NCBI RefSeq assembly: GCF_041248615.1 | Contig: NZ_CP158426.1 | Length of the DNA: 64,000 nt | Origin: Escherichia coli | GTDB lineage: Bacteria; Pseudomonadota; Gammaproteobacteria; Enterobacterales; Enterobacteriaceae | Reading direction: 5' to 3' (one strand) | Part shown: in pieces, positions 1-64,000 of the stretch | How the letters are laid out: the number at the start of each line of letters is the position of its first letter | How positions within the stretch are numbered: the first letter of the stretch is position 1 | Made by a program: the position numbers and the translations under genes | Notes under the pieces: generated by a model | Database searches by the model: none | Seen by the model: only the letters and a program-made list of their open reading frames with translations | What the model was told of the DNA's origin: nothing

Positions 1-212
<212 letters not shown>

Positions 213-246
213 TTACCCCGACAGCAGTGACCTGTTTGAGCGAGAA

Positions 247-3200
247 TTACTCGTCTTCCAGTTCGATGTTGATACCCAGCGAACGAATCTCTTTCAACAA
301 TACGTTGAAGGATTCTGGCATGCCCGGCTCCATCTGATGGTTGCCGTCCACGATGTTCTTATACATCTTGGTACGACCGTTCACGTCATCAGACTTAACG
401 GTGAGCATTTCCTGCAGGGTGTATGCTGCGCCGTATGCTTCCAGCGCCCACACTTCCATCTCCCCGAAACGCTGACCACCGAACTGTGCCTTACCACCCA
501 GCGGCTGCTGAGTAACCAGGCTGTAAGAACCGGTGGAACGCGCGTGCATCTTGTCGTCGACCAGGTGGTTCAGTTTCAGCATGTACATGTAACCAACGGT
601 TACCGGACGCTCGAACTGTTCACCAGTGCGGCCGTCGTACAGGCGGATCTGACCAGAAGTCGGCAGGTCGCCAAGTTTCAGCAGCTCTTTAATTTCTGCT
701 TCTTTCGCACCGTCGAACACTGGCGTTGCGATTGGCATACCTTTGCGCAGGTTTTCAGCCAGACGCATAACTTCTTCATCGCTGAAGGTACTCAGGTCAA
801 CTTTCTGACGAACGTCAGCGCCCAGATCGTACGCACGCTGGATGAATTCGCGCAGTTTCGCGACTTCTTGCTGCTGTTTCAGCATGGCGTTGATCTTGTC
901 GCCGATACCTTTCGCAGCCATACCCAGGTGGGTTTCGAGGATCTGACCGATGTTCATACGAGACGGTACGCCCAGCGGGTTCAGTACGATGTCTACCGGC
1001 GTACCGTTTTCATCGTAAGGCATATCTTCGATCGGGTTGATCTTAGAAATTACACCCTTGTTACCGTGACGACCTGCCATCTTGTCACCAGGCTGGATAC
1101 GGCGTTTAACCGCCAGATATACCTTAACAATCTTCAGCACGCCCGGTGCCAGATCGTCGCCCTGGGTGATTTTGCGGCGTTTCGCTTCGAGTTTCTTCTC
1201 GAACTCGTGTTTCAGTTCGTCATACTGCTCAGCCAGCTGTTCCAGCTGATTTTGTTTCTCTTCGTCGGTCAGGCCCAGCTCCAGCCAGCGATCGCGCGGC
1301 AGTTTGTCGAGCTTCTCAGCTTCAACGCCACCGGCTACCAGCACAGCACGGATACGGCTGAACAGACCCGCTTCGAGGATCTGCAGTTCTTCAGACAGGT
1401 CTTTCTTCGCCTGTTTGAGCTGCATTTCTTCGATTTCCAGCGCACGTTTGTCTTTTTCTACGCCATCGCGAGTAAAGACCTGAACGTCGATAACCGTACC
1501 GGATACACCGTTTGGTACGCGCAGAGAAGAGTCTTTAACGTCAGACGCTTTCTCACCGAAGATCGCACGCAGCAATTTTTCTTCTGGGGTCAGCTGAGTT
1601 TCACCTTTCGGCGTTACCTTACCAACCAGAATGTCGCCACCGGTCACTTCCGCACCAATGTAAACGATACCGGATTCATCCAGTTTGGAGAGCGCAGCTT
1701 CACCCACGTTCGGGATGTCAGCGGTGATCTCTTCCGGCCCCAGCTTGGTGTCACGGGACACACACGCCAGTTCCTGAATGTGGATGGTGGTGAAACGGTC
1801 TTCCTGAACAACACGCTCGGATACGAGGATGGAGTCTTCGAAGTTGTAACCATTCCACGGCATGAACGCTACGCGCATGTTCTGACCCAGCGCCAGTTCA
1901 CCGAGGTCGGTAGACGGACCATCTGCCAGCACGTCGCCACGTTCTACCGGTTCACCCAGAGACACACACGGCATCTGGTTGATACAGGTGTTCTGGTTAG
2001 AACGGGTGTATTTGGTCAGGTTGTAGATGTCGATACCTGCTTCACCCGGATACATCTCGTCTTCGTTAACTTTGATAACGATACGGGAAGCATCCACGTA
2101 CTGAACGACACCACCACGTTTAGCAACCGCAGTTACACCGGAGTCAACGGCAACAGCACGTTCCATACCCGTACCAACCAGCGGCTTATCAGCACGCAGA
2201 GTCGGAACGGCCTGACGTTGCATGTTCGCACCCATCAATGCACGGTTGGCGTCATCGTGTTCCAGGAACGGGATCAGGGACGCACCGACGGATACCACCT
2301 GCTGGGTGGATACGTCCATGTAGTCAACCTGGTCGCGGCTGAACAAGCTGGATTCGCCTTTGCTACGGCAGGTTACCAGGTCTTCTACGAAGTGGCCTTC
2401 TTCATCCAGGTTGGAGTTCGCCTGGGCGATAACGTAGTTGCCTTCTTCGATAGCAGACAGGTAGTGAATTTCGTCAGTTACAACACCGTCGGTCACTTTA
2501 CGATACGGAGTCTCAAGGAAGCCGTATTCGTTAGTCTGCGCGTATACAGACAGAGAGTTGATCAGACCGATGTTCGGACCTTCAGGGGTTTCGATTGGAC
2601 ATACGCGACCGTAGTGAGTCGGGTGTACGTCTCGAACTTCGAAGCCTGCACGTTCACGGGTCAGACCGCCTGGGCCGAGTGCGGAGATACGACGTTTGTG
2701 CGTAATCTCAGACAGCGGGTTGTTCTGGTCCATAAACTGAGACAGCTGGCTGGAACCGAAGAACTCTTTCACTGCTGCAGAAATCGGCTTGGCGTTGATC
2801 ATATCCTGAGGCATCAGGGTATCCAGATCGCCCAGAGACAGACGCTCTTTCACCGCACGCTCTACACGTACCAGGCCAACGCGGAACTGGTTTTCCGCCA
2901 TTTCGCCAACGGAACGGATACGACGGTTGCCGAGGTGGTCGATATCATCGACTTCGCCTTTACCGTTACGGATATCGATGAGCTTTTTCATAACATCAAT
3001 GATGTCGTCTTTGCTCAGGATACCGGAACCTTCGATTTCTTCGCGCAGCAGAGAACGGTTGAACTTCATACGACCAACCGCAGACAAGTCATAACGGTCT
3101 TCGGAGAAGAACAGGTTCTCGAACAGGCTTTCAGCTGCTTCACGAGTCGGCGGCTCGCCAGGGCGCATCATGCGGTAGATTTCTACCAGTGCGCTCAGAC

Positions 3201-4275
3201 GGTCGTTAGTTGGGTCGACACGTAAGGTTTCAGAGATATATGGGCCGTGATCCAGATCGTTGGTGAACAGCGTTTCGATACGCTTGTGACCAGACTGGCT
3301 CAGCTTAGCCAGCAGATCCAGGCTCAGCTCCATGTTCGCAGCACAGATCAGTTCGCCGGTAGACTCATCAATATAGTCTTTAGCAACCACTTTACCTGCG
3401 ATGTACTCAACCGGGACTTCGATCAGTTTGACGTCGTCTTTTTCCAGCTGGCGAATGTGGCGCGCAGTGATACGGCGGCCTTTTTCTACGTACACTTTAC
3501 CGTTAGCTTCGATGTCAAAAGATGCGGTTTCACCACGCAGGCGTTCCGGCACCAGTTCCATCTGCAGCTTGTTATCACGGATTTCAAAGATAACTTTTTC
3601 AAAGAACAGGTCGAGGATCTGCTCTGTGGTGTAGTTCAGGGCGCGCAGAATGATGGTCGCAGGCAGTTTACGGCGACGGTCGATACGTACGAACAGGTTG
3701 TCCTTCGGATCGAATTCGAAGTCCAGCCAGGAACCACGGTAAGGGATGATGCGCGCGTTATACAGCACTTTACCCGAAGAGTGGGTTTTACCTTTGTCGG
3801 AGTCAAAGAAGACGCCCGGACTACGGTGCAGCTGGGAAACGATAACACGCTCAGTACCGTTGATAACAAAGGTACCGTTGTCTGTCATGAGCGGAATTTC
3901 GCCCATGTAGACTTCTTGTTCTTTAATGTCTTTTACGGTGCCTTCCGGCGCTTCGCGCTCATAGATCACCAGACGCAGTTTAACGCGCAGCGGTGCGGAA
4001 TAGGTCACGCCACGGATTTGACATTCCTGGACGTCAAACACCGGTTCGCCAAGGCGGTAGCTGACGTATTGCAGCTCGGAATTACCGCTGTAGCTCTGAA
4101 TCGGGAATACGGAACGGAAAGCAGCTTCCAGACCATACTGCCCTTCAGGATCTTGCTCGATAAATTTCTGAAACGAGTCAAGCTGGATAGAAAGGAGATA
4201 AGGTACATCCAGAACTTGTGGACGTTTACCAAAATCCTTACGAATACGTTTTTTCTCGGTATAGGAGTAAACCAT
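247..4275 (-). CDS. rpoB: RNA polymerase beta subunit (1342 aa)
   Basis: ORF 247..4308 minus; product begins [35 protein letters not shown] 11 codons inside the track ORF, so start set to 4275; full-length match to RpoB by eye. Confidence 0.97.
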
Positions 4276-4522
4276 AGGGTTCCTCAGCTCGCTGACAAGT
4301 CGACCCATCTGTCCATTGAGCGGACAGTTTGTGCAACACTATTTTGTTGACCGGAAAATGGAACACTTTCCGCAATGCCTGTTGCTATCACGCTTAAACC
4401 ATTTCATTGCGATTTACACAGAACGGACGTCCTGTCGCAGTATATTAAGTCGTCGATAGAAACAAGCATTGAAAGGCACAGCAGTAGTCAAACAGTGTGA
4501 AACGCTACTGGCGCCTTACAGC

Positions 4523-4555
4523 GCAAAAAGGCTGGTGACTAAAAAGTCACCAGCC
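4523..4555 (-). terminator. rplL-rpoB intergenic attenuator (partial rho-independent terminator)
   Basis: 11-bp stem ggctggtgact/agtcaccagcc with 4-nt loop, followed on the minus strand by a T-run; located in the 286-bp spacer between rplL and rpoB where the known attenuator lies. Confidence 0.65.
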
Positions 4556-4594
4556 ATCAGCCTGATTTCTCAGGCTGCAACCGGAAGGGTTGGC

Positions 4595-4960
<366 letters not shown>

Positions 4961-5026
4961 TTAAATTGTTCCTGAATATCAGAATAAGTTTATACGTAAG
5001 CGAATGCGTTAAAAAGATAACTGCGA

Positions 5027-5524
5027 TTAAGCAGCTTCTTTCGCATCGCGTACAGCAGCCAGAGTACGAACCAGTTTGCCAGCCGAAGCTTCTTTCATGG
5101 TTGCCATCAGGCGTGCAATTGCTTCTTCGTAGGTCGGCAGAGTTGCCAGGCGGTCGATCTGAGACGCCGGGATCAGCTCACCTTCAAAGGCAGCGGCTTT
5201 GACCTCAAATTTTGCATTCGCTTTCGCGAACTCTTTGAACAGACGAGCAGCAGCGCCCGGGTGTTCCATAGAGTATGCAATCAGGGTCGGACCAACAAAC
5301 GCGTCTTTCAGGCACTCGAACGGAGTACCTTCAACAGCACGGCGCAGCAGGGTGTTACGAACAACACGCATGTATACGCCAGCTTCGCGACCTGCTTTAC
5401 GCAGTTCAGTCATTTTATCTACAGTTACGCCACGGGAATCCGCAACTACTGCAGACAGCGCGCCTTTGGCTACTTCGCTGACTTCAGCAACAATCGCTTG
5501 TTTGTCTTGAAGATTTAAAGCCAT
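5027..5524 (-). CDS. rplJ: 50S ribosomal protein L10
   Basis: 165-aa product [64 protein letters not shown]...; position between rplA and rplL. Confidence 0.98.
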
Positions 5525-5936
5525 TAGCTTTGCTCCTGGATGTTTGCCAGAGAAAATCTCTGGAACTCACTTCACTCCTCCAAACGGAGAGAGCGTCTTA
5601 ATTACGGTGAGCAGAAACAAGCCAGAATATAAAAGAATAATCTTAGCGTTCTGTCACCGTCTACGCAGGGGATTAAGTTTCTTGCGAAACTCCTGCGGTC
5701 TTCGACGGAGGCCTGGATAGGCCAGGCTCCAACGAACAAATCTTTTCTATCCGTCGCTATTCAGCTTGTGGCGGCGTTGGCTTCCTTCATTCGCACCAGT
5801 CACATAGTTAGCTATGCTCCTGGCGACTCACTCAGTTGCCGCCTTGCCACAACCCGAATATCTCGGATATACGTCTGCATTAAGCATTATACGTGGGGGT
5901 AAGATTGTAGACAAAATCACCGCCCACGTAAAGGCA
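5525..5936 (-). promoter_or_regulatory. rplJ leader / L10-L12 autoregulatory region and rplJL promoter (approximate span)
   Basis: 412-bp untranslated spacer between rplA and rplJ, matching the known long rplJ leader; assignment from established operon architecture, boundaries not resolved. Confidence 0.4.
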
Positions 5937-7136
<1,200 letters not shown>

Positions 7137-7231
7137 TTACGGGCAAGGCCCATAAAAACAAAAGGCGCGAAATTGTATTCCAATCTCGCGCCTTGCGCAA
7201 CGATTAAATCGCCGCTTTTTTGATCGCTGGG

Positions 7232-7777
7232 TTAGGCTTTTTCAACCTGGCTGAAGTCCAGCTCTACCGGGGTCGCACGACCGAAGATAGAAACAGACAC
7301 TTTCAGACGAGATTTCTCGTAATCCACTTCTTCAACAACACCGTTGAAGTCAGCGAACGGACCATCATTAACACGGACCATTTCACCCGGTTCAAACAGC
7401 GTTTTCGGACGCGGCTTATCACCAACCTGCTGCAGGCGGTTCATAATCGCATCGACTTCTTTATCGCTGATTGGTGCAGGACGATCGGAAGTACCGCCGA
7501 TGAAGCCCATCACACGCGGTACGCTGCGCACCAGGTGCCAGCTCGCGTCGTTCATCACCATCTGAACGAGGACGTAGCCAGGGAAGAATTTACGTTCGCT
7601 TTTGCGACGCTGACCGCCACGGATTTCAACCACTTCTTCGGTTGGTACCATGACTTCACCAAACAAATCTTCCATGTTGTGTAATTTGATATGCTCACGC
7701 AGCGACGTTGCTACGCGGCCTTCAAAACCGGAAAACGCCTGAACGACGTACCAGCGCTTTTTAGGAGCTTCAGACAT
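7232..7777 (-). CDS. nusG: transcription termination/antitermination factor NusG
   Basis: 181-aa product [73 protein letters not shown]... Confidence 0.98.
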
Positions 7778-7778
7778 C

Positions 7779-8162
7779 TCAGAACCTCAGGCCAGTGATA
7801 AAGGATACCAGGCGAACCAGAATACCATCCAGTCCCCACAGGATCAGTGACATTACTGCGGTAACCGCAGCCACAATCAGCGTGGTGTGCAATGTTTCCT
7901 GGCGAGTCGGCCAAATGACCTTACGGACTTCGGTACGCGCTTCACGGGCAAAAGCAACGGTAGCTTTACCTTTTGTCGTTAACAGCGCGACACCACCCGC
8001 TGCAGCAATCAGAATTACTACGGCCAGCGCACGCAGCGGCAGCATAATGTCGCGATAAAGATAGTTGCCGACAATCGCCACCAGGAGCAATGCCACCACA
8101 ACGACCCACTTCATCGCTTCCAGGCCGCGCCCGCTTCCTTGAGCTTCGGTATTCGCACTCAT
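7779..8162 (-). CDS. secE: preprotein translocase subunit SecE
   Basis: 127-aa membrane protein [127 protein letters not shown]; 1 bp upstream of nusG. Confidence 0.97.
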
Positions 8163-8333
8163 AAACCAACCTGTCAGAAGTTTTCTACAAACATTTTCAC
8201 CCCGCGATCGCGAGGCAAACCAAATCGAAACGCGTATTAGCTTTTCGGATTATACGCCCTCAACAGAGCCTGTCTCAGCAATGATTATGACAAAGAAAAT
8301 CACCGATGAGCCAGGTTCTGGTACGAAAGCGTG

Positions 8334-8363
8334 CAAAAAGGGCATCAAATGATGCCCTTTTAG
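8334..8363 (-). terminator. rho-independent terminator downstream of tufB
   Basis: Minus-strand hairpin aagggcatcatttgatgccctt followed by T-run, about 30 bp after tufB stop. Confidence 0.7.
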
Positions 8364-8391
8364 TGCGCATTGCGTCAAATGTTATCGGCAA

Positions 8392-9612
<1,221 letters not shown>

Positions 9613-9690
9613 TCACCACATCAACCAGGCAACATGCCCGACTTGTTGAATGCAATAAACAGAAGGAAAAAACAGGGAGGAGAAAAGAAG

Positions 9691-9766
9691 TGGTGCTGAT
9701 AGGCAGATTCGAACTGCCGACCTCACCCTTACCAAGGGTGCGCTCTACCAACTGAGCTATATCAGC
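9691..9766 (-). tRNA. thrT: tRNA-Thr
   Basis: Minus-strand sequence GCTGATATAGCTCAGTTGGTAGAGCGCACCCTTGGTAAGGGTGAGGTCGGCAGTTCGAATCTGCCTATCAGCACCA (76 nt, CCA end, GGT anticodon). Confidence 0.93.
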
Positions 9767-9772
9767 ACATCT

Positions 9773-9847
<75 letters not shown>

Positions 9848-9963
9848 ATCCTGGAACTCGGCTACCTGATTTTCATTCTGCACTGAATATCGAGAGAAGC
9901 TCTCTTTATTCGAGCCGGTAAGCGAACTTATCGTCTCGGGCTACGCCATCGCGTGGCCGAAAT

Positions 9964-10048
<85 letters not shown>

Positions 10049-10056
10049 GGACTTGA

Positions 10057-10132
<76 letters not shown>

Positions 10133-10146
10133 ATCAAGTAGCGCGC

Positions 10147-10175
10147 ATTCTATGGAGACATGCGAGTTCATGCAA
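10147..10175 (-). promoter_or_regulatory. promoter of thrU-tyrU-glyT-thrT-tufB operon
   Basis: On the minus strand: TTGCAT (-35), 17-bp spacer, TAGAAT (-10), followed by GC-rich discriminator GCGCGC typical of stringently controlled stable-RNA promoters, about 15 bp before thrU. Confidence 0.6.
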
Positions 10176-10493
10176 CTAAAAAATTGCATAATTTGTTTTA
10201 TTGGTCACATTTTATGCGACACGATGAAGAAACAGCCGAATGGAGGGCAGATTAGCACACTTTTTCAACATCATTGTGCTCAACAATGCGCTCCTGCTAA
10301 ACCATAATTCTTTTTATCAGATGGAATATCTGTCACAGTGCTTTTCAACGATAGCTTCCTGGGAGAGATTTTTTCTTATTATTCCTCCCCATCTGGTGTT
10401 ACCCTCCTGCCCATTAACCCATTCAACAGAACTGTGACGCGCCATGGCAAATATCGCTTTGCCGATAGAGCTATGACCGCCAGAAACATGCTT

Positions 10494-11444
10494 ATGAGTA
10501 TAAAAGAGCAAACGTTAATGACGCCTTACCTACAGTTTGACCGCAACCAGTGGGCAGCTCTGCGTGATTCCGTACCTATGACGTTATCGGAAGATGAGAT
10601 CGCCCGTCTCAAAGGTATTAATGAAGATCTCTCGTTAGAAGAAGTTGCCGAGATCTATTTACCTCTGTCACGTTTGCTGAACTTCTATATAAGCTCGAAT
10701 CTGCGCCGTCAGGCAGTTCTGGAACAGTTTCTTGGTACCAACGGGCAACGCATTCCTTACATTATCAGTATTGCTGGTAGTGTCGCGGTGGGGAAAAGTA
10801 CAACCGCCCGTGTATTGCAGGCGCTATTAAGCCGTTGGCCGGAACATCGTCGTGTTGAACTGATCACGACTGATGGCTTCCTTCACCCTAATCAGGTACT
10901 GAAAGAACGTGGTCTGATGAAGAAGAAAGGCTTCCCGGAATCGTATGATATGCATCGCCTGGTGAAGTTTGTTTCCGATCTCAAATCCGGCGTGCCAAAC
11001 GTTACAGCACCTGTTTACTCGCATCTTATTTATGATGTGATCCCGGATGGAGATAAAACGGTTGTTCAGCCTGATATTTTAATTCTTGAAGGGTTAAATG
11101 TCTTACAGAGCGGGATGGATTATCCACACGATCCACATCATGTATTTGTTTCTGATTTTGTCGATTTTTCGATATATGTTGATGCACCGGAAGACTTACT
11201 TCAGACGTGGTATATCAACCGTTTCCTGAAATTCCGCGAAGGGGCTTTTACAGACCCGGATTCCTATTTTCATAACTACGCGAAATTAACTAAAGAAGAA
11301 GCGATTAATACTGCCATGACGTTGTGGAAAGAGATCAACTGGCTGAACTTAAAGCAAAATATTCTACCTACTCGCGAGCGCGCCAGTTTAATCCTGACGA
11401 AAAGTGCTAATCATGCGGTAGAAGAGGTCAGGCTACGCAAATAA
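10494..11444 (+). CDS. coaA: pantothenate kinase (316 aa)
   Basis: Track ORF 10338..11444 is N-terminally over-extended; product from [26 protein letters not shown]... contains P-loop GSVAVGKST; start set at 10494. Confidence 0.93.
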
Positions 11445-11475
11445 TTTTCAGGGGAGCTAATGCTCCCCTATCTTA

Positions 11476-12438
11476 TTATTCCGCACTACGCAGGGATATT
11501 TCACCGCCCATCCAGGGTTTTATTATTCCATCCTGCTCAAGTAATAAAGCGCCCTGTTTGTCTATTCCGCGCGAAATGCCAAATATTTCTTTATCACCAA
11601 TGATAAGTTTCACTGGGCGATTAATAAAATTATCCAGCTTTTCCCAGCGCGAAAGATAAGGTGCCAATCCTTCTTGCTCGAAGAGTTCCAGCGCCGTGCG
11701 TAATTCACGTATGAGCATGGCCGCCAACGTATTACGATCGAGATTGATCCCGGCTTCCTGAAGCGTGATCCACCCTTGATTAACGACACTCTCTTCAACA
11801 CGACGCATTGCCATGTTGATCCCGGCACCAATGACTATTTGCGCCGCATCGCCGGTTTTGCCAGTTAGCTCCACAAGAATGCCTGCCAGCTTGCGATCCT
11901 GCAGATAGAGGTCATTAGGCCATTTAACACGAACTTTATCAGCACCCAGCTTGCGTAATACTTCCGCCATCACGATACCGATAACCAGACTTAAACCAAT
12001 CGCCGCCGCCGGGCCTTGTTCCAGACGCCAGAACATCGACAAATATAAGTTTGCTCCAAAAGGCGAAAACCATTTCCGACCCCGGCGACCACGGCCAGCC
12101 TGCTGGTATTCTGCAACGCAGGCATCGCCCGATTTAAGCTCTCCGATACGATCAAGAAGGTACTGATTCGTGGAGTCAATCACTGGCAGCACAGTTACAC
12201 TACCGCCATCCAGCTGACCCAATATCTGTTCAGCATTAAGTAACTGGATAGGCTCAGGCAGGCTGTATCCTTTACCCGGAACGGTAAAGACATCAACGCC
12301 CCAGTCACGCAGTGTCTGAATGTGTTTATTAATAGCCGCCCGGCTCATTCCCAGCGTTTCACCCAACTGCTCGCCAGAGTGAAATTCACCGTTCGCTAAT
12401 AGGGCGATCAATTTCAGTGGCACGGTGTTATCCTTCAT
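11476..12438 (-). CDS. birA: biotin--[acetyl-CoA-carboxylase] ligase / bio operon repressor
   Basis: 320-aa product [60 protein letters not shown]... with GRGRRGRKW biotin-binding loop. Confidence 0.96.
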
Positions 12439-13463
12439 GAAATCGTCTCCACTGCGCTCACTTCACCTGATGCACCAATAAAGCGGACTTCAGGCTCAAG
12501 CCAGACATTAAATTTTTCACCCACTTTTTGTCTTACATGGTGTGCCAGTTGCACCACATCTTCGCTTTTTGCATTGTCTTCATTAATGAGAACTAACGCC
12601 TGTTGACGGTGCACCGCTGCACCACCCATTTGCATCCCTTTTAGCTGGCACTGATCGATAAGCCAACCTGCTGCCAGTTTTACTGAACCATCCGCCTGGG
12701 GATAATTTGGTGCTGTTGGAAATTGTGCCAGTAATGCTTTAGCCGTTTCGGCAGATACAACAGGGTTTTTGAAGAAACTACCGGCATTGCCATTCACTTT
12801 TGGGTCAGGAAGTTTGGTGGTGCGCATATGACACACCGCATCAAATACTTGCTGTGGCGTTATTGTTGTAGGATCCAGACGAGTTAAGTCACCATACGTT
12901 AGTACAGGTTGCCACTCTTTTGGCAGACGCAGACCTACGGCTACAATGGCGAAGCGATCCTGGTATTCATGTTTAAAAATACTGTCGCGATAGCCAAAAC
13001 GGCACTCTTTGGCAGTTAAGCGCACTTGCTTGCCTGTCGCCAGTTCAACACAATCAACATAAGCGCAAACTCGCTGTAATTCTACGCCATAAGCACCAAT
13101 ATTCTGGATAGGTGATGAGCCGACACAACCAGGAATTAATGCCAGATTTTCCAGACCAGGCATACCTTTCTGCAAAGTGTATTTTACCAGGCGATGCCAG
13201 TTTTCTCCGGCTCCTACATGTAAATACCACGCATCAGGTTCATCATGAATTTCGATACCTTTGATCCGGTTGATGATCACCGTGCCGCGATAGTCTTCCA
13301 GAAAAAGTACATTACTTCCTTCACCCAGAATAAGAACGGGTTGCCCTTCTGCGGTTGCATGCTGCCAGGCATTGAGTAGTTGTTGTTCGTCTTCGGCACA
13401 TACAATGTGCTGAGCATTATGATCAATGCCAAATGTGTTCCAGGGTTTTAAGGAGTGGTTCAT
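12435..13463 (-). CDS. murB: UDP-N-acetylenolpyruvoylglucosamine reductase
   Basis: 342-aa product [69 protein letters not shown]...; 4-bp overlap with birA start. Confidence 0.96.
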
Positions 13464-13550
13464 AGCTGCTTTCCTGATGCAAAAACGAGGCTAGTTTACC
13501 GTATCTGTGGGGGGATGGCTTGTAGTTATGACGACAGGGAGAGTTTGTAG

Positions 13551-13590
13551 AAACGCAAAAAGGCCCAGTCTTCCGACTGAGCCTTCTGCT
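13551..13590 (-). terminator. rRNA operon terminator immediately after 5S rRNA
   Basis: Minus-strand hairpin AAGGCTCAGTCGGAAGACTGGGCCTT followed by TTTTT, 8-10 nt past the 5S 3' end. Confidence 0.75.
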
Positions 13591-13597
13591 AAATTTG

Positions 13598-13717
13598 ATG
13601 CCTGGCAGTTCCCTACTCTCGCATGGGGAGACCCCACACTACCATCGGCGCTACGGCGTTTCACTTCTGAGTTCGGCATGGGGTCAGGTGGGACCACCGC
13701 GCTAAGGCCGCCAGGCA
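13598..13717 (-). rRNA. rrfB: 5S ribosomal RNA
   Basis: 120-nt minus-strand match to E. coli 5S rRNA (TGCCTGGCGGCC...AACTGCCAGGCAT) with one apparent substitution near the 5' end. Confidence 0.95.
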
Positions 13718-13811
13718 AATTCTGTTTTATTAACCCGCTTACCGCCGGTTAATTTAATCTGTATCAGGCTGAAAATCTTTCTCTCATCCGCCAAAACATC
13801 TTCGGCGTTGT

Positions 13812-16716
<2,905 letters not shown>

Positions 16717-16919
16717 TCACAACCCGAAGATGTTTCTTTCGACTCATCATCGTGTTGCGAAAATTTGAGAGACTCACGAACAACTTTCGTTGTTCAGTGT
16801 TTCAATTTTCAGCTTGATCCAGATTTTTAAAGAGCAAATATCTCAAACATCACCCGAAGATGAGTTTTGAGATATTAAGGCAGGTGACTTTCACTCACAA
16901 ACCAGCAAGTGGCGTCCCC

Positions 16920-16995
16920 TAGGGGATTCGAACCCCTGTTACCGCCGTGAAAGGGCGGTGTCCTGGGCCTCTAGACGAAGGGGACGTATCAGTCT
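16920..16995 (-). tRNA. gltT: tRNA-Glu (16S-23S spacer tRNA)
   Basis: Minus-strand GTCCCCTTCGTCTAGAGGCCCAGGACACCGCCCTTTCACGGCGGTAACAGGGGTTCGAATCCCCTAGGGGACGCCA (76 nt, TTC anticodon). Confidence 0.93.
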
Positions 16996-17070
16996 GCTTC
17001 GCAAGACGCCTTGCTTTTCACTTTCTATCAGACAATCTGTGTGAGCACTGCAAAGTACGCTTCTTTAAAA

Positions 17071-18612
<1,542 letters not shown>

Positions 18613-18735
18613 AAAAGTTTGATGCTCAAAGAATTAAACTTCGTAATGAATTACGTGTTCACTCTTGAGACTTGGTATTCATTTTCGTCTTGCGACGTTA
18701 AGAATCCGTATCTTCGAGTGCCCACACAGATTGTC

Positions 18736-18962
18736 TGATAAATTGTTAAAGAGCAGTGCCGCTTCGCTTTTTCTCAGCGGCGCGGGGTGTGCATAATACG
18801 CTTTCCCGCTACAGAGTCAAGCATTTATTTTTGCTTTCTCTGCCGAAGTTCTCAGGAGAACCCCTCTGACCCGGCGGCGTGTTTGCCGTTGTTCCGTGTC
18901 AGTGGTGGCGCATTATAGGGAGTTATTCCGGCCTGACAAGAGGAAATTTAAAATAATTTTCT
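18736..18962 (-). promoter_or_regulatory. rRNA operon control region: boxA antiterminator (18736-18755), P2 (-10 at 18792-18798, -35 at 18815-18820), P1 (-10 at 18912-18917, -35 at 18934-18939) and AT-rich UP element (18943-18962)
   Basis: Minus-strand reads TTGTCA...TATAAT (P1) and TTGACT...TATTATG (P2) with boxA TGCTCTTTAACAATTTATCA in the leader; matches the known rrnB P1/P2 layout. Confidence 0.8.
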
Positions 18963-18984
18963 GACCGCGCAACATTCAACCAAA

Positions 18985-19842
18985 TCAGTCTAAAACTGCC
19001 AGTTTTTCGAGCGTTTCGAAGCCGTAACGCTGTAAAACGGGCAATAATTGTTCAGCTTCTGGCGTCATTGCCATACAAAAGGCAATATTCGCATCGGCAG
19101 ATTTTGCATCCGGGGCTTCATGCTCTAGCAACCAGGCCGTTCGGCGAGCAATCGCTGCGCCAGAATCCACCAGCCGGGTTCCCTCTGGCAGCACCTGTAA
19201 CAGTTCTTCTTGTAGTAGAGGGAAATGGGTACACCCCAGTACAACGGTATCTGGCGGCTCTTTCATTCTTAACCACGGACGCAAGATACGTTTTAGCGCA
19301 TCCAGAGAAACATCTTCGCCATGCAGCTTCGCTTCAGCCAACTCAACCATCTCTGCCGAGCCCAGCATTTCTATCTGGCATTCATTAGCGAAACGCGCGA
19401 TCAGCTCATGAGTATAAGAACGTTTAACTGTTCCGCGGGTTGCCAGTAATCCGACAATGCCATTTGCCGTCAGACGTGCAGCAGGTTTAATCGCCGGCAC
19501 GACACCAACAACCGGGAAGTCGAACTTTTCGCGTAATGCAGGAAGTGAAACGGTACTGGCAGTGTTGCAGGCGACCACAGCCAGCGCAAGGGGATAACGT
19601 TTTTGCACTGCGGTGACAATTGCCACCACTCGCTCAACAATAAACGCTTCGCTTTTTTCGCCATACGGGAAAGCGACGTTATCGAAAGCATAAATGTAAT
19701 GGAGATCCGGTAAGAGATGCCGGATCTCGTCATAGACCGACAACCCACCGACGCCGGAGTCAAACACCAGCACGGTGGGACGTGGTTCAGAAGGTGTAGC
19801 TGCCAGACAAGGTGTATTCCCGTCCTGCAGTTTGGTAGCCAT
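18985..19842 (-). CDS. murI: glutamate racemase (285 aa)
   Basis: Product from [65 protein letters not shown]...; track ORF begins 4 codons earlier (MRQSMATK); 5' end overlaps btuB 3' end. Confidence 0.93.
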
Positions 19843-21631
19843 AGACTGTCTCATAATCTTTGTCGAACAGGTTGGCTATTTTACCACGAACTGTCAGGTG
19901 AGAGGTGACCGGATACGCAACCGCAAGATCCCACAAGCTCACACCACCCATTTTAACGGTTTGATAAGGATAAGATGAGTAATCCTTATCATAGCGAGTG
20001 CCTAAATACTGATAAGTAATACCCCAGTCGAAGTCATACAACTGCCAGTCGAGCTGGTATTTCACCTGCTGTTTAGCACGGCGTAACAACGGCGTGTCAG
20101 TAATCGCATTGCGCGCATCGACATAATCATAACTCACAGTATGCGTCAGTGGTCCGGTATCAAAATTGGCGGTCGCCTCGACGCCCTTAATCCGCGCTTT
20201 CCCTTCGTTGTAATATTTCAGGGTGTGATCATCATAATCGATCAAATCACTGACATCGTTACGATATCCGGAAATACGCCAGTTCACCCCAGCGGTTAAG
20301 CCTTCAAACGCGCCTTCCCACTGTTTGCTTTTCTCAGGATTCAGATTCGGATTTCCGTAGAAACCATACAGTTGCCCAAGATTAGGTGCCTTGTACGACG
20401 TGCCATAAGAAGCGATAAAACGATAGCCTTCGATGAATTCCCAACCGGCACTCGTTTGCCAGGTTCCATGACGACCAAACTGTGAGTTATCGTCGCTGCG
20501 GGCTGCGCCTTCAAACGTAAAATCGCCGACTTGTTGCAATCCGGTCAGATAGATACCAGTGTTACGTTGATCATACCCATCCTCAACATAACCAGTACCC
20601 GGCGTCGTAGTCTGTTTCTGCCAGTCAACGCCCGCACCAATATTACCGTGGCCAACGGTAACGTTATTTGCCCACTGGACGGTGTACTGCTTCATCTCAT
20701 CCAGCGTCGCGGACGAATCATAACGACCATAATGGGGATCGTAGTTGTAATCTTTGCTATGGCTATAGCTGGTAATGAGTTGTGATTTAATCATTTCGCC
20801 GTTATAGCGCAGCCCGGCGTCCCAACTTTGGCTATAGAGTTTACGGGTATCGAGCAACGGTGAGCCGGGAGAATAATACGCGTCATAATTGGTACGGTTA
20901 TCATAGCCATAGCCGCGCACAAAGCCGCTCCAGGCATCAGTAAAGTTATGCTCCAGCGCGCCATAAAGCGTTTTACTTAAAAAACCATCGTTATCTGTCT
21001 GCGCTTGCGTTCCGGTATTCCCATAGGCAACAACATCATAACCATGAGTATGGGCATAATCGCCCAACAGCGTTACCCGTGTCTTATCCCCCAGTTGTTG
21101 CTGCGTGGAGACATCATAGTTCTGATAACTATTGCTTCCCCACCCTGCTGAAATTTCCGTTCCGGGTTCATCGCGCGTCGTGATGATATTCACCACCCCA
21201 CCTATCGCATCGGAACCATAAACGGCGGAGCGCGGCCCACGGATATATTCAACACGCTGGACAAGCGCAATAGGGAACTGGCTAAGGTCGGCAGAACCAC
21301 TCACCCCTGCCAGATTCAGGCGTACGCCATCAATTAACACCAACACATGACTGGCATTTGTACCGCGAATAAAAATAGATGAGAGCTGACCTGAACCGCC
21401 GTTTTGGGTGATATCGACGCCCGGAAGACGGCGCAGCACATCATTGACCGAGGTCGACTGCCAGCGGTCGATATCCTGACGGGTCACAACGGTGGTTGGT
21501 GCAAGCACAGTGCTGCGCGGCTGTTCAAAACGGTTAGCAGTAACGACGAGAGTATCCGGGCTGGTATCCTGTGCCCAAGCAGAAAAGGCTGTGACGGAAC
21601 ACGCCGTCAGCAGCGAAGCTTTTTTAATCAT
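19787..21631 (-). CDS. btuB: TonB-dependent vitamin B12 outer-membrane transporter (614 aa)
   Basis: Product from [38 protein letters not shown] (signal peptide plus TonB box DTLVVTA), C-terminal ...TLSGSYTF; track ORF starts 15 codons upstream, start set at 21631. Confidence 0.95.
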
Positions 21632-21872
21632 TGTAAAGCATCCACAATAGAAGAAGGATGCCGCAGGTTTCATCAATATTACGCGATGATGAGAACCAGA
21701 TGCGACGTTGGCCGGCAGGTCTTCGGGCTTGGAGGGGTATCTAAGATACTAAGAGATGATGACTTCCCACCGGATGGCAGTGTCCGCATAACGCAATCAT
21801 CGCACCTTTCCTTACCGCTGCGCGTCAGCTCCAGATTTGCACTGGATTCCCTATTAACTCACAGGACCGGCG
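21632..21872 (-). promoter_or_regulatory. cobalamin (B12) riboswitch in btuB 5' leader (approximate span)
   Basis: About 240-nt untranslated leader directly upstream of btuB, where the well-characterised B12 riboswitch lies; boundaries approximate, structure not folded here. Confidence 0.7.
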
Positions 21873-21999
21873 AGTGGATGCTACAGGTTGTAACAAGTTA
21901 CTGTCCAGACGTAGCTCACAAATAGGAATACATCAAGATCTGGACATCTGATGAGCAATCCCTACAATCGCCGCGTACTTTAATTTTTCAGGATACATC

Positions 22000-23100
22000 A
22001 TGACCCCCGAACACCTTCCAACAGAACAGTATGAAGCGCAGTTAGCCGAAAAAGTGGTACGTTTGCAAAGTATGATGGCACCGTTTTCTAACCTGGTTCC
22101 GGAAGTGTTTCGCTCGCCGGTCAGTCATTACCGGATGCGTGCGGAGTTCCGCATCTGGCACGATGGCGATGACCTGTATCACATCATTTTCGATCAACAA
22201 ACCAAAAGCCGCATCCGCGTGGATAGCTTCCCCGCCGCCAGTGAACTTATCAACCAGTTGATGACGGCGATGATTGCGGGTGTGCGTAATAATCCCGTTC
22301 TGCGCCACAAGTTGTTCCAGATTGATTACCTCACCACGCTGAGTAATCAGGCGGTGGTTTCCCTGCTGTACCATAAGAAGCTGGATGATGAGTGGCGTCA
22401 GGAAGCGGAAGCCCTGCGCGATGCACTGCGAGCGCAGAATCTGAATGTGCATCTGATTGGTCGGGCAACGAAAACCAAAATCGCGCTGGACCAGGATTAC
22501 ATCGATGAACGTCTGCCAGTCGCAGGGAAAGAGATGATCTACCGTCAGGTAGAAAACAGCTTTACCCAGCCGAACGCGGCGATGAATATTCAGATGCTGG
22601 AATGGGCGCTGGACGTCACCAAAGGCTCAAAAGGCGATTTACTGGAGCTGTACTGCGGCAACGGTAACTTTTCATTAGCACTGGCGCGCAATTTTGATCG
22701 GGTATTAGCCACCGAAATCGCTAAGCCGTCGGTCGCTGCCGCGCAATACAACATTGCCGCTAACCATATTGATAACGTACAAATTATTCGTATGGCGGCA
22801 GAAGAATTTACTCAGGCGATGAATGGCGTACGCGAGTTTAACCGCCTGCAAGGGATCGATTTAAAGAGTTATCAGTGCGAAACCATTTTTGTCGACCCAC
22901 CACGCAGCGGTCTGGACGGTGAAACCGAGAAAATGGTGCAGGCGTATCCACGTATTCTGTATATCTCCTGCAATCCGGAAACGTTATGCAAGAATCTGGA
23001 AACATTAAGTCAGACGCACAAGGTCGAACGTCTGGCTCTGTTTGATCAGTTCCCCTACACGCACCATATGGAGTGCGGCGTATTACTGACCGCGAAGTAA
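22000..23100 (+). CDS. trmA: tRNA (uracil54-C5)-methyltransferase
   Basis: 366-aa product [88 protein letters not shown]... Confidence 0.96.
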
Positions 23101-23103
23101 AAT

Positions 23104-23131
23104 CCATGCCGGGTGCGCCAGCATCCGGCAT
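23104..23131. terminator. bidirectional hairpin between convergent trmA and yijD
   Basis: Palindrome catgccgg-gtgcgccagcat-ccggcatg in the 39-bp spacer between the two convergent genes. Confidence 0.5.
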
Positions 23132-23139
23132 GATACCGA

Positions 23140-23499
23140 TTACTCAGCAACTTCCTGCTTACGGTTACGCATCTTCGCGCCAATCCAGAACACCATAATG
23201 ACGGACAGTACTGCCGGGAAGAAGTTAGAGCCGATATCCGGATATTCCGCACGAACTACCGTGCTGTACAGCAGTACGCCGAGAATAAAACAGGCAGCTG
23301 CCAGACCCGGCAAGCCTACCGGCATAGTGCGATTAAGATAACGTTGATGCAGGCAGTAAACCGTCAGCACCAGGGAAATAATCGGGAATACAGAAAATGG
23401 CACAATGGAGCTAAACAGCGCTGCGAAAGTACCATTAATCGATAAGCCAGCCACCAGCGCCAGCAGCAGCGTACCTCTATCTTGATTTGCTTGTTTCAT
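23140..23499 (-). CDS. yijD: DUF1422 inner-membrane protein YijD
   Basis: 119-aa hydrophobic product [119 protein letters not shown]. Confidence 0.9.
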
Positions 23500-24146
23500 T
23501 ACTCGTCCTTCACATTTCCCGGAATAATTGCGGTTTTCTCTTGTTCACGGCGATACCAGTAATAAGCCCCTTTCGAAATCATTCGCAGTTGCAGTACCAG
23601 TCGCTCTTCTAATTGCCGACGTTGTTCGACGCCGACGTCCAACGCCTCGGCACCCGCACTGAAGACAATCGTCACCATGGCTTCGGCTTGCGCTTCAGTA
23701 AACGCACGCGGCATATGGTTTTCGAGTTCCAGATAGTCCGCAAGTTCCGCAATGAAGTGCTGAATTTCACGCGCAACGGCAGCACGAAACGCAGCGGAGG
23801 TGCCGGAGCGTTCCCGCAATAATAACCGGAAGGCGTTAGGATTATTACCGATGAACTCCATAAATGTGGAGACCGAGGTGCGGATCACACTCCCGCCTTT
23901 GGCGATACGCTGACGCGCCTGGCGCATGAGTTGGCGTAGCATTAAACCGCTCTCATCAACCATGGTCAGACCCAGTTCGTCTACGTCGCGGAAATGCCGA
24001 TAAAAAGAGGTGGGAGCAATGCCCGCTTCACGCGCCACTTCACGCAAACTCAGGCTGGCGAAGCTGCGTTCAGCACTTAATTGGCTAAATGCGGCTTCCA
24101 CCAGCGAACGGCGGGTTTTTTCTTTTTGTTGCGCTCTTACGCCCAT
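23499..24146 (-). CDS. fabR: TetR-family repressor of unsaturated fatty acid biosynthesis FabR
   Basis: Product [65 protein letters not shown]...; track ORF extends to 24242 (in-frame upstream starts exist); start chosen at the internal Met, the alternative 24203/24242 starts cannot be excluded. Confidence 0.85.
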
Positions 24147-24480
24147 CACGATGTCTGAATCCTTGCCAAAAGTACTGCTGGCACTATACCAGAGAATGAA
24201 CATACTGGATTGCTCCAGTGTTGTGAATGAACGGTAACGCAATAAAACATATTTACTGCAATTCTTTGGCCGGTTCTTTTACGTACATCGGAAACCTGCC
24301 GCTTAAACGGAGAGTATCGTCGATAAAAATCCAATAAAACGTTCAGGTCAAAAGTAAGAAACAGACAAAGCAAAGGCCGCTCACGATATAGCCAGATAAA
24401 TGACGGGGATCAATTGGCTTACCCGCGATAAAATGTTACCATTCTGTTGCTTTTATGTATAAGAACAGGTAAGCCCTACC

Positions 24481-25881
24481 ATGCCACATTCCTACGATTA
24501 CGATGTCATAGTAATAGGTTCCGGCCCCGGCGGCGAAGGCGCTGCAATGGGCCTGGTTAAGCAAGGTGCGCGCGTCGCAGTTATCGAGCGTTATCAAAAT
24601 GTTGGCGGCGGTTGCACCCACTGGGGCACCATCCCGTCGAAAGCTCTCCGTCACGCCGTCAGCCGCATTATAGAATTTAATCAAAACCCACTATACAGCG
24701 ACCATTCGCGACTGCTCCGCTCTTCTTTTGCCGATATCCTTAACCATGCCGATAACGTGATTAATCAACAAACGCGCATGCGTCAGGGATTTTACGAACG
24801 TAATCACTGTGAAATATTGCAGGGAAACGCTCGCTTTGTTGACGAACATACGCTGGCGCTGGATTGCCCGGACGGCAGCGTCGAAACACTAACCGCTGAA
24901 AAATTTGTTATTGCCTGCGGCTCTCGTCCATATCATCCAACAGATGTTGATTTCACCCATCCACGCATTTACGACAGCGACTCAATTCTTAGCATGCACC
25001 ACGAACCGCGCCATGTGCTGATTTACGGTGCTGGAGTGATCGGCTGTGAATATGCGTCGATCTTCCGCGGTATGGATGTAAAAGTGGATCTGATCAATAC
25101 CCGCGATCGCCTGCTGGCATTTCTCGATCAAGAGATGTCAGATTCTCTCTCCTATCACTTCTGGAACAGTGGCGTAGTGATTCGTCACAACGAAGAGTAC
25201 GAGAAGATCGAAGGCTGTGACGACGGTGTGATCATGCATCTGAAGTCGGGCAAAAAACTGAAAGCTGACTGTCTGCTCTATGCCAACGGTCGCACGGGTA
25301 ATACCGATTCGCTGGCGTTACAGAACATTGGGCTGGAAACTGACAGTCGTGGACAGCTGAAGGTCAACAGCATGTATCAGACCGCGCAGCCGCACGTTTA
25401 CGCGGTGGGCGACGTGATTGGTTATCCGAGTCTGGCGTCGGCAGCCTATGACCAGGGGCGCATTGCCGCGCAGGCGCTGGTGAAAGGTGAAGCCACCGCA
25501 CATCTGATTGAAGATATCCCTACCGGCATTTACACCATCCCGGAAATCAGCTCTGTGGGCAAAACCGAACAGCAGCTGACCGCGATGAAAGTGCCATATG
25601 AAGTGGGCCGCGCCCAGTTCAAACATCTGGCACGCGCACAAATCGTCGGCATGAACGTGGGCACGCTGAAAATTTTGTTCCATCGGGAAACGAAAGAGAT
25701 TCTGGGTATTCACTGCTTTGGTGAGCGCGCTGCCGAAATTATTCATATCGGTCAGGCGATTATGGAACAGAAAGGTGGCGGCAACACTATTGAGTACTTC
25801 GTCAACACCACCTTTAACTACCCGACGATGGCGGAAGCCTATCGGGTAGCTGCGTTAAACGGTTTAAACCGCCTTTTTTAA
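24481..25881 (+). CDS. sthA: soluble pyridine nucleotide transhydrogenase
   Basis: 466-aa product [60 protein letters not shown]... (FAD-binding GxGxxG, redox-active CxxxxC-like site). Confidence 0.96.
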
Positions 25882-26781
25882 CACTTTATCGAAATGGCCA
25901 TCCATTCTTGCGCGGATGGCCTCTGCCAGCTGCTCATAGCGGCTGCGCAGCGGTGAGCCAGGACGATAAACCAGGCCAATAGTGCGGCGTGGTTCCGGCT
26001 TAATACACGGCAAATAAACAACCCCATCGCGTTTGCGCTCCGGCGGCACAGCCAGTGCAGGCAGTAAAGTGATCCCGCTACCTGCCGCCACCATGTTGCG
26101 CAGAGTTTCCAGGCTGGTCGCGCGGAAGTGTGTATCTTCATCCGCCCCGGCTTCAAAACAGAAACCCATTGCCTGATCGCGCAAACAGTGACCGTCTTCC
26201 AGCATCAGCAGTTTTTCCCCTGCCAGATCGGCCATCGGTACGCATTCGCGGTTCGCCCACGGGTGATCTTCATAGATAGCCAGCAGCATTGGTTCATCAA
26301 ACAATGGCACTTCAATGAATGCTTCGCTCTCTTTCACCAGCGCGAGGATCACGCAGTCAAGTTTGCCACTGTCCAGTTGCGCCAGTAACTGGTGGGTCTG
26401 TGCTTCATGCAGATACATTTCCAGCTTTGGAAAGGTCTGGTGCAGCATCGGGATAATATGCGGTAGCAGGTACGGTCCAACCGTGGGAATCAAACCAATA
26501 TGCAGCGGCCCGGACATCGTCTCGCCCTGCTGGCTTGCCATCTCTTTAAGGACTTTCACCTCACGCAGTACGGTACGCGCCTGATCCACCAGCAGCATTC
26601 CCGCCTGGGTGAACAACACTTTACGGCTGGTCCGCTCCAGCAACATCACGCCCAACTCATCTTCCAGCTTACGAATTTGCCCGCTAAGCGTCGGCTGGCT
26701 AACGTGGCAGGAATCTGCCGCACGCCGAAAATGGCGGTGTTCAGCCAATGCCACCAGGTACTCAAGATCACGAATATTCAT
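25864..26781 (-). CDS. oxyR: LysR-family hydrogen-peroxide-responsive regulator OxyR (305 aa)
   Basis: Product from [70 protein letters not shown]...; track ORF is 10 codons longer; 3' end overlaps sthA 3' end by 18 bp. Confidence 0.95.
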
Positions 26782-26876
26782 TATCCATCCTCCATCGCCA
26801 CGATAGTTCATGGCGATAGGTAGAATAGCAATGAACGATTATCCCTATCAAGCATTCTGACTGATAATTGCTCACA

Positions 26877-26986
26877 GAAACGGAGCGGCACCTCTTTTAA
26901 CCCTTGAAGTCACTGCCCGTTTCGAGAGTTTCTCAACTCGAATAACTAAAGCCAACGTGAACTTTTGCGGATCTCCAGGATCCGCT
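26877..26986 (+). ncRNA. oxyS: OxyS small regulatory RNA
   Basis: Sequence GAAACGGAGCGGCACCTCTTTTAACCCTTGAAGTCACTGCCCGTTTCGAGAGTTTCTCAACTCGAATAACTAAAGCCAACGTGAACTTTTGCGGATCTCCAGGATCCGCTTTTTTTTGCC, divergent from oxyR and ending in a hairpin plus T-run terminator. Confidence 0.9.
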
Positions 26987-27047
26987 TTTTTTTGCCATAA
27001 AAAAGCCCGGCGATAAGCCAGGCTCAAATTTGTACATATAAATGTTC

Positions 27048-28421
27048 TTACCCCAACCGAGCCTGCGCAAAAGCAATCGCCTGCGCCACCTGCTGCGGTG
27101 AGACGCCGCCTTTTGCCGCACGCTTGTCGAGGCACGATTGTAGCGACAGAATCGGATAGACATCTTCGCCAATCACCTGACTGAATTTCTGCAACTCACT
27201 GAGCGGCAGATCTTCCAGCGGTTTGCCCTGACGAATGGCTTCCACCACCGCTTCACCAACAATATGGTGCGCCTCGCGGAACGGTACGCCTTTCGCCACC
27301 AGGTAATCCGCCAGTTCAGTGGCGTTGGCGTAACCCTGCTGAGCCGCTTCCTGGCAACGCGGACGTTTCACCTGAATGCCGTCCAGCACCAGCGCCGCCA
27401 TATGCAGGCAGTCCAGCCAGGTATCGAGCGCGTCGAACAGACCTTCTTTGTCTTCCTGCATATCTTTGTTGTAAGCCAGCGGCAAACCTTTCAGCGTCAT
27501 CATCATGCCGGTTAACGCGCCCTGCACCCGACCGCATTTACCGCGAATCAGCTCCAGCGCATCCGGGTTTTTCTTCTGCGGCATCAATGATGAACCGGAA
27601 GTCACGCGGTCAGAAAGCTCGACAAACCCCGCTTCGCCGGTGTTAAAGAAAATCAGATCTTCAGCAAAACGCGACAGATGCACCATGCCGATAGCGGCAG
27701 CAGACAGCAGTTCCAGCACGTGGTCACGGTCAGAAACGCTGTCGAGACTGTTACGGGTCGCTGAGGCAAATCCCAGCCAGCCTGCTAATTGTTCACGGTC
27801 GATTTCATAGGCCGTTCCCGCCAGCGCGCCACAGCCTAGCGGGCTGACATCCAGACGCTTAAGTGCATCCTGCAAGCGGCTTTCATCACGCGCCAACATC
27901 TCAACATAGGCCAGGCACCAGTGCGCGAACGTCACCGGCTGGGCGCGTTGCAGGTGAGTGTAACCTGGCATCACCGCGTCCTGATTGTTTTGTGCGGTTT
28001 CCACCAGCGCCGATTGCAGCTGCCGGTTAGCCGTCAGCAACTCGCTAACGGTATCTTTGCACCACAGTTTCAGGTCAGTCGCTACCTGATCATTACGGCT
28101 ACGCCCGGTGTGCAGTTTTTTGCCTAACTGACCCACTTTGTCGATCAGTTTGCCTTCCACCCAGCTATGGATATCTTCGGCGTCGCTTTCAAGGATTTGT
28201 TGTGGCCTGGCGCGAACATCTTCCAGCAGCACGTTCAGCGCCTCTTCCAGTTGCGCCTGTTCTTCTGCGGTCAGCACACCGACCGTTACCAGGGCTTTGG
28301 ACCAGGCCACAGAGCCAACAATATCCTGCTCCGCCAGACGGTAATCAAAACGCAGTGAGTCGTTGAATTGTTTGAACCGTTGATCTGCTGCCTGGGTAAA
28401 ACGCCCGCCCCAAAGTGCCAT
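27048..28421 (-). CDS. argH: argininosuccinate lyase
   Basis: 457-aa product [70 protein letters not shown]... Confidence 0.97.
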
Positions 28422-28481
28422 AACTCTGTTTCCTTATTTTGAAATTTAATGCCGGAAAGCTGCGCCTCCGGCTAACAAAAC

Positions 28482-29258
28482 TTAAGCTAAAATCCGCGTA
28501 CCCATCGGCATACCGTTAAACAGTGCCGGAAGCTGTTCCGCATGACGCCAGGAGGCGATATCCACCGGGCGGCCCAGCGTGCGCGCAGCATCCAGCGCCG
28601 CGTTCACTTTCACTATCATGCCGTCAGTAATAATGCCCTGCTCAATCAGTTGTTCTGCTTTCGCGGCAGTCATTTCGGCAATGCGTTGCCCTTTGCCGTC
28701 GAGAATGCCACTGACGTCGGAGAGCAAAATCAGATCCGCGCCCAACGTTGCCGCCAGCGCCGTCGCTGCCTGGTCAGCATTGACGTTCATCAGTTGCCCT
28801 TCGTCTGTTACGCCAATGGAGCTGACCACCGGCAGATAACCGTTCTCCAGCAATGTGTTGATAAGCTTAGGCGAACCTGGCTGCGCCAGTCCAACATGGC
28901 CTAACTCTTCATCAAGCTGGGTCACTTTGACGCTGTCGCCGTCACCGAGAAACAAACCTACGGCCGCAATCTGATGTTTCTTCGCCCATGCCAGCAGGGT
29001 TTTATTTGCCGTTCCCGCCAGTGCTCCGGTGATAATGTCAATCTGATCAGCAGGCGTCACTCGCAGGCCGTTTTTCTTTTTCACCGGCAGATTCAGCCCT
29101 TTCATCAGCTCATCCACCACGCAACCGCCGCCGTGCACAATCACCAGCGGACGCTGATGTGACACACGATAATTCACCAGTGCACTAAACAGACGTTCCA
29201 GCGCCTCTTCACTATCCAGCAGTACGCCGCCCAGTTTGATAATTAATGGATTCATCAT
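28482..29258 (-). CDS. argB: acetylglutamate kinase (258 aa)
   Basis: Product from [55 protein letters not shown]...; track ORF over-extended by 11 codons. Confidence 0.95.
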
Positions 29259-29265
29259 TGCACCC

Positions 29266-30270
29266 TTAAATAAGAGACTGCGTTTCCGCATAGCCGAAAC
29301 GTATATTGGCGCACTGTACCGCTTGTGCCGCCGCGCCTTTCAGTAAGTTGTCTTCGGTCGCCACAATAATCAGGTGTTCGCCCTGAACGGCAAACCCGAT
29401 ATCGCAAAATGGCAGCCCAACGACATTTTTCAGCGCCGGAACGCCTTTGTCATACAGCCGCACCAGCGGTTTATGGGCATACGCCTGCTGTAACGCTTGC
29501 GCGACTTGCGCCTGGGTCACACCCGATTTCAGGCGGCAGGTAATGGTTTCGAGAATGCCGCGCGGGAAATTGCCCAGATGTGGGGTGAAGATAACGTCAG
29601 CACCGAGGTGTGTGGCGATCTCTGGTTGATGGCGATGAGTAAAGACGCCATACGGTTGCAGGCTAACTTCACAAAAACTATTTGAAATCGCTGCCTTACG
29701 TCCTGCACCGCTCACGCCGCTGGTGGCGTTGATTACCGGCCACTGATTGAGGTCAAGAAGATCGGCATCAATCAACGGTTTCAGCGCCAGCTGTGCCGCC
29801 GTCGGATAACAGCCTGGCACGGCAATCAAGTTCGCTTCTTTTAATTTATTACCGCACCACTCGGCCAGACCGTAGGCTGCCTGTTCCAGCAGTTCCGGAT
29901 ACTGATGGGTAAAGCCGTAATATTTTTCATAGAAGGTGGCGTCGTTAACACGAAACGCGCCGGAAAGGTCGAACACCACGCAGCCGGCTTCAAGAAATTG
30001 CGGCGCTAAATCGTGGCTAACTTCATGGGCGGTGGCAAGAAATACCACGTCCACCCCTGGGCTAAACTCGCTGATATCCGACATCGGCTGCAACGGCAGA
30101 TCAACGATGCCTTTTAGCTGCGGATGCAAATCGGAGATTAACTTTCCCGCATCATTGCTTTGCGCTGAAACAGTCAAAGCGGTTATGTTCATATGCGGAT
30201 GGCGATTTACATAGGTCACTAGCTCTGCGCCAGCGTAGCCGCTGGCACCCACAATCAGCGTATTCAACAT
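29266..30270 (-). CDS. argC: N-acetyl-gamma-glutamyl-phosphate reductase
   Basis: 334-aa product [65 protein letters not shown]... Confidence 0.97.
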
Positions 30271-30367
30271 CGGGGCTATTCACCTTCTTATGTCTGGTTG
30301 CCAGGTTAAACGTAAAACATTCACCTTACGGCTGGTGGGTTTTATTACGCTCAACGTTAGTGTATTT

Positions 30368-30405
30368 TTATTCATAAATACTGCATGAATATTGATACTA
30401 TCATG
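30368..30405. promoter_or_regulatory. ArgR operator (tandem ARG boxes) of the divergent argE / argCBH promoters
   Basis: AT-rich imperfect palindromes TTATTCATAAATACTGCATGAATATTGATACTA fitting the ARG-box pattern (TNTGAAT...ATTCANW) in the divergent control region. Confidence 0.65.
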
Positions 30406-30423
30406 ACCAGAGGTGTGTCAACA

Positions 30424-31575
30424 ATGAAAAACAAATTACCGCCATTTATCGAGATTTACCGTGCTCTGATTGCCACACCTTCAATAAGCGCCACGGAAGA
30501 GGCACTCGATCAAAGCAATGCAGATTTAATCACTCTGCTGGCGGACTGGTTTAAAGATTTAGGCTTCAATGTGGAAGTGCAGCCTGTGCCAGGAACTCGC
30601 AACAAATTTAATATGCTGGCAAGTACCGGACAGGGGGCTGGCGGTTTGTTGCTGGCGGGGCATACCGATACGGTGCCATTTGATGACGGACGCTGGACGC
30701 GCGATCCGTTTACACTGACGGAGCATGACGGCAAGCTTTACGGCTTAGGCACCGCCGACATGAAAGGCTTTTTTGCGTTTATCCTTGATGCGCTACGCGA
30801 TGTCGACGTCACGAAACTGAAAAAACCGCTCTACATTCTGGCGACTGCCGATGAAGAAACCAGTATGGCCGGAGCGCGTTATTTTGCCGAAACTACCGCC
30901 CTGCGCCCGGATTGCGCCATCATTGGCGAACCGACGTCACTACAACCGGTACGCGCACATAAAGGTCATATCTCTAACGCCATCCGTATTCAGGGCCAGT
31001 CGGGCCACTCCAGCGATCCAGCACGCGGAGTTAACGCTATCGAACTGATGCACGACGCCATCGGGCATATTTTGCAATTGCGCGATAACCTGAAAGAACG
31101 TTATCACTACGAAGCATTTACCGTGCCATACCCTACGCTCAACCTCGGGCATATTCACGGTGGCGATGCATCTAACCGTATTTGCGCTTGCTGTGAATTG
31201 CATATGGATATTCGTCCGCTACCGGGCATGACACTCAACGAGCTAAACGGTTTGCTCAACGACGCGCTGGCTCCGGTGAGCGAACGCTGGCCGGGTCGTC
31301 TGACGGTCGACGAGCTGCATCCGCCGATCCCTGGCTATGAATGCCCACCAAATCATCAACTGGTTGAAGTGGTTGAGAAATTGCTCGGAGCAAAGACCGA
31401 AGTGGTGAATTACTGTACCGAAGCGCCGTTTATTCAAACGTTATGCCCGACGCTGGTTCTGGGGCCGGGTTCCATCAATCAAGCCCATCAGCCTGATGAA
31501 TATCTGGAGACGAGGTTTATCAAGCCCACCCGTGAGCTGATCACCCAGGTAATTCACCATTTTTGCTGGCATTAA
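30424..31575 (+). CDS. argE: acetylornithine deacetylase (383 aa)
   Basis: Product from [67 protein letters not shown]...; track ORF over-extended by 13 codons. Confidence 0.95.
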
Positions 31576-31622
31576 AAAAGCAAATCAGGCTGATGACAAA
31601 GCCATGCAAGCGCACGGACAGT

Positions 31623-31659
31623 CCCCTCGCCCCTTCGGGGAGAGGGTTAGGGTGAGGGG
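31623..31659. repeat. GC-rich palindromic intergenic repeat (copy 1)
   Basis: cccctcgccccttcggggagagggttagggtgagggg; near-exact reverse complement of the copy at 47233-47269 and similar to 47170-47204. Confidence 0.6.
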
Positions 31660-31986
31660 AAAACCGTGCCCATACTGACCCGTAAGCGAGTTTGTCAGCA
31701 ATCTCAAATGATGCCCAAATGGTAACTACAACTCATAACTCTTTGGTGTTACTTGAGGCGATTTTTTAACATTTCCATAAGTTACGCTTATTTAAAGCGT
31801 CGTGAATTTAATGGCGTAAATTCCTGCTATTTATTCGTTTGCTGAAGCGATTTCGCAGCATTTGACGTCACCGCTTTTACGTGGCTTTATAAAAGACGAC
31901 GAAAAGCAAAGCCCGAGCATATTCGCGCCAATGCGACGTGAAGGATACAGGGCTATCAAACGATAAGATGGGGTGTCTGGGGTAAT

Positions 31987-34638
31987 ATGAACGAACAATA
32001 TTCCGCATTGCGTAGTAATGTCAGTATGCTCGGCAAAGTGCTGGGAGAAACCATCAAGGATGCGTTGGGAGAACACATTCTTGAACGCGTAGAAACTATC
32101 CGTAAGTTGTCCAAATCTTCACGCGCTGGCAATGATGCTAACCGCCAGGAGTTGCTCACCACCTTACAAAATTTGTCGAACGACGAGCTGCTGCCCGTTG
32201 CGCGTGCGTTTAGTCAGTTTCTGAACCTGGCCAACACCGCCGAGCAATACCACAGCATTTCGCCGAAAGGCGAAGCTGCCAGCAACCCGGAAGTGATCGC
32301 CCGCACCCTGCGCAAACTGAAAAACCAGCCGGAACTGAGCGAAGACACCATCAAAAAAGCAGTGGAATCGCTGTCGCTGGAACTGGTCCTCACGGCTCAC
32401 CCAACCGAAATTACCCGTCGTACACTGATCCACAAAATGGTGGAAGTGAACGCCTGTTTAAAACAGCTCGATAACAAAGATATCGCTGACTACGAACACA
32501 ACCAGCTGATGCGCCGCCTGCGCCAGTTGATCGCCCAGTCATGGCATACCGATGAAATCCGTAAGCTGCGTCCAAGCCCGGTAGATGAAGCCAAATGGGG
32601 CTTTGCCGTAGTAGAAAACAGCCTGTGGCAAGGCGTACCGAATTACCTGCGCGAACTGAACGAACAACTGGAAGAGAACCTCGGCTACAAACTGCCCGTC
32701 GAATTTGTTCCGGTGCGTTTTACCTCGTGGATGGGCGGTGACCGCGACGGCAACCCGAACGTCACTGCCGATATCACCCGCCACGTCCTGCTGCTCAGTC
32801 GCTGGAAAGCCACCGATCTGTTCCTGAAAGATATTCAGGTGCTGGTTTCTGAACTGTCGATGGTTGAAGCAACCCCTGAACTGCTGGCGCTGGTCGGCGA
32901 AGAAGGTGCCGCAGAGCCGTATCGCTATCTGATGAAAAACCTGCGTTCTCGCCTGATGGCGACACAGGCATGGCTGGAAGCGCGCCTGAAAGGCGAAGAA
33001 CTGCCAAAACCAGAAGGCCTGCTGACACAAAACGAAGAACTGTGGGAACCGCTCTACGCTTGCTACCAGTCCCTTCAGGCATGTGGCATGGGTATTATCG
33101 CCAACGGCGATCTGCTCGACACTCTGCGTCGCGTGAAATGTTTCGGCGTACCGCTGGTGCGCATTGATATCCGCCAGGAGAGCACCCGCCATACCGAAGC
33201 ATTGGGCGAGCTGACCCGCTATCTCGGCATCGGCGATTATGAAAGCTGGTCAGAGGCCGACAAACAGGCATTCCTGATCCGCGAACTGAACTCCAAACGT
33301 CCGCTTCTGCCGCGCAACTGGCAACCAAGCGCCGAAACGCGCGAAGTGCTCGATACCTGCCAGGTGATTGCCGAAGCACCGCAAGGCTCCATTGCCGCCT
33401 ACGTGATCTCGATGGCGAAAACGCCGTCCGACGTGCTGGCTGTCCACCTGCTGCTGAAAGAAGCGGGTATCGGCTTTGCGATGCCGGTTGCTCCGCTGTT
33501 TGAAACTCTCGATGACCTGAACAACGCCAACGATGTCATGACTCAGCTACTGAATATCGACTGGTATCGCGGCCTGATTCAGGGCAAACAGATGGTGATG
33601 ATTGGCTATTCCGACTCAGCAAAAGATGCGGGCGTGATGGCGGCTTCCTGGGCGCAATATCAGGCACAGGATGCATTAATCAAAACCTGCGAAAAAGCGG
33701 GTATTGAACTGACTCTGTTCCACGGTCGCGGCGGTTCCATTGGTCGCGGCGGCGCACCTGCTCATGCGGCGCTGCTGTCACAACCGCCAGGAAGCCTGAA
33801 AGGCGGCCTGCGCGTGACTGAACAGGGCGAGATGATCCGCTTTAAATATGGTCTGCCAGAAATCACCGTCAGCAGCCTGTCGCTGTACACCGGGGCGATT
33901 CTGGAAGCCAACCTGCTGCCACCACCTGAGCCGAAAGAGAGCTGGCGTCGCATTATGGATGAACTGTCAGTCATCTCCTGCGATCTCTACCGTGGCTACG
34001 TACGTGAAAACAAAGATTTTGTGCCTTACTTCCGCTCCGCTACGCCGGAACAGGAACTGGGCAAACTGCCGTTGGGTTCACGTCCGGCGAAACGTCGCCC
34101 GACTGGCGGCGTCGAGTCGCTGCGCGCCATTCCGTGGATCTTCGCCTGGACGCAAAACCGCCTGATGCTCCCCGCCTGGCTGGGTGCAGGTACGGCGCTG
34201 CAAAAAGTGGTCGAAGATGGCAAACAGAGCGAGCTGGAGGCTATGTGCCGCGATTGGCCATTCTTCTCGACGCGTCTCGGCATGCTGGAGATGGTCTTCG
34301 CCAAAGCAGACCTGTGGCTGGCGGAATACTATGACCAACGTCTGGTAGACAAAGCACTGTGGCCGTTAGGTAAAGAGTTACGCAATCTGCAAGAAGAAGA
34401 CATCAAAGTGGTGCTGGCGATTGCCAACGATTCCCATCTGATGGCCGATCTGCCGTGGATTGCAGAGTCTATTCAGCTACGGAATATTTACACCGACCCG
34501 CTGAACGTATTGCAGGCCGAGTTGCTGCACCGCTCCCGCCAGGCAGAAAAAGAAGGCCATGAGCCGGATCCTCGCGTCGAGCAGGCGTTAATGGTCACTA
34601 TTGCCGGGATTGCGGCAGGTATGCGTAATACCGGCTAA
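31987..34638 (+). CDS. ppc: phosphoenolpyruvate carboxylase
   Basis: 883-aa product [89 protein letters not shown]... ending ...AGMRNTG. Confidence 0.97.
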
Positions 34639-34654
34639 TCTTCCTCTCCTGCAA

Positions 34655-34685
34655 ACCCTCGTGCTTTTGCGCGAGGGTTTTCTGA
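34655..34685 (+). terminator. rho-independent terminator after ppc
   Basis: Hairpin aaccctcgtgc-tttt-gcgcgagggtttt followed by T-rich tract. Confidence 0.7.
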
Positions 34686-34820
34686 AATACTTCTGTTCTA
34701 ACACCCTCGTTTTCAATATATTTCTGTCTGCATTTTATTCAAATTCTGGATATCCCTTCAGATATCCTTAAGGAATTGTCGTTACATTCGGCGATATTTT
34801 TTTCAAGACAGGTTCTTACT

Positions 34821-36554
34821 ATGCATTCCACAGAAGTCCAGGCTAAACCCCTTTTTAGCTGGAAAGCCCTGGGTTGGGCACTGCTCTACTTTTGGTTTTT
34901 CTCTACTCTGCTACAGGCCATTATTTACATCAGTGGTTATAGTGGCACTAACGGCATTCGCGACTCGCTGTTATTCAGTTCGCTGTGGTTGATCCCGGTA
35001 TTCCTCTTTCCGAAGCGGATCAAAATTATTGCCGCAGTGATCGGCGTGGTGCTATGGGCGGCCTCTCTGGCGGCGCTGTGCTACTACGTCATCTACGGTC
35101 AGGAGTTCTCGCAGAGCGTTCTGTTTGTGATGTTTGAAACCAACACCAACGAAGCCAGCGAGTATTTAAGCCAGTATTTCAGCCTGAAAATTGTGCTTAT
35201 CGCGCTGGCCTATACGGCAGTGGCAGTTCTGCTGTGGACACGCCTGCGCCCGGTCTATATTCCAAAGCCGTGGCGTTATGTTGTCTCTTTTGCCCTACTT
35301 TATGGCTTGATTCTGCATCCGATCGCCATGAATACGTTTATCAAAAACAAGCCGTTTGAGAAAACGTTGGATAACCTGGCATCGCGTATGGAGCCTGCCG
35401 CACCGTGGCAATTCCTGACCGGCTATTATCAGTATCGTCAGCAACTAAACTCGCTAACAAAGCTACTGAATGAAAATAATGCCTTGCCGCCGCTGGCGAA
35501 TTTCAAAGATGAATCGGGTAACGAACCGCGCACTTTAGTGCTGGTGATTGGCGAGTCGACCCAGCGTGGCCGCATGAGTCTGTACGGTTATCCGCGTGAA
35601 ACCACGCCGGAGCTGGATGCGCTGCATAAAACCGATCCGAATCTGACCGTGTTTAATAACGTGGTGACGTCTCGTCCTTACACCATTGAAATACTGCAAC
35701 AGGCGCTGACCTTTGCCAATGAAAAGAACCCGGACCTGTACCTGACACAGCCGTCGCTGATGAACATGATGAAACAGGCGGGTTATAAAACCTTCTGGAT
35801 CACCAACCAGCAGACGATGACCGCCCGCAATACCATGCTGACGGTATTTTCGCGCCAGACCGACAAGCAGTACTACATGAACCAGCAACGTACGCAGAGT
35901 GCGCGTGAATACGACACCAACGTGCTGAAGCCGTTCCAGGAAGTGCTGAAGGACCCTGCGCCGAAGAAACTGATCATCGTTCATCTGCTGGGTACGCATA
36001 TCAAGTACAAGTACCGTTATCCGGAAGATCAGGGCAAATTTGACGGTAATACAGAGCATGTTCCACCGGGATTAAACGCAGAAGAGCTGGAGTCATATAA
36101 TGATTATGACAATGCTAACCTGTACAACGATCACGTGGTTGCCAGCCTGATTAAAGACTTTAAAGCAGCAGACCCGAACGGTTTCCTGGTTTATTTCTCT
36201 GACCACGGTGAAGAGGTTTACGACACGCCGCCGCACAAAACTCAGGGGCGTAATGAAGACAACCCGACGCGTCATATGTACACCATTCCGTTCCTGCTGT
36301 GGACGTCAGAAAAATGGCAAGCGACTCATCCGCGTGATTTCTCACAGGATGTTGATCGTAAATACAGCCTGGCGGAACTGATCCACACCTGGTCAGATTT
36401 GGCGGGCTTATCTTACGACGGTTACGATCCAACCCGTTCAGTGGTGAATCCGCAGTTCAAAGAAACTACCCGCTGGATTGGTAACCCGTACAAGAAAAAC
36501 GCGCTGATCGATTACGACACGCTGCCATATGGCGACCAGGTAGGTAATCAGTAA
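34821..36554 (+). CDS. eptC: phosphoethanolamine transferase (577 aa)
   Basis: Product from MHSTEVQAKPLFSWKALGWALLYFWFFSTLLQAIIYISGYSG... with N-terminal TM helices and C-terminal sulfatase-like domain; track ORF over-extended by 15 codons. Confidence 0.93.
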   Translation: MHSTEVQAKPLFSWKALGWALLYFWFFSTLLQAIIYISGYSGTNGIRDSLLFSSLWLIPVFLFPKRIKIIAAVIGVVLWAASLAALCYYVIYGQEFSQSVLFVMFETNTNEASEYLSQYFSLKIVLIALAYTAVAVLLWTRLRPVYIPKPWRYVVSFALLYGLILHPIAMNTFIKNKPFEKTLDNLASRMEPAAPWQFLTGYYQYRQQLNSLTKLLNENNALPPLANFKDESGNEPRTLVLVIGESTQRGRMSLYGYPRETTPELDALHKTDPNLTVFNNVVTSRPYTIEILQQALTFANEKNPDLYLTQPSLMNMMKQAGYKTFWITNQQTMTARNTMLTVFSRQTDKQYYMNQQRTQSAREYDTNVLKPFQEVLKDPAPKKLIIVHLLGTHIKYKYRYPEDQGKFDGNTEHVPPGLNAEELESYNDYDNANLYNDHVVASLIKDFKAADPNGFLVYFSDHGEEVYDTPPHKTQGRNEDNPTRHMYTIPFLLWTSEKWQATHPRDFSQDVDRKYSLAELIHTWSDLAGLSYDGYDPTRSVVNPQFKETTRWIGNPYKKNALIDYDTLPYGDQVGNQ

Positions 36555-36627
36555 ATGACCTTTGTATCGCGTCTGGCGCTATTTGCCGGATGCGATACTG
36601 TCGCAATGTTTACATCGAACTCCCCTC

Positions 36628-36656
36628 AGGCCACACTTTTCAGGTGGCCTTTTTTA
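36628..36656 (+). terminator. rho-independent terminator after eptC
   Basis: Hairpin aggccacac-tttt-caggtggcct followed by TTTTTT. Confidence 0.7.
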
Positions 36657-36702
36657 ATAATGCCAGTTACTGTTTTCTCGTCTACATACCTAAGGGAATA
36701 AC

Positions 36703-37554
36703 ATGTATCACGACGTCAGCTATCTGCTCTCCCGCCTGATCAACGGCCCGCTGTCCCTGCGCCAGATTTACTTTGCCAGCAGTAACGGCCCGGTGCCCGA
36801 TCTTGCGTATCAGGTCGATTTTCCACGACTGGAAATTGTGCTGGAAGGTGAGTTTGTTGATACCGGCGCTGGAGCAACGTTAGTTCCCGGCGATGTACTA
36901 TACGTTCCCGCTGGTGGCTGGAATTTTCCACAATGGCAAGCCCCCGCTACTACCTTTAGCGTGCTGTTTGGCAAACAGCAACTCGGCTTCAGCGTCGTGC
37001 AATGGGATGGCAAACAATATCAAAATCTGGCGAAGCAACACGTCGCCCGACGCGGCCCACGCATAGGTTCCTTTCTGCTACAAACGCTCAATGAAATGCA
37101 AATGCAGCCGCAGGAGCAGCAAACGGCAAGGCTTATCGTCGCCAGCCTGCTTAGCCACTGCCGCGATTTGCTTGGCAGCCAAATCCAGACCGCCTCACGC
37201 AGCCAGGCACTATTCGAAGCTATTCGCGATTATATCGACGAACGCTATGCCTCCGCGCTTACCCGCGAATCTGTCGCACAGGCATTCTATATTTCGCCAA
37301 ATTACCTCTCGCACCTGTTTCAAAAAACGGGGGCCATTGGTTTTAACGAATACCTGAATCACACGCGACTGGAGCACGCTAAGACGTTATTGAAAGGCTA
37401 TGACCTGAAGGTAAAAGAAGTGGCGCACGCCTGCGGCTTTGTCGACAGCAACTACTTCTGCCGTCTGTTTCGTAAAAATACCGAACGCTCACCGTCGGAA
37501 TATCGTCGGCAGTACCACAGCCAACTGACAGAAAAACCGACTACTCCAGAATGA
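36703..37554 (+). CDS. yijO: AraC/XylS-family transcriptional regulator
   Basis: 283-aa product MYHDVSYLLSRLINGPLSLRQIYFASSNGPVPDLAYQVDFPRLEIVLEGEFVD... with C-terminal AraC-type HTH (...NYFCRLFRKNTERSPSEYRRQY). Confidence 0.92.
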   Translation: MYHDVSYLLSRLINGPLSLRQIYFASSNGPVPDLAYQVDFPRLEIVLEGEFVDTGAGATLVPGDVLYVPAGGWNFPQWQAPATTFSVLFGKQQLGFSVVQWDGKQYQNLAKQHVARRGPRIGSFLLQTLNEMQMQPQEQQTARLIVASLLSHCRDLLGSQIQTASRSQALFEAIRDYIDERYASALTRESVAQAFYISPNYLSHLFQKTGAIGFNEYLNHTRLEHAKTLLKGYDLKVKEVAHACGFVDSNYFCRLFRKNTERSPSEYRRQYHSQLTEKPTTPE

Positions 37555-37882
37555 GATGGGTTTGCTGCGGCGCAGAAAGCACTTTGCGTACCGCGCTCAT
37601 CACCCGCTGCGGCTCACGCAGGAAAGCGTAGATGCTGCATTGCACATAGCGGCAATGTTCAAATCGCTCAGCACCGGCAAGCTCGATATCCGTAATCAAC
37701 AGCGCAACATCCGCCCGGCGGATATCCTCGTCCGCTAAACGATTCTCCGTTCCCAACGCGCCCTGGGTTTCAATGCTGACGCCCCACTTCTCTAACTGGC
37801 ACAACTTTTCCAGCCGTTCCGCCGCCATATATGTATGCGCCACGCCGCTTACGCAGGCGGTTACTGCCACCAGGTATGCCAT
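37541..37882 (-). CDS. frwD: PTS fructose-like EIIB component 2 (113 aa)
   Basis: Product from MAYLVAVTACVSGVAHTYMAAERLEKLCQLEKWGVSIETQGALGTENRLADEDIRRADVALLITDIEL...; track ORF over-extended by 28 codons; 14-bp convergent overlap with yijO. Confidence 0.9.
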   Translation of the reverse strand: MAYLVAVTACVSGVAHTYMAAERLEKLCQLEKWGVSIETQGALGTENRLADEDIRRADVALLITDIELAGAERFEHCRYVQCSIYAFLREPQRVMSAVRKVLSAPQQTHLILE

Positions 37883-37883
37883 T

Positions 37884-38762
37884 TTAACCTCCCACGGTAA
37901 CCTGAAATCCGGCCCATTCTGCCATTTCACGCATCGTTGCCACATCGGCTGACGACGGCGCAGCAACCTCTTTCATCGACCATGTTTTCCCCAGCAGGCG
38001 GTATTTCGGCTCGCCGTACTGATGAAACGGTAACAGATGGATCTGCTTGATATTCAGCGGGATCAGCACGTCCAGCGCCTGCTGCATATTCTCCCGGCTG
38101 AGCGTGAAACCAGGGATCAGCGGTAAACGCGGGATCACGTTGACGCCCTCACTCACCAGCAAACGCAGATTCTCCAGCACGCGTGGCAGATTCATCTTCA
38201 CCACATCCCGCGCCTGAGTCGCGTCCATAATTTTTAAATCGAACAACACTTCATCGCACAATTTCGCCAGCGGTAGCAGCTTGCTGGCTGGCGCGTCTCC
38301 GGCAGTTTCAATGGCGCATGACACGCCCCACAACCGCAGCCGCTGTAAAAAACGGGTAGCAAACTCCGCCTGCATTAACACTTCGCCGCCAGAAAGCGTG
38401 ACGCCGCCGCCGGACGTGCGAAAGAAAATGTCATCTTTCATCACTTCACGTTCCAGCGCGTCAAGGCTGATATCGCGGCCAATCCGTTCAAACGCCCCGG
38501 AGGGGCATTCATCCGCATCACGCAAACATTTCGCACAGTGCAGACATTTCGCCTCTCTGCGTACCGTCTGGATTTTGCCGGAGATCGACTCCGGATTAGC
38601 ACACCATGGGCAAAGATGCGGACAGCCTTTAAAAAAGACCACCGTACGAATGCCCTCGCCGTCATTCAGTGAATAACGCTGAATGTTGAAAATGCGCGCC
38701 ACATCATTGCGGCGCGTTTCCACAACGTTACAGCTGATGCGCTGTCCGGCGGATGATGTCAT
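37884..38762 (-). CDS. pflC: pyruvate formate-lyase 2 activating enzyme (radical SAM, 292 aa)
   Basis: Product from MTSSAGQRISCNVVETRRNDVARIFNIQRYSLNDGEGIRTVVFFKGCPHLCPWCANPESIS... (CxxxCxxC radical-SAM cluster motif); start overlaps pflD 3' end. Confidence 0.93.
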   Translation of the reverse strand: MTSSAGQRISCNVVETRRNDVARIFNIQRYSLNDGEGIRTVVFFKGCPHLCPWCANPESISGKIQTVRREAKCLHCAKCLRDADECPSGAFERIGRDISLDALEREVMKDDIFFRTSGGGVTLSGGEVLMQAEFATRFLQRLRLWGVSCAIETAGDAPASKLLPLAKLCDEVLFDLKIMDATQARDVVKMNLPRVLENLRLLVSEGVNVIPRLPLIPGFTLSRENMQQALDVLIPLNIKQIHLLPFHQYGEPKYRLLGKTWSMKEVAAPSSADVATMREMAEWAGFQVTVGG

Positions 38763-41025
38763 CCTGGATCTCCTTCGACAATTCGACAAAGAAGGCGCTG
38801 TATCCGGCAACGCGCACCACCAGCCCGGCATAATCTTGTGGGCGCTGTTGCGCTTCCCGCAACGTGTCGGCGTTCACCACGTTAAACTGAATGTGTTGTA
38901 ACTTAAGCTGGGTAAATGCCCGTAAGAAGTCGGCCAGTTTGCGTAATCCCGCTTCACCTTCCAGGGTCGCCGGAGTGAATTTCACGTTCAGCAACGTACC
39001 GTTAGACAGCAGCGTATTATCGAGCTTACTGACTGACTTCAGTACCGCCGTTGGCCCTTGTGCGTCCTGACCCAGCATAGGTGACAAGCCGCCGTCTGCC
39101 AGTTGTTCCCCGGCAAAACGACCGTCTAGCGTCGCGCCAACCACCGATCCCAACGGGACGTGAGCAGAAACGGTATACGATCCCGGCGTGAAGTAGCCGC
39201 CGCGCGGGTTCTGGTATTTTTCCACTTCTTTGCAGTAGTGGCGTAACAGTTCGGCGCTGATGTTATCCACCTCGTCGATATCGTTACCGTATTTCTCGAA
39301 GCGGTTAATTAAGCGAGCACGGACTTTTTCGCCTTCTGGCGTTGCGAAGTTGGCTTTTAATACCGACAGCAATTCGTCAAAACTTAAACGCTGTTGCTCA
39401 AAAATCATACCTTTCAACGCATGGAGAGAATCGCTCAGGTTGGCGATACCGATCCCCTGTACGCCGGAGAAGTTATAACGCGCACCGCCATCGGTAATAT
39501 CGCGGCCTTTTTCCAGACAATCGCTGATAAAAGACGAGAGCAGCGGTACAGGTGCCCAGTCACGGTGACCGATATCGCAAATATTGCTGCCCTCAACCAT
39601 CAGGGTGATGTAGTGGCTGATCTTGGCGCGGATCTGCTCCAGTAAACCTTCATAAGTCAGCGCAGCATTGCCTTCATTTTCATGCAGGCAGATTTCCATC
39701 ACTTTCAGCAGATTAAACATCGCGATGTCATGCAAGCCGTAGGTTCTGCCGGGAATAGATAATTCCACACAGCCCACTACGGAATAGTCGCGCGCATCTT
39801 CCAGCGAAACGCCACGGTTGAGGAACGCTGGCACTACCACTTCATCGTTAAAGATTTGCGGAATACCGGTGCCGAGGCGAATGGTTTCTGCGGTTTTCAT
39901 CAGGAACGGCGTGTCGATCAAGGCGTTAGTGCGCACCCCCAGGTTCGGTTGCGGTAATTGCACGCTTTGATAAGCGTCAAGGCAAAGGAACGAAAGCACG
40001 TTCACCGCGCTACGTCCGTTCTCGGTTAACCCGCCGAGCAGTGCGGTATAGCCGGTCGGGAAACCGGCGAAATAACGCGCGCTACTGGTGGAGCGCAACA
40101 GCACGATGTCGTTGCATTTCACCCATAAAGATTCGAGCAGTTCTTTCAGGAACGCCGGATCTTCGCCCTGGGTTAAAGATGCCTGATAGAACGGCAACAT
40201 ATACTGGTCGAAGCGCCCTAAAGACAGCGAACTGGCGTTGGATTCGTATTGCAGAATGATGTTCATGTACCAGAATAACTGGCACGCCTGCCAGAACGTC
40301 TGCGGCTTATGTTCGGCGTTATGGCGAGAGATCTCCGCAATAGTCAGCAGTTCTTCGCGACGCTGGGCATCTGTGCAGTTTGCCGCCATCGTTTCCGCCA
40401 GTTCGGCGTAACGCAAAATGTGTTTCTGCGAGGCTTCGAGCAGTAACAGCGCTGCCTGATAAAAGTGATTCTCCGGCTGTTGCTGACAATGTTGCTGCAT
40501 CTGCGCTACCAGCTCACCCAGCCCGTGATTCAGCAGGCGCGGGTAATCAATAATAATGTGCCCCTGGCCTTTATCCGTCTGGTTGATGCTGAAAATCTGC
40601 GTGCTGGTCGCGGCTTTTACTTCATCCGTCATCTGCCCGTTGATGAAATCTTTCATCGAACGTTTTTCCCAGTACGGGAACAACTCTTCACGGTAGATAC
40701 GTTTATCTTCTTCGCTGATAGCAAAGCGGTCCTGCGGACGCGTCGGGAATTGATCCAGCTCTTTCAGCAGCCAGTAAGGGTCCATTTCCGGCGACATAAT
40801 TCCGGCGCGCGGTTTCACCGTACGGTTACCGGCAATCAGTTCTTCATCACGAATCGATATTTCAACATGTTCAAGGATATACGCTGTTGCTTTCGCCCGG
40901 CGCAATATCACCGGTTCGCCTTCGGTTTGCCGATGGCTGGCGGTATAAAGCAGCGCCCGCTCCAGCGAGATTTCACGGGTATTGGCAAACAGTGCAGTTT
41001 TGAGGCGAGAGATACGATTCGTCAT
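38728..41025 (-). CDS. pflD: pyruvate formate-lyase-like glycyl radical enzyme
   Basis: 765-aa product MTNRISRLKTALFANTREISLERALLYTASHRQTEGEPVILRRAKATAYILEHVEISIRDEELIAGNRTVKPRAG... with C-terminal glycyl radical motif region (...VVRVAGYSAFFVELSKEIQDDIIRRTAHQL). Confidence 0.96.
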   Translation of the reverse strand: MTNRISRLKTALFANTREISLERALLYTASHRQTEGEPVILRRAKATAYILEHVEISIRDEELIAGNRTVKPRAGIMSPEMDPYWLLKELDQFPTRPQDRFAISEEDKRIYREELFPYWEKRSMKDFINGQMTDEVKAATSTQIFSINQTDKGQGHIIIDYPRLLNHGLGELVAQMQQHCQQQPENHFYQAALLLLEASQKHILRYAELAETMAANCTDAQRREELLTIAEISRHNAEHKPQTFWQACQLFWYMNIILQYESNASSLSLGRFDQYMLPFYQASLTQGEDPAFLKELLESLWVKCNDIVLLRSTSSARYFAGFPTGYTALLGGLTENGRSAVNVLSFLCLDAYQSVQLPQPNLGVRTNALIDTPFLMKTAETIRLGTGIPQIFNDEVVVPAFLNRGVSLEDARDYSVVGCVELSIPGRTYGLHDIAMFNLLKVMEICLHENEGNAALTYEGLLEQIRAKISHYITLMVEGSNICDIGHRDWAPVPLLSSFISDCLEKGRDITDGGARYNFSGVQGIGIANLSDSLHALKGMIFEQQRLSFDELLSVLKANFATPEGEKVRARLINRFEKYGNDIDEVDNISAELLRHYCKEVEKYQNPRGGYFTPGSYTVSAHVPLGSVVGATLDGRFAGEQLADGGLSPMLGQDAQGPTAVLKSVSKLDNTLLSNGTLLNVKFTPATLEGEAGLRKLADFLRAFTQLKLQHIQFNVVNADTLREAQQRPQDYAGLVVRVAGYSAFFVELSKEIQDDIIRRTAHQL

Positions 41026-41075
41026 GAGGAACTCCTGTGGGAAAGCGAACCCGCCCTTACGGGCGGGATAAGAAC

Positions 41076-41396
41076 TTAAGCGGTTTGTGCCAGGTGAGCT
41101 TCAATTTTGCTCATAATGGCATCAGCGCGTTTTACCGCGTCGCTGATGTTGACGCGCACGATGGTCTTGCCAGCAAAACGCTCTTCAAACTTGATGCCGA
41201 TATCTTTGGTCAGAATCACCATATCGGCGCTCGCCACGTCTTCCGCAGTCAGTTCATTTTCCAGACCAATCGAGCCCTGGGTTTCTACTTTCACTTCCCA
41301 GCCTTTCGCTTTCGCGGCACTTTCCAGCGCCTCTGCCGCCATATAGGTATGGGCAACACCAGATGGACACGCGGTTACTGCAATAATTTTCGTCAT
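41076..41396 (-). CDS. frwB: PTS fructose-like EIIB component 1
   Basis: 106-aa product MTKIIAVTACPSGVAHTYMAAEALESAAKAKGWEVKVETQGSIGLENELTAEDVASADMVILTKDIGIKFEERFAGKTIVRVNISDAVKRADAIMSKIEAHLAQTA. Confidence 0.95.
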   Translation of the reverse strand: MTKIIAVTACPSGVAHTYMAAEALESAAKAKGWEVKVETQGSIGLENELTAEDVASADMVILTKDIGIKFEERFAGKTIVRVNISDAVKRADAIMSKIEAHLAQTA

Positions 41397-41410
41397 GGCT
41401 CGTTCCTCAA

Positions 41411-42490
41411 TTAATTAATTTCAAAATCCAAATCCAGGTCGTCTTCTTTTTCATCAGTCGAAGACCCATTATTACGCGCCAGACTTTTCAGCACGTTCAC
41501 GCAGACTGCCGTCACAACCGCCCCGACAGCCACTGCTGCGATATAACCCAGCTTGCCTTCAACCACCGGCAGCACAATCAGACCGCCCCAGCCTGCATAG
41601 CACTGCGCACCGACCAGCGCCGCAGTTACTGCACCACAAACTGAACCGACCATGATGGAAGGAATAACACGCAGCGGATCGGCAGCGGCGAAAGGAATCG
41701 CCCCTTCAGTAACCCCAACGCACCCCATCACCAACGCCGCCTTGCCGGTTTCGCGCTCTTCTGCGGAGAAATTTTTACGACCAATCAGCGTCGCCAGCCC
41801 CATCCCCAGCGGCGGGATACAAATACCCACGGCAGCAATGGCCACCACGGTATATACACCCTGAGCAACGCAAATCAGCATGAAGGCATAGGCCACTTTG
41901 TTAACCGGACCGCCCATATCGAACGCCAGCATCAGACCCATGATCACCGCCAGCATAACAATGCTGCCCTGCTGCATCCCCTGAAGCCACTGAGTCAGGC
42001 TGTTGGTCAATGCCCCCACAGGCTCGCCCAGCCCCCACATCATGATGCCTGCGGTAATCAGTGTGCCGACGATCGGAATGATGAAGATTGGCATCACCGA
42101 GCGCAGAACTTTATGCACCGGAATTTTCTTCAGGTAATGCACCACGATGCCGCCAATAATCCCGGCGATCAGCGCACCAAAGAAGCCCGCACCAAAGCTG
42201 TTGCCGACCCAGGCACCGATAGCGCACGGGGCCAGCGCAGAGCGTTCTGCAATGGAATAACCAATGTAAGCAGCGAGGAAAGGCACCATCAGCGTCAAAC
42301 CTGCAACGCCGATATCAAACAGTTTTTTCAGATTCGGATCGGCTACGGCATCCGGCACTGCGCCTTTGCCATACAACATGACGGAAACCGCCAGCAAAAT
42401 ACCGCCCGATACCACGAAGGGAATCATGTGTGAAACGCCCGTCATTAAGTGCTGACGGGTATTTTTCAGGATCTGCACCAACTCATTCAT
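41411..42490 (-). CDS. frwC: PTS fructose-like EIIC permease (359 aa)
   Basis: Polytopic membrane product from MNELVQILKNTRQHLMTGVSHMIPFVVSGGILLAVSVMLYGKGAVPDAVADPNLKKLFDIGVAG...; track ORF over-extended by 7 codons. Confidence 0.93.
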   Translation of the reverse strand: MNELVQILKNTRQHLMTGVSHMIPFVVSGGILLAVSVMLYGKGAVPDAVADPNLKKLFDIGVAGLTLMVPFLAAYIGYSIAERSALAPCAIGAWVGNSFGAGFFGALIAGIIGGIVVHYLKKIPVHKVLRSVMPIFIIPIVGTLITAGIMMWGLGEPVGALTNSLTQWLQGMQQGSIVMLAVIMGLMLAFDMGGPVNKVAYAFMLICVAQGVYTVVAIAAVGICIPPLGMGLATLIGRKNFSAEERETGKAALVMGCVGVTEGAIPFAAADPLRVIPSIMVGSVCGAVTAALVGAQCYAGWGGLIVLPVVEGKLGYIAAVAVGAVVTAVCVNVLKSLARNNGSSTDEKEDDLDLDFEIN

Positions 42491-42798
42491 AAGCTGCTCC
42501 CGGGCTTGCAAAAGCCCATGTCCATATTTTTGATGGAGGAAACAATAGGCAATCGCAGGCGGAGCAAACAGTGGATAAAAAGGCCATTTACTGGACTTTT
42601 GTAATATCAGTACAAAAATGCGATCCGCCTCATAACTTGCGGCAACCCGGAAGCATGCCGCAAAACGGCGTCTTGTGAGACGCGTCGCAAATTGACGGTT
42701 ACATTACATTTGTCCAGCTTTTGGCAGATTTGTCACATGGCAGGCCGTTGCCGTGCGCTCTTATCCTGTAAACAGAAAACCGTACCGGGAGAGAGGCA

Positions 42799-45300
42799 AT
42801 GGCCCTGATTGTGGAATTTATTTGTGAGCTACCTAACGGCGTACATGCGCGCCCGGCAAGCCACGTTGAAACGCTGTGTAATACTTTTTCATCACAAATT
42901 GAGTGGCATAACCTGCGCACTGACCGCAAGGGCAACGCCAAAAGCGCCCTTGCGCTGATTGGCACCGATACGCTGGTGGGCGATAACTGCCAGTTACTGA
43001 TTTCCGGGGCCGACGAACAGGAAGCGCACCAGCGTTTAAGCCAATGGCTGCGCGATGAATTCCCCCACTGCGACGCACCGCTGGCGGAAGTAAAATCTGA
43101 CGAACTGGAACCACTGCCGGTTTCACTGACCAATCTGAATCCGCGAATTATCCGCGCCCGCACCGTGTGCAGCGGTAGCGCAGGCGGCATTCTGACGCCG
43201 ATCTCTTCTTTAGATCTCAATGCGCTGGGTAATCTTCCCGCTGCCAAAGGCGTTGATGCCGAACAATCCGCACTGGAAAACGGCCTGACGCTGGTACTGA
43301 AAAACATAGAGTTTCGTCTGCTGGATAGCGACGGTGCTACCAGCGCGATTCTGGAAGCGCACCGATCCCTGGCTGGCGATACTTCCCTGCGCGAACATTT
43401 ACTGGCAGGCGTCAGCGAGGGATTAAGCTGTGCCGAAGCGATTGTCGCCAGTGCACACCACTTCTGCGAAGAGTTCGCCCGTTCCAGCAGCAGCTACCTG
43501 CAAGAACGCGCCCTGGACGTACGCGACGTCTGCTTCCAGTTACTCCAGCAAATCTACGGTGAGCAACGCTTCCCGGCACCGGGCAAACTGACGCAGCCCG
43601 CCATTTGTATGGCTGATGAACTAACCCCCAGCCAGTTCCTCGAACTGGATAAAAATCACCTCAAAGGATTGTTGCTCAAAAGCGGCGGCACCACCTCACA
43701 TACCGTAATTCTTGCCCGTTCGTTCAACATTCCGACGCTGGTTGGTGTGGATATTGATGCCCTTACCCCGTGGCAACATCAAACGATTTATATCGACGGC
43801 AACGCCGGAGCGATTGTGGTTGAGCCAGGGGAAGCCGTAGCCCGTTATTATCAGCAAGAAGCCCGCGTACAGGATGCCCTGCGTGAGCAACAGCGTGTCT
43901 GGCTGACCCAACAAGCCCGTACCGCTGATGGTATCCGCATTGAAATTGCTGCTAACATCGCTCACTCCGTGGAAGCGCAGGCCGCATTCGGCAATGGTGC
44001 GGAAGGAGTTGGTTTGTTCCGCACTGAAATGCTCTATATGGATCGCACCAGCGCACCGGGCGAAAGCGAGCTGTACAACATTTTTTGTCAGGCGCTGGAG
44101 TCCGCCAACGGACGCAGCATTATTGTGCGCACTATGGATATTGGCGGTGACAAACCCGTTGATTATCTGAACATTCCCGCAGAGGCAAACCCGTTCCTCG
44201 GTTATCGCGCCGTGCGTATTTATGAAGAGTACGCGTCGTTATTTACCACACAACTACGGTCGATTCTCCGTGCCTCCGCTCACGGCAGCCTGAAAATCAT
44301 GATCCCGATGATCTCTTCAATGGAAGAGATCTTATGGGTGAAAGAAAAACTGGCGGAAGCCAAACAGCAACTGCGCAATGAACATATTCCGTTTGATGAG
44401 AAGATCCAGCTTGGCATCATGCTTGAAGTGCCGTCGGTGATGTTCATCATCGATCAATGCTGTGAAGAGATTGATTTCTTTAGTATTGGTAGTAATGACC
44501 TGACGCAATATCTGCTGGCAGTAGATCGCGATAACGCTAAGGTTACTCGTCACTACAACAGCCTGAATCCGGCATTCTTACGGGCGCTCGATTACGCCGT
44601 GCAGGCGGTGCATCGCCAGGGCAAATGGATTGGTCTGTGCGGTGAACTGGGAGCGAAAGGTTCCGTGCTGCCGTTGCTGGTCGGTTTAGGGCTGGATGAG
44701 CTGAGCATGAGCGCACCATCAATTCCGGCGGCGAAAGCGCGGATGGCGCAACTTGATAGCCGCGAATGCCGCCAGTTGCTCAACCAGGCAATGGCCTGCC
44801 GTACTTCGCTGGAAGTGGAACACCTGCTGGCGCAATTCCGCATGACCCAACAGGACGCGCCGCTGGTCACCGCCGAGTGCATCACGCTGGAAAGCGACTG
44901 GCGCAGCAAAGAAGAAGTGCTGAAAGGCATGACCGATAACCTGCTACTGGCGGGCCGCTGCCGCTATCCGCGTAAACTGGAAGCCGACTTGTGGGCACGC
45001 GAGGCCGTTTTCTCTACCGGTCTGGGCTTTAGTTTTGCCATTCCCCACAGCAAATCGGAACATATTGAGCAATCCACCATCAGCGTAGCGCGTCTGCAAG
45101 CGCCGGTGCGCTGGGGCGATGATGAAGCACAATTCATCATTATGTTAACCCTGAACAAACATGCTGCGGGCGATCAGCACATGCGCATTTTCTCGCGCCT
45201 CGCTCGCCGCATCATGCACGAAGAATTCCGTAACGCGCTGGTTAACGCCGCCTCTGCCGACGCTATCGCCAGCCTGCTGCAACATGAACTGGAACTGTAA
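42799..45300 (+). CDS. ptsA: multiphosphoryl transfer protein (EI / HPr / EIIA-Fru fusion)
   Basis: 833-aa product [88 protein letters not shown]...; divergent from frwC. Confidence 0.95.
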
Positions 45301-45311
45301 AAGGAAACATC

Positions 45312-45974
45312 ATGGAACTGTATCTGGACACCGCTAACGTCGCAGAAGTCGAACGTCTGGCACGTATATTCCCGATTGCCGGGGTGACAACTAACCCGAG
45401 CATTATCGCTGCCAGCAAGGAGTCCATCTGGGAAGTGCTGCCGCGCCTGCAAAAAGCGATCGGTGATGAGGGCATTCTGTTTGCTCAGACCATGAGCCGT
45501 GATGCGCAGGGAATGGTGGAAGAAGCGAAGCGCCTGCGCGACACCATTCCGGGCATTGTGGTTAAAATCCCGGTGACTTCCGAAGGTCTGGCAGCAATTA
45601 AAATACTGAAAAAAGAGGGTATTACTACACTTGGCACCGCTGTATATAGCGCCGCACAAGGGTTATTAGCCGCACTGGCAGGGGCAAAATACGTTGCTCC
45701 GTATGTTAACCGCGTAGATGCCCAGGGCGGAGACGGCATTCGTACGGTTCAGGAGCTGCAAGCGCTGTTAGAAATGCACGCACCAGAAAGCATGGTGCTG
45801 GCGGCCAGCTTTAAAACGCCGCGTCAGGCGCTGGACTGTTTACTGGCAGGATGTGAATCCATCACCCTGCCCTTAGATGTAGCGCAACAAATGCTCAACA
45901 CCCCTGCGGTAGAGTCAGCTATAGAGAAGTTCGAACACGACTGGAATGCCGCATTTGGCACTACTCATCTCTAA
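45312..45974 (+). CDS. fsaB: fructose-6-phosphate aldolase 2
   Basis: 220-aa product [113 protein letters not shown]... Confidence 0.96.
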
Positions 45975-45984
45975 AGGAGCAATT

Positions 45985-47088
45985 ATGGACCGCATTATTC
46001 AATCACCGGGTAAATACATCCAGGGCGCTGATGTGATTAATCGTCTGGGCGAATACCTGAAGCCGCTGGCAGAACGCTGGTTAGTGGTGGGTGACAAATT
46101 TGTTTTAGGTTTTGCTCAATCCACTGTCGAGAAAAGCTTTAAAGATGCTGGACTGGTAGTAGAAATTGCGCCGTTTGGCGGTGAATGTTCGCAAAATGAG
46201 ATCGACCGTCTGCGTGGCATCGCGGAGACTGCGCAGTGTGGCGCAATTCTCGGTATCGGTGGCGGAAAAACTCTCGATACTGCCAAAGCACTGGCACATT
46301 TCATGGGTGTTCCGGTAGCGATCGCACCGACTATCGCCTCTACCGACGCACCGTGCAGCGCATTGTCTGTTATCTACACCGATGATGGTGAATTTGACCG
46401 CTATCTGATGTTGCCAAATAACCCGAATATGGTCATTGTCGACACCAAAATCGTCGCTGGCGCACCTGCACGTCTGTTAGCGGCGGGTATCGGCGATGCG
46501 CTGGCAACCTGGTTTGAAGCACGCGCCTGTTCCCGTAGCGGCGCGACCACTATGGCGGGCGGCAAGTGTACCCAGGCGGCGCTGGCACTGGCAGAACTGT
46601 GCTACAACACTCTGCTGGAAGAAGGCGAAAAAGCGATGCTTGCCGCCGAACAGCATGTAGTGACTCCGGCGCTGGAGCGCGTGATTGAAGCGAACACCTA
46701 TTTGAGCGGCGTTGGTTTTGAAAGCGGCGGGCTGGCGGCGGCTCACGCGGTGCATAACGGCCTGACCGCTATCCCGGACGCGCATCACTATTACCACGGT
46801 GAAAAAGTGGCATTTGGTACGCTGACGCAGCTGGTTCTGGAAAATGCGCCGGTGGAGGAAATCGAAACCGTAGCTGCACTTAGCCATGCGGTAGGTTTGC
46901 CAATAACTCTCGCTCAACTGGATATTAAAGAAGATGTCCCGGCGAAAATGCGAATTGTGGCAGAAGCGGCATGTGCAGAAGGTGAAACCATCCACAACAT
47001 GCCTGGCGGCGCGACGCCAGATCAGGTTTACGCTGCACTGCTGGTAGCCGACCAGTACGGTCAGCGTTTCCTGCAAGAGTGGGAATAA
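45985..47088 (+). CDS. gldA: glycerol dehydrogenase (367 aa)
   Basis: Product from [76 protein letters not shown]...; track ORF over-extended by 13 codons. Confidence 0.95.
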
Positions 47089-47096
47089 CCTACTCC

Positions 47097-47123
47097 AAAC
47101 TCCCGGATTGTCCGGGAGTTTGA
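47097..47123 (+). terminator. rho-independent terminator after gldA
   Basis: Hairpin caaactcccgg-attg-tccgggagtttg within 10 bp of gldA stop. Confidence 0.7.
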
Positions 47124-47169
47124 GAGTGCAGGCAAAGTGGCTCACTCGTCACTGCGGGCATGTTTTTCC

Positions 47170-47269
47170 CCCTCGCCCTTTCAGGGAGAGGGTCGGGATG
47201 AGGGTAAATATTCGCCCCGGAGCTGGCCTGTTCCCCTCACCCTAACCCTCTCCCCAAAGGGGAGAGGGG
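47170..47269. repeat. pair of GC-rich palindromic intergenic repeats (copies 2 and 3) in inverted orientation
   Basis: ccctcgccctttcagggagagggtcgggatgaggg (47170-47204) and cccctcaccctaaccctctccccaaaggggagagggg (47233-47269); the second is the reverse complement of the 31623-31659 copy. Confidence 0.6.
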
Positions 47270-47418
47270 ACTGTTCGAGCACTTTTTATACGTTATCACC
47301 CGTCTGAAACTCACACGTTGTTCAGGAATTTTTTATCCGCTTCTGGACATTTTCTCTACAGAACAATCGTTAGCCCGGAAGGTCGAATCTGTGACTCTTA
47401 TTTTCACGGACGAACCAG

Positions 47419-48036
47419 ATGAAAGCTTCACTGGCGCTGGTCAGCCTGCTAACGGCGTTTACCAGCAACTCCTTAAAATCTCCGGCCGTTCCACCAACCG
47501 TGGTACAAATCCAGGCCAACACCAACCTTGCCATCGCAGACGGTGCCAGACAGCAAATCGGCAGCACGCTATTTTACGATCCGGCGTATGTGCAGCTTAC
47601 CTATCCTGGCGGTGATGTCCCGCAAGAACGCGGCGTATGTTCCGATGTGGTGATCCGCGCCTTGCGCAGCCAGAAGGTCGATTTGCAGAAACTGGTTCAC
47701 GAAGATATGGCGAAGAATTTTGCTGAGTACCCGCAAAAATGGCAGTTAAAGCGCCCGGACAGCAACATCGATCACCGTCGGGTGCCTAATCTGGAAACCT
47801 GGTTTAGCCGCCATGATAAAACACGCCCCACCAGCAAGAACCCCAGTGACTATCAAGCGGGCGATATTGTCTCCTGGCGACTGGATAACGGGCTGGCGCA
47901 TATTGGGGTGGTGTCAGATGGCTTTGCCCGCGACGGTACGCCGCTGGTGATACATAACATTGGCGCAGGCGCGCAGGAAGAAGACGTGCTGTTTAGCTGG
48001 CGGATGGTGGGGCACTATCGGTATTTTGTTAAATAA
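47419..48036 (+). CDS. yijF: DUF1287-family protein YijF (signal peptide predicted)
   Basis: 205-aa product MKASLALVSLLTAFTSNSLKSPAVPPTVVQIQANTNLAIADGARQQIGSTLFYDPAYVQLTYPGGDVPQERGVCSDVVIRALRSQKVDLQKLVHEDM... Confidence 0.9.
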   Translation: MKASLALVSLLTAFTSNSLKSPAVPPTVVQIQANTNLAIADGARQQIGSTLFYDPAYVQLTYPGGDVPQERGVCSDVVIRALRSQKVDLQKLVHEDMAKNFAEYPQKWQLKRPDSNIDHRRVPNLETWFSRHDKTRPTSKNPSDYQAGDIVSWRLDNGLAHIGVVSDGFARDGTPLVIHNIGAGAQEEDVLFSWRMVGHYRYFVK

Positions 48037-48062
48037 GCGATCGCCCCACATGAAGAAAAAAT

Positions 48063-48968
48063 TCAGATGTTTTTTACACTGACAGCTTCTTTTTTCTTAC
48101 GGCTCACCAGCGCCAGTGCCAGCACAATCAGCACAATACCGCTACCTTCAACGGCCCCCGGATTCTCACCGAGCAACCACCAGGAAAAGAGTACGCCGCA
48201 AACGGGAACGGCCAGTGTGCTTAAGCTGGCAATACTGGCAGGCAAGTTTTTCAATACAAACAACCATAAGCTCCACGCCAGCGCCGTCGCCAGAATCGCA
48301 CTGTAGGCCAGAGCCCAGAACACGGTGGGCTGCCAGTCAATTTCACGTTGTGGCACCAGTAAAGCGACCGCACTCATCACCAGCGCCGCATAAAGCATCT
48401 GCCAGGATGTTAACGACAATAAATCCACGCGTGGATGGCGGGCGTATAGGCGTTTCGCGACAATCGCGCTCGCCCCCCAACTAACACCGGAGAGGATTGC
48501 CAGCAGGGCACTTTTCATCGAAGAGAAATCGAGTTGCCACGGCTGCAACACCAAAAATAAGCCGAAAGCGGCAATCAGTATCGCGAAATATTGCCCACGT
48601 CGCAGGCGTTCACCGAGAAACAACGCGGCGAAAATCACCACCCAGAACGGCATGGTATAGCTCAGGATCGCCACCTTCCCCGCTCCTCCGCTAACCAGCG
48701 CCCACTGCGCCAGGCCAACCATCCCACAGGTTTGTAACAGGGCAATGGCTAAGGTGTATTTAAACGGTGTCGGGCGCATTCCGCGACCACGTAATAAAAG
48801 GACAATGAATAAAACGAGAGCGCCGAAAATGCAGCGTAAGGCGGTGAAGTCGAAGGCACCGATGTAGCTGGTGACTTGCTTCATGAAAATCCAGCTATAA
48901 CTCCAGATAAGTGTGAGCACAACCAGGCCACTGATTGCCAGTGGGTTGCTCTTTCCTGCGGCAGACAT
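48063..48968 (-). CDS. yijE: EamA/DMT-family transporter (cystine exporter YijE, 301 aa)
   Basis: Ten-helix hydrophobic product from [71 protein letters not shown]...; track ORF over-extended by 11 codons. Confidence 0.9.
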
Positions 48969-49019
48969 GAGAGATCCAGTGTGTAGTTTTCCTGTGGACA
49001 CTATACGCCGGTAAAGAAA

Positions 49020-49051
49020 CTTCAGCGACTGCCATCAGGCAGTCGCTGAAG
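49020..49051. terminator. strong palindrome between katG 3' end and yijE 5' end (terminator-like, no clear T-run)
   Basis: 14-bp perfect stem cttcagcgactgcc / ggcagtcgctgaag with 4-nt loop, 10 bp downstream of katG stop. Confidence 0.5.
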
Positions 49052-49060
49052 AAGGTCAGA

Positions 49061-51295
<2,235 letters not shown>

Positions 51296-51569
51296 TTATA
51301 ATTGAATTAATCCACGGATGCGATAGTTGAGATCTTACATATTGTTGGTTAAAGAGATGTAGATCAAATTGATCGTAATTAAGCTTTTTTGATTATGTCC
51401 GAATTCGGACAAATGCTTTATAAAAAAGGGTTTTAGCTTTATATCCTTCAAGTAATGAGGGAGAAAACAAGGCTGACACCCTTATTTTCCCGCCCTCATT
51501 TCGAGGCAGCATTTTGTGCTCTGTTTAAAATTTGTGATCACTGTGTGATTTTCACAAAAGCCACACTAT

Positions 51570-52463
<894 letters not shown>

Positions 52464-52504
52464 TTACCTCATCAATCGCTTGTAGTTATATGTTGTGTTG
52501 TGAA

Positions 52505-52540
52505 CATCTATCCATTTAGACGTCCAGATGTAAAGATGAA
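52505..52540 (-). promoter_or_regulatory. MetJ operator (tandem met boxes) upstream of metF (approximate)
   Basis: Minus strand reads tandem 8-mers resembling AGACGTCT (CATCTGGA CGTCTAAA TGGATAGA) 45-80 bp upstream of the metF start. Confidence 0.55.
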
Positions 52541-52758
52541 GGAAAAGCCGAGGGGCGTCAACCGAAAAATGACCAATGATGGTGAGGAAAAATCAGGGAA
52601 GTTGAAAAAAACTCATCTTAATTAGAGGCGATAAAAGATTTCTCTATAGCGCAATCCACCTCGCACGTTTTGACTGATATTCTGACAACACAGCGACACC
52701 TGGGCTTATTCGAAAAACAACGTCCTGCCACCGGATGGTGATGCTAAGGCATCTGATT

Positions 52759-52782
52759 CGGCCTGCGCCCTCGCGTAGGCCG
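52759..52782. repeat. REP-like palindrome / terminator downstream of the nucleotidase gene
   Basis: Perfect palindrome cggcct-gcgccctcgcgt-aggccg flanked by GTAGGCCGAATA, resembling REP (GTAGGCCTGATAAG...) elements; sits near the left edge of the metF-metL insertion. Confidence 0.5.
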
Positions 52783-52841
52783 AATACTGGATCTGCAAAA
52801 TCAACTGGTAACAAACAGATGAATCAACTCAATACGTACTT

Positions 52842-54395
52842 TTACTTGATATCTTTCACGCGCATACCGTTGATCTGTTCATCCGTGATGGTGTTACCCG
52901 CTTTGAAGTAATCAACCACGGCGTGATAAACGTAATAACCGCCCGTTGTGTTACGCGCTTTCCCTTCGGTAAAGGCGGTAAAACCATCTCCACCATCAGC
53001 AAGGAAACTCTGAGTAGCAATGTGGTAAATCGTCGCATCTTCAATGGGTTTGCCATTCAGAGTCAGCGTGATTACCCGCTGACCAACCGGCTTACTGCTG
53101 TCGTACTTCATTTCCAGGCCTTTCGATACCTGTAAAACGCCATTACTTAAACTTGCGCCGTGTTCCATCAAACTGCGTAATTGTTTACCCGTGAGATCCA
53201 TCGTCACCAGTTCGTTGGGAAACGGGAAGGTACTGATGACGCCGCCCATCGTAATCGCCCCTGCGGGGATCTCATTGCGAATGCCGCCAGAGTTGGTTAA
53301 CGCCAATTGGGTGTTTTTACCCGCCGCTACCAGTAAAGCATCAGCCGCCAGGTTCCCGAGGGAAGCCGATTCACCATAGGCACGTTTTAATTCAACCGGC
53401 GATTTCGCGACCGTTTGTTGCACCACTTCATCAAGCTTTTTATTCCAGCCGTCGATCACCTGTTTTGTTTGCGGATCGGGCTTCCACTCGTCGGCGTAAA
53501 TGGTTTTAAGCTCGAAGTTTTTCACCGTAAAATCATGCGGCTTCTCTTTGTAGTCGAGAACCAGTTTGCCCACATCAATCCCGCCGCTGTCAGTGGAGAG
53601 GATGAGCGTATTGCCGACTTTAATCGGTTCCGGCGTACCCACATGCGCATGTCCGGTGATCAAAATATCCAGCCCTTTCACCTGACTTGCCGTCTGAATA
53701 TCTTTATCCAGCGCGCGACGCACATCTGTGCCTCCCATACTGGACTGGCGGGCCGGAACACCTTCATGGATCAGGGCGACGGTCAAATCAACCTTGCCTT
53801 TAAGTTCATCGATATAACGTTGTAGCCATTTAATTTCATCACGCGCTTCAATCCCCACTCGCGTTGCCGCAGATACCGTGTCATTAAAGGCAAATACACC
53901 GTGCAAACCTATAACGCCTATTTTCACTCCGTCTTTTTCGATGATGGTATATGGCTTATCCCAGAATGATTTACTGCTGTTCTGATAAAAAACATTGCCC
54001 TGCACAATAGGGAATTTTGCCTGACTCAACTGTAATAATGTGTTGTCCCAGCCGTGGTCAAATTCATGGTTGCCTATCGTGACGGCATCAAACGGCATAG
54101 TATTCATAATATCGATAATAGCCTTACCTTTGGTCAGGCTGCTGATATATGGCCCGGTAAAATAATCACCCGCATCAAAAAACCATGTCGCTTTATTTTT
54201 TGCTTTTTCTTGCTTAACCAGCGTAGTGATATTTGCCCAGCCGCCAATATCCCGTTTACCATCAGCGATCCACGGCACTTTATAAGGCTCGACATGCGCA
54301 TGGAGGTCGTTGGTATAAATGATGGTGACATCTTTGGCGCAAGCCCAAAACGGCAGTGTTAATGCGATACCCGCAGCAAGTATTTTAATTTTCAT
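52842..54395 (-). CDS. secreted bifunctional metallophosphoesterase / 5'-nucleotidase-family protein (UshA/CpdB-like), accessory relative to K-12
   Basis: 517-aa product with signal peptide [20 protein letters not shown], calcineurin-like phosphoesterase motifs DLHAH, GDYFTG, GNHEFD, GHAH, and 5'-nucleotidase C-terminal-domain signature ([12 protein letters not shown]...[16 protein letters not shown]); good SD AAGGGA 8 nt upstream of ATG. Confidence 0.85.
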
Positions 54396-54454
54396 AAACA
54401 GTCCCTTTCAGTGAGATAAAGGATTGCTACATTACGTTCTGAAAGAGTTATTTA

Positions 54455-54470
54455 TGTGAGAGTAATCACA
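54455..54470. promoter_or_regulatory. consensus CRP-binding site in divergent promoter region
   Basis: Perfect TGTGA-N6-TCACA (TGTGAgagtaaTCACA), centred about 67 bp upstream of the nucleotidase ATG and about 65 bp upstream of the zinc-ribbon gene ATG. Confidence 0.6.
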
Positions 54471-54527
54471 TCCACAGGGGAGCGTTGCCGGACAAAATCA
54501 ACGACCATGTGAAATCGTTGGTGATAT

Positions 54528-55658
54528 ATGTCGACTCTGTTTACGATTAATGCCTGCAAGTCGTTTGGTTGCCGTAATTTAGGGCAGCCAACATCTAAAG
54601 ATTATAGCTGGCCCGACTATCGGCTGGGTTATCCGGCATTGCACTGTCGGGCATGTGGCAGTTACCCGCCGTTGTTTGACGAGCAACAATTTCGTGACTG
54701 GTTGTCAGTTCACTTATCTACTTTTGCAACAGAGAAAGGCCATTTTTGCCCGGTATGTTATGGCACAAAGACGATTTGTTATGGCCACAATCCACAGGGG
54801 TCGCAACGCATTCAATGTCGTAACTGCAAAAAAGTCTGGACACCTAAACAATATCAGAAAGAAATAACGCCTCCTGAAATAATCGAAACGGTTGCTCTTC
54901 TGGTGCCATTTCAGGGAGCCAGCAATGGGCAGAAACTGTATGTTTTAATCAGTTTTGATGCTCTTCGCGGTAATATTCTTCATCTTTCTACTAATTACAC
55001 GCAGCATCAGGCTGGAGAAAGTCTGCATTATCGATACAGAGGGAATGCAGAACCAGAGTTACACGAGAGTAATATTGTACAACGCGTTGATATGCGCGAA
55101 GCACAATTTCTACGCCGCAGTCAGTTTGATGAAATTCAGTATGGCAGCGCAGCGCTCAAACGCAATGCTAAAGGTGTTATTCTGCGTCCGGTTATCACTG
55201 CACACGGGCATTTCAGAGTACTGAATATTTTATTCCCTACAGTAAAAACACATGTAATTTCACACGAGTGTTTTTTAAGAGGTGCGATTATTACGGCCTG
55301 GGCAGAACTGTTTCGCCAACAGCAAGGTGAGATTTGGTTTATTGAAGAGGAAATAGCTGACTATACCGATAATACGCCCTGGCGTTTTCAGGGAAAAACT
55401 TATCACGGCTGGTGGAAAAATCAGTGGCAACTCTGGGTTCAGGGCAAAAATCGTAAAATGGTATGTGCATTAACGGGCGGAAATATCAGCAAAGCTGAAA
55501 TGCTCTCTTTAGCAACCAGCAGACATTTTATCGACTGGCTACATAAACAAGCAGTATTTACTCACAGCGCCCCGCTTTCCGCAGGGCGCGTTACGCAAAT
55601 ACTGCTTTCTCTGGCTCAGGATTACAACAACTGCGCCAGGCGGTTAATATCCGACTGA
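54528..55658 (+). CDS. hypothetical tandem zinc-ribbon protein; second ribbon resembles the IS1 InsA zinc finger
   Basis: 376-aa ORF; CxxxxC...CxxC (CKSFGCRNLG...CRACG) then CPVCYGTKTICYGHNPQGSQRIQCRNCKKVW, which aligns with IS1 InsA [32 protein letters not shown]; C-terminal about 270 aa Trp-rich with no motif I recognise; last 12 codons are antisense to the metL 3' end. Confidence 0.6.
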   Translation: MSTLFTINACKSFGCRNLGQPTSKDYSWPDYRLGYPALHCRACGSYPPLFDEQQFRDWLSVHLSTFATEKGHFCPVCYGTKTICYGHNPQGSQRIQCRNCKKVWTPKQYQKEITPPEIIETVALLVPFQGASNGQKLYVLISFDALRGNILHLSTNYTQHQAGESLHYRYRGNAEPELHESNIVQRVDMREAQFLRRSQFDEIQYGSAALKRNAKGVILRPVITAHGHFRVLNILFPTVKTHVISHECFLRGAIITAWAELFRQQQGEIWFIEEEIADYTDNTPWRFQGKTYHGWWKNQWQLWVQGKNRKMVCALTGGNISKAEMLSLATSRHFIDWLHKQAVFTHSAPLSAGRVTQILLSLAQDYNNCARRLISD

Positions 55659-58054
55659 ATCGCCCCTGCGGTGACGTCGCGCCCCGCGCCAGGCCCACGG
55701 ATCACCAGAGGGTTATCGCGATACCAGCGGCTTTCGATGGCAAAGACGTTATCGCACGGCAGCAGTGATGCCAGCGGATGGTCTTCACGCACCGCTTCCA
55801 CGCCCACACGCGCTTTGCCATTGGCATCGAAACGCGCCACGTAGCGCAGCACCAGCCCCATTTCGCGGGCCGCTTCCAGCCGTTGCACCATCTGCTCGTT
55901 AAGTTCATCGCCGTTTTCAAAGAAATGGTCGATGCTACCACCTTCGCAATGGGCAGGCACCAGCGATTCCACGCGCACCTGATCTGGTTCGATGTCGTAA
56001 CCCGCTTCACGCGCCAGAATCACCAGCTTGCGCATCACGTCTTTGCCGGAAAGGTCATCACGCGGATCAGGCTCGGTTAAGCCCTGCTGCCACGCCTGAT
56101 CCACCAGCTCGGTAAACGGCACGCTACCGTCGAATTGCAGGAACAGCCAGGAGAGCGTGCCGGAGAAGATCCCACTGATCGACAAAATAGTATCGCCGCT
56201 GTCGATCAGATCGCGCACGGTATGGTTGATCGGCAAGCCCGCACCGACGGTGGCGTTGTACAGCCAGTGACGCCCGGTTTTTTCGAAGGCGTCGTGGATC
56301 TGGCGATATTTATTGCTGTCGCTGGCTCCCGCCAGTTTGTTGGCGCTGATGACGTGGAAACCGTGGCTGGCAAAATCGAGATACTGATCAGCAAGCTGCT
56401 GGCTGGCGGTAACGTCCAACACCACTAAATCATCATACGGATGGGCGCGCATCCACAGGAACAGCGACTCTTCATCCTGCTCGACCGCTTCATCGTTGAA
56501 GAAGGCTAACGCGCGGCTGGCGTCCAGCCCGTCATAACTCAACAGGCTACGGCGGCTGTCCACCACGCCTGCCAGCACAAATTCAAAGCCGGTACGCGCC
56601 GAGAGCGTGCTCTGCTCACGGGCGAACAGTTCCAGCCAGCGGGAACCGATATTGCCCTTGCCGAACAATACCAGGCCGATGCGTTTTTCTGCGCGGAAGA
56701 CGGACTGATGCAGCCCCTGAATCAGGCTTTCGGTCGGTCCGGTGCGCAGTACTGCCACCAGGCTGATGCCGTCATCCGACTGCCAGGTAAATTCGACCGG
56801 CTGGCCTTTCAGTTGCTGCCAGAAGCGGTGGCAATGCAGCGGGTTACGGGTTACGCCCGCCCCAACCATCGCCACCAGCGCCAGCCCCTGACGCAGGCGC
56901 AGTTCGCCAGGTAATCCCGCTTCGTCGAGGATTTTCAGCGCACTGTCGGCCACTTCTGAGGTGTAGCAAAATTGCAGCAACTGGCGATCGTTATGTACGC
57001 CAACCGCCAGTGGGCGCACCTGAGCACGTTTCAGGATCTGGTCGATCTCTTTATGCGCCAGTTTGAAATCCTGGCTGGTGGGCACCTGAAACTCAATCAA
57101 GCAGACATCATCGTGGCTGGTGACAATACGCGCACCAGTACCGGAGGCCAGCACGCGTTCAATGCGCGTGGAACCTTGATCCGGCGTGTAGCTACAGCGC
57201 AGCTGCAGGTCAATTTCGCTGCCAGAAACCGGCTGTAAAGTACGGGCGTGAAGAACGGGAGCCGCCAGACGCGCCAGTTCGCTGGCCTCATCCAGACGCA
57301 GCAACGGCAGCAGGCAGGCATCTTTCACTTTACGCGGGTCGGCACTGTATACCCCGGCGACGTCGCTCCAGATGGTGACGCGAGAAACACCCGCCAGCGC
57401 ACCGATTTGTGTCGCGGAATAGTCGGAACCGTTACGCCCCAGCAGCACCGTTTCACCGGCGTTGTTACGGCTGATAAACCCGGTCACCACCAGACGTTTG
57501 CCCGGATGTTGCACCAGTAGCTGTTGCAGCAACGGGTAAGAAAGCCCTTCATCAACCTGCGGTTGCGCAGCGCGTTCAGCGCGTAAAAACTCGCGGGCAT
57601 CAAGCCAGGCCGCTGGCAGCCCTTGTTGATTAAGCACCGCAGACATCAGGCGCGCCGACCACACTTCACCGTGACCCACCACTTCCGCATACACCGCATC
57701 GTTAATACCGCTGTCGAGCAGCGCCGCCAGGCGCTCAAGATCGCTGACAAAAGCGCTAATGAGGCTATCGGCTTCTTCGGCGGGTAGCAGGCCGCTAATC
57801 AGATCGCACTGATAGCGACGCAGCGTTTGTTGAACCTGATGCGCAGAGAGACGATCGGTCTGACTTAGTTTCAACCAGTTAATCAACTGGTTAGTGGTGC
57901 TACCGGCGGCGGAAACCACCATCATATCGTCAGGCTGAGAGTACTCCGCCATAATGCCCGCGACACGCAAATAACACTTCACATCAGCCAGACTACTGCC
58001 ACCAAATTTATGCAGTTGACGACCTTTCGCCCCTGCCTGCGCAATCACACTCAT
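55622..58054 (-). CDS. metL: bifunctional aspartokinase II / homoserine dehydrogenase II
   Basis: 810-aa product MSVIAQAGAKGRQLHKFGGSSLADVKCYLRVAGIMAEYSQPDDMMVVSAAGSTTNQLINWLKLSQTDRLSAHQ... ending ...AIQSDINRLAQLL; immediately downstream of metB. Confidence 0.96.
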   Translation of the reverse strand: MSVIAQAGAKGRQLHKFGGSSLADVKCYLRVAGIMAEYSQPDDMMVVSAAGSTTNQLINWLKLSQTDRLSAHQVQQTLRRYQCDLISGLLPAEEADSLISAFVSDLERLAALLDSGINDAVYAEVVGHGEVWSARLMSAVLNQQGLPAAWLDAREFLRAERAAQPQVDEGLSYPLLQQLLVQHPGKRLVVTGFISRNNAGETVLLGRNGSDYSATQIGALAGVSRVTIWSDVAGVYSADPRKVKDACLLPLLRLDEASELARLAAPVLHARTLQPVSGSEIDLQLRCSYTPDQGSTRIERVLASGTGARIVTSHDDVCLIEFQVPTSQDFKLAHKEIDQILKRAQVRPLAVGVHNDRQLLQFCYTSEVADSALKILDEAGLPGELRLRQGLALVAMVGAGVTRNPLHCHRFWQQLKGQPVEFTWQSDDGISLVAVLRTGPTESLIQGLHQSVFRAEKRIGLVLFGKGNIGSRWLELFAREQSTLSARTGFEFVLAGVVDSRRSLLSYDGLDASRALAFFNDEAVEQDEESLFLWMRAHPYDDLVVLDVTASQQLADQYLDFASHGFHVISANKLAGASDSNKYRQIHDAFEKTGRHWLYNATVGAGLPINHTVRDLIDSGDTILSISGIFSGTLSWLFLQFDGSVPFTELVDQAWQQGLTEPDPRDDLSGKDVMRKLVILAREAGYDIEPDQVRVESLVPAHCEGGSIDHFFENGDELNEQMVQRLEAAREMGLVLRYVARFDANGKARVGVEAVREDHPLASLLPCDNVFAIESRWYRDNPLVIRGPGAGRDVTAGAIQSDINRLAQLL

Positions 58055-58056
58055 TT

Positions 58057-59217
58057 TTACCCCTTGTTTGCAGCCCGGAAGCCATTTTCCAGGTCGGCAA
58101 TTAAATCTTCGCCATCTTCAATACCGGTGGAGATACGCAGCAGCGTCTCGGAGATCCCGGCGGCAGCACGCGCTTCTGGTGCCATGCCTGCATGTGTCAT
58201 GGTTGCGGCGTGAGAGATTAAACTTTCCACTCCCCCTAATGATTCCGCCAGCGTAAACAACGACAGCCCGCCCAGGAAACGACGCAGCGTCTGCTCATCG
58301 CCATCCAGTTCAAAACTCAACATTGCGCCAAAGCCTTTTTGCTGGCGCGCGGCAATTTCATGCCCCTGATTTTCCGGCAGCGACGGGTGATACAGTTTTT
58401 TCACCAACGGCTGGGTTTGCAGATATTTCACAATCGCCTGCGCGTTGCGCTGGGCCAGCTCCATACGCGGCACCAGCGTTCGCAAACCACGTAGCAGCAG
58501 ATAGCTGTCAAACGCGCCGCCCGTCACGCCAATATTATTTGCCCACCAGGCCAGTTCGGTGACAACGTCCGGATCTTTAGCAATCACCACGCCGGCCACC
58601 ACGTCTGAGTGACCGTTCAGATATTTCGTGCATGAATGCAACACCAGATCGGCACCTAATGCCAGCGGATTTTGTAATGCCGGGCTTAAGAAGGTGTTAT
58701 CCACCACGCTCACCGCCCCGACTTCCCTTGCCAGATGGCAGATTTTCGCAATATCCACGACGCGTAACAATGGATTACTTGGGCTTTCTACCAGTACCAG
58801 TTTGGGGTTTTCTGCCAGCGCTGCCCGTAATGCCTGTTCATCGCCTTGATCAACAAACAACACGCGATAGCAACCGCGTTTCGCCAGGCTGTCGAACAGG
58901 CGATAGCTGCCTCCGTAGCAGTCGTGCGGCGCAACCAGCAGATCGCCAGGTTTCAAAAAGACGGTCGTTACCAGGTGAATCGCGGACATGCCGGTATTAG
59001 TAAGTACTGCACCAGCACCGCCTTCCAGTTCTGCCAGCGCACGCTGAACCACATCGCGCGTTGGGTTGCCGCGCCGCGAGTAATCATGCGCGCGCGGTTC
59101 ATTAAATCCGGTAAAGTTATAGGTGCTGGAAAGATGGATGGGAGGGACAACGCAACCATACTGTTCGTCGTCATTTAACCCGCTACGCACTGCGATGGTG
59201 GCCTGTTTACGCGTCAT
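58057..59217 (-). CDS. metB: cystathionine gamma-synthase (386 aa)
   Basis: Product from MTRKQATIAVRSGLNDDEQYGCVVPPIHLSSTYNFTGFNEPRAHDYSRRGNPTRDVVQRALAELEGGAGAV...; track ORF over-extended by 59 codons into the promoter region. Confidence 0.95.
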   Translation of the reverse strand: MTRKQATIAVRSGLNDDEQYGCVVPPIHLSSTYNFTGFNEPRAHDYSRRGNPTRDVVQRALAELEGGAGAVLTNTGMSAIHLVTTVFLKPGDLLVAPHDCYGGSYRLFDSLAKRGCYRVLFVDQGDEQALRAALAENPKLVLVESPSNPLLRVVDIAKICHLAREVGAVSVVDNTFLSPALQNPLALGADLVLHSCTKYLNGHSDVVAGVVIAKDPDVVTELAWWANNIGVTGGAFDSYLLLRGLRTLVPRMELAQRNAQAIVKYLQTQPLVKKLYHPSLPENQGHEIAARQQKGFGAMLSFELDGDEQTLRRFLGGLSLFTLAESLGGVESLISHAATMTHAGMAPEARAAAGISETLLRISTGIEDGEDLIADLENGFRAANKG

Positions 59218-59278
59218 GTGATGAAGTTCCCTGGGCTTTGTCGGTGAAATGTCAGGCACCAGAGTAAACATTGTGTTA

Positions 59279-59307
59279 ATGGACGTCAATACATCTGGAC
59301 ATCTAAA
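59279..59307. promoter_or_regulatory. MetJ operator (tandem met boxes) in the divergent metB / metJ control region (approximate)
   Basis: TGGACGTC AATACATC TGGACATC TAAACT: tandem 8-bp repeats resembling AGACGTCT between the divergent metB and metJ starts. Confidence 0.6.
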
Positions 59308-59493
59308 CTTCTTTGCGTATAGATTGAGCAAATCCCAAATAGCCGTTAAAATTATATGCATTATCACGCCGACAGGTGCATTACACGATGTCACGGTAGC
59401 GCCTGTACGGTAAACTATGCGGGTTTACGGTCAGTACCCACATAAATTGTGTGGTCTGGTCTCAATTTATTGACGAAGAGGATTAAGTATCTC

Positions 59494-59811
59494 ATGGCTG
59501 AATGGAGCGGCGAATATATCAGCCCATACGCTGAGCACGGCAAGAAGAGTGAACAAGTCAAAAAGATTACGGTTTCCATTCCTCTTAAGGTGTTAAAAAT
59601 CCTCACCGATGAACGCACGCGTCGTCAGGTGAACAACCTGCGTCACGCTACCAACAGCGAGCTGCTGTGCGAAGCGTTTCTGCATGCCTTTACCGGGCAA
59701 CCTTTGCCGGATGATGCCGATCTGCGTAAAGAGCGCAGCGACGAAATCCCGGAAGCGGCAAAAGAGATCATGCGTGAGATGGGGATTAACCCGGAGACGT
59801 GGGAATACTAA
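59494..59811 (+). CDS. metJ: methionine repressor MetJ (105 aa)
   Basis: Product [105 protein letters not shown]; track ORF over-extended by 15 codons. Confidence 0.97.
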
Positions 59812-59870
59812 AGCGGAAAAGAGCGGCGCGGAGTTAACCAGCCGCTTTTTTCATACATGGACGTTTAACG

Positions 59871-60479
59871 ATGAAAATCAGGCTACTGATCCTCAGCCTG
59901 CTGGTTTCTGTGCCTGCATTTGCCTGGCAACCACAAACCGGCGACATCATCTTTCAGATCTCTCGCTCATCGCAAAGTAAAGCGATCCAACTGGCGACCC
60001 ATTCCGATTACAGCCACACCGGTATGCTGGTGATACGCAACAAAAAGCCCTACGTTTTTGAAGCGGTCGGCCCGGTGAAATACACCCCGCTCAAGCAGTG
60101 GATTGCCCATGGTGAAAAGGGCAAATACGTTGTTCGCCGCGTTGAAGGCGGACTGAGTGTTAAACAACAGCAAAAACTGGCGCAAACGGCAAAACGTTAT
60201 CTCGGCAAACCGTATGATTTCAGCTTCTCGTGGAGCGACGATCGCCAGTACTGTTCGGAAGTGGTGTGGAAGGTTTATCAGAATGCGCTGGGAATGCGCG
60301 TGGGCGAACAGCAGAAGTTGAAAGAGTTCGACCTGAGCAGCCCACAAGTTCAGGCAAAGCTCAAAGAACGTTACGGCAAGAATATTCCGCTTGAGGAAAC
60401 GGTGGTCTCGCCACAAGCCGTTTTCGATGCGCCACAACTCACCACTGTTGCCAAAGAATGGCCGCTGTTTTCGTGGTAA
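59871..60479 (+). CDS. yiiX: DUF830 / permuted papain-like (NlpC/P60-type) protein YiiX with signal peptide
   Basis: 202-aa product MKIRLLILSLLVSVPAFAWQPQTGDIIFQISRSSQSKAIQLATHSDYSHTGMLVIRNKKPYVFEAVGPVKYTPLKQWIAHGEKGKYVVRRVEGG... Confidence 0.92.
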   Translation: MKIRLLILSLLVSVPAFAWQPQTGDIIFQISRSSQSKAIQLATHSDYSHTGMLVIRNKKPYVFEAVGPVKYTPLKQWIAHGEKGKYVVRRVEGGLSVKQQQKLAQTAKRYLGKPYDFSFSWSDDRQYCSEVVWKVYQNALGMRVGEQQKLKEFDLSSPQVQAKLKERYGKNIPLEETVVSPQAVFDAPQLTTVAKEWPLFSW

Positions 60480-60623
60480 TGGATGATAAAAAAAATAATT
60501 CCCGCCGTAGTCTGTTTGTTGCTTTGTAGTTGCACGACCTTTCCGCAAGCTGTCGCTCCGGTAAACGGTGATGCCTCCAATTAGTTGAATTAAGGATATA
60601 ATACTCGCTTTTAAGGTTGTTTC

Positions 60624-60896
60624 ATGGTCACAGTTAACCTTCATTGTCCCCGTTGCCAGTCCGTTCAGGTTTACCGTCACGGGCAGAACCCCAAAAGACA
60701 TGATCGATTCCGCGGCCGTGACTGTCACCGGGTATTTCAGCTCAGTTACTGTTACGAGCCCCGTAAACCAGGAGTTAAAGACCAAATCGCTGAAATGGCT
60801 TTCAACGGTGCCGGGGTTCGCTATACTGCCCTTACGCTGAAAATCGGCATTAATACAGTCATCCGAACTTTAAAAAACTCTCGCCACGAAAAATAA
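60624..60896 (+). CDS. insA: IS1-family InsA-like protein (divergent)
   Basis: 90-aa product MVTVNLHCPRCQSVQVYRHGQNPKRHDRFRGRDCHRVFQLSYCYEPRKPGVKDQIAEMAFNGAGVRYTALTLKIGINTVIRTLKNSRHEK; aligns with IS1 InsA (CPxC...MAxNGxGxRxTA...NTxxRxLKNS) but first Cys of the second zinc pair is Gly. Confidence 0.75.
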   Translation: MVTVNLHCPRCQSVQVYRHGQNPKRHDRFRGRDCHRVFQLSYCYEPRKPGVKDQIAEMAFNGAGVRYTALTLKIGINTVIRTLKNSRHEK

Positions 60897-60914
60897 CGTC
60901 ATCCCCGGTCGCTC

Positions 60915-61330
60915 ATGCTGATGTGGCACTCATCTGCGAACTTAGTCAGCAATGGAGCTTTGTCGGCAGTAAAGCGCGACAGCACTGGCTCTGGTACGTG
61001 TACAACACGAAAACTGGTGGTGTTCTGGCCTACACTTTTGGCCCCCGGACTGATGAAACCTGTCGTGAACTGCTGGCGCTGCTTACCCTTTTACCATCGG
61101 CATGTTGACCACTGACGAATGGGGTAGTTACGCTAGAGAGTTACCAAAGGAGAAGCATCTGACTGGTAAGATTTTTACTCAGCACATTGAGCGTAACAAT
61201 CTGACCCTGAGAACCCGAATCAAACGTCTGGCCCGCAGAACCATCTGTTTCTCGCGTTCTGTAGAACTTCATGAAAAAGTCATCGGTGCTTTTATCGAAA
61301 ATATATGTTCTACTAATTGGAGTCATCACC
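60915..61330 (+). pseudogene. insB: IS1-family insB-like transposase gene, frameshifted and lacking in-element stop
   Basis: Two overlapping frames (60923..61108 and 61102..61416) each match part of IS1 InsB (WxYVxxKxRQxWL...; ...KxxTQxIERxNLxLRxxxxRLxRxxxxFSxSVELHxKVIG); second frame reads through the right IR into flanking DNA. Confidence 0.7.
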
Positions 61331-61385
61331 CTTCTGATGAGCTTTCCTTGGATGATTACCAGACTGAATACACAGCCAAAGATTT

Positions 61386-61709
61386 TTACCTCATTCTGCT
61401 CTTTTTTCTCAAATGACATATATTATATTTTACATCATATTCATAGGCATATGACATTCCCCCGCCCCCCATTATGTCATTGTGGGTTGATGTTGGGCTT
61501 TCATAAAAAAATACATCTTTTTTTGAACTAGCATTAATTATATTTACTTTATATATTAAAATATTTTCTCCATCTGGAAATATTTTAGCCACACAATATA
61601 AAGCAGCTAAATCCGAATTACTTAAAAATATATTGTCATCACTCATAACTCCAGCCATTAAATGACTGGAGACTAAAGCAAGGAAATAACAACATTGTAT
61701 TACCTTCAT
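61386..61709 (-). CDS. candidate Rhs immunity protein (orphaned by IS5 insertion)
   Basis: 107-aa ORF from ATG at 61707-61709 (MKVIQCCYFLALVSSHLMAGVMSDDNIFLS...), SD AGGGAG 8 nt upstream; start lies 1 nt after the reconstructed Rhs toxin stop; very AT-rich; track ORF start at 61769 is inside IS5 and rejected. Confidence 0.5.
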   Translation of the reverse strand: MKVIQCCYFLALVSSHLMAGVMSDDNIFLSNSDLAALYCVAKIFPDGENILIYKVNIINASSKKDVFFYESPTSTHNDIMGGGGMSYAYEYDVKYNICHLRKKSRMR

Positions 61710-61710
61710 T

Positions 61711-61754
61711 TTAATTACTCCCTTGCCTGATAATTGTAACTCCATTCCCTTTAG
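61711..61754 (-). other. displaced 3' end of Rhs toxin reading frame (last 13 codons plus stop), separated from the rest of the gene by IS5
   Basis: Joining 62955 to 61754 across IS5 (one TTAG copy removed) continues the Rhs frame as ...NPKAKGNGVTIIRQGSN-stop, with TAA at 61711-61713. Confidence 0.6.
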
Positions 61755-62950
<1,196 letters not shown>

Positions 62951-64000
62951 TTAGCTTTGGGATTATATTTTAGATAGGTGTTATTTGGTGTTCCCAAGTA
63001 ACTACTGTATTCTTTTTTTCCCATTCCATTCATATAAGAATTCGTTAAATCTTTGCTTGAAAAATTTAGACTATCATAAACATCATTTTCTTTTGTTACT
63101 TTATTGCCTTTATCGTCAGAGTAAAAACCGTGAGTGTGATAATCGCCTACTCTCTCTGAACCTTCAGGGCATTTTATATTTCGCAAGTCTACACTATCAT
63201 TATCATTTGAACTTATCGGATTCATGGGGAAATATTCACCTTGCTTCTTACATATTAGCCCACCATATTCTTTATTCTCGTTAATTGATTCTCCATTACA
63301 CATTGCCAATGCAAATATTCCAATATCATCTATATTTTTTGATTTAAATTCATATAATCCTAATGGATCTATATTTGAGATCGGATTCAACGGATACTGA
63401 TAAAAATTCCATCCCCCCTTCAGCCCAATCGGATCCTGAGTGATATACCGCCCCTGCAGCGGGTCATAATAGCGGTGGCGGTTGTAATAGAGGCCGGACT
63501 CCTCATCATACTGCTGACCCGGCAGGCGGATGAGCTGCTGCAGCTGGTGCGGGTTCTCTTCATTCAGCAGGTTGCCCCATTCATCGTATTCTGCGCACCA
63601 TTCTGTTGCCCCTTCCGTGCTGACAAGCGCCAGCGGCAGGCCGCGATGGTCGCAGTGGTACAGGTGGATTTTTCGCGCCGGCGTGTACACCGGGTCCATC
63701 TGGTTTTGTATCTGCTCCACCGTCAGGCCGCACGATGCCAGCCAGCGGCGGCTTTCCTCACTCACCCGGTCAGCCAGGATTTCACTTTCCAGCCGGTCGA
63801 GCATCTGCACCAGCACCGGCGGGAACACCACACTGCCACCGTCTTCACCGCCGGACTGCTGAAGCGCATCCGCCAGGCTGCGGCGCTGCGTTTTCGCCAG
63901 CTCACCGGTGGCAGTTTCAACTCTGATGAGTGGCGTGAAGCTCCCCGGCTGATAAACCGTCTGGATGCGGGTTCTGTCGTTCTGTATTGTGGTCAGCCGG

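Follow-up and report, generated by a model that had tools for sequence, protein, structure and literature searches.

The 3′ end of rrnB upstream of murB is a common single-terminator allele in Escherichia coli

The rrnB operon in the analysed stretch of Escherichia coli DNA (64,000 nt, hereafter the window) ends in a single intrinsic terminator, with murB starting 134 nt downstream of the 5S rRNA gene. The synteny (16S, tRNA-Glu, 23S, 5S, terminator, murB-birA) and a near-identical murB leader are shared with K-12 rrnB; unlike K-12, the window has one terminator instead of two, 134 nt instead of 300 nt, and a stem other than GGCCATCCTGACGGATGGCC. This single-terminator end is an ordinary variant, a known kind of element that has already been sequenced thousands of times. 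We read the interval as the natural rrnB 3′ end of a lineage carrying a single-terminator allele, with the short form most likely native and the K-12-type cassette gained elsewhere by gene conversion, and we put the probability of this reading at roughly 0.7.

All genes of the operon lie on the minus strand. Rfam places the 16S rRNA at 17071–18612 and the 23S rRNA at 13812–16716, and a tRNA scan places tRNA-Glu at 16910–16985. The final gene is the 5S rRNA (rrfB) at 13598–13717, with an Rfam 5S_rRNA match at 13600–13715 (93.2 bits). We placed the mature 5S ends from an alignment with K-12 rrfB (annotated length 120 nt, ending in CAGGCAT); this 3′ end corresponds to window position 13598. murB, encoding a UDP-N-acetylenolpyruvoylglucosamine reductase of 342 amino acids, occupies 12435–13463 on the minus strand (ATG at 13461–13463), as given by the open reading frame list and by the RefSeq annotation of an identical record. 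The interval between the mature 5S end and the murB start codon is thus 13464–13597, or 134 nt; counted from the Rfam/RefSeq 5S end it is 136 nt. Rfam, the tRNA scans, the open reading frames and RefSeq together give a locus order that matches E. coli rrnB: btuB-murI, 16S, tRNA-Glu, 23S, 5S, murB-birA, coaA and thrU-tyrU-glyT-thrT. According to Brandis et al. 2019 (PMC6735719), the segment murB-birA-coaA is inserted between rrnB and tufB. Over the 501 nt compared, the end of rrnB is 100% identical to the finished chromosome NZ_LT599825.1 of E. coli isolate NRZ14408, which we used as the source genome for readings of rrnD, rrnE and the phylogroup markers. The other gathering-level Rfam matches in the window are ordinary for the region: OxyS (26877–26986, plus strand), a cobalamin riboswitch (21697–21886, minus strand), StyR-44 beside the 5′ end of the 23S gene (16724–16832, minus strand) and P26 (4529–4590, minus strand).

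Read on the minus strand, the 5S gene ends in AACTGCCAGGCAT and is followed by CAAATTTAGCAGAA GGCTCAGTC GGAA GACTGGGCC TTTTTGCGTTT, after which the murB leader runs from CTACAAACTC to AGGAAAGCAGCT and the ATG. Folding and comparison with the K-12 terminators identify 13551–13589 (minus strand) as the sole intrinsic terminator of rrnB. In this element, GGCUCAGUC (13575–13583) pairs with GACUGGGCC (13562–13570) across a GGAA loop (13571–13574), the U-tract UUUUUGCGUUU (13551–13561) lies directly 3′ of the stem, and A-rich bases at 13584–13589 are able to pair with the U-tract. The 9-bp stem consists of six G-C, two A-U and one G-U pairs. In a 53-nt context the hairpin folds with −23.8 kcal/mol (z = −5.1), and none of 200 dinucleotide shuffles was as stable; for comparison, the values are −32.6 kcal/mol for K-12 T1, −22.7 kcal/mol for K-12 T2 and −30.2 kcal/mol for the equivalent hairpin of strain EC958. 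Folding of the remainder of the 134 nt showed no other notable structure, and by folding and alignment there is only one hairpin in 13464–13597, not the tandem hairpins that follow the 5S gene in K-12. The first-pass annotation had described a single terminator after the 5S gene, and the one hairpin with its U-tract agrees with that description.

A GC-rich, stable hairpin with an adjoining U-rich tract makes this element a predicted intrinsic terminator. Judged by its fold, and because its parts are identical to those of K-12 T1 and T2, the hairpin should terminate efficiently. Transcription past the 5S gene would meet one Rho-independent terminator with a 9-bp GC-rich stem, a GGAA loop and a U5GCGU3 tract, and transcripts would end approximately 40–47 nt beyond the 5S gene, with the 87-nt murB leader and then murB-birA lying downstream. 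The rrn antitermination system acts mainly on Rho-dependent termination. A simple consensus terminator scan of 13300–13800 reported no terminator; when the same scan was run on K-12 it found T1 and missed T2. Since K-12 T2, with identical flanks, escapes it too, we discount its silence at 13551–13589 as a sign of absence. The miss probably reflects a limit of the rule used by the scan, in which greedy stem extension would consume the T-run.

The murB leader (13464–13550, minus strand) aligns with that of K-12 with two substitutions and contains an AGGA Shine-Dalgarno sequence at 13472–13475. Further upstream in the leader, at 13493–13498 on the minus strand, lies a TAAACT element in the context (G)GTAAACTA. 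TAAACT is present in nearly every enterobacterial murB leader that we read, including those of E. coli, Kluyvera, Citrobacter, Enterobacter, Klebsiella, Raoultella and Leclercia, with one instance of TACACT. It is possibly the −10 element of a murB promoter, a candidate that would have no good −35 element; a consensus sigma-70 promoter scan of the murB leader detected none.

In K-12 MG1655, rrfB ends at 4171756 and murB starts at 4172057, leaving a gap of 300 nt. The first-pass annotation had given the 134-bp spacing exactly and had correctly put that of K-12 at some 300 bp; since the K-12 gap is 300 nt, K-12 does not share the 134-bp arrangement. Alignment of the window with the rrfB-murB intervals of K-12 and of strain MEW gave one clean gap, of 166 nt relative to K-12 and 168 nt relative to MEW, and bore out the proposal that the window lacks the unit comprising T1, spacer and partial 5S 3′ end. 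The aligned gap spans the 3′ flank of T1, a spacer of approximately 115 nt and the repeated 5S 3′ end. An 18-nt sequence made up of the 5S 3′ end plus CAAAT (AACTGCCAGGCATCAAAT; 13593–13610, minus strand) is present here as a single copy; in long alleles it occurs twice, as a direct repeat, with the 166–168-nt unit of T1, spacer and partial 5S between the copies. No second 5S 3′ end (AACTGCCAGGCAT) was found between terminators, the only copy being that at the true end of the 5S gene, and the conserved spacer of approximately 115 nt (ATCTGTTGTTTGTCGGTGAACGC...) is absent from the window locus.

The terminator in the window is a mosaic of T2-type flanks around a T1-type stem-loop. Its flanks, CAAATT(T/A)AGCAGAAGGC...CCTTTTTGCGTTTCTACAAACTC, match those of K-12 T2 on both sides. 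The hairpin core GGCTCAGTCGGAAGACTGGGCC matches K-12 rrnB T1 at 21 of 22 positions and the T1 elements of K-12 rrnA, K-12 rrnD and NRZ14408 rrnD at all 22, and the stem differs from the K-12 T2 stem GGCCATCCTGACGGATGGCC. The earlier suggestion that the flanking sequence resembles the T2-side junction is correct; it overlooked the T1-type hairpin core, which is shared with rrnA and rrnD.

To count the two forms we used a long-form query in which the cassette spacer is joined to the murB leader, so that coverage of at least 80% is possible only where a cassette adjoins murB. By this measure a cassette adjoins murB (the long form) in 2516 of the 5426 complete E. coli genomes (46%), and a second query derived from MEW gave an equal count. 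An rrfB-murB query was covered in 5392 genomes, which by subtraction leaves approximately 2876 (about 53%) with the short form; in all 16 rows sampled across the ranking of the short class, rrf and murB lay under one match of 148–150 nt. A count of long-form genomes by the spacer alone was dropped, since the spacer also occurs at rrnA, rrnD and rrnE and is hence not specific to the locus. Phylogroup placement covers a few named strains together with an in silico marker check. Short-form strains include EC958 (ST131, phylogroup B2), O157:H7 (phylogroup E, with the cassette only at rrnD) and NRZ14408. The last of these is positive for chuA, negative for yjaA and carries a gene between iclR and aceK, the arpA position, a profile that we take to indicate phylogroup D or E (D/E-like) in the Clermont scheme. 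The long form is carried by K-12 (phylogroup A) and by the B1 STEC strains O103:H2 12009 and O45:H2, among others.

The junctions of EC958 and Escherichia whittamii are built like that of the window, with the full 5S gene followed by CAAATTAAGC(A/G)(G/A)AAGG, a hairpin GGCYCAGTCGRAAGACTGRGCC, a run of T and the leader of murB, and a spacing of 132–134 nt. The differences from the window are few: TTT in place of TTA in the 5′ flank, one stem pair that is U-G instead of C-G, and two SNPs in the leader. Two long alleles are chimeric. In O103:H2 the flank CAAATTAAGCAGAAGG of short alleles and an EC958-type hairpin make up the first terminator (retrieved piece, 412–640), and the allele continues with the 3′ flank of T1, the spacer, the partial 5S and K-12 T2, so that perfect direct repeats of 31 nt surround the unit. 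In MEW a K-12-like first part is followed by a window-type hairpin as the second terminator and by the leader SNPs of the window (CTCTCCC, CATAACT). MEW-type long alleles are rare, at approximately 14 genomes among the matches listed, and the 5′ end of murB in MEW differs from that of the window at 2 of 340 positions.

The rrnB T1-T2 region of K-12 was reportedly described by Brosius and colleagues in 1981, and the cassette has been used in pKK-type vectors. The ‘rrnB T1T2’ of textbooks and vectors represents a single allele of a module that is polymorphic and evolves in concert, and not a species-wide structure. Expectations taken from K-12 (300 nt, two terminators) are unsuitable for flagging deletions in other strains. 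The biological weight of the difference is small, the operon end in the window being ordinary and, to judge from its sequence, probably fully functional.

The cassette is found at several rrn operon ends. K-12 has it at rrnB, rrnA and rrnD and has single terminators at rrnG and rrnE; the rrnB and rrnA cassettes of K-12 differ at 1 of 168 nt, and the rrnD cassettes of K-12, O157:H7 and NRZ14408 group together by locus. In other strains, for example S1-ISR-02-A, a cassette is present at rrnE. The spacer query was unmatched anywhere in 1414 of the 5426 E. coli genomes (about 26%), and NRZ14408 has exactly one cassette copy, at rrnD. The ends of K-12 rrnG, K-12 rrnE and NRZ14408 rrnE are like that of the window in that the 5S gene is followed directly by one hairpin and U-tract, and K-12 rrnG and NRZ14408 rrnE share its CAAATTA... 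flank. Their stems are unlike that of the window, being GGCCATCCTGACGGATGGCC at K-12 rrnG and NRZ14408 rrnE and unrelated at K-12 rrnE, and downstream of these three ends lies REP-like sequence or yjaA, not murB. As these sequence comparisons indicate, the cassette is a module common to rrn operon ends and not a local duplication at rrnB. The pattern of 0 to at least 3 cassette copies per genome, together with the chimeric junctions, offers a small example of gene conversion in rrn trailers; our literature searches found no description of natural variation in the rrnB trailer.

Two further ends of NRZ14408 were read in passing. At rrnD (NZ_LT599825.1 562158–563713; retrieved piece 8259–9714), T1, spacer and partial 5S are intact after rrfF, and IS1414, an element of the IS256 family, starts right after CAGACATCAAATC, at the position that T2 occupies in K-12 and O157:H7; this operon end thus consists of T1 and then an IS. 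The single terminator of rrnE (retrieved piece 15540–15793) has the stem GGCCATCCTGACGGATGGCC, that of K-12 rrnB T2, and is followed directly by yjaB, with yjaA, the neighbour of rrnE in K-12, absent.

For outgroups we retrieved the murB loci of 80 species representatives, of which 35 were undecidable because their contigs end before the 5S gene. Among the 45 decidable Enterobacteriaceae species, the K-12-type cassette is absent at murB in 41, with a full 5S end 112–262 nt upstream of murB, a count that would be biased if cassette-bearing ends break assemblies more often, as they may. A degenerate arrangement with two terminators occurs in two of these, Enterobacter sp. JUb54 and Raoultella ornithinolytica. 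One terminator directly follows the full 5S gene in E. whittamii, Escherichia sp. E1V33 and the species representative ‘E. coli’ E69; it belongs to the flank and hairpin family of the window in E. whittamii and has a T2-type stem in the other two. A homologous cassette lies at murB in 4 of the 45; its identity is 96% in Kluyvera genomosp. 3 and Citrobacter portucalensis and 81% in Enterobacter sp. CC120223-11 and RIT691. Judged from these loci, the short form is the common state at the rrnB-murB junction across the family, and the cassette is nonetheless old. One further locus, that of Escherichia sp. MOD1-EC7003, has no 5S gene upstream of murB within the 421 nt available (retrieved piece 1–424). 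It reads instead through an rrnE-type T2 with REP-like sequence, an IS1414-like end and a transposase start into the last approximately 75 nt of the murB leader, and is the second case, after NRZ14408 rrnD, of an IS1414-like element beside an rrn terminator.

On the direction of change, the outgroup distribution and the near-identity of the K-12 rrnB and rrnA cassettes both support a gain. The short rrnB-murB junction is most likely the native (ancestral) state in Escherichia, and inter-operon gene conversion probably brought the module of T1, spacer, partial 5S and T2 into rrnB in the lineages that have it there; the exchange would have used the 5S gene at one end and homologous terminator sequence at the other. 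The O103:H2 and MEW chimeras resemble a native short rrnB end overlaid by conversion tracts whose end points differ. This direction, gain over loss, is the most likely one by comparison of alleles and loci, and the 5′ 340 nt of murB, with only 2–6 differences within E. coli, held too few to polarise it. Since a 96%-identical cassette lies upstream of murB in Kluyvera and Citrobacter, the long form at murB must be either old or repeatedly regained, and ‘ancestral’ is itself hard to define for sequences under concerted evolution.

The opposite direction, in which a MEW-type long ancestor lost T1, spacer and partial 5S through recombination or replication slippage between the AACTGCCAGGCATCAAAT(T) repeats, has the attraction that direct repeats of 18 nt (K-12, MEW) to 31 nt (O103:H2) flank the unit, so that a clean deletion is feasible. 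In a MEW-type allele such a deletion would give the window sequence bar one base, MEW shares the T2 hairpin, the leader variants and the near-identical murB 5′ end with the window, and the cassette is old and present at murB in other genera. However, the approximately 14 MEW-type genomes among the matches listed stand against some 2,900 window-like and EC958-like short alleles, which occur in strains of B2, E and D/E-like type and also in three representatives of other Escherichia species. Frequent deletion should also have yielded short alleles with the GGCCATCC stem from the approximately 2,500 K-12-type genomes, and none of the 16 sampled short-form E. coli rows carries the K-12 T2 stem. 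We therefore regard secondary loss as rather unlikely and think that the window strain probably did not acquire its short form by deletion. Recombination between the duplicated 5S ends had been one of two origins offered by the first-pass annotation; it is mechanistically possible given repeats of 18–31 nt and is not favoured, the short allele being both widespread and in the majority. The other origin, a duplication specific to the K-12 lineage, turned out to be wrong. That K-12 is long, the window short and the majority of E. coli genomes short would fit a local tandem duplication of the terminator peculiar to K-12, with all other E. coli window-like, but 46% of complete genomes are long at rrnB, the B1 STEC strains O103:H2 and O45:H2 among them, the module also lies at rrnA and rrnD of K-12, at rrnE of S1-ISR-02-A and at rrnD of O157:H7 and NRZ14408, and it is found upstream of murB in Kluyvera, Citrobacter and Enterobacter; such a duplication is highly improbable. 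It is scarcely conceivable that the short interval arose in assembly, by collapse of the repeated 5S 3′ end over a true tandem cassette. Short-read assembly can collapse such repeats, and breaks at this point are found in many of the draft outgroup contigs, but the finished NRZ14408 chromosome is identical to the window throughout the compared region and its assembly does resolve the cassette at rrnD. The same junction also occurs in complete genomes by the thousand, and outgroup contigs run from the 5S gene straight into murB. The natural single-terminator end, with the cassette gained by conversion in other lineages, is thus the reading that we prefer.

The spacer between T1 and T2 was examined for itself, with copies taken from retrieved pieces L029 (356–482), L013 (1–127), L030 (87–214) and L067 (1–123). 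It is 96% identical between E. coli and Kluyvera/Citrobacter, though the adjoining murB leader is strongly diverged. The first spacer hairpin of the Enterobacter and RIT691 copies (81% identity) stays paired through three compensatory pairs; their second hairpin differs in sequence and is still self-complementary. RNAalifold pairs the upstream UGUUUGUCGGU with the 5S 3′ end in the spacer unit. Comparison of these copies suggests that the spacer may be under constraint. That the 166-nt unit of T1, spacer and partial 5S could be a conserved functional RNA module moved by gene conversion, for example a processed trailer RNA or an element for processing or for release of antitermination, is a speculative idea that we consider doubtful; were it true, strains would differ in the copy number of the module and the short allele of the window would be a natural null at rrnB.

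As a decayed full-length 5S gene, the spacer with the partial 5S was rejected, there being no Rfam 5S match and an alignment to the 5S interior no better than shuffles (274 of 500 scored as high or higher), and ARAGORN found no tRNA relic in the spacer. An RtT-like element in the K-12 spacer (retrieved piece 444–487) scored 17 bits with E = 0.7, far below the gathering threshold and too weak to accept. The K-12 spacer also matches the tyrT-tyrV spacer at 27 of 32 positions (GAACGTTGC...GCAACGGCCCGGAGGGTG), and this likeness to RtT and tyrT-tyrV could reflect a small hairpin motif shared by the trailers of stable-RNA operons, or chance.

Follow-up and report, generated by a model that had tools for sequence, protein, structure and literature searches.

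Translation of FabR very probably starts at a pair of adjacent in-frame start codons, GTG 24149 and ATG 24146, which makes the protein 216 or 215 residues long and the open frame upstream of them non-coding. The window analysed here is a stretch of 64,000 nt of Escherichia coli DNA (contig NZ_CP158426.1, assembly GCF_041248615.1), in which fabR lies on the minus strand in a gene setting formed by trmA, yijD, fabR, sthA and oxyR. Its open frame, 23499..24242, codes for 247 residues with a TTG start, and four in-frame start codons precede the conserved FabR protein (Table 1). In the explanation that best accounts for the data, the stretch upstream of the tandem codons would be a 5' UTR with the AAGGA ribosome-binding site, followed further upstream by an extended -10 promoter (TGgTATAGT) and then by the scar of a deleted neighbour gene.

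Table 1. Start codons and other features of the fabR upstream region (window coordinates)
Feature	Position	Strand	Product, source or basis
TTG	24242-24240	minus	247 aa; few GenBank records
ATG	24203-24201	minus	234 aa, MFILW...; K-12 RefSeq, UniProt
GTG	24149-24147	minus	216 aa; PGAP
ATG	24146-24144	minus	215 aa, MGVRAQQ; GenBank U00096.3 (2014), initial annotation
fabR coding sequence, supported extent	23499..24149	minus	GTG 24149 or ATG 24146 to TAA 23501-23499; 216 or 215 aa
Tandem start codons GTG + ATG	24144..24149	minus	invariance and tetracycline ribosome profiling
Ribosome-binding site AAGGA (24164-24160) within GGCAAGGATTCA	24156..24167	minus	conservation and anti-SD duplex
Predicted transcription start, A	24176	minus	7 nt after the -10 hexamer; K-12 U00096.3 4161094, + strand
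Block TCTGGTATAGTGCCAG with extended -10 TGgTATAGT (24191-24183)	24178..24193	minus	conservation
Hairpin ACTGGAgcaaTCCAGT	24204..24219	minus	terminator-like scan; RNAfold -8.0 kcal/mol
TTCACA hexamer	24222..24227	minus	promoter-like match; 33 nt upstream of -10
3'-terminal remnant of citrate-proton symporter gene, stop TAA 24255-24253	24253..24287	minus	identity to O157:H7 (L002) from 24287 downstream

The initial annotation of this DNA had described an open frame extending 32 codons upstream of an MGVRAQQ start, to 24242, with an intermediate in-frame Met, and had chosen the shortest form. Its coordinates are correct: the MGVRAQQ ATG lies exactly 32 codons downstream of TTG 24242, and the intermediate Met corresponds to ATG 24203. 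The frame is indeed open to 24242, but the stop-free stretch is longer, reaching 44 codons upstream, to 24278, up to an in-frame TAA (24281-24279); TTG 24242 is the first start codon after this stop. Likewise, the TTG and the two ATGs listed are real, but the fourth start codon, GTG 24149, had been overlooked. When the 334-nt intergenic region was shuffled 5000 times with its dinucleotides preserved, 10.4% of the shuffles had an in-frame start at least 32 codons upstream and 9.6% had at least 44 open codons. The upstream open extension of fabR is no more than chance gives.

The fabR product has the architecture of the TetR family, a TetR_N helix-turn-helix (Pfam PF00440, residues 54-90 of the 247-residue frame) and a C-terminal ligand domain (TetR_C_46, PF21943, residues 119-218), with TetR_N beginning about 16 residues into the short form of FabR. 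It matches the NCBIfam FabR equivalog NF008402 at 413.6 bits, for a cut-off of 151. The match covers residues 32-237 of the 247-residue frame and profile positions 1-206 of 211, and profile position 1 falls on residue 32, which is the GTG codon. The genetic environment is that of FabR as well, with the divergent sthA upstream and yijD (DUF1422) immediately downstream, followed by trmA; the same context is found in Dickeya, Proteus, Plesiomonas, Tatumella and Musicola. The window gene is FabR (YijC) itself, the repressor of the TetR family that acts on fabA and fabB in E. coli and Salmonella, and only its annotated N-terminus differs.

DesT of Pseudomonas aeruginosa belongs to a separate orthologous group, with other regulatory targets than FabR. 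It is the only relative with a solved structure (PDB 3LSJ, 3LSP, 3LSR) and has the same family of fold; it aligns from its residue 4 over FabR residues 22-217 in the 234-residue numbering (3LSJ, E = 7e-30). The N-terminus of DesT lies 3 residues before the conserved R-A-x-Q-K motif, as in the short form of FabR, and DesT has no counterpart of the FabR upstream extension. In 120 homologues, the conserved core starts at G-V/I-R-A, after a short and variable N-terminus. A 300-residue 'hypothetical protein' of Cichorium endivia (P0010) is 94% identical to E. coli FabR and fused to a yijD-like DUF1422 domain; it almost certainly represents enterobacterial contamination of the plant assembly.

At the other end of the gene, the fabR stop codon and the yijD start codon overlap as TAATG (23497-23501, minus strand), which suggests translational coupling of fabR with yijD, the gene for a DUF1422 membrane protein. 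The adjacency of fabR and yijD is found across Enterobacterales. The overlap is not universal; in Dickeya, Tatumella and Plesiomonas the two genes are about 5-190 nt apart. On the far side of the intergenic region, sthA (plus strand, 24481-25881) and oxyR (minus strand, 25864-26811) have convergent 3' ends that overlap by 18 nt (25864-25881).

The initial annotation held that several in-frame starts allow databases to disagree, and all four forms, of 247, 234, 216 and 215 residues, have in fact been deposited. The K-12 RefSeq record has the 234-residue form (NC_000913.3 4161067-4161771, NP_418398.3; locus L003, 2068-2772), as does the UniProt entry FABR_ECOLI according to its UniRef name. For E. 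coli genomes other than K-12, PGAP places the start at the GTG (WP_001309117.1, 216 residues). GenBank U00096.3 (2014) starts fabR at 4161124, for 215 residues, and the 247-residue form is found in five contigs (e.g. ANK04528.1). The K-12 start has thus flipped from 234 residues (2006) to 215 (U00096.3, 2014) and back to 234 (RefSeq NP_418398.3). The long models of K-12 RefSeq, UniProt and some GenBank records are probably the outcome of a longest-ORF or first-ATG choice. For Musicola paradisiaca (L093, at about 1201), the RefSeq protein P0033 (MMGVRAQQ...) requires ATA as its initiator codon. This case suggests that PGAP sets FabR starts by alignment to the family model, not by local start signals.

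We compared the fabR loci of 80 Enterobacteriaceae species, with position-wise conservation calculated over 76 unique sequences and frames followed in a 26-sequence alignment. The GTG-ATG pair is present in all 80 species, and GTGATGGG is invariant in the 76 unique sequences, including the wobble base of the GTG. Among the 80 species, only Escherichia has ATG 24203, and in E. albertii it is shifted out of the fabR frame by an insertion of 1 nt. In 39 species, among them Salmonella, Klebsiella, Kluyvera, Raoultella and many Citrobacter, the frame is closed by a stop 9-12 codons upstream of MGVRAQQ. A stop also separates TTG 24242 from ATG 24203 in one E. coli lineage (L007), and most other genera have an in-frame stop downstream of the TTG position. 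The upstream translations are unrelated between genera; in the nucleotide alignment, the conserved blocks are split by 1-nt indels, and the same blocks stand in different frames. Conservation of the upstream codons across Enterobacteriaceae had been proposed as a check, and it went against the long forms: in the 80 species these codons are not kept as protein, and no extension with a conserved frame was found for the 234- or the 247-residue FabR. The view that the start is unresolvable from sequence alone therefore fails for these two forms, which the comparison rejects, but it stands for GTG versus ATG. Variation within E. coli is uninformative: all 5425 matching genomes have at least 95% identity over the 156-nt region. 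In E. coli RM13322 (H70, NZ_CP050498.1, about 3172197-3172305), the match to the upstream region breaks off at query position 114 and has no annotated fabR beneath it, so that this strain may have a disrupted or rearranged fabR.

What is conserved upstream of the tandem codons resembles a promoter. The motif TGnTATAnT is present in all 80 loci and TGGTATAGT in 78 of them; the exact 16-nt block TCTGGTATAGTGCCAG occurs in 54, with variation restricted to its last three bases. The TATAGT hexamer is kept in Dickeya, Tatumella, a Pantoea-like symbiont, Musicola and loci L088, L091 and L092, and all of these outgroup loci except L092 also keep the TG dinucleotide. The -10 hexamer is 34 nt away from the ATG in 27 loci, 35 nt in 35 and 36 nt in 17. 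Because this distance does not vary by threes, there is no conserved coding frame between the two. The hexamer found in the sequence at a 17-nt spacing from the -10, AATCCA, is a poor -35 (2/6 matches). A weak -35 is usual in extended -10 promoters, and the fabR element is similar to the extended -10 (TGn) sigma-70 promoters, with a TG one base upstream of a 5/6 -10 hexamer and a poor -35. Based on the position of the conserved extended -10, transcription of fabR is predicted to start at A24176, and the predicted leader would be 27-30 nt long and carry the nearly invariant AAGGATTCA. Text searches of the literature found no described fabR promoter.

The ribosome-binding site lies in this leader. 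Positions -20 to -10 are 91-100% conserved, and AAGGA forms an anti-SD duplex of -5.2 kcal/mol that is common to the GTG and the ATG, in a weakly structured leader. By the Salis definition, the aligned SD spacing calculated from the sequence amounts to 7 nt for the GTG and 10 nt for the ATG.

A second conserved block was observed further upstream, at 24216-24232 on the minus strand; it reads GTAAACAATCATTCACAAAG in most genera and CCGTTCATTCACAACAC in E. coli. The TTCACA hexamer is found upstream of the -10 in 61 of the 80 loci, at a fixed distance of 33 nt in 48 of them, and in the 26-sequence alignment it holds its position while the implied frame differs between genera. It is possibly the -35 of an overlapping second promoter (TTCACA-17-TATGTT), or else a regulator site. 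TTCACA-17-TATGTT is the only consensus promoter match, and ATG 24203 lies inside its -10 hexamer. With respect to the transcription start predicted from the extended -10, this ATG would be at about -27, in the promoter spacer, and with either promoter it would precede the transcript.

Another reading of TCTGGTATAGTGCCAG, with CTGG and CCAG as paired arms (-6.5 kcal/mol), would make it an RNA hairpin or a terminator. The promoter reading is preferable because the hairpin arms are lost in Dickeya, Pantoea, Tatumella and Musicola, whereas TGnTATAGT is kept. A search for RNA families in the intergenic region returned a single match, a chance miRNA hit of 18 bits for a gathering score of 70. The conservation of TCTGGTATAGTGCCAG extends beyond the needs of a -10 element, and the block forms an imperfect palindrome, CTGGTAT-A-GTGCCAG. 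Its left arm, CTGGTA, has some resemblance to a FadR operator half-site; the right arm would be 2 nt too distant for a FadR-type site and is lost outside Enterobacteriaceae. The fabR -10 may overlap a repressor site. The core operator of FabR itself is ACAnnTGT, according to the Salmonella FabR regulon paper, which contains nothing on the fabR start or on autoregulation. Autoregulation through the conserved block was discarded as an explanation, as ACAnnTGT is absent from the sequence upstream of fabR.

The part of the upstream region that is farthest from fabR belongs to another gene. The symporter remnant is read in a different frame from fabR, and an intact symporter frame of 452-459 codons ends at this very site in E. 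whittamii, E. albertii and other Escherichia. In O157:H7 (L002, 1219-2535), the symporter gene and an M20 aminoacylase gene are intact between sthA and fabR, and the symporter is also annotated between these two genes in UTI89. The window strain, like K-12, has lost this island and keeps its scar, which is a presence/absence polymorphism within E. coli.

Start-site data are available from tetracycline ribosome profiling (TetRP; Nakahigashi et al. 2016, PMC4909307), in which fabR is row 58 of Table S2. In three samples, the depth is 47.9/32.7/43.2 at +57 nt, which corresponds to ATG 24146, compared with 0/0/0 at the start of the 234-residue form. The second candidate is at +54 nt, the GTG, and TTG 24242 is not among the candidates for fabR (PMC4909307). 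The authors state that adjacent codons are inseparable by their method; the fabR row is marked 'not tested' by manual inspection, and the profiling was done under limited growth conditions (PMC4909307). Ribosome profiling had been suggested as a check by the initial annotation, and these published data answer it in part: they give no signal at the 234-residue start and a signal at ATG 24146, but they do not separate the GTG from the ATG. Together with the comparative data, they bear out the choice of a short form as essentially right. The same study lists the fabR start of 2006 as displaced by +57 nt in the 2014 record, with confirmation from TetRP, as for 62 other genes (PMC4909307). Unlike most of these re-annotated K-12 starts, fabR has the long form again in RefSeq and has an adjacent second start codon. 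The fabR start problem, already treated in published work on the re-annotation of K-12, is thus an ordinary and largely solved one. The supplements of the TetRP study (PMC4909307) and of the TRAINSPOTTER N-terminomics study contain no N-terminal FabR peptide, and a Ribo-RET preprint does not mention fabR. The missing peptide evidence is plausibly explained by the size of the tryptic N-terminal peptides, GVR and MMGVR, which are too short for routine mass spectrometry.

The short form has to be weighed against the fact that NP_418398.3 and FABR_ECOLI still describe a protein of 234 residues. A FabR truly made from ATG 24203 under some conditions or from longer transcripts, with an Escherichia-specific hydrophobic extension, is very improbable in our view, even though it is the current reference annotation in K-12 RefSeq and UniProt. 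Its 19 additional codons are unchanged in five of six Escherichia loci, E. albertii being the exception. Nevertheless, the promoter, UTR and SD that overlap these codons account for this identity, as their nucleotides are conserved from genus to genus whatever the frame; the ATG itself is not found outside Escherichia and is shifted out of frame in E. albertii. A GGAG (24216-24213) located 9 nt before ATG 24203 can form an anti-SD duplex of -5.6 kcal/mol, but it is sequestered in the ACTGGAgcaaTCCAGT hairpin, which ends directly before the AUG. In strains that have the upstream, co-directional symporter gene, a read-through mRNA would include ATG 24203; both this ATG and TTG 24242 lie upstream of the predicted transcription start and would therefore not be on the normal fabR mRNA. 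The absence of TetRP signal in all three samples (PMC4909307) also counts against the 234-residue form, and no homologue or family model examined has an equivalent extension.

That the 247-residue form is the true product is extremely unlikely. No other start codon of the open frame precedes the TTG, and proteins starting there have been deposited in five contigs. TTG is a weak initiator, and this one has no SD, its best anti-SD duplex being +0.4 kcal/mol. It is located 10 nt past the stop codon of the intact or remnant symporter gene, the frame is interrupted by the stop in E. coli L007, and the region is not homologous outside Escherichia. The lack of a TetRP candidate (PMC4909307) points the same way. 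Initiation at the GTG-ATG pair is thus strongly preferred to both long forms.

Which codon of the pair is used is a finer question, as the two in-frame start codons are located behind one ribosome-binding site, the arrangement that a dual start would require. We give about an even chance to ATG 24146 being the main start. The GTG being the main start is unlikely by our estimate, and substantial use of both codons is somewhat less probable still. ATG is intrinsically a stronger initiator than GTG. A rough sum in the style of an RBS calculator puts the two codons within a factor of about 1.5 of each other, which is inside the model error. By the methionine aminopeptidase rule, the initiator Met stays on when another Met follows it. 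Initiation at the GTG would therefore yield a protein beginning with MMGV..., and initiation at the ATG, followed by Met removal, a protein beginning with GV.... Taken together, the possibilities that the GTG-ATG pair is a maintained dual start yielding two proteoforms, MMGV... and GV..., or that the GTG is the real start, are regarded as less likely than not.

The case for GTG 24149 as sole or main start, with the ATG as codon 2 of a 216-residue protein as annotated by PGAP, can be argued on several grounds. The GTG is invariant, with its wobble base, in the 76 sequences, whereas the four-fold degenerate sites at +5, +8 and +14 vary in 20-51% and the spacer positions -9 to -7 in 26-41%. However, positions -6 to -4 are also 86-100% conserved, so that the invariance of the GTG may reflect a constraint on the start context. 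The spacing of 7 nt to the GTG is nearer to the optimum of 5 nt than the 10 nt of the ATG, and the NCBIfam profile begins at the GTG. The pair reads ATG-ATG in Tatumella and GTG-ATA in the AT-rich locus L092, where a start codon is kept at the GTG position although the ATG is lost. Conversely, the ATG alone suffices in the Pantoea-like symbiont, Plesiomonas and L091, in which the preceding codon is not a start codon or is itself preceded by a stop. The preference of PGAP for the GTG looks model-driven, because an ATA is called as the start in Musicola. In the TetRP data the GTG is the second candidate, and the ATG is the primary call (PMC4909307). In view of this balance, the GTG as sole or main start is doubtful, and we retain the pair as the site of initiation.

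If the GTG were the real start, the K-12 reference model (234 residues) and the EcoGene/2014 GenBank model (215 residues) would both be wrong. The choice between GTG and ATG concerns one or two N-terminal residues before the DNA-binding domain, and a change of function is unlikely. The consequences of the long model are more tangible. Most likely, the first 19 residues of the 234-residue entries are a promoter and a 5' UTR read as protein. Cloning, N-terminal tagging, modelling or targeted proteomics based on these entries would bring in a non-native hydrophobic extension, and N-terminal tags or deletions planned on the long model would destroy the fabR promoter and ribosome-binding site. If the short form is the true one, biochemistry with any 234-residue construct would have been performed on a FabR carrying a hydrophobic, non-native 19-residue tag.

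Follow-up and report, generated by a model that had tools for sequence, protein, structure and literature searches.

Three short GC-rich palindromic repeats lie between genes in a 64,000-nt stretch of Escherichia coli DNA (the window), one downstream of argE and two downstream of gldA, which raises the questions of whether they constitute a new repeat family and whether they serve the genes beside them. The original prediction described an element at 31623-31659 (+) that recurs as a variant at 47170-47204 (+) and as its reverse complement at 47233-47269 (-); a gap of 28 nt (47204 to 47233) separates the latter two, which are inverted relative to each other, and no family was named with certainty. 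Sequence comparison confirmed the three elements and their arrangement, and comparison with catalogued families supplied the name: all three are ordinary members of boxC, also known as PIT (potential intrastrand triplex) or TMECO, and not a new family (Table 1). boxC is a non-coding repeat that is interspersed in the genomes of E. coli and of numerous other bacteria.

Table 1. Features of the argE-ppc and gldA-yijF intergenic regions; positions are counted from the first letter of the window.
Feature	Position	Strand	Description
Allele-specific segment, argE-ppc	31578..31740	.	163 nt, from the argE stop to the conserved ppc upstream region
boxC/TMECO copy 1	31613..31669	+	Type A with one stem mismatch ('A mm'); 3′ of argE
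Copy 1 three-block core	31623-31659	+	CCCCTCGCCCC ttc GGGGAGAGGG tta GGGTGAGGGG
Strong hairpin after gldA	47091..47121	+	17 bp, from the RNA fold; directly 3′ of the gldA stop (47086-47088)
Allele-specific segment, gldA-yijF	47124..47302	.	179 nt, holds the boxC pair
boxC copy 2	47168..47204	+	Type B-like, second loop TCG; blocks CCCCCTCGCCC tttca GGGAGAGGG tcg GGATGAGGG
Spacer of the gldA pair	47205..47232	.	28 nt, between the inward-facing third blocks ('tails')
boxC copy 3	47233-47269	-	Type A, perfect stem; minus-strand blocks CCCCTCTCCCC ttt GGGGAGAGGG tta GGGTGAGGGG

Family identity of the three repeats

The published TMECO consensus is CCCTCNCCC-N3-6-GGGNGAGGG-N3-GGGNGAGGG (Holder et al. 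2015, PMC4666352). Copy 1 (31624-31658, +) and copy 3 (47234-47268, -) match it exactly, with no match in 100 shuffles, and copy 2 (47170-47204) falls outside the strict pattern by a single base, a G to A change in its third block (GGATGAGGG) which breaks one triad; at the same site, the sister strain TCM3e1 carries the canonical GGGGTGAGGG. The copies also resemble each other directly. The 37-mer at 31623-31659 (+) was found again at 47233-47269 (-) with 2 mismatches (0 matches in 100 shuffles), copy 2 (47169-47208) shares 85% identity with copy 1 across 40 nt, and a relaxed two-block pattern hit exactly three window sites, 31638-31658 (+), 47184-47204 (+) and 47234-47254 (-), with none in shuffles. 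Similarity among the copies extends slightly beyond 37 nt, and the core of copy 1 is enclosed by a 6-nt inverted repeat, GCACGG (31613-31618) and CCGTGC (31664-31669), this bracketing stem also being formed in the RNA fold. All three copies are intergenic, with copy 1 beginning 47 nt downstream of the argE stop (31573-31575).

The three-block anatomy of boxC, with the first G block as pairing partner of the C-rich block, was recovered for the window copies. In the triad test the second G block mirrors the first, with G·G:C, A·A:T and T·A:T as allowed triads. Parsed in this way, copy 1 has a 10-bp hairpin interrupted by a single G.A mismatch, and all its purine-motif triads are allowed (10 of 10, 0 bad); copy 3 has neither stem mismatches nor bad triads, and copy 2 has one of each. 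Loop types agree as well: TMECO loops are of type A (TTA) or type B (CCG-like) (PMC4666352), and the gldA pair combines TCG (47168-47204, +, B-like) with TTA (47233-47269, -, A), in accordance with the pairs in the published K-12 table (Table 1 of that work). The likeness to boxC/PIT/TMECO hence covers consensus, three-block anatomy, A (TTA) and B (CCG/TCG) loops, inverted A + B pairs separated by some 16-28 nt, intergenic position, about 20 copies per genome and strain-variable loci. Nothing essential differs; copy 2 departs from the pattern by one base, and K-12 has no boxC at either locus.

A genome-wide count showed the repeats to be multi-copy, with a median of 19 boxC places per E. coli genome (range 1-34); 94,160 places were chromosomal and 61 on plasmids. 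Published BoxC copy numbers in E. coli are 22-32, and K-12 has 23 TMECO copies, often as inverted type A + type B pairs (PMC4666352). Furthermore, TMECO no. 514 of E. coli 042 (Table S8), between yijF and gldA, is identical to copy 3 (PMC4666352), and one of the two loci was thus already in published tables. That the family is special, or cannot be named, is not supported. The finding itself is already known; it rediscovers a family first catalogued in 1992 and investigated further in work of 2000, 2002 and 2015, the older literature (Bergler 1992; Bachellier 1999; Hoyne 2000, 2002) being represented here as it is cited in PMC4666352 and PMC2267715. TMECO elements have no positional or orientation bias relative to genes (PMC4666352). 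The original prediction had allowed that members of a catalogued family without positional bias would be ordinary, and that is how they turned out, with the absence of bias taken from the same source.

Rfam 15 returned nothing at gathering thresholds for the three elements. Matches of microRNA models to the gldA pair (29 bits against thresholds of 72-94) were rejected as typical of any long hairpin.

boxC and REP/BIME alleles at the same two slots

Both loci are polymorphic across 5,426 E. coli genomes, from which the population frequencies of the two boxC alleles were drawn. The argE-ppc boxC allele occurs in 284 of these (5%); apart from the boxC copy it contains about 125 nt, which are single-copy. 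In most E. coli the slot contains 1, 2 or about 6 REP units. Without the core, the flanks of copy 1 were found once per genome, in 289 genomes only and at this locus only, hence the repeat is confined to the core (about 50 nt), and the whole segment of ~160 nt is ruled out as the repeat unit. The gldA-yijF boxC allele was detected in 640 genomes (12%), with most E. coli, including K-12, having in its place a BIME of about 123 nt with two inverted REPs. K-12 lacks boxC at both loci, and approximately 90-95% of E. coli genomes have REP/BIME in these slots instead.

The two loci are clean whole-segment allelic replacements between unrelated families, boxC and REP/BIME, in identical slots. No empty-site allele was seen at either slot among the genomes sampled, and alignments read by eye showed no direct repeats at the boundaries 47123/47124, 47302/47303, 31577/31578 and 31740/31741. 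TMECO sites have been linked to raised local and intergenic sequence variability (PMC4666352), and the polymorphism at both window loci fits this link, which bears on the role of recombination substrate suggested in the original prediction.

We consider it most probable (roughly 0.85) that the window elements are boxC copies without a dedicated local function, likely relics of selfish or neutral repeats residing in repeat-tolerant slots. The boxC core of about 36 nt comprises three blocks: one is C-rich, the next is its G-rich complement and the last, again G-rich, mirrors the first; as the C-rich block and its complement lie in one strand a hairpin can form, and the third block may lie along this hairpin as a purine-motif triple helix, as described in the literature for oligonucleotides in vitro. 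The two copies after gldA represent the inverted type B + type A arrangement that is customary for boxC. We infer no dedicated function for argE, ppc, gldA or yijF, and the copies are most likely left over from a selfish or neutral repeat family in intergenic slots which appear to tolerate repeats and turn them over; in the source strain, boxC-bearing segments occupy both slots. Nothing speaks against membership of the family, and the lack of a function is presumed rather than demonstrated. In addition, the boxC core is nearly identical across phyla, which is hard to square with neutral junk and implies either a sequence-specific constraint or recent spreading.

DUF559 nuclease genes and boxC motifs

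An alternative which we regard as possible, but only tentatively, is that boxC motifs serve a very widespread selfish cassette, which carries a DUF559 (Vsr-like PD-(D/E)XK) nuclease gene, as its cis-acting ends or as its homing sites. The gldA pair (B+, 28 nt, A-) would in that case be either a cassette without its gene or a target site that is empty, and a solo copy, like that after argE, would be a relic in a more advanced state of decay.

The association between DUF559 and boxC is itself well supported, with DUF559 genes (ycjD in E. coli) flanked by, or ending in frame inside, boxC-like motifs in many lineages, and with an inverted arrangement like that of the gldA pair in many cases. Seven DUF559 genes were present in 1.09 Mb of loci fetched for their boxC cores, and in six the 3′ end lay no more than 22 nt from a boxC block, against a rough chance expectation of about 0.2 for such adjacency. 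The only DUF559 gene of K-12, ycjD, ends inside a degenerate boxC and adjoins the boxC upstream of fabI (envM), which is Holder's TMECO no. 9. The same gene-boxC junction occurs at two loci, sapF-fabI (E. coli) and hemW-yggN (Enterobacter, Pluralibacter and RIT691), and a boxC-encoded C-terminal peptide (e.g. ...LPSPRPSP) was detected in 89 of the 120 closest YcjD relatives. Applying a strict peptide pattern to the best 150 of 48,956 DUF559 representatives, 116 of which had a recognisable domain, we found boxC-like peptides in the C-terminal (n = 41) or N-terminal (n = 23) extensions of these 116, compared to 36 of 626 control ORFs near boxC cores.

Seven further DUF559 genes were chosen for their absent tails, and six of them had CCCTCTCCC/GGGAGAGGG hairpins within 55 nt, in four cases with one hairpin on each side in inverted orientation. 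At L133, L137 and L138 (also L061) the third blocks face the gene, which is the geometry of the gldA pair, and in an AT-rich rumen MAG a 126-aa DUF559 gene lies between perfect 57-nt inverted repeats containing the core. Motif orientation relative to the gene varies, however, with third blocks pointing outward at L026, direct repeats at L028 and motifs only at the 3′ side in enterobacteria. Among sampled E. coli, the median number of other boxC places was 20 in ycjD-positive versus 3.5 in ycjD-negative genomes, a difference confounded by phylogeny; strains matching the window are ycjD-negative and still have about 15 boxC copies. A DUF559 protein of Caulobacter damages DNA in vivo, although its authors read it as a mismatch-repair enzyme (PMC12907096).

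Evidence for such a cassette within the window itself is negative: tblastn with six DUF559 proteins (E <= 1e-3) found no DUF559 gene or remnant in the window, including the allele-specific flanks. No target-site duplications were seen, and nucleases on their own are not known to act as transposases. The window copies are at most gene-less relics or targets of the proposed cassette. When translated in frame, the spacer preceding the B copy (...EYLPSSRPSP-stop) bears only a vague likeness to DUF559 tails, and this reading was dropped. Viral contigs gave no support for carriage by phages, with 72 loci having the G-rich half, 19 having a complete core and none having a DUF559 gene. We found no literature linking DUF559/ycjD/PF04480 to boxC in a search with limited coverage of subscription journals, and a prior report is possible.

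By analogy, the association suggests a relationship like that of REP and RAYT. For RAYT it is established that a genome has one such nuclease-type gene with its own repeats on either side; for DUF559 this is a proposal. The enzymes differ, RAYT being a transposase of the HUH Y1 type that has been shown to act on REPs and DUF559 a Vsr-like PD-(D/E)XK nuclease with a proposed boxC partnership. A second parallel, drawn from the literature only, is the I-Bth0305I family of free-standing homing endonuclease genes, which are likewise small genes for a Vsr-like-fold nuclease embedded at a specific sequence and which show that selfish spread can be driven by Vsr-like nucleases. A difference is the location of these genes, within phage-gene introns or inteins. 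The association makes the origin and cross-phyla spread of these near-identical motifs testable. If the cassette is real, boxC would acquire an enzyme for its mobility or maintenance, which Holder et al. (2015, PMC4666352) had sought in vain, and DUF559 (about 49,000 representative clusters) would gain a biological context.

DNA and RNA structure at the two loci

The original prediction was that the gldA pair, downstream of the gldA terminator, could form a long cruciform or RNA hairpin. Copies 2 and 3 constitute an inverted repeat with 39-nt arms (47169-47207 and 47231-47269, 79% complementary), which folds far better than shuffles as RNA (-106.9 kcal/mol, z = -6.4) and also as DNA (z = -3.6) in tools that model Watson-Crick pairs only. 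The two copies are predicted to be able to pair with one another, as a hairpin or cruciform spanning about 100 nt. The pair does lie downstream of gldA, beyond the 17-bp hairpin that follows the stop. This hairpin is common to the boxC and BIME alleles, with the variable segment starting immediately after it, but it lacks a T-run and went uncalled in a simple scan for terminators, and 'gldA terminator' is a label rather than a result.

A second alternative, that the elements act as non-B DNA structures (intrastrand triplex, G-quadruplex or cruciform) which stall replication or promote recombination and thereby generate local variability, appears doubtful. Copies 1 and 3 have perfect triad compatibility, the G-rich half is a canonical four-tract G-quadruplex motif, and near-identical oligonucleotides form an intramolecular triplex in vitro, as determined by CD and NMR (PMC4666352). 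The published variability around TMECO sites and the complete segment replacement at both window loci would also be consistent with such a role. Conversely, DMS footprinting detected no triplex protection in vivo, and the duplex formed once the complementary strand was present (PMC4666352). The variability may equally reflect a permissive slot, since REP/BIME copy number at argE-ppc ranges from 1 to about 6 without boxC.

A role in RNA is improbable. According to this idea, the elements would be functional 3′-UTR or intergenic RNA structures that stabilise the argE and gldA transcripts against 3′ exonucleases or aid termination, as REP/BIME do elsewhere. REP/BIME stabilise mRNA, and they occupy the two slots of most strains; moreover, the argE and gldA sites are each immediately 3′ of a coding region, and the predicted structure in which the boxC pair extends the hairpin 3′ of gldA is very stable. 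A stable hairpin just 3′ of the gldA 3′ hairpin could protect the transcript. The solo argE copy with its flanks, however, folds only marginally better than shuffles (z = -2.0), and the lack of positional and orientation bias in the family argues against such a role. As for termination, the scan called none of the three elements and no stem is followed by a T-run, hence an identity as intrinsic (Rho-independent) terminators is rejected for all three. Hoyne & Maher (2002), as cited in PMC4666352, are reported to have observed neither promoter nor terminator activity and no effect on RNA polymerase, in tests that concerned other K-12 copies and not the argE-ppc or gldA-yijF loci.

Relation to REP/BIME and MITEs

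boxC and REP/BIME resemble each other in being short GC-rich palindromic intergenic repeats, often in inverted pairs, and they share the same two slots; their sequences are unrelated, and REP lacks a third block. The REP (PU) consensus reportedly given by Stern et al. in 1984 is GCC(G/T)GATGCG(G/A)CG(C/T)...(G/A)CG(T/C)CTTATC(C/A)GGCCTAC. The RefSeq K-12 record has no repeat features annotated at argE-ppc or gldA-yijF, hence REP identity was established by consensus matching instead, and the alternative alleles at both slots match this consensus with 0-5 substitutions. That the window elements are diverged units of REP/BIME, or belong to some other enterobacterial repeat already catalogued (ERIC/IRU, RSA), is next to inconceivable: they are intergenic, GC-rich and palindromic and their slots hold REPs in other strains, but the consensus has no match across the 64-kb window with up to 5 substitutions allowed, which rules out REP membership and upholds the distinction from canonical REP made at the outset, boxC and BIME segments do not align, and a systematic published survey treats BoxC, ERIC and PU-BIME as separate E. 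coli families.

Compared to MITEs, boxC showed no target-site duplication and has no known transposase, conservation is confined to its arms, and the E. coli copies are embedded in single-copy sequence. Nevertheless, the gldA pair constitutes an inverted-arm unit measuring about 100-180 nt, and longer repeated elements in Pseudomonas and Enterobacter have boxC cores as their arms or in their interior. Indeed, a genome of another genus, Pseudocitrobacter, carries an 85%-identical pair, spacer included, at a different, non-homologous locus downstream of thiI.

Family identity of the three repeats

The three elements in the window are boxC, a repeat that was found again as the PIT (potential intrastrand triplex) element and subsequently received the name TMECO. 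They form a genuine set, as first proposed: the 37-mer of copy 1 recurs on the opposite strand as copy 3 with two mismatches, with 0 matches in 100 dinucleotide-preserving shuffles, and a relaxed two-block pattern returned exactly three sites, adding 47184-47204 (+) within the variant copy 2, which is 85% identical to copy 1 (repeat finder, 47169-47208). Copies 1 and 3 match exactly the published TMECO consensus, CCCTCNCCC-N3-6-GGGNGAGGG-N3-GGGNGAGGG (Holder et al. 2015, PMC4666352), so that the family, which the original prediction had considered impossible to name with certainty, can be named. Copy 2 departs from the consensus at one base, a G->A substitution in block three (the second G-rich block), where strain TCM3e1 has the canonical base. 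Block parsing gave copy 1 a 10-bp stem carrying a single G.A mismatch (the “A mm” type) and copy 3 a perfect stem, with allowed purine-motif triads at 10/10 third-strand positions in both.

According to Holder et al., MG1655 has 23 copies, intergenic without exception, in two variants with loop TTA (type A) or CCG (type B), and K-12 has five inverted A+B pairs (PMC4666352). The gldA pair, formed by copies 2 and 3, has the layout B(+), 28 nt, A(-), as do four of these five. Across 5,426 complete E. coli genomes, the median number of places matched by a 162-nt query around copy 1 was 19 per genome, almost all chromosomal; an independent survey, which treats BoxC, ERIC and PU-BIME as distinct families, found 22 copies of BoxC vs 32 in the literature and gives its length as 56 bp. 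The sequence of copy 3 is identical to TMECO no. 514 of E. coli 042, positioned between yijF and gldA (Table S8, PMC4666352), hence both the family and one of the two loci were already catalogued. The finding is ordinary on the original prediction's own terms, since boxC is a catalogued repeat and Holder et al. report no preference for any orientation, distance or class of neighbouring gene. The element thus belongs to a long-known family without demonstrated function, with the gldA-yijF locus already published, and the remaining value of the finding lies in a testable lead to DUF559 genes and in two loci at which boxC alleles stand cleanly in place of REP ones.

Positions of boxC copies, variable segments, boxC-associated loci and other annotated features (L-numbers label sequence loci fetched around boxC cores or DUF559 genes)
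Feature	Position or loci	Strand	Remark
boxC copy 1	31623-31659	+	after argE
boxC copy 2	47170-47204	+	variant, between gldA and yijF
boxC copy 3	47233-47269	-	between gldA and yijF
argE-ppc variable segment	boxC allele 31578-31740; after GCATTAAAA, before CTTTGGTG		same boundaries for boxC and REP alleles
gldA-yijF variable segment	boxC-pair allele 47124-47302; between GGGAGTTTGA and TCTGAAAC		same boundaries for boxC and BIME alleles
DUF559 genes flanked by or ending in-frame inside boxC-type motifs	L026, L028, L051, L061, L083, L110, L126, L131, L132-L141		many unrelated lineages
Composite repeat	L010-L024, L045-L048, L057-L064		Pseudomonas spp.; ~170 nt, two-armed
Enterobacter element	L036 5590-6040 and 12 similar loci		Enterobacter cloacae, E. 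asburiae, Enterobacter sp. MGH 24; ~430 bp, intergenic, repeated
OxyS sRNA	26877-26986	+	Rfam, gathering threshold
Cobalamin riboswitch	21697-21886	-	Rfam, gathering threshold
Cluster of four tRNAs	9694-10132	-	Rfam, gathering threshold
P26 match	4529-4590	-	Rfam, gathering threshold

Extent, predicted structure and function

The repeated part reaches only a few bases beyond the core. The 125 nt flanking copy 1, with the core removed, occur once per genome, only at this locus, in 289 genomes, and among 44 enterobacterial type-A copies conservation covers ~12 nt 5' of the core (roughly g..ccgaaC.gTt) and 3 nt 3' (aAa), an extent in agreement with the length given for boxC, 50-56 bp. The copy-1 core is surrounded by a 6-nt inverted repeat, GCACGG / CCGTGC.

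The inverted pair was recovered as a 39-nt inverted repeat, 79% complementary (repeat finder), and the 28-nt gap and the placement relative to argE and gldA were as originally described. Predicted folds also agree with the long hairpin that had been proposed for the pair: 47089-47310 as RNA gave -106.9 kcal/mol (z = -6.4) with copies 2 and 3 base-paired together, and 47160-47280 as DNA gave z = -3.6, while copy 1 on its own with flanks folds marginally (z = -2.0). The gldA terminator said to precede the pair fared less well, as a strong hairpin is present in the fold at ~47091-47121 but there is no T-run and the terminator scan made no call. The G-rich half also qualifies as a canonical four-tract G-quadruplex motif; for near-identical oligonucleotides a triplex was shown in vitro and none was detected in vivo, according to PMC4666352.

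Hoyne & Maher 2002, as cited in PMC4666352, found no promoter or terminator activity, no RNA polymerase effect and no conjugation effect. Because these activity tests and the published bias analyses were negative, our working explanation is that boxC would be a repeat, selfish or neutral, whose structural potential is strong and which is lodged in repeat-tolerant slots. For the gldA pair, a candidate role in 3'-UTR protection is possible.

Allelic replacement of REP and BIME

The boxC alleles are in the minority at both loci. At argE-ppc the window's boxC allele is present in only 284 of 5,426 E. coli genomes, and the alternatives in the genomes sampled are one REP, one BIME or, in K-12, ~6 REPs. 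The boxC-pair allele at gldA-yijF is present in 640 of the 5,426, with a two-REP BIME in the other genomes sampled, K-12 included. The boxC segments cannot be aligned with the REP segments, and the genomes sampled include none with an empty allele at either slot. The element is distinct from canonical REP, as first suggested: no REP consensus match (≤5 substitutions) occurs in the whole 64-kb window, and at the same threshold K-12 has at least six matches in the two slots (five at argE-ppc, one at gldA-yijF). Strain 042 combines the gldA pair with a REP at argE-ppc, hence the boxC alleles of the two loci are not strictly linked. Segment replacement of this kind is the “intergenic change” class, enriched at TMECO sites according to Holder et al. 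2015 (PMC4666352), with no mention of the REP counterpart in the text consulted. The window's argE-ppc allele and the K-12 inter-BIME linker have the short motif CTCAAATGATGCCCAA in common.

Distribution beyond E. coli

An exact search with the type-A core (33 specified bases, one genome per species) returned at least 120 loci. The matches listed include Enterobacteriaceae, Pseudomonas, Stutzerimonas, Methylophaga, Devosia, Asticcacaulis and Azospirillum, and also MAGs labelled Kuenenia (Planctomycetota), Chloroflexota/Anaerolineae and Troglogloeales, and an AT-rich rumen MAG (L065-L066, L069, L096, L098, L025-L027). Holder et al. counted 3,610 copies in 262 proteobacterial genomes (PMC4666352), and the non-proteobacterial matches would extend this 2015 “proteobacterial” range, with MAG contamination possible except for the rumen MAG, which is exempt because its flanks are AT-rich.

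The core is embedded in different longer repeats, each lineage-specific. The Pseudomonas composite has a type-B-like boxC arm and a type-A arm facing outwards, a conserved ~95-nt spacer and short extra inverted termini (AGATCCA / TGGATCT), with at least 15 copies in one genome. The Enterobacter element possesses its own terminal inverted repeats (GGGCTGAGGGATCCCCA ... TGGGGAACCCTCAGCCC), has a type-A core near one end and gave no match in Rfam; its copies break draft assemblies at contig ends. In a Pseudocitrobacter MAG, an A+B pair downstream of thiI (L119 130-400) shares 85% identity with the gldA pair across 161 nt, a length that takes in the spacer and short flanks. As this locus is non-homologous, the pair moves, or has moved, as a unit, and appears to behave as a transposable or convertible one.

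DUF559 nuclease genes beside boxC

Clustering of ORFs near boxC cores across lineages gave one recurrent family, DUF559 (PF04480, Pfam E down to 1e-43), Vsr-like PD-(D/E)XK nucleases of ~120 aa. Seven DUF559 genes were detected in 1.09 Mb of boxC-core loci, six with a boxC block ≤22 nt from the 3' end and three with blocks on both sides; the rough chance expectation for such adjacency is ~0.2. The DUF559-boxC association is solid. By analogy, boxC may stand to DUF559 as REP does to RAYT, the transposase tied to it, a reading we hold tentatively, with a probability of little more than one in three.

The only DUF559 gene of K-12, ycjD, ends ...RRSPSP* within a degenerate boxC stem (L131 2030-2850; NC_000913.3 ~1351030-1351850). 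Downstream lie a duplicated remnant of the DUF559 3' end and then an intact type-A boxC upstream of fabI (envM). The latter is probably the original box C of Bergler et al. 1992. Holder et al. 2015 list it as TMECO no. 9 (PMC4666352). A boxC-encoded tail, typically ...LPSPRPSP, ends 89 of the 120 closest YcjD relatives (best 120), most tailed relatives having only ~55-65% protein identity to YcjD and their genes occurring at two or more different loci. A tail-free DUF559 profile returned 48,956 representatives, and of the best 150 the domain was recognisable in 116; by a strict pattern, boxC-like peptides occurred in the C-terminal extension of 41 and the N-terminal extension of 23 of these, with 36/626 in control ORFs chosen near boxC cores. 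Further such peptides are visible by eye in DUF559 extensions beyond the strict pattern.

Among seven DUF559 representatives picked for absence of boxC-like tails, six had CCCTCTCCC/GGGAGAGGG hairpins, often with a third block, ≤55 nt from the gene, and four had a hairpin on each side in inverted orientation. Third blocks face the DUF559 gene in L133, L137, L138 and also L061, matching the layout of the gldA pair. In the AT-rich rumen MAG RUG14125 (L026 6960-7460), a 126-aa DUF559 gene lies between perfect 57-nt inverted repeats made up of a T/A run, ATGTAATAATTGTA and a boxC core, and the arrangement looks like a minimal IS-like unit of ~470 bp.

Several points count against boxC and DUF559 forming a cassette. 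The orientation of the motif relative to the gene is not uniform, and strains like the window's are ycjD-negative yet have kept ~15 boxC copies; no DUF559 gene or remnant is present in the 64-kb window. Of the 5,426 E. coli genomes, 3,377 carry ycjD, and among the genomes sampled the number of other boxC places was 14-32 (median 20) in ycjD-positive versus 1-18 (median 3.5) in ycjD-negative genomes, a comparison confounded by phylogeny; B2 strains among the sampled ycjD-negative genomes had 1-3. According to a 2026 paper, phylogroups A, B1 and C have ycjD at fabI-sapF in place of the eefRABCD operon, and a Caulobacter DUF559 protein causes DNA damage in vivo (PMC12907096). No published link between DUF559 and boxC was found in the literature searched.

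Other features of the window

The OxyS, cobalamin riboswitch, tRNA cluster and P26 matches are expected in this E. coli region. An rrn operon is located at 13600-18612 (-) with 5S, 23S, a tRNA and 16S, and a 53-nt inverted repeat (17016-17068 / 18698-18750, repeat finder) brackets the 16S gene, presumably as the RNase III processing stem.

Follow-up and report, generated by a model that had tools for sequence, protein, structure and literature searches.

The segment between metF and metL in the Escherichia coli genome studied here carries two divergent genes, which on balance we interpret as an old, vertically inherited, CRP-dependent nucleotidase module with a transposase-derived regulator that was deleted in the K-12 lineage. 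In the window, the whole 64-kb stretch of DNA that was analyzed, 3161 bp separate the metF start from the metL stop (Table 1). The gene calls and edges match the first-pass annotation, which reported two divergent genes in a gap of 3.16 kb. The corresponding gap of the K-12 derivative J53 measures 348 bp and contains no homologue of the nucleotidase gene or the zinc-ribbon gene, in agreement with the annotated absence of the segment from K-12. According to BLAST and inspection of the junctions, K-12 homology extends to position 52610 on the left and picks up again on the right with the metL stop codon (55621/55622). Between these junctions, K-12 has 197 bp of filler that is unrelated to the segment, and a search of the filler for a remnant of the gene pair found none.

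The left non-coding part of the segment is 93.9% identical to that of the B2 long form. At the right edge, the final 12 codons of the zinc-ribbon gene (YNNCARRLISD-stop) are antisense to metL, and the junction of the segment falls within this overlap. The GC content is 0.449 (GC3 0.406) in the zinc-ribbon gene and 0.479 in the nucleotidase gene, versus 0.586 (GC3 0.661) in metL and 0.518 in the whole window, which bears out the impression that the zinc-ribbon gene is AT-richer than the flanking core.

Table 1. Features of the metF–metL segment and its flanks, in window positions.
Feature	Position	Strand	Basis
metF	51570-52460	-	ORF list
Non-coding stretch at the left, between the end of K-12 homology and the nucleotidase stop codon	52611..52841		BLAST, junctions
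GC-rich hairpin ~57 nt downstream of the nucleotidase stop	52756..52785	-	Inverted repeat, RNA fold
517-aa nucleotidase ORF	52842-54395	-	ORF list
Control region between the two start codons, 132 bp	54396..54527		Comparative alignment
Nearly invariant block TTACGTTCTGAAAG, candidate operator	54432..54445		Inverted repeat, 17-sequence alignment
CRP core palindrome TGTGA-N6-TCACA, TGTGAGAGTAATCACA	54455..54470		Only perfect match in 64 kb
Conserved CAAAATCAACGACC – N5 – AAATCGTTGGT, directly upstream of the zinc-ribbon start codon	54493..54522		Inverted repeat, alignment
376-aa zinc-ribbon ORF	54528-55658	+	ORF list
Imperfect hairpin with 27-nt arms, inside the zinc-ribbon ORF and shortly ahead of the overlap	55549..55607		Inverted repeat, 78% complementary
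Convergent overlap of the zinc-ribbon and metL 3′ ends, 37 bp	55622..55658		ORFs, junctions
metL	55622-58054	-	ORF list

The GC-rich hairpin behind the nucleotidase gene has arms (52756-52768 and 52773-52785) that are 92% complementary, and its stem is present in the RNA fold. It is likely a 3′-end or stabilizing hairpin. Each of 1813 E. coli genomes contains a single copy of the palindrome, as does the window; megablast, with its 28-nt word, is insensitive to short repeats and could miss weak relatives. The classic REP consensus is absent. Since the palindrome is single-copy, it represents a unique hairpin rather than a demonstrated REP; of the REP-like palindrome that had been placed at the left edge, the palindrome is real and the REP status is not upheld. 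The imperfect hairpin near the right edge may act as a terminator for the convergent transcripts.

The gene pair is present in 1842 of 5426 complete E. coli genomes (34%) and missing from approximately 66%. The short form, as in the window, accounts for about 22% of complete genomes, and a 7.8 kb form, which adds two nucleotidases and a Tsx-like channel, for 12%. The segment is therefore not rare and represents a common presence/absence polymorphism. Nor had it gone unnoticed: it was already annotated, one comparative paper published the long form as GR 31 (PMC12928451), and the crystal structure of the enzyme is solved (PDB: 3IVD/3IVE). The first-pass annotation had named its presence in most genomes, or two well-characterized genes, as grounds for refutation, and neither applies: the pair is confined to a minority of genomes, and the zinc-ribbon protein is uncharacterized.

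At least eight genera have the pair at the metF–metL site, and its holders outside E. coli include Pseudocitrobacter, E. whittamii, other Escherichia, six Citrobacter species, Superficieibacter, Kluyvera, K. oxytoca, K. pneumoniae, K. spallanzanii, and S. enterica arizonae. When a single genome of each species was scanned, the 5′-nucleotidase gene was found to be divergent from and 131-138 bp upstream of the zinc-ribbon gene in 29 of 30 loci, and the exception is cut by a contig end. The metL junction is base-for-base identical in E. coli, Escherichia sp. E2593, and Pseudocitrobacter. The occupancy of this site across eight or more genera identifies K-12 as a derived, deleted state, and argues against the proposed insertion of an accessory element into a K-12-like ancestral arrangement. 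By this comparison, the K-12 lineage most likely lost the pair, and synteny points to an Escherichia root that already carried it.

The two E. coli forms differ at a dS of 0.16 in the nucleotidase gene and 0.13 in metL, so that the nucleotidase gene diverges in step with its flanks. Within E. coli, the two zinc-ribbon alleles are split by a dS of 1.1, a distance of the size seen from one genus to another, and the breakpoint is near 54650-54770, which indicates that foreign DNA recombined into the locus. Judged by composition and divergence, the low GC content of both genes and this split show that horizontal exchange touched the locus. A single E. coli strain keeps only the 3′ remnants of both genes, and we interpret it as a decay intermediate. 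No integrase, tRNA or att site, mobility genes, flanking direct repeats, or terminal inverted repeats were seen in the annotation or by repeat search. A horizontally acquired island was rejected as a classification, given the lack of mobility features and the shared site.

We consider it improbable that the segment is a recently acquired accessory islet, inserted into a K-12-like metL-metF junction. The absence of the pair from K-12 and about 66% of complete genomes, a GC content under that of the flanking genes, and the deep, recombinant split of the zinc-ribbon alleles would fit such an origin. They are opposed by the common site in at least eight genera, three of which share an identical metL junction, by the lack of an integrase, tRNA, direct repeat or terminal inverted repeat, and by the divergence of the nucleotidase gene in step with metL and metF. 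Furthermore, a partly deleted form exists, and the filler of K-12 is unrelated sequence, unlike an intact target site. Vertical inheritance followed by deletion in the K-12 lineage is the reading that we retain, and it is a caution for the use of K-12 as the "core" reference, since an ancestral enterobacterial locus has been deleted there.

The 517-aa protein contains the Pfam domains Metallophos (PF00149, 4e-12) and 5_nucleotid_C (PF02872, 1e-38). Direct reading of the sequence shows D30-x-H32, G76-D77, and G108-N109-H110-E111 as motifs, and at the N-terminus a signal sequence that ends ACA|K. We assign the protein from these features as a periplasmic 5′-nucleotidase-family metallophosphoesterase of the UshA/CD73 superfamily, the type "a" paralogue of the module. 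It is ~98% identical across residues 19-517 to the "Nucleotidase" of PDB entries 3IVD/3IVE, and is thus the same protein from another strain. We take these entries to be the structural-genomics structures of E. coli CFT073 c4898, with bound uridine or cytidine. A literature search found no biochemical paper on this nucleotidase, its substrate range or its role. The Citrobacter and Enterobacter orthologues share 91% amino acid identity with the protein. Its NCBIfam scores are below the cut-offs for UshA (152/600), CpdB (102/486), and NadN (134/436), which excludes orthology to any of the three and places it in a separate subfamily. A periplasmic nucleotidase that is common in Enterobacteriaceae escaped study because K-12 does not have the gene.

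The 376-aa protein is cytoplasmic and looks like a domesticated transposase. It contains two Cys4 zinc ribbons (C10/C15/C40/C43 and C74/C77/C97/C100), and its DDE-transposase-like fold is composed of an RNase H-like core, a beta-sheet insert, and a C-terminal helical bundle. The family profile aligns with the zinc ribbon and HTH of IS1 InsA with a probability of 96% in hhalign. The Pfam domain Zn_ribbon_InsA (PF03811) is matched by 9 of 52 family members at E<=0.001, down to 1.4e-7, and the 376-aa protein alone gives a weak InsA match to NF050000 (21.3 bits, cut-off 28). The HTH that follows the zinc ribbon in distant members is deleted in the enterobacterial clade, including the 376-aa protein, which would leave DNA binding to the zinc ribbons. 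The profile match stops at the InsA part, and the searches revealed no resemblance in sequence to the catalytic part of InsB. None of the 52 family members has acidic residues on strand beta1 or after beta4, and the fold is devoid of acidic residues at the first two canonical DDE positions. The conserved acidic residues D144 (75% of members), D201 (87%), and E247 (100%) are off the canonical catalytic positions of the fold, as judged by secondary structure, and may still have a catalytic role. R197 is invariant, and H228 and H246 are conserved in 92% of members.

The zinc-ribbon gene has an omega of 0.10-0.14 over inter-genus distances, is single-copy at a fixed locus in all 1842 carrier genomes, and is not surrounded by terminal inverted repeats according to the repeat search. 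Distant relatives are automatically annotated as "IS1 family transposase" in AlphaFold DB. Membership of that family was rejected for the 376-aa protein, which has the zinc ribbon and not the HTH, the InsB-type DDE triad, or multicopy mobility. It appears very improbable that an undescribed IS1-like element encodes the protein as its transposase, whether working or inactivated not long ago, with a position beside the nucleotidase gene that is incidental or reflects cargo. The InsA-type zinc ribbon, the DDE-transposase-like fold, and the database label of the relatives agree with a transposase, whereas the single copy at one locus in 1842 genomes, the absent terminal inverted repeats, and the purifying selection between genera do not. 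Neither do the lack of acidic residues on strand beta1 and after beta4 across the family, the unmatched InsB catalytic part, or the size of the relatives, approximately twice that of the IS1 transposase. A domesticated protein is the interpretation that we follow below. Searches of Pfam, NCBIfam, PADLOC, and the literature did not find a family with this architecture, and we know of no described bacterial family of this kind that is linked to nucleoside catabolism.

The spacer between the two genes is 131-138 bp long in 26 loci, and its mean column identity is 76% in 17 sequences from ~10 genera and two paralogous modules. The CRP palindrome at its center is the single perfect one in the 64-kb window, where chance predicts 0.08, and its TCACA half is invariant in 17 of 17 sequences. 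The earlier hint of catabolite regulation is thereby borne out at the level of sequence. A consensus scan found no strong sigma-70 promoter in the spacer, which fits activator dependence. The candidate -10 hexamers TAATGT (54434-54429, minus strand) and CAAAAT (54493-54498, plus strand) were picked by eye, and the starts that they imply are both ~41 bp from the CRP site. We infer that the region is CRP dependent.

Two further blocks of the spacer are conserved. The CTGAAAG of the candidate operator pairs inversely with CTTTCAG at 54405-54411. The block adjoining the zinc-ribbon start codon includes an 11-bp invariant stretch (AAATCGTTGGT) and holds the inverted repeat CAACGA-N10-TCGTTG, the right arm of which never varies, while the left arm varies without compensation. 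This pattern favors sequence-specific recognition over a pure RNA stem. The block is a candidate auto-operator or 5′-UTR element, and its invariant part, which adjoins the start codon, may serve translation instead of acting as an operator.

Gene contexts were obtained for seven of eight distant relatives of the zinc-ribbon protein, which are 24-40% identical to it; P0152 was left out. A 5′-nucleotidase gene adjoins four of them (L010, L012, L048, and L049). L011 is divergent from an operon of phosphopentomutase-like, nucleoside phosphorylase, and NupG-like genes, and L013 from genes for a NupC-like transporter and a phosphorylase. In two distant genomes, the zinc-ribbon-family gene is directly downstream of the nucleotidase gene in an operon-like arrangement. 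L015 is inside a Tsx-sulfatase operon, which is not a nucleoside operon and counts against the regulatory reading. Gene context, together with the HMM matches and the fold, points to the combination of nucleotide scavenging with a regulator or domesticated IS-derived DNA-binding protein that the first-pass annotation had offered as one reading.

Gene context and the conserved non-coding blocks suggest that the zinc-ribbon protein probably regulates the nucleotidase gene. The protein might instead be an enzyme or nucleic-acid-processing partner in nucleotide salvage, such as an RNase H-like nuclease or a post-transcriptional factor, and not a transcription factor, which we regard as unlikely. 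D144, D201, E247, H228, H246, and R197 could build an active site, the HTH is missing from the enterobacterial clade, and the operon-like position in two distant genomes would suit an enzyme. However, the conserved acidic residues are off the canonical catalytic positions by secondary structure, and the two proteins belong to different compartments, the zinc-ribbon protein to the cytoplasm and the nucleotidase to the periplasm. A divergent pair with a highly conserved spacer of fixed length is typical of a regulator and its target, and the InsA domain is a DNA-binding repressor domain.

In the regulatory reading that we prefer, the periplasmic nucleotidase would dephosphorylate external nucleotides to nucleosides for uptake. 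The zinc-ribbon protein, a domesticated transposase, would be a dedicated DNA-binding regulator that acts on the invariant blocks of the spacer, and CRP at the central perfect site would work with it. The nucleotidase would then be made when the preferred carbon source is scarce and nucleotides or nucleosides are present. The analysis shows the anatomy of the module, its homologies, fold, distribution, and synteny, the purifying selection, and the conserved blocks of non-coding sequence; the DNA binding, operator assignment, CRP dependence, effector, and enzyme substrate in this scheme are what we infer.

We propose more tentatively, with slightly less than even confidence, that the 376-aa protein founds an undescribed family of transposase-derived regulators, in which InsA-type zinc ribbons are joined to an RNase H/DDE fold that has been repurposed and is probably non-catalytic. 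Such regulators would control genes for 5′-nucleotidases, Tsx channels, NupC/NupG transporters, and nucleoside phosphorylases in Enterobacteriaceae and, going by relatives in AlphaFold DB, Vibrionaceae, and their RNase H-like domain may sense a nucleoside or nucleotide effector. The zinc-ribbon protein offers a concrete example, open to testing, of a DDE-transposase-like protein whose gene has become fixed in the host and is tied to one metabolic pathway across great evolutionary distances. As a regulator, it would represent a new architectural class among bacterial transcription factors and provide a handle on the control of nucleotide scavenging in extraintestinal E. coli, Klebsiella, and Citrobacter.

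K-12 scavenges nucleotides and nucleosides via UshA, CpdB, and Tsx, and CRP and CytR control tsx and the nucleoside catabolic genes. The module resembles this system in its periplasmic two-domain metallophosphoesterase, the CRP site in the promoter region, and, in the long form, the Tsx-type channel. In contrast, it does not contain an orthologue of UshA, CpdB, or NadN, and its candidate regulator is not of the LacI/CytR type. InsA of IS1 is a zinc-ribbon and HTH repressor, with which the second zinc ribbon of the family aligns, as does the following HTH in distant members. Unlike InsA, the 376-aa protein has an additional N-terminal zinc ribbon and an RNase H-like domain of ~260 residues, is devoid of the HTH, and is encoded by a single-copy, syntenic gene outside any mobile element. 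Domesticated-transposase regulators likewise combine a transposase-type DNA-binding domain and fold with purifying selection and a fixed host locus.

Among the closest described counterparts is GR 31 (metL..metF), the 7.8 kb form of the ExPEC/APEC strains BEN2908, RS218, and UTI89, for which nucleoside processing and transport were proposed from sequence analysis only (PMC12928451, PLoS One 2026). The ORF table of that paper lists a Tsx-like and three UshA-like proteins and does not mention the zinc-ribbon gene (PMC12928451). GR 31 occupies the same locus as the segment described here, with 96% nucleotide identity in the first nucleotidase gene and 95.5% in the spacer. It differs in having a Tsx-like channel and two extra nucleotidase paralogues, which are 57% and 68% identical to that of the window. 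The window carries the 3.0 kb form, which does not include the extra 4.6 kb of GR 31 and has a zinc-ribbon allele with 78% amino acid identity.

The segment between metF and metL is real, and K-12 lacks it; however, it is not an insertion, it is not rare, and as a genomic region it was already known. The ORF list reproduces the coordinates that the first-pass annotation had given for the nucleotidase and zinc-ribbon genes, and the stretch from katG to metB is 100% identical in E. coli NRZ14408, where RefSeq names the pair 'bifunctional metallophosphatase/5'-nucleotidase' and 'hypothetical protein'. In the alignment with J53, a derivative that represents K-12, homology stops at window position 52610 and restarts at 55621/55622, the metL stop codon, at which the right edge of the segment had been placed. 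Thereby, 3010 bp of the window are replaced by 197 bp of unrelated filler, in which no remnants of the pair were found, and the metF–metL gap of J53 measures 348 bp. The zinc-ribbon gene, with a GC content of 0.449 (GC3 0.406), is AT-richer than the flanking core, as had been judged by eye (metL, 0.586); the value for the nucleotidase gene is 0.479. From the junction alignment, the absence of the pair from K-12, and the GC figures, the earlier observation therefore stands. The palindrome at the left edge, previously called REP-like, is a single-copy hairpin about 57 nt past the nucleotidase stop codon, and a REP element was rejected for this reason. A search of the segment against Rfam yielded no structured RNA, its sole hit having an E of 0.78. 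In the empty K-12-type spacer (positions 3137–3271 of the J53 locus L004, and also locus L003), a hypothetical ORF of 44 aa is annotated and a palindrome that resembles REP, GCCGGATTCGTCGTAAACGCTTAATCCGGCC, is present; both are unrelated to the pair.

Features of the metF–metL region and of the spacer between the divergent genes (window coordinates)
Feature	Position	Strand	Remark
katG	49061-51280	-	ORF list
metF	51570-52460	-	ORF list
Nucleotidase gene, 517-aa ORF	52842-54395	-	ORF list
Block 1, TTACGTTCTGAAAG	54432-54445		CTGAAAG within it and CTTTCAG at 54405-54411 form an inverted pair
CRP core palindrome, TGTGAGAGTAATCACA	54455-54470		sole perfect one in the window; 0.08 expected by chance
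Block 2, CAAAATCAACGACC	54493-54506
Block 3, AAATCGTTGGT	54512-54522		11-bp invariant, just 5' of the zinc-ribbon start codon
Zinc-ribbon gene, 376-aa ORF	54528-55658	+	ORF list
metL	55622-58054	-	ORF list
metB	from 58057	-	ORF list

The zinc-ribbon gene is present in 1842 of 5426 complete E. coli genomes (34%), nearly always as one chromosomal copy, and at least 80% of the whole interval is found in 1837 genomes. Two of the approximately 1840 matches to the segment sit on records typed as plasmids. About 1175 genomes carry the window's zinc-ribbon allele (at least 90% identity), and about 667 have alleles that are only 77–83% identical at the nucleotide level. The size of the latter group agrees with the 661 genomes that contain a further 4.6 kb. 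This long form, seen in APEC O2:K1:H5, Nissle 1917, E2348/69, and others, has the order metF – nucleotidase a (-) – zinc-ribbon (+) – nucleotidase b (+) – nucleotidase c (+) – Tsx-like channel (+) – terminator – metL. It is the 'GR 31 metL..metF' of a 2026 comparative paper on strain BEN2908, which, in its passage on this region, proposes a nucleoside processing and transport system from sequence alone (PMC12928451). The two forms differ at the metL side. In the short form, represented by the window (55549-55658), the zinc-ribbon gene and metL are convergent, their ends share 37 bp, and no terminator separates them; an imperfect hairpin with 27-nt arms lies just within the end of the zinc-ribbon coding region; transcriptional interference of the zinc-ribbon gene with metL is possible. 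In the long form, metL is preceded by a clean terminator that acts in both directions, AAAAGCTGGCAACTGCCAGCTTTT. In E. coli 2018-05-2CC (locus L050, 3008-3712), only 3' stubs of the nucleotidase and zinc-ribbon genes are left, and their 5' halves are deleted together with the control region. The stubs adjoin a PTS EIIC/MalI-like pair, which is present also in Escherichia sp. E2593 (L017). This variant looks like a decay intermediate toward the empty state.

In a scan of one genome per species, close relatives of the zinc-ribbon protein turned up at 30 loci, at each of which homologues of the nucleotidase, Tsx, metF, and metL were placed by tblastn. A divergent 5'-nucleotidase gene lies upstream of the zinc-ribbon gene in 29 loci, and the remaining one is cut by a contig end; the two genes thus co-occur in 29 of 29 evaluable loci. 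The spacer between them is 131–138 bp long in 26 extracted sequences, including that of the window. The metF–metL gap harbours the pair in Pseudocitrobacter vendiensis, Escherichia whittamii, and two other Escherichia; in Citrobacter braakii, portucalensis, youngae, werkmanii, and others; in Klebsiella oxytoca, pneumoniae, and spallanzanii; in Superficieibacter; and, partly decayed, in Kluyvera and Salmonella enterica subsp. arizonae. The gene order of the window is retained in C. youngae, S. arizonae, and Kluyvera, and in some genomes extra genes (LysR and CMD, or PTS and LacI) separate metF from the nucleotidase gene. Down to the base, E. coli, Escherichia sp. E2593, and Pseudocitrobacter share the junction at which the zinc-ribbon gene and metL overlap by 37 bp. 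Neither the annotation nor a repeat search showed a mobility gene, a tRNA, direct repeats, or terminal inverted repeats at the segment. The first-pass annotation had read the segment as an accessory insertion, which is contradicted by the recurrence of the pair at this site across other genera and by the lack of mobility features. These two observations and the shared metL junction are explained parsimoniously by an ancestral pair at metF–metL that was lost in K-12 and in two thirds of E. coli.

Compared with the B2 long form, the window shows 96% identity in the nucleotidase gene and the spacer, and the dS of the nucleotidase gene is 0.16 versus 0.13 for metL. From position ~54700 on, the identity drops to 72–79%, and the dS of the zinc-ribbon gene is 1.1 overall and 1.8 in its C-terminal two thirds. 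This allelic split is as deep as that between genera, which shows that horizontal exchange has affected the locus. The motif TACAA at both deletion ends suggested that the short form arose from the B2 long form by a recent simple deletion at a microhomology. However, Pseudocitrobacter and Escherichia sp. E2593 have the same junction, and the zinc-ribbon alleles differ by a dS of 1.1; any 4.6-kb deletion is therefore ancient, and the difference between the short and long forms may be either a deletion or an insertion. Elsewhere on the chromosome, Enterobacter, a Klebsiella sp., Citrobacter sp. wls619, and a few Escherichia (loci L028 from E. coli SCPM-O-B-8794, L044, L045, L007, L009, and L027) carry a second, paralogous module. 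It contains a zinc-ribbon gene approximately 70–77% identical to that of the window together with nucleotidases a and b, to which Tsx and nucleotidase c are added in some cases. Both modules are found together in some genomes.

The nucleotidase contains the Pfam domains Metallophos and 5_nucleotid_C, and scores far under all cut-offs of the NCBIfam equivalogs UshA, CpdB, NadN, and SoxB; it therefore belongs to a separate subfamily. Direct reading of the sequence identified intact metal-binding motifs and a Sec-signal-like N-terminus that ends in ACA, before K. The protein evolves slowly (omega 0.01–0.04) and has 91% amino acid identity to its Citrobacter and Enterobacter orthologues. The PDB entries 3IVD/3IVE, 'Nucleotidase', share about 98% identity with its mature form; we take them to be structural-genomics depositions of c4898 from CFT073 that contain bound uridine or cytidine. 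A literature search on the nucleotidase and these entries found no relevant paper. PADLOC gave no match for either protein of the pair, and a role in anti-phage defence was rejected on this basis. The enzyme of the pair is already structurally solved, and the unexplored part is the neighbouring zinc-ribbon protein.

The zinc-ribbon protein has no significant match in Pfam, its NCBIfam matches are all under the curated cut-offs, and searches of PDB sequences with the protein or its family profile returned only Cys-rich C2H2 zinc-finger noise. With 119 clusters (50% identity) in a set of 1.84 billion representative proteins, the family is small, and nine of 52 members match Pfam Zn_ribbon_InsA. 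The family profile matches the zinc ribbon and HTH of IS1 InsA with a probability of 96% in an alignment limited to the InsA part. The HTH segment is absent from the window's protein and its enterobacterial clade. The AlphaFold model, built with a 52-sequence alignment (pLDDT 94.3, pTM 0.93), opens with two N-terminal zinc ribbons, which are followed by a beta-beta-beta-alpha-beta-alpha-beta-alpha core, by an insert of four strands, and by a C-terminus made of helices; Foldseek agreement with this fold is weak. In the AlphaFold DB, Salmonella and Klebsiella relatives are labelled 'cytoplasmic protein', and those from Vibrio, Photobacterium, Serratia, and Proteus, with 440–500 residues, are auto-named 'IS1 family transposase'. 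The canonical catalytic positions are non-acidic, with a conserved Thr in beta1 (118–127) and R-P-V at the end of beta4. E247, from an H-E motif, is the only position that is 100% acidic in the family, and D144 (75% acidic) and D201 (87% acidic) are conserved at other places in the fold; the protein may have an enzymatic role. The gene is single-copy, lacks terminal repeats, and is under purifying selection (omega 0.10–0.14). The product is a transposase-like protein with zinc ribbons and an RNase H fold, and at host loci it is fixed beside nucleotide and nucleoside scavenging genes.

The scan of one genome per species took in close relatives of the zinc-ribbon protein only, and eight distant ones (24–40% identical) were looked up singly, P0152 without result. 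The gene of P0123 (L010) is divergent from a nucleotidase 73% identical to that of the window; in Citrobacter sp. Awk 4 (L048), the divergent partner is a type c nucleotidase. A 5'-nucleotidase gene is positioned directly upstream of P0165 (L012) and P0159 (L049). P0142 (L011) is divergent from an operon of phosphopentomutase-like, nucleoside phosphorylase, and NupG-like genes, and P0138 (L013) from a NupC-type transporter and a nucleoside phosphorylase. The association is kept across relatives while the neighbours shift from nucleotidases to transporters and phosphorylases. That it outlasts this change is the chief argument for a dedicated functional role of the zinc-ribbon protein, probably a regulatory one. 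P0168 (L015, 7001-8263) comes last in an operon for a Tsx-like channel, a sulfatase, and a radical-SAM maturase, without nucleoside-gene neighbours, and an arylsulfotransferase gene adjoins the zinc-ribbon gene in E. hormaechei (L007). A second functional association of the family, with sulfated substrates, is possible.

In an alignment of 17 sequences that covers about ten genera and includes both paralogous modules, the spacer has a mean column identity of 76%, which exceeds the conservation of the zinc-ribbon protein. The TCACA half of the CRP palindrome is invariant in the aligned spacers. The inverted repeat CAACGA-N10-TCGTTG spans blocks 2 and 3, and its left arm changes without compensation in the right arm, which favours it as a candidate for recognition by a protein rather than a plain RNA stem. 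A consensus scan of the spacer detected no strong sigma-70 promoter; judging from weak -10-like hexamers, the CRP centre would be approximately 41 bp from the starts on either side, in class II geometry. Gene context and non-coding conservation indicate that the zinc-ribbon protein is most likely a regulator of the adjoining scavenging genes, together with CRP. CRP would then control periplasmic nucleotide scavenging, with the zinc-ribbon protein as an unusual candidate regulator. Copies of AAATCGTTGGT or TTACGTTCTGAAAG were not found in front of the long form's second operon, which encodes nucleotidase b, nucleotidase c, and the Tsx-like channel. A near-consensus CRP site, TGTTA-N6-TCACA (long-form locus L005, 6373-6388), and the octamer AATGTAAC, which resembles a CytR half-site (6457-6464), are positioned upstream of this operon and hint that it is under classic CRP/CytR control.

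Follow-up and report, generated by a model that had tools for sequence, protein, structure and literature searches.

A predicted periplasmic 5'-nucleotidase from the accessory metL–metF island of Escherichia coli and its divergent, transposase-derived neighbor

The 517-residue protein encoded at 52842..54395 (minus strand; ATG start, stop codon included) of the window, a 64,000-nucleotide stretch of Escherichia coli DNA, is very probably a Sec-exported, soluble periplasmic 5'-nucleotidase of the two-domain dimetal type, serving nucleotide scavenging under catabolite control, activated by CRP and paired with a probable new regulator. The gene, here called NT1, carries the RefSeq annotation WP_000694075.1 ("bifunctional metallophosphatase/5'-nucleotidase"). 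The proposed regulator is the 376-residue product of the divergent neighboring gene (54528..55658, plus strand), which is unannotated and matches no Pfam family. As an enzyme the nucleotidase is of modest consequence, being a third, strain-variable periplasmic nucleotidase present in about a third of E. coli. Its context is more useful, since the pairing with this partner and the conserved CRP site between the two genes lead to a directly testable hypothesis of a new type of nucleoside-scavenging regulator.

Domain architecture, export signal and active site

Pfam analysis identified an N-terminal dimetal metallophosphoesterase domain (residues 24–252, 53640..54326, minus strand; PF00149, Metallophos, E 4e-12) followed by a C-terminal 5'-nucleotidase substrate-binding domain (residues 335–477, 52965..53393, minus strand; PF02872, 5_nucleotid_C, E 1e-38). 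The presence of both domains in this order places the protein in the 5'-nucleotidase/metallophosphoesterase superfamily, and no curated NCBIfam cut-off was reached. The first-pass annotation had read a full set of metal-binding motifs and a 5'-nucleotidase C-terminal signature from the letters, and both were borne out, with DLHAH located at residue 30, GDYFTG at 76, GNHEFD at 108 and GHAH at 248. Further motifs lie at residues 209 (IHEG), 370 (GGIR), 390 (FPFPN) and 468 (GGDGF). A Shine-Dalgarno-like AGGGA (54402..54406, minus strand) is found in the sequence 8–12 nt upstream of the ATG. Codon differences from the allele in the longer form of the island, described below, number 51 synonymous and 8 non-synonymous, which marks the gene as one under purifying selection rather than a chance open reading frame.

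Residues 1–20 (54336..54395, minus strand) form a predicted signal peptide, with signal peptidase I expected to cut after A20. Read by simple rules rather than by a trained predictor, the N-terminus contains two lysines, a hydrophobic core (residues 5–17) and an A-C-A motif ahead of K21, with no lipobox; these are the features of a type I signal peptide and of the Sec-exported soluble periplasmic class, in agreement with the earlier description of a secreted metallophosphoesterase with an AxA-type cleavage site. The only cysteine of the protein, C19, lies within this signal peptide and prompted us to consider a lipoprotein, which was ruled out by the lack of a lipobox match and by the alignment of orthologues, where the cysteine is replaced and A-x-A followed by (K/Q)D is retained. 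The construct crystallized for PDB entries 3IVD and 3IVE aligns from about residue 19–20 onward, which fits a mature protein starting near this point. The periplasmic location of the protein is thus predicted from sequence features only.

The active site was mapped onto UshA, using its residues D41/H43/D84/N116/H117/D120/H217/H252/Q254 as the reference for the metal site. This assigned D30, H32, D77, N109, H210, H249 and H251 as dimetal ligands and H110/D113 as the catalytic dyad; the seven ligands and the His–Asp dyad are invariant in seven family members. The seventh ligand, His251, is of the CD73 type, whereas UshA has glutamine at this position. In the C-terminal domain, R373, F392, N394, F464 and D470 align with UshA R410, F429, N431, F498 and D504, respectively. 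Equivalents of the UshA metal ligands, the His–Asp dyad, Arg410, the stacking phenylalanine pair, Asn431 and Asp504 are present in both island paralogues and in orthologues down to Vibrio. Around UshA Arg375 and Arg379 the alignment is inexact and the equivalents are uncertain, with a conserved arginine, R338, nearby.

By analogy with the family, the N-terminal domain would hold two metal ions through the seven ligands listed above, and a metal-bound water, assisted by the H110–D113 dyad, would attack the 5'-phosphate. In the C-terminal domain, the base would be stacked between F392 and F464, with phosphate and ribose held by R373, R338, N394 and D470. A rotation of the domains, like that of UshA and CD73, may swing the substrate onto the metal site, yielding nucleoside and phosphate, with nucleoside uptake as the next step.

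Closest relatives and likely substrates

Over residues 19–517 the protein shares ~98% identity with 3IVD/3IVE, structural-genomics entries for an E. coli "Nucleotidase"; with about ten substitutions between them, the two are essentially the same protein. We take the entries to represent gene c4898 of strain CFT073 with uridine and cytidine bound. Literature searches on 3IVD, 3IVE and c4898 returned unrelated papers only, with no paper or activity data tied to the entries, and yielded no enzymatic, localization or expression data for the 517-residue protein or its close relatives. Given that a crystal structure has already been deposited, we regard the enzyme itself as ordinary.

Among other proteins of solved structure, the best matches are the Thermus 5'-nucleotidase 2Z1A (E 2.5e-46) and the CD73 and venom 5'-nucleotidases (E about 1e-33), followed by UshA (E 2e-23). 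By sequence comparison, the closest relatives are 5'-nucleotidases of the Thermus, CD73 and YfkN C-half type rather than UshA. Thermus thermophilus 2Z1A, vertebrate CD73 and the 5'-nucleotidase half of Bacillus YfkN have the same two-domain architecture, histidine as seventh ligand, phenylalanine clamp and arginine residues, but are only about 25–30% identical to NT1. Two of them also differ from NT1 in organization: the wall-anchored YfkN has several domains fused together, and CD73 is a dimer held by a GPI anchor. The best NCBIfam match was to the 5'-nucleotidase half of the YfkN-type model, covering profile positions 629–1097 only, and assignment as a YfkN-type trifunctional nucleotidase (NF006934) was rejected at 183.6 bits against a cut-off of 1646 over the fused architecture. 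The same applied to UshA (NF007109, equivalog; 152 bits against 600, with 24% identity to the K-12 protein), to NadN (TIGR01530; 134 bits against 436, with a Pfam NadN C-domain match at E 0.14) and to SoxB (TIGR04486; 153 bits against 550); no Sox-family product is annotated by RefSeq in the surrounding 15-kb stretch. UshA, a UDP-sugar hydrolase/5'-nucleotidase, is likewise periplasmic and has the same fold and the same catalytic residues except for one ligand (Gln254, His251 here), but it is a 550-residue core-gene product, whereas the accessory NT1 is 33 residues shorter.

These relationships point to 5'-NMPs as the probable substrates. The conserved residues would bind the nucleoside 5'-phosphate moiety of any such compound and so cannot distinguish hydrolysis of 5'-NMPs from that of NDPs and NTPs, nucleotide sugars, NAD or dinucleotides. 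The enzyme might instead act mainly as a pyrophosphatase or phosphodiesterase on UDP-sugars, CDP-alcohols, NAD or linear and cyclic dinucleotides, with the 5'-NMP step second or absent and the three island paralogues dividing the substrates among them. We consider this rather unlikely, although the fold and the conserved residues are shared with UshA and NadN, both of which catalyze reactions of this sort, and NT1 matches their models at E 2.5e-44 and 6e-39, respectively. The occurrence of three paralogues at 57–68% identity in one island also suggests substrate specialization. Nevertheless, neither the UshA nor the NadN match comes close to its curated cut-off, the nearest proteins of solved structure are plain 5'-nucleotidases, and the CD73-type His251 replaces the glutamine of UshA. 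Nor does the protein match anti-phage signaling systems: PADLOC returned no defense-system hit for the nucleotidase or the neighboring protein, and an anti-phage signaling role is accordingly without support. The earlier suggestion of cyclic or signaling nucleotides as substrates likewise gains no support from the analysis. As the 5'-nucleotidase that we favor, NT1 could widen the range of extracellular nucleotides usable as carbon, nitrogen or phosphate source; alternatively, it could remove host-derived nucleotides.

The divergent intergenic region and the neighboring gene

The two genes are separated by a 132-bp divergent intergenic region containing a cAMP-CRP consensus core, TGTGA-N6-TCACA (54455..54470), centered 67 bp from the start codon of the nucleotidase gene and 65 bp from that of its neighbor. 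It is the sole perfect match in the 64 kb, where 0.08 would be expected. Enterobacter, Cronobacter, Vibrio and three distant loci retain the core in the corresponding region, with no more than one mismatch; overall, the predicted site is conserved in all seven divergent regions examined (p 0.004–0.02 each). By sequence, then, the region has the consensus site at a suitable upstream distance that a cAMP-CRP promoter calls for. A scan for sigma-70 consensus elements revealed no credible promoter for either gene or near the CRP site; lack of a consensus sigma-70 promoter is common among CRP-dependent promoters. CRP most likely activates nucleotidase expression from this shared region.

Two inverted repeats accompany the site. 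CAACGA-N10-TCGTTG (54499..54520), directly upstream of the neighbor's ATG, is a candidate operator; it is identical in the long-island allele and has one arm altered in Enterobacter. The other pairs 54403–54411 with 54439–54447 in the 5' leader of the nucleotidase gene and overlaps the Shine-Dalgarno sequence. A riboswitch or attenuator was considered here, but the leader folds no better than shuffled sequences (z −1.05), and we therefore claim neither.

The neighboring protein combines two Cys4 zinc ribbons, the second of which is InsA-like, with a domain of RNase H-like transposase fold. The zinc-ribbon type is common to IS1 InsA, and the RNase H-like core to DDE transposases such as ISCth4 of the IS256 family and to retroviral integrases. 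Matches of the family profile to C2H2 zinc fingers among PDB sequences reflected the cysteine pattern only and were set aside as compositional. Although the fold is that of a DDE catalytic core, no conserved Asp-Asp-Glu triad is seen at the canonical positions, as judged from an alignment and the secondary structure of a model rather than from superposition: acidic residues account for at most 18% of any family column along the first core strand (118–127) and at most 12% after the fourth strand (217–222), leaving E247 as the only column that is 100% acidic. Also unlike DDE transposases, the gene is present as a single copy, with no terminal inverted repeats.

Only 119 representatives of this small family were found among 1.84 billion proteins. 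At all ten informative loci its genes adjoin those for a nucleotidase, a nucleoside phosphorylase, a phosphopentomutase-like protein or a NupC/NupG-type transporter; locus L015, on a contig of only 2.7 kb, was outside the informative set. CytR and CRP jointly control nucleoside catabolism genes, and a CRP site likewise accompanies nucleoside-use genes at this locus, but the neighboring protein has no sequence relation to CytR/LacI proteins. It would probably be a new kind of regulator of the nucleotidase. Our broader proposal, which we regard as evenly poised between right and wrong, is that the family is confined to gammaproteobacteria and comprises domesticated transposases, built of InsA-type zinc ribbons and a catalytically degenerate RNase H-like core, that act with cAMP-CRP as dedicated regulators of nucleotide and nucleoside scavenging genes; the formerly catalytic domain might sense nucleosides, and NT1 would be the founding E. 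coli target. A literature search on a domesticated-transposase nucleoside regulator found nothing relevant. At the NT1 locus, cAMP-CRP would activate from the shared intergenic region, and the catalytically degenerate zinc-ribbon partner would probably add a further layer of control. This transposase-derived gene, which has the appearance of regulating nucleoside scavenging, is in our opinion the fresher lead.

Alternatively, the pair could be a mobile element in which the neighbor is an active transposase and the nucleotidase its passenger, linked merely by co-mobilization. The lack of a conserved acidic residue at either DDE aspartate position makes this very improbable, as does the occurrence of the island at one fixed site between metL and metF, with a median of one place per genome, in 1840 E. 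coli genomes. Terminal inverted repeats were sought at the ends of the inserted segment and none were found. In addition, the nucleoside genes found beside distant relatives vary (NupC, NupG-like, PNP and DeoB-like), so that what they share is a functional theme and not a cargo, the CRP site in the intergenic region is conserved, and a family of this size is unlike a spreading insertion sequence.

The metL–metF island and the core nucleotidases

Both genes lie in an accessory segment of 3,010 bp (52611..55620) for which E. coli K-12 has 197 bp instead; its limits were set by blastn of the K-12 metL–metF region and of a long island against the window. This is the short, 3.0-kb form of the island, carrying the nucleotidase and the divergent 376-residue gene without the two paralogous nucleotidases and tsx. 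Relative to the long form, 4.6 kb are absent and the neighboring gene has lost its last 12 codons at the junction; its final 37 nt here overlap, on the opposite strand, the 3' end of metL. In the long form, NT1 is accompanied by two additional nucleotidases and by a Tsx channel, which scores 492.8 bits where the cut-off is 311. NT1 would accordingly belong to an accessory nucleotide-scavenging island, the full form of which combines three nucleotidases with a second Tsx nucleoside channel. About a third of the complete E. coli genomes searched (1840 of 5426) carry the island in either form, 659 of them the long form and roughly 1180 the short form.

The long form has been catalogued before. 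A 2026 PLoS One paper (PMC12928451) describes in silico a region "GR 31 metL..metF" of APEC/ExPEC strains, with three UshA-like ORFs and a Tsx channel, and proposes nucleoside degradation and transport from annotation. ORF 431 of GR 31 (1554 bp) corresponds to NT1 at the same chromosomal site; GR 31 is the 7.8-kb long form, which the ExPEC strains named there carry, whereas the window holds the short one. The passages of PMC12928451 consulted here mention neither the divergent gene nor a CRP site.

Since ushA and cpdB are core genes (5418 and 5403 of 5426 genomes), NT1 is an additional enzyme. The idea of a third periplasmic nucleotidase thus holds in this respect; its novelty is lowered by the crystal structure of a ~98% identical protein and by the gene's being a catalogued accessory gene between metL and metF. 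The protein is shorter than both UshA and CpdB (517 against 550 and 647 residues) and, as first described, clearly distinct from them at 24% and 23% identity, far from the level above 90% that would mark a known orthologue. CpdB, a 2',3'-cyclic phosphodiesterase/3'-nucleotidase, is periplasmic with the same N-terminal metallophosphatase domain but has an unlike C-terminal domain and 130 more residues. That NT1 is itself a CpdB-like 2',3'-cyclic phosphodiesterase/3'-nucleotidase is highly improbable: some orthologues bear the JGI label [quoted passage not shown] and the N-terminal domain of NT1 gives hits to CpdB models (E about 1e-29), but these span residues 19–256 only and score far below the cut-offs (101.6 bits against 486 for NF006938, 100.3 against 883 for TIGR01390), the overall identity is interrupted by many gaps, and the C-terminal domain keeps the 5'-nucleotidase-type phenylalanine clamp and arginine. 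It is equally hard to credit that the short-form gene is a decaying, functionless remnant left by the loss of two paralogues and tsx, as the 4.6-kb deficit and the clipped neighbor might suggest, because both ORFs are intact with all conserved residues of both proteins kept, differences from the long-form allele are mostly synonymous, the CRP core is perfect, and the form persists in so many genomes.

An Rfam search of 52300–55800 detected no RNA family, the sole match having an E-value of 0.78. Downstream of the nucleotidase gene, about 57 nt 3' of its stop codon and ahead of the metF promoter region, lies a G+C-rich inverted repeat (52756..52785, minus strand) with 13-nt arms and a 4-nt loop; this hairpin, which has no T-run, is possibly a terminator or a REP-like element.

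A predicted periplasmic nucleotidase additional to UshA and CpdB

The nucleotidase ORF (52842..54395, minus strand) opens with ATG and comprises 517 codons. The four motifs listed in the first-pass annotation (DLHAH at residue 30, GDYFTG at 76, GNHEFD at 108 and GHAH at 248) were all found, together with IHEG at 209, GGIR at 370, FPFPN at 390 and GGDGF at 468. Pfam placed a Metallophos domain at residues 24–252 and, as had been claimed, a 5'-nucleotidase C-terminal domain at residues 335–477 (5_nucleotid_C, E 1e-38). The proposed signal peptide was also recognized, by rules rather than by a trained predictor: two lysines, a hydrophobic core and A-C-A ahead of K21, with no match to a lipobox pattern at the N-terminus. 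The sole cysteine of the protein falls within this predicted signal peptide; orthologues have lost it and retain A-x-A followed by (K/Q)D. Orthologues with 56–91% identity were found in Enterobacter, Kluyvera, Klebsiella, Cronobacter, Atlantibacter, Citrobacter, E. albertii and Vibrio.

The description of an enzyme shorter than, and distinct from, its paralogues was accurate, the 517-aa protein being 24% identical to K-12 UshA (550 aa) and 23% identical to CpdB (647 aa). Almost every complete genome carries ushA (5418 of 5426) and cpdB (5403 of 5426); both belong to the core, and the nucleotidase is therefore an addition to both, as proposed. No NCBIfam model reached its curated cut-off; at 183.6 bits against 1646, the 5'-nucleotidase half of YfkN-type enzymes came out best. 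Membership was rejected for UshA (152 against 600), SoxB (153 against 550), NadN (134 against 436) and CpdB (101.6 against 486). Among solved structures, PDB 3IVD/3IVE, deposited as 'Nucleotidase', are ~98% identical over residues 19–517; we take these to be structural-genomics entries for c4898 of CFT073 in complex with uridine and cytidine, and our literature search found no paper citing them for the nucleotidase. Next came 2Z1A, a 5'-nucleotidase from Thermus (E 2.5e-46), and the CD73 or snake-venom enzymes of this type (~1e-33), with UshA behind them (E 2e-23).

We aligned the nucleotidase with UshA, two paralogues from the longer island form described below, and orthologues from Enterobacter, Cronobacter and Vibrio. 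The UshA metal ligands D41/H43/D84/N116/H217/H252 correspond to D30/H32/D77/N109/H210/H249, invariant in the alignment, and the catalytic dyad H117/D120 to H110/D113. The seventh ligand differs, with His251 in place of UshA Gln254, presumably resembling CD73-type enzymes. In the C-terminal domain, UshA R410, F429, N431, F498 and D504 match R373, F392, N394, F464 and D470; around UshA R375/R379 the alignment is inexact, and a conserved arginine, R338, lies there. Residues of this set bind a nucleoside 5'-phosphate moiety and favour a 5'-nucleotidase-type reaction, and the gene product is most likely a soluble periplasmic dimetal 5'-nucleotidase that would free nucleosides and phosphate from extracellular nucleotides. 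The conserved residues leave the leaving group unconstrained: substrates could be mono-, di- or trinucleotides, nucleotide sugars or dinucleotides. A role as pyrophosphatase or dinucleotide hydrolase, in the manner of UshA or NadN, is compatible with the 5'-nucleotidase reading, if rather unlikely; a CpdB-like role is highly improbable.

The metL–metF island

The window derives from E. coli, and its positions 52500–55700 match the NRZ14408 isolate chromosome at 100% identity; there the order is metF, the nucleotidase (annotated 'bifunctional metallophosphatase/5'-nucleotidase', WP_000694075.1) and a 'hypothetical protein' abutting metL. A 3,010-bp segment (52611–55620), beginning immediately past the metL stop codon, stands in place of 197 bp of the K-12 metL–metF spacer. 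On a second E. coli contig, L004, the same site is occupied by a longer island, made up of the nucleotidase, its divergent hypothetical neighbour, two paralogous nucleotidases of 516 and 539 aa (57% and 68% identity to the window enzyme, respectively) and a nucleoside channel of the Tsx family (492.8 bits; cut-off 311). Relative to this long form, the window lacks 4,635 bp (L004 6141–10775), which hold the two paralogues and the second tsx. The short-form junction (55616–55658) lies exactly at the metL stop and cuts off the last 12 codons of the divergent gene, whose final codons are therefore read from metL antisense, into which it extends 37 nt.

Scoring presence as at least 80% of the short segment, we found either form in 1840 of the 5426 complete genomes and long-form-specific DNA in 659, leaving by subtraction ~1180 with the short form only; about two thirds have neither. 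The segment is found once per genome, always at this site, and is not flanked by terminal inverted repeats, which argues against an active mobile element; a transposon-cargo explanation of the gene pairing is very unlikely. That the nucleotidase is a functionless remnant is scarcely credible: compared with the long-form allele (96% DNA identity) it shows 51 synonymous and 8 non-synonymous differences, which contradicts such a reading. The divergent gene has only 73–80% identity over its 3' two-thirds (54842–55616 against L004 5367–6140), where 98 codon differences are synonymous and 81 non-synonymous; this pattern suggests an old allelic replacement or rapid evolution of the transposase-fold domain. 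A G+C-rich hairpin with 13-nt arms and no T-run (52756–52785), which separates the nucleotidase stop from the metF promoter region, is a possible terminator or REP-like element insulating metF.

In APEC strain BEN2908 the site is catalogued as 'GR 31 metL..metF', with three UshA-like ORFs (~27–28% identity to YfkN) and a Tsx homologue, for which the authors suggest, wholly in silico, coordinated nucleoside processing and transport (PMC12928451, 2026). Already annotated, structurally solved and mentioned in print, the nucleotidase will therefore not surprise a specialist: it is an uncharacterised member of a well-known enzyme kind, and its first interpretation stands, the enzyme alone being of less interest than proposed.

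The divergent gene and its family

The divergent gene (54528–55658, plus strand; 376 aa, annotated 'hypothetical') belongs to a family with no Pfam or NCBIfam model. A Pfam search with the protein gave no significant match, and only a weak IS1/InsA-type zinc-ribbon match was seen. An exhaustive search of 1.84 billion representatives returned 119 relatives. Across 49 aligned full-length members there are two Cys4 clusters (C10, C15, C40, C43 and C74, C77, C97, C100), R197 and H228 are invariant, and H246, W296, W300 and N367 nearly so. InsA-type zinc ribbons are combined with a predicted RNase H-like transposase fold without the canonical Asp residues.

The strongest evidence on this gene is its genomic context. 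Relatives lie at L003 6734–7870 (Enterobacter), L005 6586–7851 (Cronobacter), L007 6583–7863, L010 4291–5694, L011 6001–7437, L013 3274–4650, L014 6001–7707 and L016 6001–7491. In both E. coli island forms, and in Enterobacter, Cronobacter and Vibrio, a 5'-nucleotidase gene lies divergent to it; the Vibrio member actually encodes 426 aa with both zinc ribbons. Relatives of 25–30% identity are divergent from a DeoB-like/nucleoside phosphorylase/NupG-like operon (L010), a NupC-type transporter and phosphorylase (L011/L012) and another 5'-nucleotidase (L013); in L014 and L016, others lie immediately downstream of a nucleotidase gene and a phosphorylase gene, respectively. A nucleotidase, nucleoside phosphorylase or nucleoside transporter gene adjoins the family in all ten informative loci, an eleventh contig being too short to judge. 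A 508-aa arylsulfotransferase gene (PF05935) also adjoins the pair, on different sides in Enterobacter (L003 5043–6569) and Cronobacter (L005 9615–11141).

The protein is probably a new kind of regulator. Since a literature search on domesticated-transposase nucleoside regulators gave nothing relevant and no family model exists, the family and its CRP-linked association with nucleoside genes appear undescribed. We give about an even chance to a transposase-derived regulator class, a hypothesis that the family and its conserved CRP-linked context make testable.

CRP site and intergenic elements

The 132-bp divergent intergenic region holds a predicted cAMP-CRP core, TGTGAGAGTAATCACA (54455–54470), the sole perfect TGTGA-N6-TCACA in the 64-kb window (0.08 expected), its centre lying 67 bp from the start codon of the nucleotidase and 65 bp from that of its neighbour. 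The matching regions of Enterobacter (at the same spacing), Cronobacter, Vibrio and all three divergently arranged distant loci each contain a site that departs from the core at no more than one position. Seven independent loci with a family member keep the core at this stringency; region by region, only 0.4–2% of shuffles held such a site. CRP, with CytR, controls the classical E. coli genes of nucleoside catabolism and uptake, and catabolite control therefore fits the proposed scavenging role, in which the nucleotidase would act under cAMP-high conditions within an accessory scavenging island.

Judged from the sequence, TAATGT, ~30 bp downstream of the CRP site centre, could be the -10 element of a class II promoter; a consensus promoter scan found no standard promoter. 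The inverted repeat CAACGA-N10-TCGTTG (54499–54520), 8 nt upstream of the divergent gene's ATG, is a candidate operator; the long-island allele has the same repeat unchanged, and Enterobacter has a nearly identical one. In the nucleotidase leader, a 9-bp inverted repeat (54403–54411 and 54439–54447) overlaps the Shine-Dalgarno sequence and is kept in Enterobacter; its predicted RNA fold does not outperform those of shuffled sequences (z -1.05). The otherwise different L010 and L013 loci share a 15-nt string, TATCATTTTGTGTTG, upstream of the relatives' start codons (~4133–4147 and ~3237–3251, respectively), which could be a common promoter/operator element or a sign of related hosts.

Follow-up and report, generated by a model that had tools for sequence, protein, structure and literature searches.

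The window analysed here, a stretch of 64,000 nucleotides, covers the Escherichia coli chromosome around metB-metL / metF-katG. Two genes lie between metL and metF, both of which are missing from K-12 and O157; one encodes a 5'-nucleotidase (NT1) and the other a protein of 376 aa (HYP). The region between their divergent start codons (54396-54527) is noncoding; its length of 132 bp agrees with the initial annotation. The features that concern us are, from left to right:

51570-52460, minus strand: metF
52842-54395, minus strand: ORF of NT1, a 517-aa secreted 5'-nucleotidase/metallophosphatase; the putative leftward target gene
54426-54445: conserved block GCTACnTTACGTTCTGAAAG, overlapping the spacer and the -10-like hexamer of the putative leftward promoter; candidate operator
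54429-54434, minus strand: putative -10-like hexamer TAATGT of the nucleotidase promoter, 31 bp from the CRP centre
54455-54470: putative CRP core site TGTGAGAGTAATCACA with exact consensus half-sites, centred at 54462.5; the 22-bp site spans 54452-54473
54493-54498, plus strand: putative -10-like hexamer CAAAAT of the promoter of the 376-aa gene, 33 bp from the CRP centre
54499-54520: inverted repeat CAACGA-N10-TCGTTG, unique in the window (expected 0.01)
54512-54522, plus strand: invariant block AAATCGTTGGT, shortly ahead of the HYP start codon and predicted to be +8 to +18 of the HYP mRNA; candidate operator or translation signal
54528-55658, plus strand: ORF of HYP, a 376-aa 'cytoplasmic/hypothetical protein' with two probable zinc ribbons and an RNase H-like core; the putative rightward target gene
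55622-58054, minus strand: metL

NT1 carries the Pfam domains Metallophos and 5_nucleotid_C behind a signal-peptide-like N-terminus, and is annotated in RefSeq as a bifunctional metallophosphatase/5'-nucleotidase. Across genera its identity is 87-99%, and its orientation to the 376-aa gene is always divergent. Of 5,426 complete E. coli genomes, 1,840 (about a third) carry the NT1-HYP pair, Nissle 1917 and ExPEC lineages among them, and so do many other Enterobacterales. A literature search for regulation, CRP binding or expression of this locus returned only a genome paper (PMC12928451), which names the island 'GR 31 metL..metF', gives it hypothetical nucleotide-processing functions and does not mention regulation. 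In a long form of the island, two further nucleotidases and a Tsx-type nucleoside channel follow beyond HYP. These genes, together with the domains and the N-terminus of NT1, support the scavenging context that the initial annotation had proposed for the nucleotidase.

The island of the window is a short form that lacks both extra nucleotidases as well as the tsx-like gene, and its similarity to the long form (L002, L004, L005) ends near 55465, within the 376-aa ORF. That ORF and the convergent metL share 37 bp at their 3' ends. Two diverged nucleotidase-HYP modules each are found in E. coli SCPM-O-B-8794, Escherichia sp. MOD1-EC7003 and Citrobacter sp. wls619 (locus pairs L012/L019, L013/L038 and L030/L039), the HYP copies of these genomes being about 71-75% versus about 90% identical to that of the window. 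In the second module lineage it is the nucleotidase, not HYP, that is followed by the extra nucleotidases and tsx. The only partial match to the intergenic region was in E. coli IH5 (L006; NZ_CP168949.1, 5047204-5059302), amid a series of truncated, unrelated pseudogenes; heavy scrambling of this stretch, or an artefact of its assembly, seems to be behind it.

CRP recognizes a 16-bp core of two-fold symmetry in which G4 and C13 are the key positions, and E. coli and the other Enterobacterales in which the pair was found are known to carry crp and adenylate cyclase; neither crp nor cyaA lies in the 64-kb window. The palindrome TGTGA-N6-TCACA was confirmed at 54455-54470, with ten of ten core positions matching the consensus, and so was its central placement, 67.5 bp from the ATG of the nucleotidase (A at 54395, minus strand) and 65.5 bp from that of the 376-aa ORF (54528). 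No other perfect TGTGA-N6-TCACA occurs within the window. Dinucleotide-preserving shuffles put the chance expectation at 0.08 per window, with at least one match in 8 of 100 shuffles, and the chance of a perfect palindrome in these particular 132 bp is about 1.6e-4. For a scan of the whole window the palindrome alone is only mildly unlikely, which makes it suggestive, not conclusive; since a chance p of about 0.08 leaves the question open, it is conservation that decides it.

The strength of the match was judged with a symmetrised position weight matrix (PWM) made from 126 distinct RegulonDB CRP 16-mers (Table S4 of Shimada et al. 2011; PMC3105977). On this matrix, whose maximum is 15.8 bits, the palindrome reaches 12.1, the highest value among all 64,000 positions (runner-up 9.8), and only six of the 126 RegulonDB sites, whose median is 7.0 bits, score as high. 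Four of the 126 are perfect, so that 'uncommon', the word used in the initial annotation for a perfect palindrome, is fair. The next best non-overlapping 16-mers of the regulatory region reach 4.2 and 4.0 bits. One candidate for a second CRP site, TGTGAAATCGTTGGTG at 54508, lies 53 bp rightward, a deoP2-like spacing; it was rejected on its score (4.0 bits) and on the loss of its TGTGA in other genera.

Other CRP-like matches were noted in the window. The intergenic region 42512-42798, which divides a divergent 366-aa gene (minus strand) from an 833-aa PTS-like gene (plus strand), holds TGCGATCCGCCTCATA (8.5 bits) and TGTGAGACGCGTCGCA (9.6 bits, one core mismatch) within 42619-42690, and the katG-metF intergenic region (51353-51560), upstream of katG, holds the moderate PWM matches AGAGATGTAGATCAAA (9.4 bits), TGTGCTCTGTTTAAAA (9.8 bits) and TGTGATTTTCACAAAA (8.7 bits).

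Both half-sites are kept in all of six diverged island variants from E. coli, with the spacers GAGTAA, GAATAC or GAGCAA between them. A scan of the genome collection with the HYP alignment gave 37 loci, and in 33 of these NT1 and HYP are divergent, with a TGTGA-N6-TCACA-type site at -73/-74 from the HYP start. Twenty-three non-redundant orthologous intergenic regions from about 12 genera were aligned (Escherichia, Citrobacter, Klebsiella, Enterobacter, Kluyvera, Phytobacter, Kosakonia, Pluralibacter, Silvania, Rahnella and Superficieibacter-type). TCACA is invariant in 23/23 regions and TGTGA has a mean identity of 0.91, the left half-site reading TGCGA, TGTGC, CGTGC or TGGGG in some genera. 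Mean pairwise identity is 0.92 over the ten half-site positions, 0.49 in the 6-bp spacer and 0.44 in the 22 bp to the right (54471-54492), and the columns 54422-54522 are gap-free in all 23 sequences. As the alignment has it, this footprint is of the shape expected for a CRP dimer site, not that of general sequence conservation.

The association extends well beyond close orthologues. HYP homologues of only 25-33% identity were found at six loci, and all six adjoin genes for nucleoside or nucleotide scavenging:

Motilimonas (L045): divergent deoD-talA-deoB; downstream, a YfeN/Tsx-like gene and adenosine deaminase
P0138 (L047): a NupC-type transporter and a nucleoside phosphorylase as neighbours
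P0150 (L050): a 5'-nucleotidase as neighbour
P0142 (L052): a DeoB-type mutase, a phosphorylase and a NupG-type permease as neighbours
P0160 (L053): Tsx and a nucleotidase as neighbours
P0165 (L054): a nucleotidase directly upstream, in the same operon

When these six loci were scored for CRP sites together with L051 (40% identity) and L043 (37%), seven of the eight regulatory regions were found to hold one site of 9.9-13.0 bits, at a background of 0.15 per kb. The palindrome is perfect in two of the loci, TGTGATCATACTCACA in L052 and TGTGACTCGCATCACA in L054. Judging from these regions, CRP control looks like an old, general property of the HYP/nucleotidase gene module. That the palindrome of the window is a functionless chance occurrence, as a perfect match somewhere in eight of 100 shuffled windows would allow, is hardly to be believed: its conservation is position-specific across about 12 genera with drift on both sides, and the site recurs in the distant loci, by which the idea is effectively refuted.

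The long island of E. coli CM2 (L005) has a further CRP-like sequence, TGTTACCAAGATCACA, at 7393-7408, which scores 11.6 bits and precedes the second nucleotidase gene by about 100 bp. In the same locus, 'AAACGACCAT', directly past the HYP stop codon, resembles CAACGACCAT of the window.

HYP itself belongs to a small family, with 119 representatives among 1.8 billion proteins. Its N-terminus has two probable Cys4 ribbons, the eight cysteines of which are conserved in 51-57 of 57 homologues, and is followed by an RNase H-like core of the transposase/integrase type. Among the acidic residues, position E247 is E or D in 57/57 homologues, D144 is D or E in 44/57 and D201 is kept in 50/57; a strict D-D-E triad is not evident. 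The NCBIfam model IS1_IS1595_Zn gives 21.3 bits, below its cut-off of 28, and searches of Pfam, PADLOC and PHROGs yielded nothing past a weak zinc-ribbon signal; sequence-profile matches to the PDB were to C2H2 zinc fingers and were set aside as spurious. Its AFDB relatives come from Enterobacterales and Vibrionales and bear the labels 'cytoplasmic protein', 'IS1 family transposase' or 'InsA N-terminal domain'. In 1,841 E. coli genomes the gene was found at one place each, it is syntenic with the nucleotidase across genera, and no element ends are detectable at it. The role of HYP may be that of a regulator derived from a transposase, or else of an enzyme in nucleoside/nucleotide scavenging.

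Another DNA-binding protein could be the chief reader of the palindrome, its likeness to a CRP site being incidental, and HYP is one candidate for this, given that its transposase ancestors would have bound TG...CA-type element ends, that its zinc ribbons are InsA/IS1595-like and its core integrase-like, and that the palindrome constantly accompanies its gene. We regard this as very improbable. The letters that are conserved are the ten that CRP reads, while the 6-bp spacer is free, and the variants seen (TGCGA, TATGA, TCACG) are ones tolerated in known CRP sites. A private operator would be expected to drift with its protein, yet the CRP consensus is kept beside homologues that are only 25% identical, and in an enterobacterium cAMP-CRP should occupy a consensus-grade site regardless.

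A consensus scan found no canonical sigma-70 promoter in the intergenic region, which is expected if its promoters depend on an activator. To the left of the site, the TAATGT hexamer reads TAAAGT, TAACGT, TAACTT, TAAGGT, TAAAAT or TAATTT in orthologues (TAAnnT), so that -12T, -11A and -7T are invariant and -9 and -8 are free (n=23). The leftward transcript is predicted to start near 54422, and this would place CRP at about -40.5. To the right, CAAAAT has a mean column identity of 0.97 with -11A and -7T invariant; here the predicted start is 54504-54505, with CRP at about -41.5 to -42.5. Both hexamers are weak, with three to four of six matches to TATAAT, and the unconserved 22 bp between the CRP site and CAAAAT hold no -35 (one to two of six matches). 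What the analysis shows directly is the site with its score and conservation, the constant spacing and the genes present, and the most economical reading is that one CRP dimer would serve two divergent class II-type promoters, the starts of which would lie about 83 bp apart.

Two other promoter candidates on the leftward side were rejected. The only promoter-like match of the scan, on the minus strand (54411..54382), extends into the nucleotidase coding sequence. CTTTAT/TTTATC near 54417-54422 would put CRP off-phase at about -52.5, and its hexamer is unconserved in E. coli.

The geometry bears directly on whether the site drives both genes or only one, which would then most likely be the 376-aa gene, with the nucleotidase under a promoter of its own or controlled via the 376-aa protein. 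The rightward spacing between CRP site and hexamer is repeated in homologues of 33-40% identity (L051, 40% identical, with CAATAT; L047, 33%, with TACTAT), and the extra conserved block on the left could be the target of another regulator. Counting further against double use, RNA polymerases at two class II promoters would compete for overlapping DNA, and on general knowledge such steric competition is expected where the two share a single dimer. Control of one gene only nevertheless seems unlikely to us, because the leftward TAAnnT retains its three critical positions at an indel-free distance of 31 bp in all 23 regions, and because the nucleotidase-HYP operon of L054 has a perfect CRP site in front of it, which puts the nucleotidase of that locus under the site.

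Beyond the CRP site and the hexamers, the intergenic region contains other strongly conserved sequence. The block GCTACnTTACGTTCTGAAAG has a mean identity of 0.92, with 11 of its 20 columns invariant across genera, and no known motif was recognised in it. In AAATCGTTGGT, which includes a weak Shine-Dalgarno-like GGTG, all 11 columns are invariant (n=23), and akin forms, 'CGAC...ATC.GTTGG', are present beside the 37-40%-identical homologues L043 and L051. Conservation of both blocks exceeds what the hexamers need, so something besides promoter hexamers acts here. A heptamer inside the left block, CTGAAAG (54439-54445), has its reverse complement, CTTTCAG, over the ribosome-binding site of the nucleotidase (54405-54411). 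Searching 54000-55000 against Rfam at a permissive E-value brought up no known RNA element, and a Pho box considered for CAGTCATATAAAGA was dropped, its second repeat being mismatched.

The weaker inverted repeat described in the initial annotation does exist, with the arms and the 10-bp spacing given there, although its position of 54492-54513 has to be corrected to 54499-54520, about 7 bp rightward. Its right arm is invariant and its left arm variable, 13 cells of the alignment changing to G.U and five to unpaired bases. With G.U allowed, 96% of cells pair on the plus strand, a figure that follows from the invariance of the right arm; compensatory, two-sided changes are absent across the alignment. 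An RNA hairpin on the plus strand finds no support in covariation, and its 5' arm would fall ahead of the predicted start. An intrinsic terminator on the minus strand (54520..54499) was rejected, since an A-to-G change in eight orthologues would break the pairing and there is no gene to terminate. From the alignment, then, the repeat appears as neither a demonstrated hairpin nor a demonstrated symmetric operator.

The gene content of the island invites comparison with the CytR regulon, and CRP might act here mainly within a repression or anti-activation complex together with a second, nucleoside- or nucleotide-responsive protein, as CytR does. Nucleotidases and a Tsx-type channel fit the physiology of that regulon, and conserved blocks stand beside both predicted core promoters. 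The CytR motif is defined as TGCAA/TTGCA or the octamer GTTGCATT (PMC3454398). In Phytobacter and Kosakonia (L023, L034, L021), TGCAA-N3-TTGCA occurs with zero to one mismatch directly right of the CRP site (aligned to 54475-54488 of the window), which suggests a lineage-specific co-regulation by CytR. The E. coli region, in contrast, contains neither TGCAA/TTGCA nor the octamer with up to one mismatch (best octamer six of eight), and it offers no second CRP site above 4.2 bits, whereas a CytR cassette usually comprises two (PMC3454398). We consider CytR-like logic improbable as the main mode of control at this locus, and direct activation by CRP remains the preferred reading.

There is probably a second, specific input through the conserved blocks all the same, entering at 54426-54445 and 54493-54522, and it could be speculated that it comes from the 376-aa protein. 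More boldly, HYP could found an undescribed, transposase-derived family, reaching across Enterobacterales, Vibrionales and relatives, and be the regulator or obligatory partner of CRP-controlled scavenging, binding 54426-54445 and 54499-54522 while a single CRP dimer fires two class II promoters. This proposal is tentative, and we would sooner bet against it than on it. If it is true, the locus would be a natural, near-symmetric counterpart of a layout studied so far mainly in synthetic constructs.

Taken as a whole, the consensus-grade match, the footprint, the spacing and the recurrence lend support to the earlier suggestion of strong cAMP-CRP control over one or both genes. That the single site is a working activator of both divergent genes, through class II-type promoters, is what we think likely, and we hold it with good confidence. 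In the model proposed here, cAMP would rise when glucose is absent and one CRP dimer would occupy 54455-54470, from where it would recruit RNA polymerase to two promoters, both activator-dependent and pointing away from each other. The leftward one, with its -10-like TAATGT and a start near 54422, would give the secreted 5'-nucleotidase, and the rightward one, with CAAAAT and a start at 54504-54505, the 376-aa zinc-ribbon protein. The site would overlap the -35 position in both directions (about -41.5, plus or minus 1), the arrangement of class II, with no usable -35 of the promoters' own. In this way the island would be coupled to carbon-limitation signalling, as are other nucleoside-scavenging genes. 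Binding of CRP, the two start sites, activation over repression and action to both sides are predictions drawn from sequence; since the site has been retained across about a dozen genera, it most likely turns both genes on when good carbon runs out.

Set against the catalogued E. coli CRP sites, the island site falls in the top 5% of the 126 RegulonDB scores, and the locus is missing from the K-12-based catalogues because K-12 does not have it. The lac CRP site, TGTGAGTTAGCTCACT, has the same 16-bp architecture and, like the island site, a G after TGTGA; many orthologues of the island site are more lac-like still, reading TGTGAG....CTCACA with a C before TCACA. The two differ in that the lac site has a mismatch in one half-site and acts from a class I position (-61.5), whereas both half-sites of the island are perfect and CRP would act there from a class II position (about -41.5). 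RegulonDB class II sites lie at -40.5 to -42.5, for example at galP1, melR, caiT, ykgR and sbmC (PMC3105977). The putative island promoters would likewise show overlap with the -35 position, together with a weak -10 and no -35 hexamer, at distances of 40.5 and 42.5 bp with the starts being predicted ones, and they differ in that one dimer would serve two of them in opposite directions.

Sharing of a CRP site between divergent genes is itself documented. Eleven natural pairs on a single CRP site have been listed, including araBAD-araC, glpEGR-glpD, gcd-hpt and xylAB-xylFGHR (PMC3105977), and according to the same source a model study by El-Robh and Busby (2002) showed activation in both directions from a single bound CRP. 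The island resembles these pairs in having one site, a short divergent region and two genes that are both plausibly controlled. The listed pairs are unequal in their distances (e.g., -93.5/-72.5 and -58.5/-63.5; PMC3105977), while the island is near-symmetric at about -41 on each side, and a -41/-41 layout is absent from the distances quoted there for the 11 pairs. With a near-symmetric single site of this kind, it could be studied in a natural setting how two RNA polymerases are served by one CRP dimer.

The CRP site, probably of class II, is a well-supported new member of a very well known class and not a new mechanism. What is mildly unusual about it is the perfect palindrome, its symmetric use by two promoters and the company of genes in which it is found. 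An ordinary mode of control would be placed on a little-studied accessory gene pair; the CRP regulon would gain a pair from the accessory genome, and the 'metL..metF' island gets a testable regulatory logic.

With the CytR/CRP regulon (tsx, deo, udp, cdd, nupC, nupG) the island shares a nucleoside physiology and, by prediction, CRP dependence. That regulon relies on tandem CRP sites and a CytR operator, neither of which is present in the E. coli sequence of the island, and the candidate specific regulator of the island is a different, uncharacterised protein. HYP, for its part, has the probable N-terminal Cys4 zinc ribbon(s) and the RNase H-like core of IS1 InsA and IS1595-type transposases, and differs from these in being single-copy and syntenic, in having no detectable element ends, and in an acidic triad that does not appear strict. 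A family of this type tied to CRP-controlled nucleoside scavenging is the more novel lead of the two, and the real discovery might be there.

Follow-up and report, generated by a model that had tools for sequence, protein, structure and literature searches.

An IS1-related transposase derivative, predicted to be catalytically inactive, as candidate local regulator of nucleotide scavenging in Escherichia coli

The window analysed here, a stretch of 64,000 nucleotides of Escherichia coli DNA, contains an open reading frame (ORF) that we interpret, with moderate confidence, as derived from an IS1-related transposase, exapted and no longer catalytically active, and acting as a local regulator of nucleotide scavenging. 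Most likely, it would control the nucleotidase gene located divergently to it. The reading frame of the original prediction is real: it is present with an ATG start, and RefSeq lists it as a CDS. Searches of Pfam, NCBIfam, PADLOC and PHROGs with the ORF product returned sub-threshold zinc-finger matches only, and a direct family assignment was dropped for this reason. A literature search on this locus, on CFT073-style locus tags and on IS1-derived regulators retrieved nothing on the ORF product. The locus is composed of the following features:

54528–55658, plus strand: the ORF, 376 aa with an ATG start, annotated in RefSeq as "hypothetical" or "cytoplasmic protein" CDS.
52842–54395, minus strand: gene of a UshA-like periplasmic 5'-nucleotidase (517 aa, signal peptide), the conserved divergent partner and presumed target.
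54396–54527, no strand assigned: shared control region of 132 bp, flanked by the ORF and the divergent nucleotidase gene.
52611–55620, no strand assigned: segment absent from K-12 (blastn versus MG1655), containing the nucleotidase gene, the control region and, as far as D365, the ORF.

The N-terminal part of the ORF product carries two zinc ribbons with four cysteines each:

54555–54656, plus strand: zinc ribbon 1, residues 10–43, C10-x4-C15 and C40-x2-C43.
54747–54839, plus strand: zinc ribbon 2, residues 74–104, C74-x2-C77 and C97-x2-C100, of the IS1 InsA/IS1595 type.

Both ribbons had been proposed by the original prediction and are borne out by the homologs. All eight cysteines are invariant among 16 enterobacterial homologs, and a conservation check on the cysteine pairs over the 57-member family alignment, which reaches down to 19% identity, revealed conservation of 84–100%. 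The cysteines of ribbon 1 occur in all 53–54 family members aligning over this region, and the predicted model places a beta-hairpin at residues 26–40 of this ribbon. In ribbon 2, all 57 members have C97 and C100. Ribbon 1, an extra N-terminal ribbon of the ORF product, has no equivalent in IS1 InsA.

The presumed resemblance of ribbon 2 to InsA holds for the family but is weak for the ORF product taken alone. The family profile aligns to IS1 InsA with an hhalign probability of 96.5% (E 9e-10), whereas the ORF product itself reaches 21.3 bits with the NCBIfam model IS1_IS1595_Zn (NF050000; cut-off 28), an i-E of 0.11 with the Pfam model Zn_ribbon_InsA, and 21.4 bits with NCBIfam NF033558 (cut-off 100) in a match spanning residues 74–123 only. 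Three relatives exceed the domain cut-off of NF050000 with 31–34 bits, and Zn_ribbon_InsA is matched at E <= 1e-3 by 7 of the 57 family members. The HMM check proposed at the outset was run, and neither DDE_Tnp_IS1 nor the Pfam IS1595 models Zn_ribbon_IS1595 and DDE_Tnp_IS1595 match the ORF product; at E <= 0.1 the ribbon model of IS1595 finds only five of the 57 relatives and DDE_Tnp_IS1595 none.

InsA-type modules of IS1 bind DNA, and InsA itself is a transcriptional repressor. Residues 100–118 form no helix in the predicted model, and the InsA-type helix-turn-helix (HTH) is thus missing from the ORF product. Family members of at most 40% identity have kept an HTH that aligns with the DNA-binding HTH of InsA in hhalign. 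The enterobacterial subfamily has lost this HTH as well as the C-terminal tail, and due to the loss of the HTH, DNA binding is less assured than originally assumed.

The remaining part of the protein corresponds to a former catalytic core:

54873–55628, plus strand: RNase H-like (DDE integrase/transposase) fold, including a beta-sheet rich in Trp and, C-terminally, a helical bundle, from the predicted model.
54891–54893 (V122), 55191–55193 (V222) and 55266–55268 (E247), plus strand: triad positions, from profile-profile alignment with the outgroup.

The original prediction saw no recognisable catalytic domain here. This stands at the level of sequence, where Pfam and NCBIfam give no match, but not at the level of structure. 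Structure prediction for the C-terminal 270 aa revealed an RNase H-like/DDE fold: the AF2 model of the ORF product (pLDDT 95, pTM 0.94) has the core topology beta1-3, alpha, beta4, alpha, beta5, alpha of this superfamily. The part once regarded as an unknown domain, joined to a DNA-binding module, is the transposase's own core with its acids lost; an entire transposase was domesticated, not the DNA-binding module alone. The ORF product contains 11 Trp in 376 residues, and the invariant residues of the former catalytic domain are N156, Y168, R197, H228, E247, R251, W296, W300 and N367.

The triad was located by means of an outgroup of transposase-like proteins of approximately 585 aa (P0249-like), which are homologous to the ORF product over its full length and have in common with it both zinc ribbons, R197, H228, E247-x3-R251, WWxxxW and YN. 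This outgroup comprises at least 1375 members from many phyla, with genes often found on contigs of about 1.9–2.0 kb; its members are probably still mobile, and on the single outgroup contig examined no terminal repeats were found. Three features of the outgroup are missing from the ORF product: an all-acidic D/E/D triad, the HTH and a TPAMRLGL tail. D236, E/D368 and D/E395 are acidic in 24 of 24 outgroup proteins and map onto V122, V222 and E247, respectively. All three acids are kept by none of the 52 non-outgroup family members, and E247 is the only column that is acidic in more than 90% family-wide. With two of the three catalytic carboxylates gone (V122, V222) and E247 remaining, the ORF product is predicted to be catalytically dead. 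A triad mapping based on IS1 InsB was disfavoured: the matching outgroup columns D477 and D521 are acidic in just 22 of 24 proteins, for which reason we prefer the topology-based triad (D236, E368, D395), acidic in all 24. Under both mappings, the ORF product is short of at least two acids.

Homology of the C-terminal part to InsB was dropped, since hhalign of this part alone gave no significant match (E 0.4–0.7); a greedy alignment with IS1 pairs WWxNxW with WMTDGW and SRHF with IERH. The N-terminal module is the only part that would distinguish, by its sequence, descent from IS1 proper from descent from a related zinc-finger DDE family. When the family profile was run against PDB sequences, it returned nothing beyond compositional C2H2 matches and weak HTH matches to the insert that is missing in the ORF product. 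In comparison with IS1 InsA/InsAB', the ORF product shares an N-terminal Cys4 finger of the same type with a DDE/RNase H-like core downstream, while the HTH after the finger is matched only in its more distant family members. It further differs from IS1 in a large conserved insertion and the Trp-rich sheet of its core, and in being encoded by a single frame without frameshift.

The ORF, the divergent nucleotidase gene and the control region of about 133 bp constitute a fixed two-gene module. Of 44 loci, 43 have the same nucleotidase upstream in divergent orientation; they are distributed over at least four chromosomal contexts, and the nucleotidase matches Pfam Metallophos and 5_nucleotid_C in the homologous loci. 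Cross-genus DNA homology is confined to 52858–55628, i.e., the two genes and their spacer. Larger versions of the module carry further nucleotidase and Tsx genes downstream of the nucleotidase. The ORF product has no signal peptide, while its partner is periplasmic.

In place of the segment 52611–55620, K-12 has 197 unrelated bp, and homology resumes at 55621 (blastn). The same gene pair sits between metF and metL in Citrobacter, Klebsiella, Kosakonia, Phytobacter, Kluyvera and Salmonella arizonae; consequently, a deletion in K-12-like strains is more likely than the insertion, with its junction, that had been supposed. The metL..metF region has been described as GR31, with Tsx and three UshA-like genes (PMC12928451); term searches of that account turned up no mention of the ORF.

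Two features mark the junction with metL:

55629–55658, plus strand: non-conserved tail of 9 aa and stop codon, antisense to the last metL codons.
55549–55607, minus strand: strong hairpin just past the metL stop codon, inside ORF codons ~341–360 (-44.5 kcal/mol, z -5.95).

The convergent overlap with the 3' end of metL measures exactly the 37 bp described earlier (55622–55658). The suspected 3'-truncation found no support when the C-termini of the homologs were compared: tails differ between homologs, the pLDDT drops to 65 at the tail, and conservation runs to Y366-N367, so that the metL-antisense DNA supplies only the variable 9 aa and the ORF is not meaningfully truncated. The hairpin, missing at loci in which the ORF is not adjacent to metL, is probably the metBL terminator overprinted on the ORF coding sequence.

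Distant family members point in the same direction as the conserved pair. A 5'-nucleotidase is among the neighbours found in the contexts of members of 21–40% identity, and relatives of 21–28% identity adjoin other nucleoside/nucleotide scavenging genes. Scavenging genes were found in six of seven informative contexts, one further contig being too short. The neighbourhoods comprise a deoB-like gene, a nucleoside phosphorylase and a NupG-like transporter in one case; a NupC-type transporter and a phosphorylase in another; a porin, an AphA-like phosphatase and a cyclic-nucleotide phosphodiesterase in a third; and a phosphorylase in a further one. One distant subfamily adjoins a Tsx-like channel and a sulfatase with its maturase, not nucleoside genes. 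The role initially suggested, a regulator of the neighbouring nucleotidase, fits both the conservation of the pair and these contexts, from which the regulation itself is inferred.

Within the control region, three candidate elements were delimited (no strand assigned):

54455–54470: perfect CRP-type core TGTGA-N6-TCACA, candidate, its centre lying symmetrically at 67.5 nt from the ATG of the nucleotidase and 65.5 nt from that of the ORF.
54432–54445: near-invariant TTACGTTCTGAAAG block, candidate operator, in which CTGAAAG is an inverted repeat of CTTTCAG at 54405–54411.
54498–54522: imperfect inverted repeat TCAACGA-N10-TCGTTGG, candidate autoregulatory operator or 5'-UTR element.

The spacing between the two genes is 131–139 bp in nearly all loci, and the region is strongly conserved among 35 distinct sequences, which come from several chromosomal contexts. 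The perfect CRP core is the sole match in the 64 kb of the window, where 0.08 are expected; its right half is unchanged in the 35 sequences, and CRP-like sites recur in control regions of distant family members. CRP is predicted to bind here. Judged from the position of the CRP site, TTACGTTCTGAAAG, which occurs once in the window, would fall into the predicted -10/spacer region of the nucleotidase promoter. The 11-mer AAATCGTTGGT (54512–54522), 5 nt ahead of the ORF start, shows no change in any of the 35 sequences; within the window, one other exact copy exists, inside the EF-Tu gene. A subgroup of 40% identity has CGACTGA/TCAGTTG at the same spot, with both arms altered. AAATCGTTGGT as a regulon motif was rejected, its copies inside nucleotidase coding sequences encoding the T-N-D of the TNDLH active-site motif. 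No operator motif common to all subfamilies was found in the control regions.

Based on these elements, we propose that the ORF product would use its zinc ribbons to bind the control region, candidate sites being the inverted repeat that ends in AAATCGTTGGT upstream of its own start and TTACGTTCTGAAAG over the nucleotidase promoter. Together with CRP at the central core, it would set nucleotidase expression, and in the larger modules the downstream nucleotidase and Tsx genes would come under the same control. Expression would follow carbon status and probably also a nucleoside or nucleotide signal, which the former catalytic domain would sense.

Three other explanations were weighed against this proposal. 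An ordinary or degenerate insertion sequence (IS) of the IS1/IS1595 family, mobile or recently decayed and without host function, is very improbable and largely refuted. The sub-threshold matches to IS1-family models, the database name "IS1 family transposase" of some distant members, the DDE-like fold and the presence of the module at several chromosomal sites would suit it. However, the ORF is carried by 1842 of 5426 E. coli genomes in one copy each; no inverted repeats flank it or the two-gene module; DNA shared between chromosomal contexts ends at the two CDSs and their spacer; and the acidic triad is gone in all 52 clade members. Full-length homologs of 371–403 aa occur in Enterobacterales, the only order in which a scan with the narrower family alignment found related loci, and the ORF is intact and full-length in approximately ten genera, with a dN/dS of 0.10–0.16 at a dS reaching about 3. 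Paralogs inside one genome show 71% versus 91% identity to the query. The ORF, syntenic across genera, is not an IS but a single-copy host gene under purifying selection, in good agreement with the domesticated IS1-type module originally envisaged.

Unlikely, though less so, is a post-transcriptional factor whose ribbons and RNase H-like surface bind the 5' UTR of its own or the nucleotidase mRNA and thereby govern how this mRNA is translated or how stable it is. RNA binding is common among zinc ribbons, and the subfamily has lost its HTH. The invariant AAATCGTTGGT could act at the RNA level because it lies in the 5' UTR beside the Shine-Dalgarno sequence, an SD-like GGTGA adjoining it, and the adjacent repeat arms covary between subgroups and tolerate G-U-type mismatches. 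Yet the RNA hairpin predicted upstream of the ORF is not significant (-9.7 kcal/mol, z -0.9), the left arm varies uncompensated inside the main group, and the ancestral InsA-type modules are established DNA binders. We also give a low probability, slightly below that of RNA binding, to an enzyme with a re-tooled active site, in which a pocket of H228, E247, R197, R251, N156, Y168, W296 and W300 would act on a cytoplasmic nucleoside, nucleotide or nucleic-acid substrate of the scavenging pathway. Conservation is strongest in the former catalytic domain rather than on the ribbon surfaces, so that the many invariant residues could mark a new enzymatic site instead of a sensor, and the neighbours are consistently genes of nucleoside/nucleotide metabolism. 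Against this stand the loss of the metal-binding triad, the separation of a periplasmic nucleotidase from an ORF product without signal peptide, and the divergent layout with a conserved control region, which is typical of regulators; matches to enzyme families, by sequence or fold, were limited to DDE and Argonaute-type nucleases.

A local transcriptional regulator, the reading preferred here, has precedents of other origin. Eukaryotic FHY3/FAR1 and CENP-B-type proteins and the bacterial TnpB-derived TldR are transposase-derived transcription factors, and exaptations of TnpB and Cas12f are known. As in these cases, a nucleic-acid-targeting module was kept and catalysis was lost on the way to a host regulator, but they belong to other transposase superfamilies or are RNA-guided; our literature search retrieved no account of a derivative of an IS1-type DDE transposase whose metabolic target is conserved. 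CytR and CRP control tsx, nucleoside phosphorylases and transporters, i.e., the same physiological target class with CRP-type promoter sites, and NrdR, with a zinc ribbon and a nucleotide-sensing domain, works as a repressor. The likeness to CytR (LacI family) and to the ATP-cone protein NrdR is functional only, neither being related to the ORF product in sequence or fold. Going beyond the single locus, we tentatively put forward, as a possibility we rate somewhat below even, an undescribed gamma-proteobacterial family, with the ORF product as its first member, of IS1-like DDE transposases without catalysis that would serve as ligand-responsive transcription factors together with CRP, the core being the sensor, and would switch on periplasmic 5'-nucleotidases, Tsx, phosphorylases and transporters; the Enterobacteriaceae branch would additionally have dispensed with the ancestral HTH.

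For eukaryotes, there are well-documented cases of DDE transposases that were domesticated into regulators. To our knowledge, such domestication is barely documented in bacteria, where a "transposase and inactivated derivatives" is usually dismissed as debris. The family presented here offers an evolutionary series, from a probably active form of about 585 aa via an inactive form with HTH to the inactive, HTH-less form of 376 aa, and a defined, testable target in a control region of 133 bp and one nucleotidase gene. For the inactive clade, the database name "IS1 family transposase" is misleading. One in three sequenced E. coli genomes carries the ORF, among them ExPEC lineages with an enlarged Tsx and nucleotidase island. 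We know of no regulator described for this nucleotide-scavenging module, and our findings point to one for the many E. coli strains, though not K-12, that possess it.

The locus has the gene order katG-metF-[nucleotidase]-[ORF]-metL-metB-metJ, the nucleotidase gene (52842..54395, minus strand) being divergent to the ORF. The convergent genes are:

54528..55658, plus strand: the ORF, 376 aa from an ATG start, named 'hypothetical' or 'cytoplasmic' protein in RefSeq
55622..58054, minus strand: metL, convergent to the ORF

The original prediction of two cysteine ribbons was borne out, with Cys4 sets C10-x4-C15 ... C40-x2-C43 (ribbon 1) and C74-x2-C77 ... C97-x2-C100 (ribbon 2), and the claimed 37-bp overlap with metL is exact. 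Full-length homologs (371-403 aa, 62-98% identity) occur in Escherichia, Citrobacter, Klebsiella, Enterobacter, Kluyvera, Pluralibacter, Pseudocitrobacter, and others, and each of the eight ribbon cysteines is kept in every one of them. The protein has no significant match in Pfam, PADLOC, or PHROGs. The IS1/IS1595 models of NCBIfam do match the zinc finger, exclusively in residues 74-105, but below their cut-offs (IS1_IS1595_Zn 21.3 against 28, transpos_IS1 21.4 against 100). The suspected kinship of this finger to IS1 InsA thus holds for the family profile rather than for the single protein: the profile aligns with a manually entered InsA sequence over 80 columns, comprising ribbon 2 and a helix-turn-helix insert of about 55 aa, at E 9e-10 (probability 96.5%). 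The NCBIfam IS1/IS1595 zinc-domain cut-off is exceeded by three relatives, and 7 of 57 family members match Pfam Zn_ribbon_InsA at E <= 1e-3. The Enterobacteriaceae subfamily, including the ORF protein, has lost both the InsA-type helix-turn-helix and the C-terminal tail TPAxRxGL; in the predicted AF2 structure the ribbon (to residue ~100) passes directly into strand beta1 at residue 118. Since the C-terminal domain alone shows no significant similarity to IS1 InsB, the term IS1-like is justified for the N-terminal module only.

The C-terminal 270 aa had been regarded as an unknown domain. According to the predicted structure, they contain the catalytic domain, which only sequence models miss. 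Only 136 relatives came out of an exhaustive profile search across 1.84 billion representatives, the full-length ones measuring 400-610 aa, and E247 is the only acidic column conserved above 90% across the family. The five most distant members fall into an outgroup of ~585-aa 'transposase-like' proteins, in which D236 (strand beta1, SVDRQDY), position 368 (just past beta4), and position 395 (start of the helix after beta5) are acidic in 24 of 24 aligned sequences. These are the canonical topological places of a DDE triad. In a profile-profile alignment, they correspond to V122, V222, and E247 of the ORF protein, and none of 52 non-outgroup members keeps all three acids. The alternative mapping via a non-significant IS1 resemblance (WWxNxW ~ WMTDGW) gives V122, N298, and R332 and is dead as well. 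On these alignments, the catalytic site is dead, and the ORF clade is an inactive branch of a transposase family that is probably active.

The outgroup spans many phyla with at least 1375 members, and many of its genes sit on contigs of ~1.9-2.0 kb. Its proteins (P0249, P0257-P0375; alignment A6) carry two zinc ribbons, an InsA-like helix-turn-helix, an all-acidic D/E/D triad, and a TPAMRLGL tail, with neither a Pfam domain on record nor an IS-family name. No terminal repeats were found on the sole outgroup contig examined (L046). The outgroup may represent an undescribed IS1-related IS family.

The gene occurs in 1842 of 5426 complete E. coli genomes (median one copy, maximum two), in allele classes of ~95-100% (1175 genomes) and ~78% identity (658 genomes, including an O6:K2:H1 strain). 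Against ten orthologs, dN/dS is 0.10-0.16 at dS from 0.24 to ~3. No inverted repeats were found flanking the ORF. Low dN/dS, low copy number, full-length homologs, and missing inverted repeats together show that the gene is not an IS copy, nor a remnant in decay; an ordinary IS is essentially excluded.

A scan of species-representative genomes revealed second copies of 67-71% identity in E. coli SCPM-O-B-8794 (L011, L018) and Escherichia sp. MOD1-EC7003 (L012, L037), adjoining a cluster of Tsx and multiple nucleotidases away from the metF-metL site. Homologs are matched only in part in Salmonella enterica subsp. arizonae (L040, residues 126-368), Kluyvera genomosp. 3 (L039, 1-~310), and L037 (1-~250), and several Salmonella AlphaFold DB entries are fragments of 200-260 aa, pointing to pseudogenisation in certain lineages.

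A divergent gene for one and the same periplasmic UshA-like 5'-nucleotidase (87-100% identity) stands upstream of the ORF in 43 of 44 fetched loci, across a spacer of 131-139 bp; in the one exception the contig stops 140 bp upstream. The pair sits between metF and metL in Escherichia, Citrobacter, Klebsiella, Kosakonia, Phytobacter, Kluyvera, and Salmonella arizonae, and at unrelated sites in Enterobacter, Klebsiella sp., Pluralibacter, Silvania, and Rahnella, often followed there by one to three further nucleotidase genes and a Tsx channel gene. DNA homology between contexts is limited to 52858-55628, i.e., the two coding sequences and the spacer. An island of Tsx and three nucleotidases between metL and metF has been described as GR31 (BEN2908 and UTI89; PMC12928451); the searched passages of that paper treat only its nucleotidase and Tsx genes. 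Family members of 21-40% identity have the following neighbours:

another 5'-nucleotidase
phosphopentomutase-like, nucleoside phosphorylase, NupG-like
NupC-type transporter, phosphorylase
porin, AphA-like phosphatase, class II cyclic-nucleotide phosphodiesterase
a phosphorylase

The exception is subfamily P0155 (420 aa; L049 2519-7263, L050), which ends a cluster of Tsx-like channel, sulfatase, and radical-SAM/SPASM maturase. An arylsulfotransferase fragment lies downstream of this cluster, and in Enterobacter hormaechei (L004) the ORF homolog likewise has an arylsulfotransferase gene after it, suggesting that sulfatase and sulfotransferase loci are served by the family as well.

Window positions 52611-55620 stand in place of 197 unrelated bp of K-12. 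Homology restarts at 55621, one base ahead of the metL stop codon, and the last 12 ORF codons, antisense to metL as originally noted, therefore lie in DNA common to K-12. The suspected 3'-truncation did not hold: conservation among homologs extends to Y366-N367, beyond which tails differ, and both residues are still encoded (TAC AAC opposite the metL Leu-stop), such that only the already variable tail was replaced. The ORF ends ~100 bp from metL in Citrobacter and ~10 bp in Klebsiella and Kosakonia. Because many genera carry the pair at metF-metL, the supposed insertion junction is more likely a deletion in K-12. Two hairpins were observed:

55549-55607, minus strand: -44.5 kcal/mol, z -5.95, then GUUUAUGU; directly past the metL stop
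52756-52785: 13-nt perfect stem, ATTCGGCCTGCGC / GCGTAGGCCGAAT; downstream of the nucleotidase stop

The former overlies codons ~341-360 of the ORF and has the look of a metBL terminator superimposed on a coding region; genera whose ORF is not adjacent to metL encode this protein segment with no hairpin, and the hairpin of K. oxytoca, where the ORF stops ~10 nt from metL, is intermediate. The latter could be a nucleotidase terminator or a REP-like element.

The 35 distinct spacers align with long invariant blocks:

54432-54445: TTACGTTCTGAAAG
54455-54470: CRP-type core TGTGA-N6-TCACA
CAAAAT
54512-54522: 11-mer AAATCGTTGGT

The CRP-type core has no second perfect copy in the 64-kb window (0.08 expected), and its distances to the two start codons are 67.5 and 65.5 nt; from this geometry, we infer two divergent class II CRP-dependent promoters with predicted -10 elements TAATGT (minus strand, 54434-54429) and CAAAAT (54493-54498). 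A simple promoter scan called neither of them. CRP-like sites also adjoin distant family members. The best candidate operator is the imperfect inverted repeat TCAACGA-N10-TCGTTGG immediately upstream of the ORF start, which in a 40%-identity subgroup reads CGACTGA/TCAGTTG at the same position, both arms being changed; it shows no significance as an RNA hairpin. The 11-mer was rejected as a regulon motif, since its copies inside nucleotidase genes merely encode the T-N-D of the TNDLH motif. One minus-strand frame of 54498-54527 reads YITNDFTW, resembling the nucleotidase motif IYTNDLHAH (N-terminus near 54300) and sharing the DNA ACCAACGA with it, either by chance or as a relic of a duplicated nucleotidase 5' end.

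On balance, we lean towards a local regulator that would act together with CRP on the control region shared with the nucleotidase. Regulation of the neighbouring gene, as originally proposed, agrees with the near-universal divergent pairing and the scavenging-gene neighbours of distant members. The protein would bind and autoregulate through a site covering its own promoter or 5' UTR and would sense its signal with the former catalytic domain. Loss of the helix-turn-helix and an invariant block positioned in the 5' UTR speak for a regulator at the RNA level, which we consider unlikely; a re-tooled enzyme, to which invariant pocket-like residues would point, seems about as unlikely.

Our literature search turned up neither an account of this family nor an IS1-type regulator with a defined metabolic target. 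That a transposase can be exapted as a regulator is already known, and the neighbour pattern is as expected for a family of local regulators of scavenging operons.
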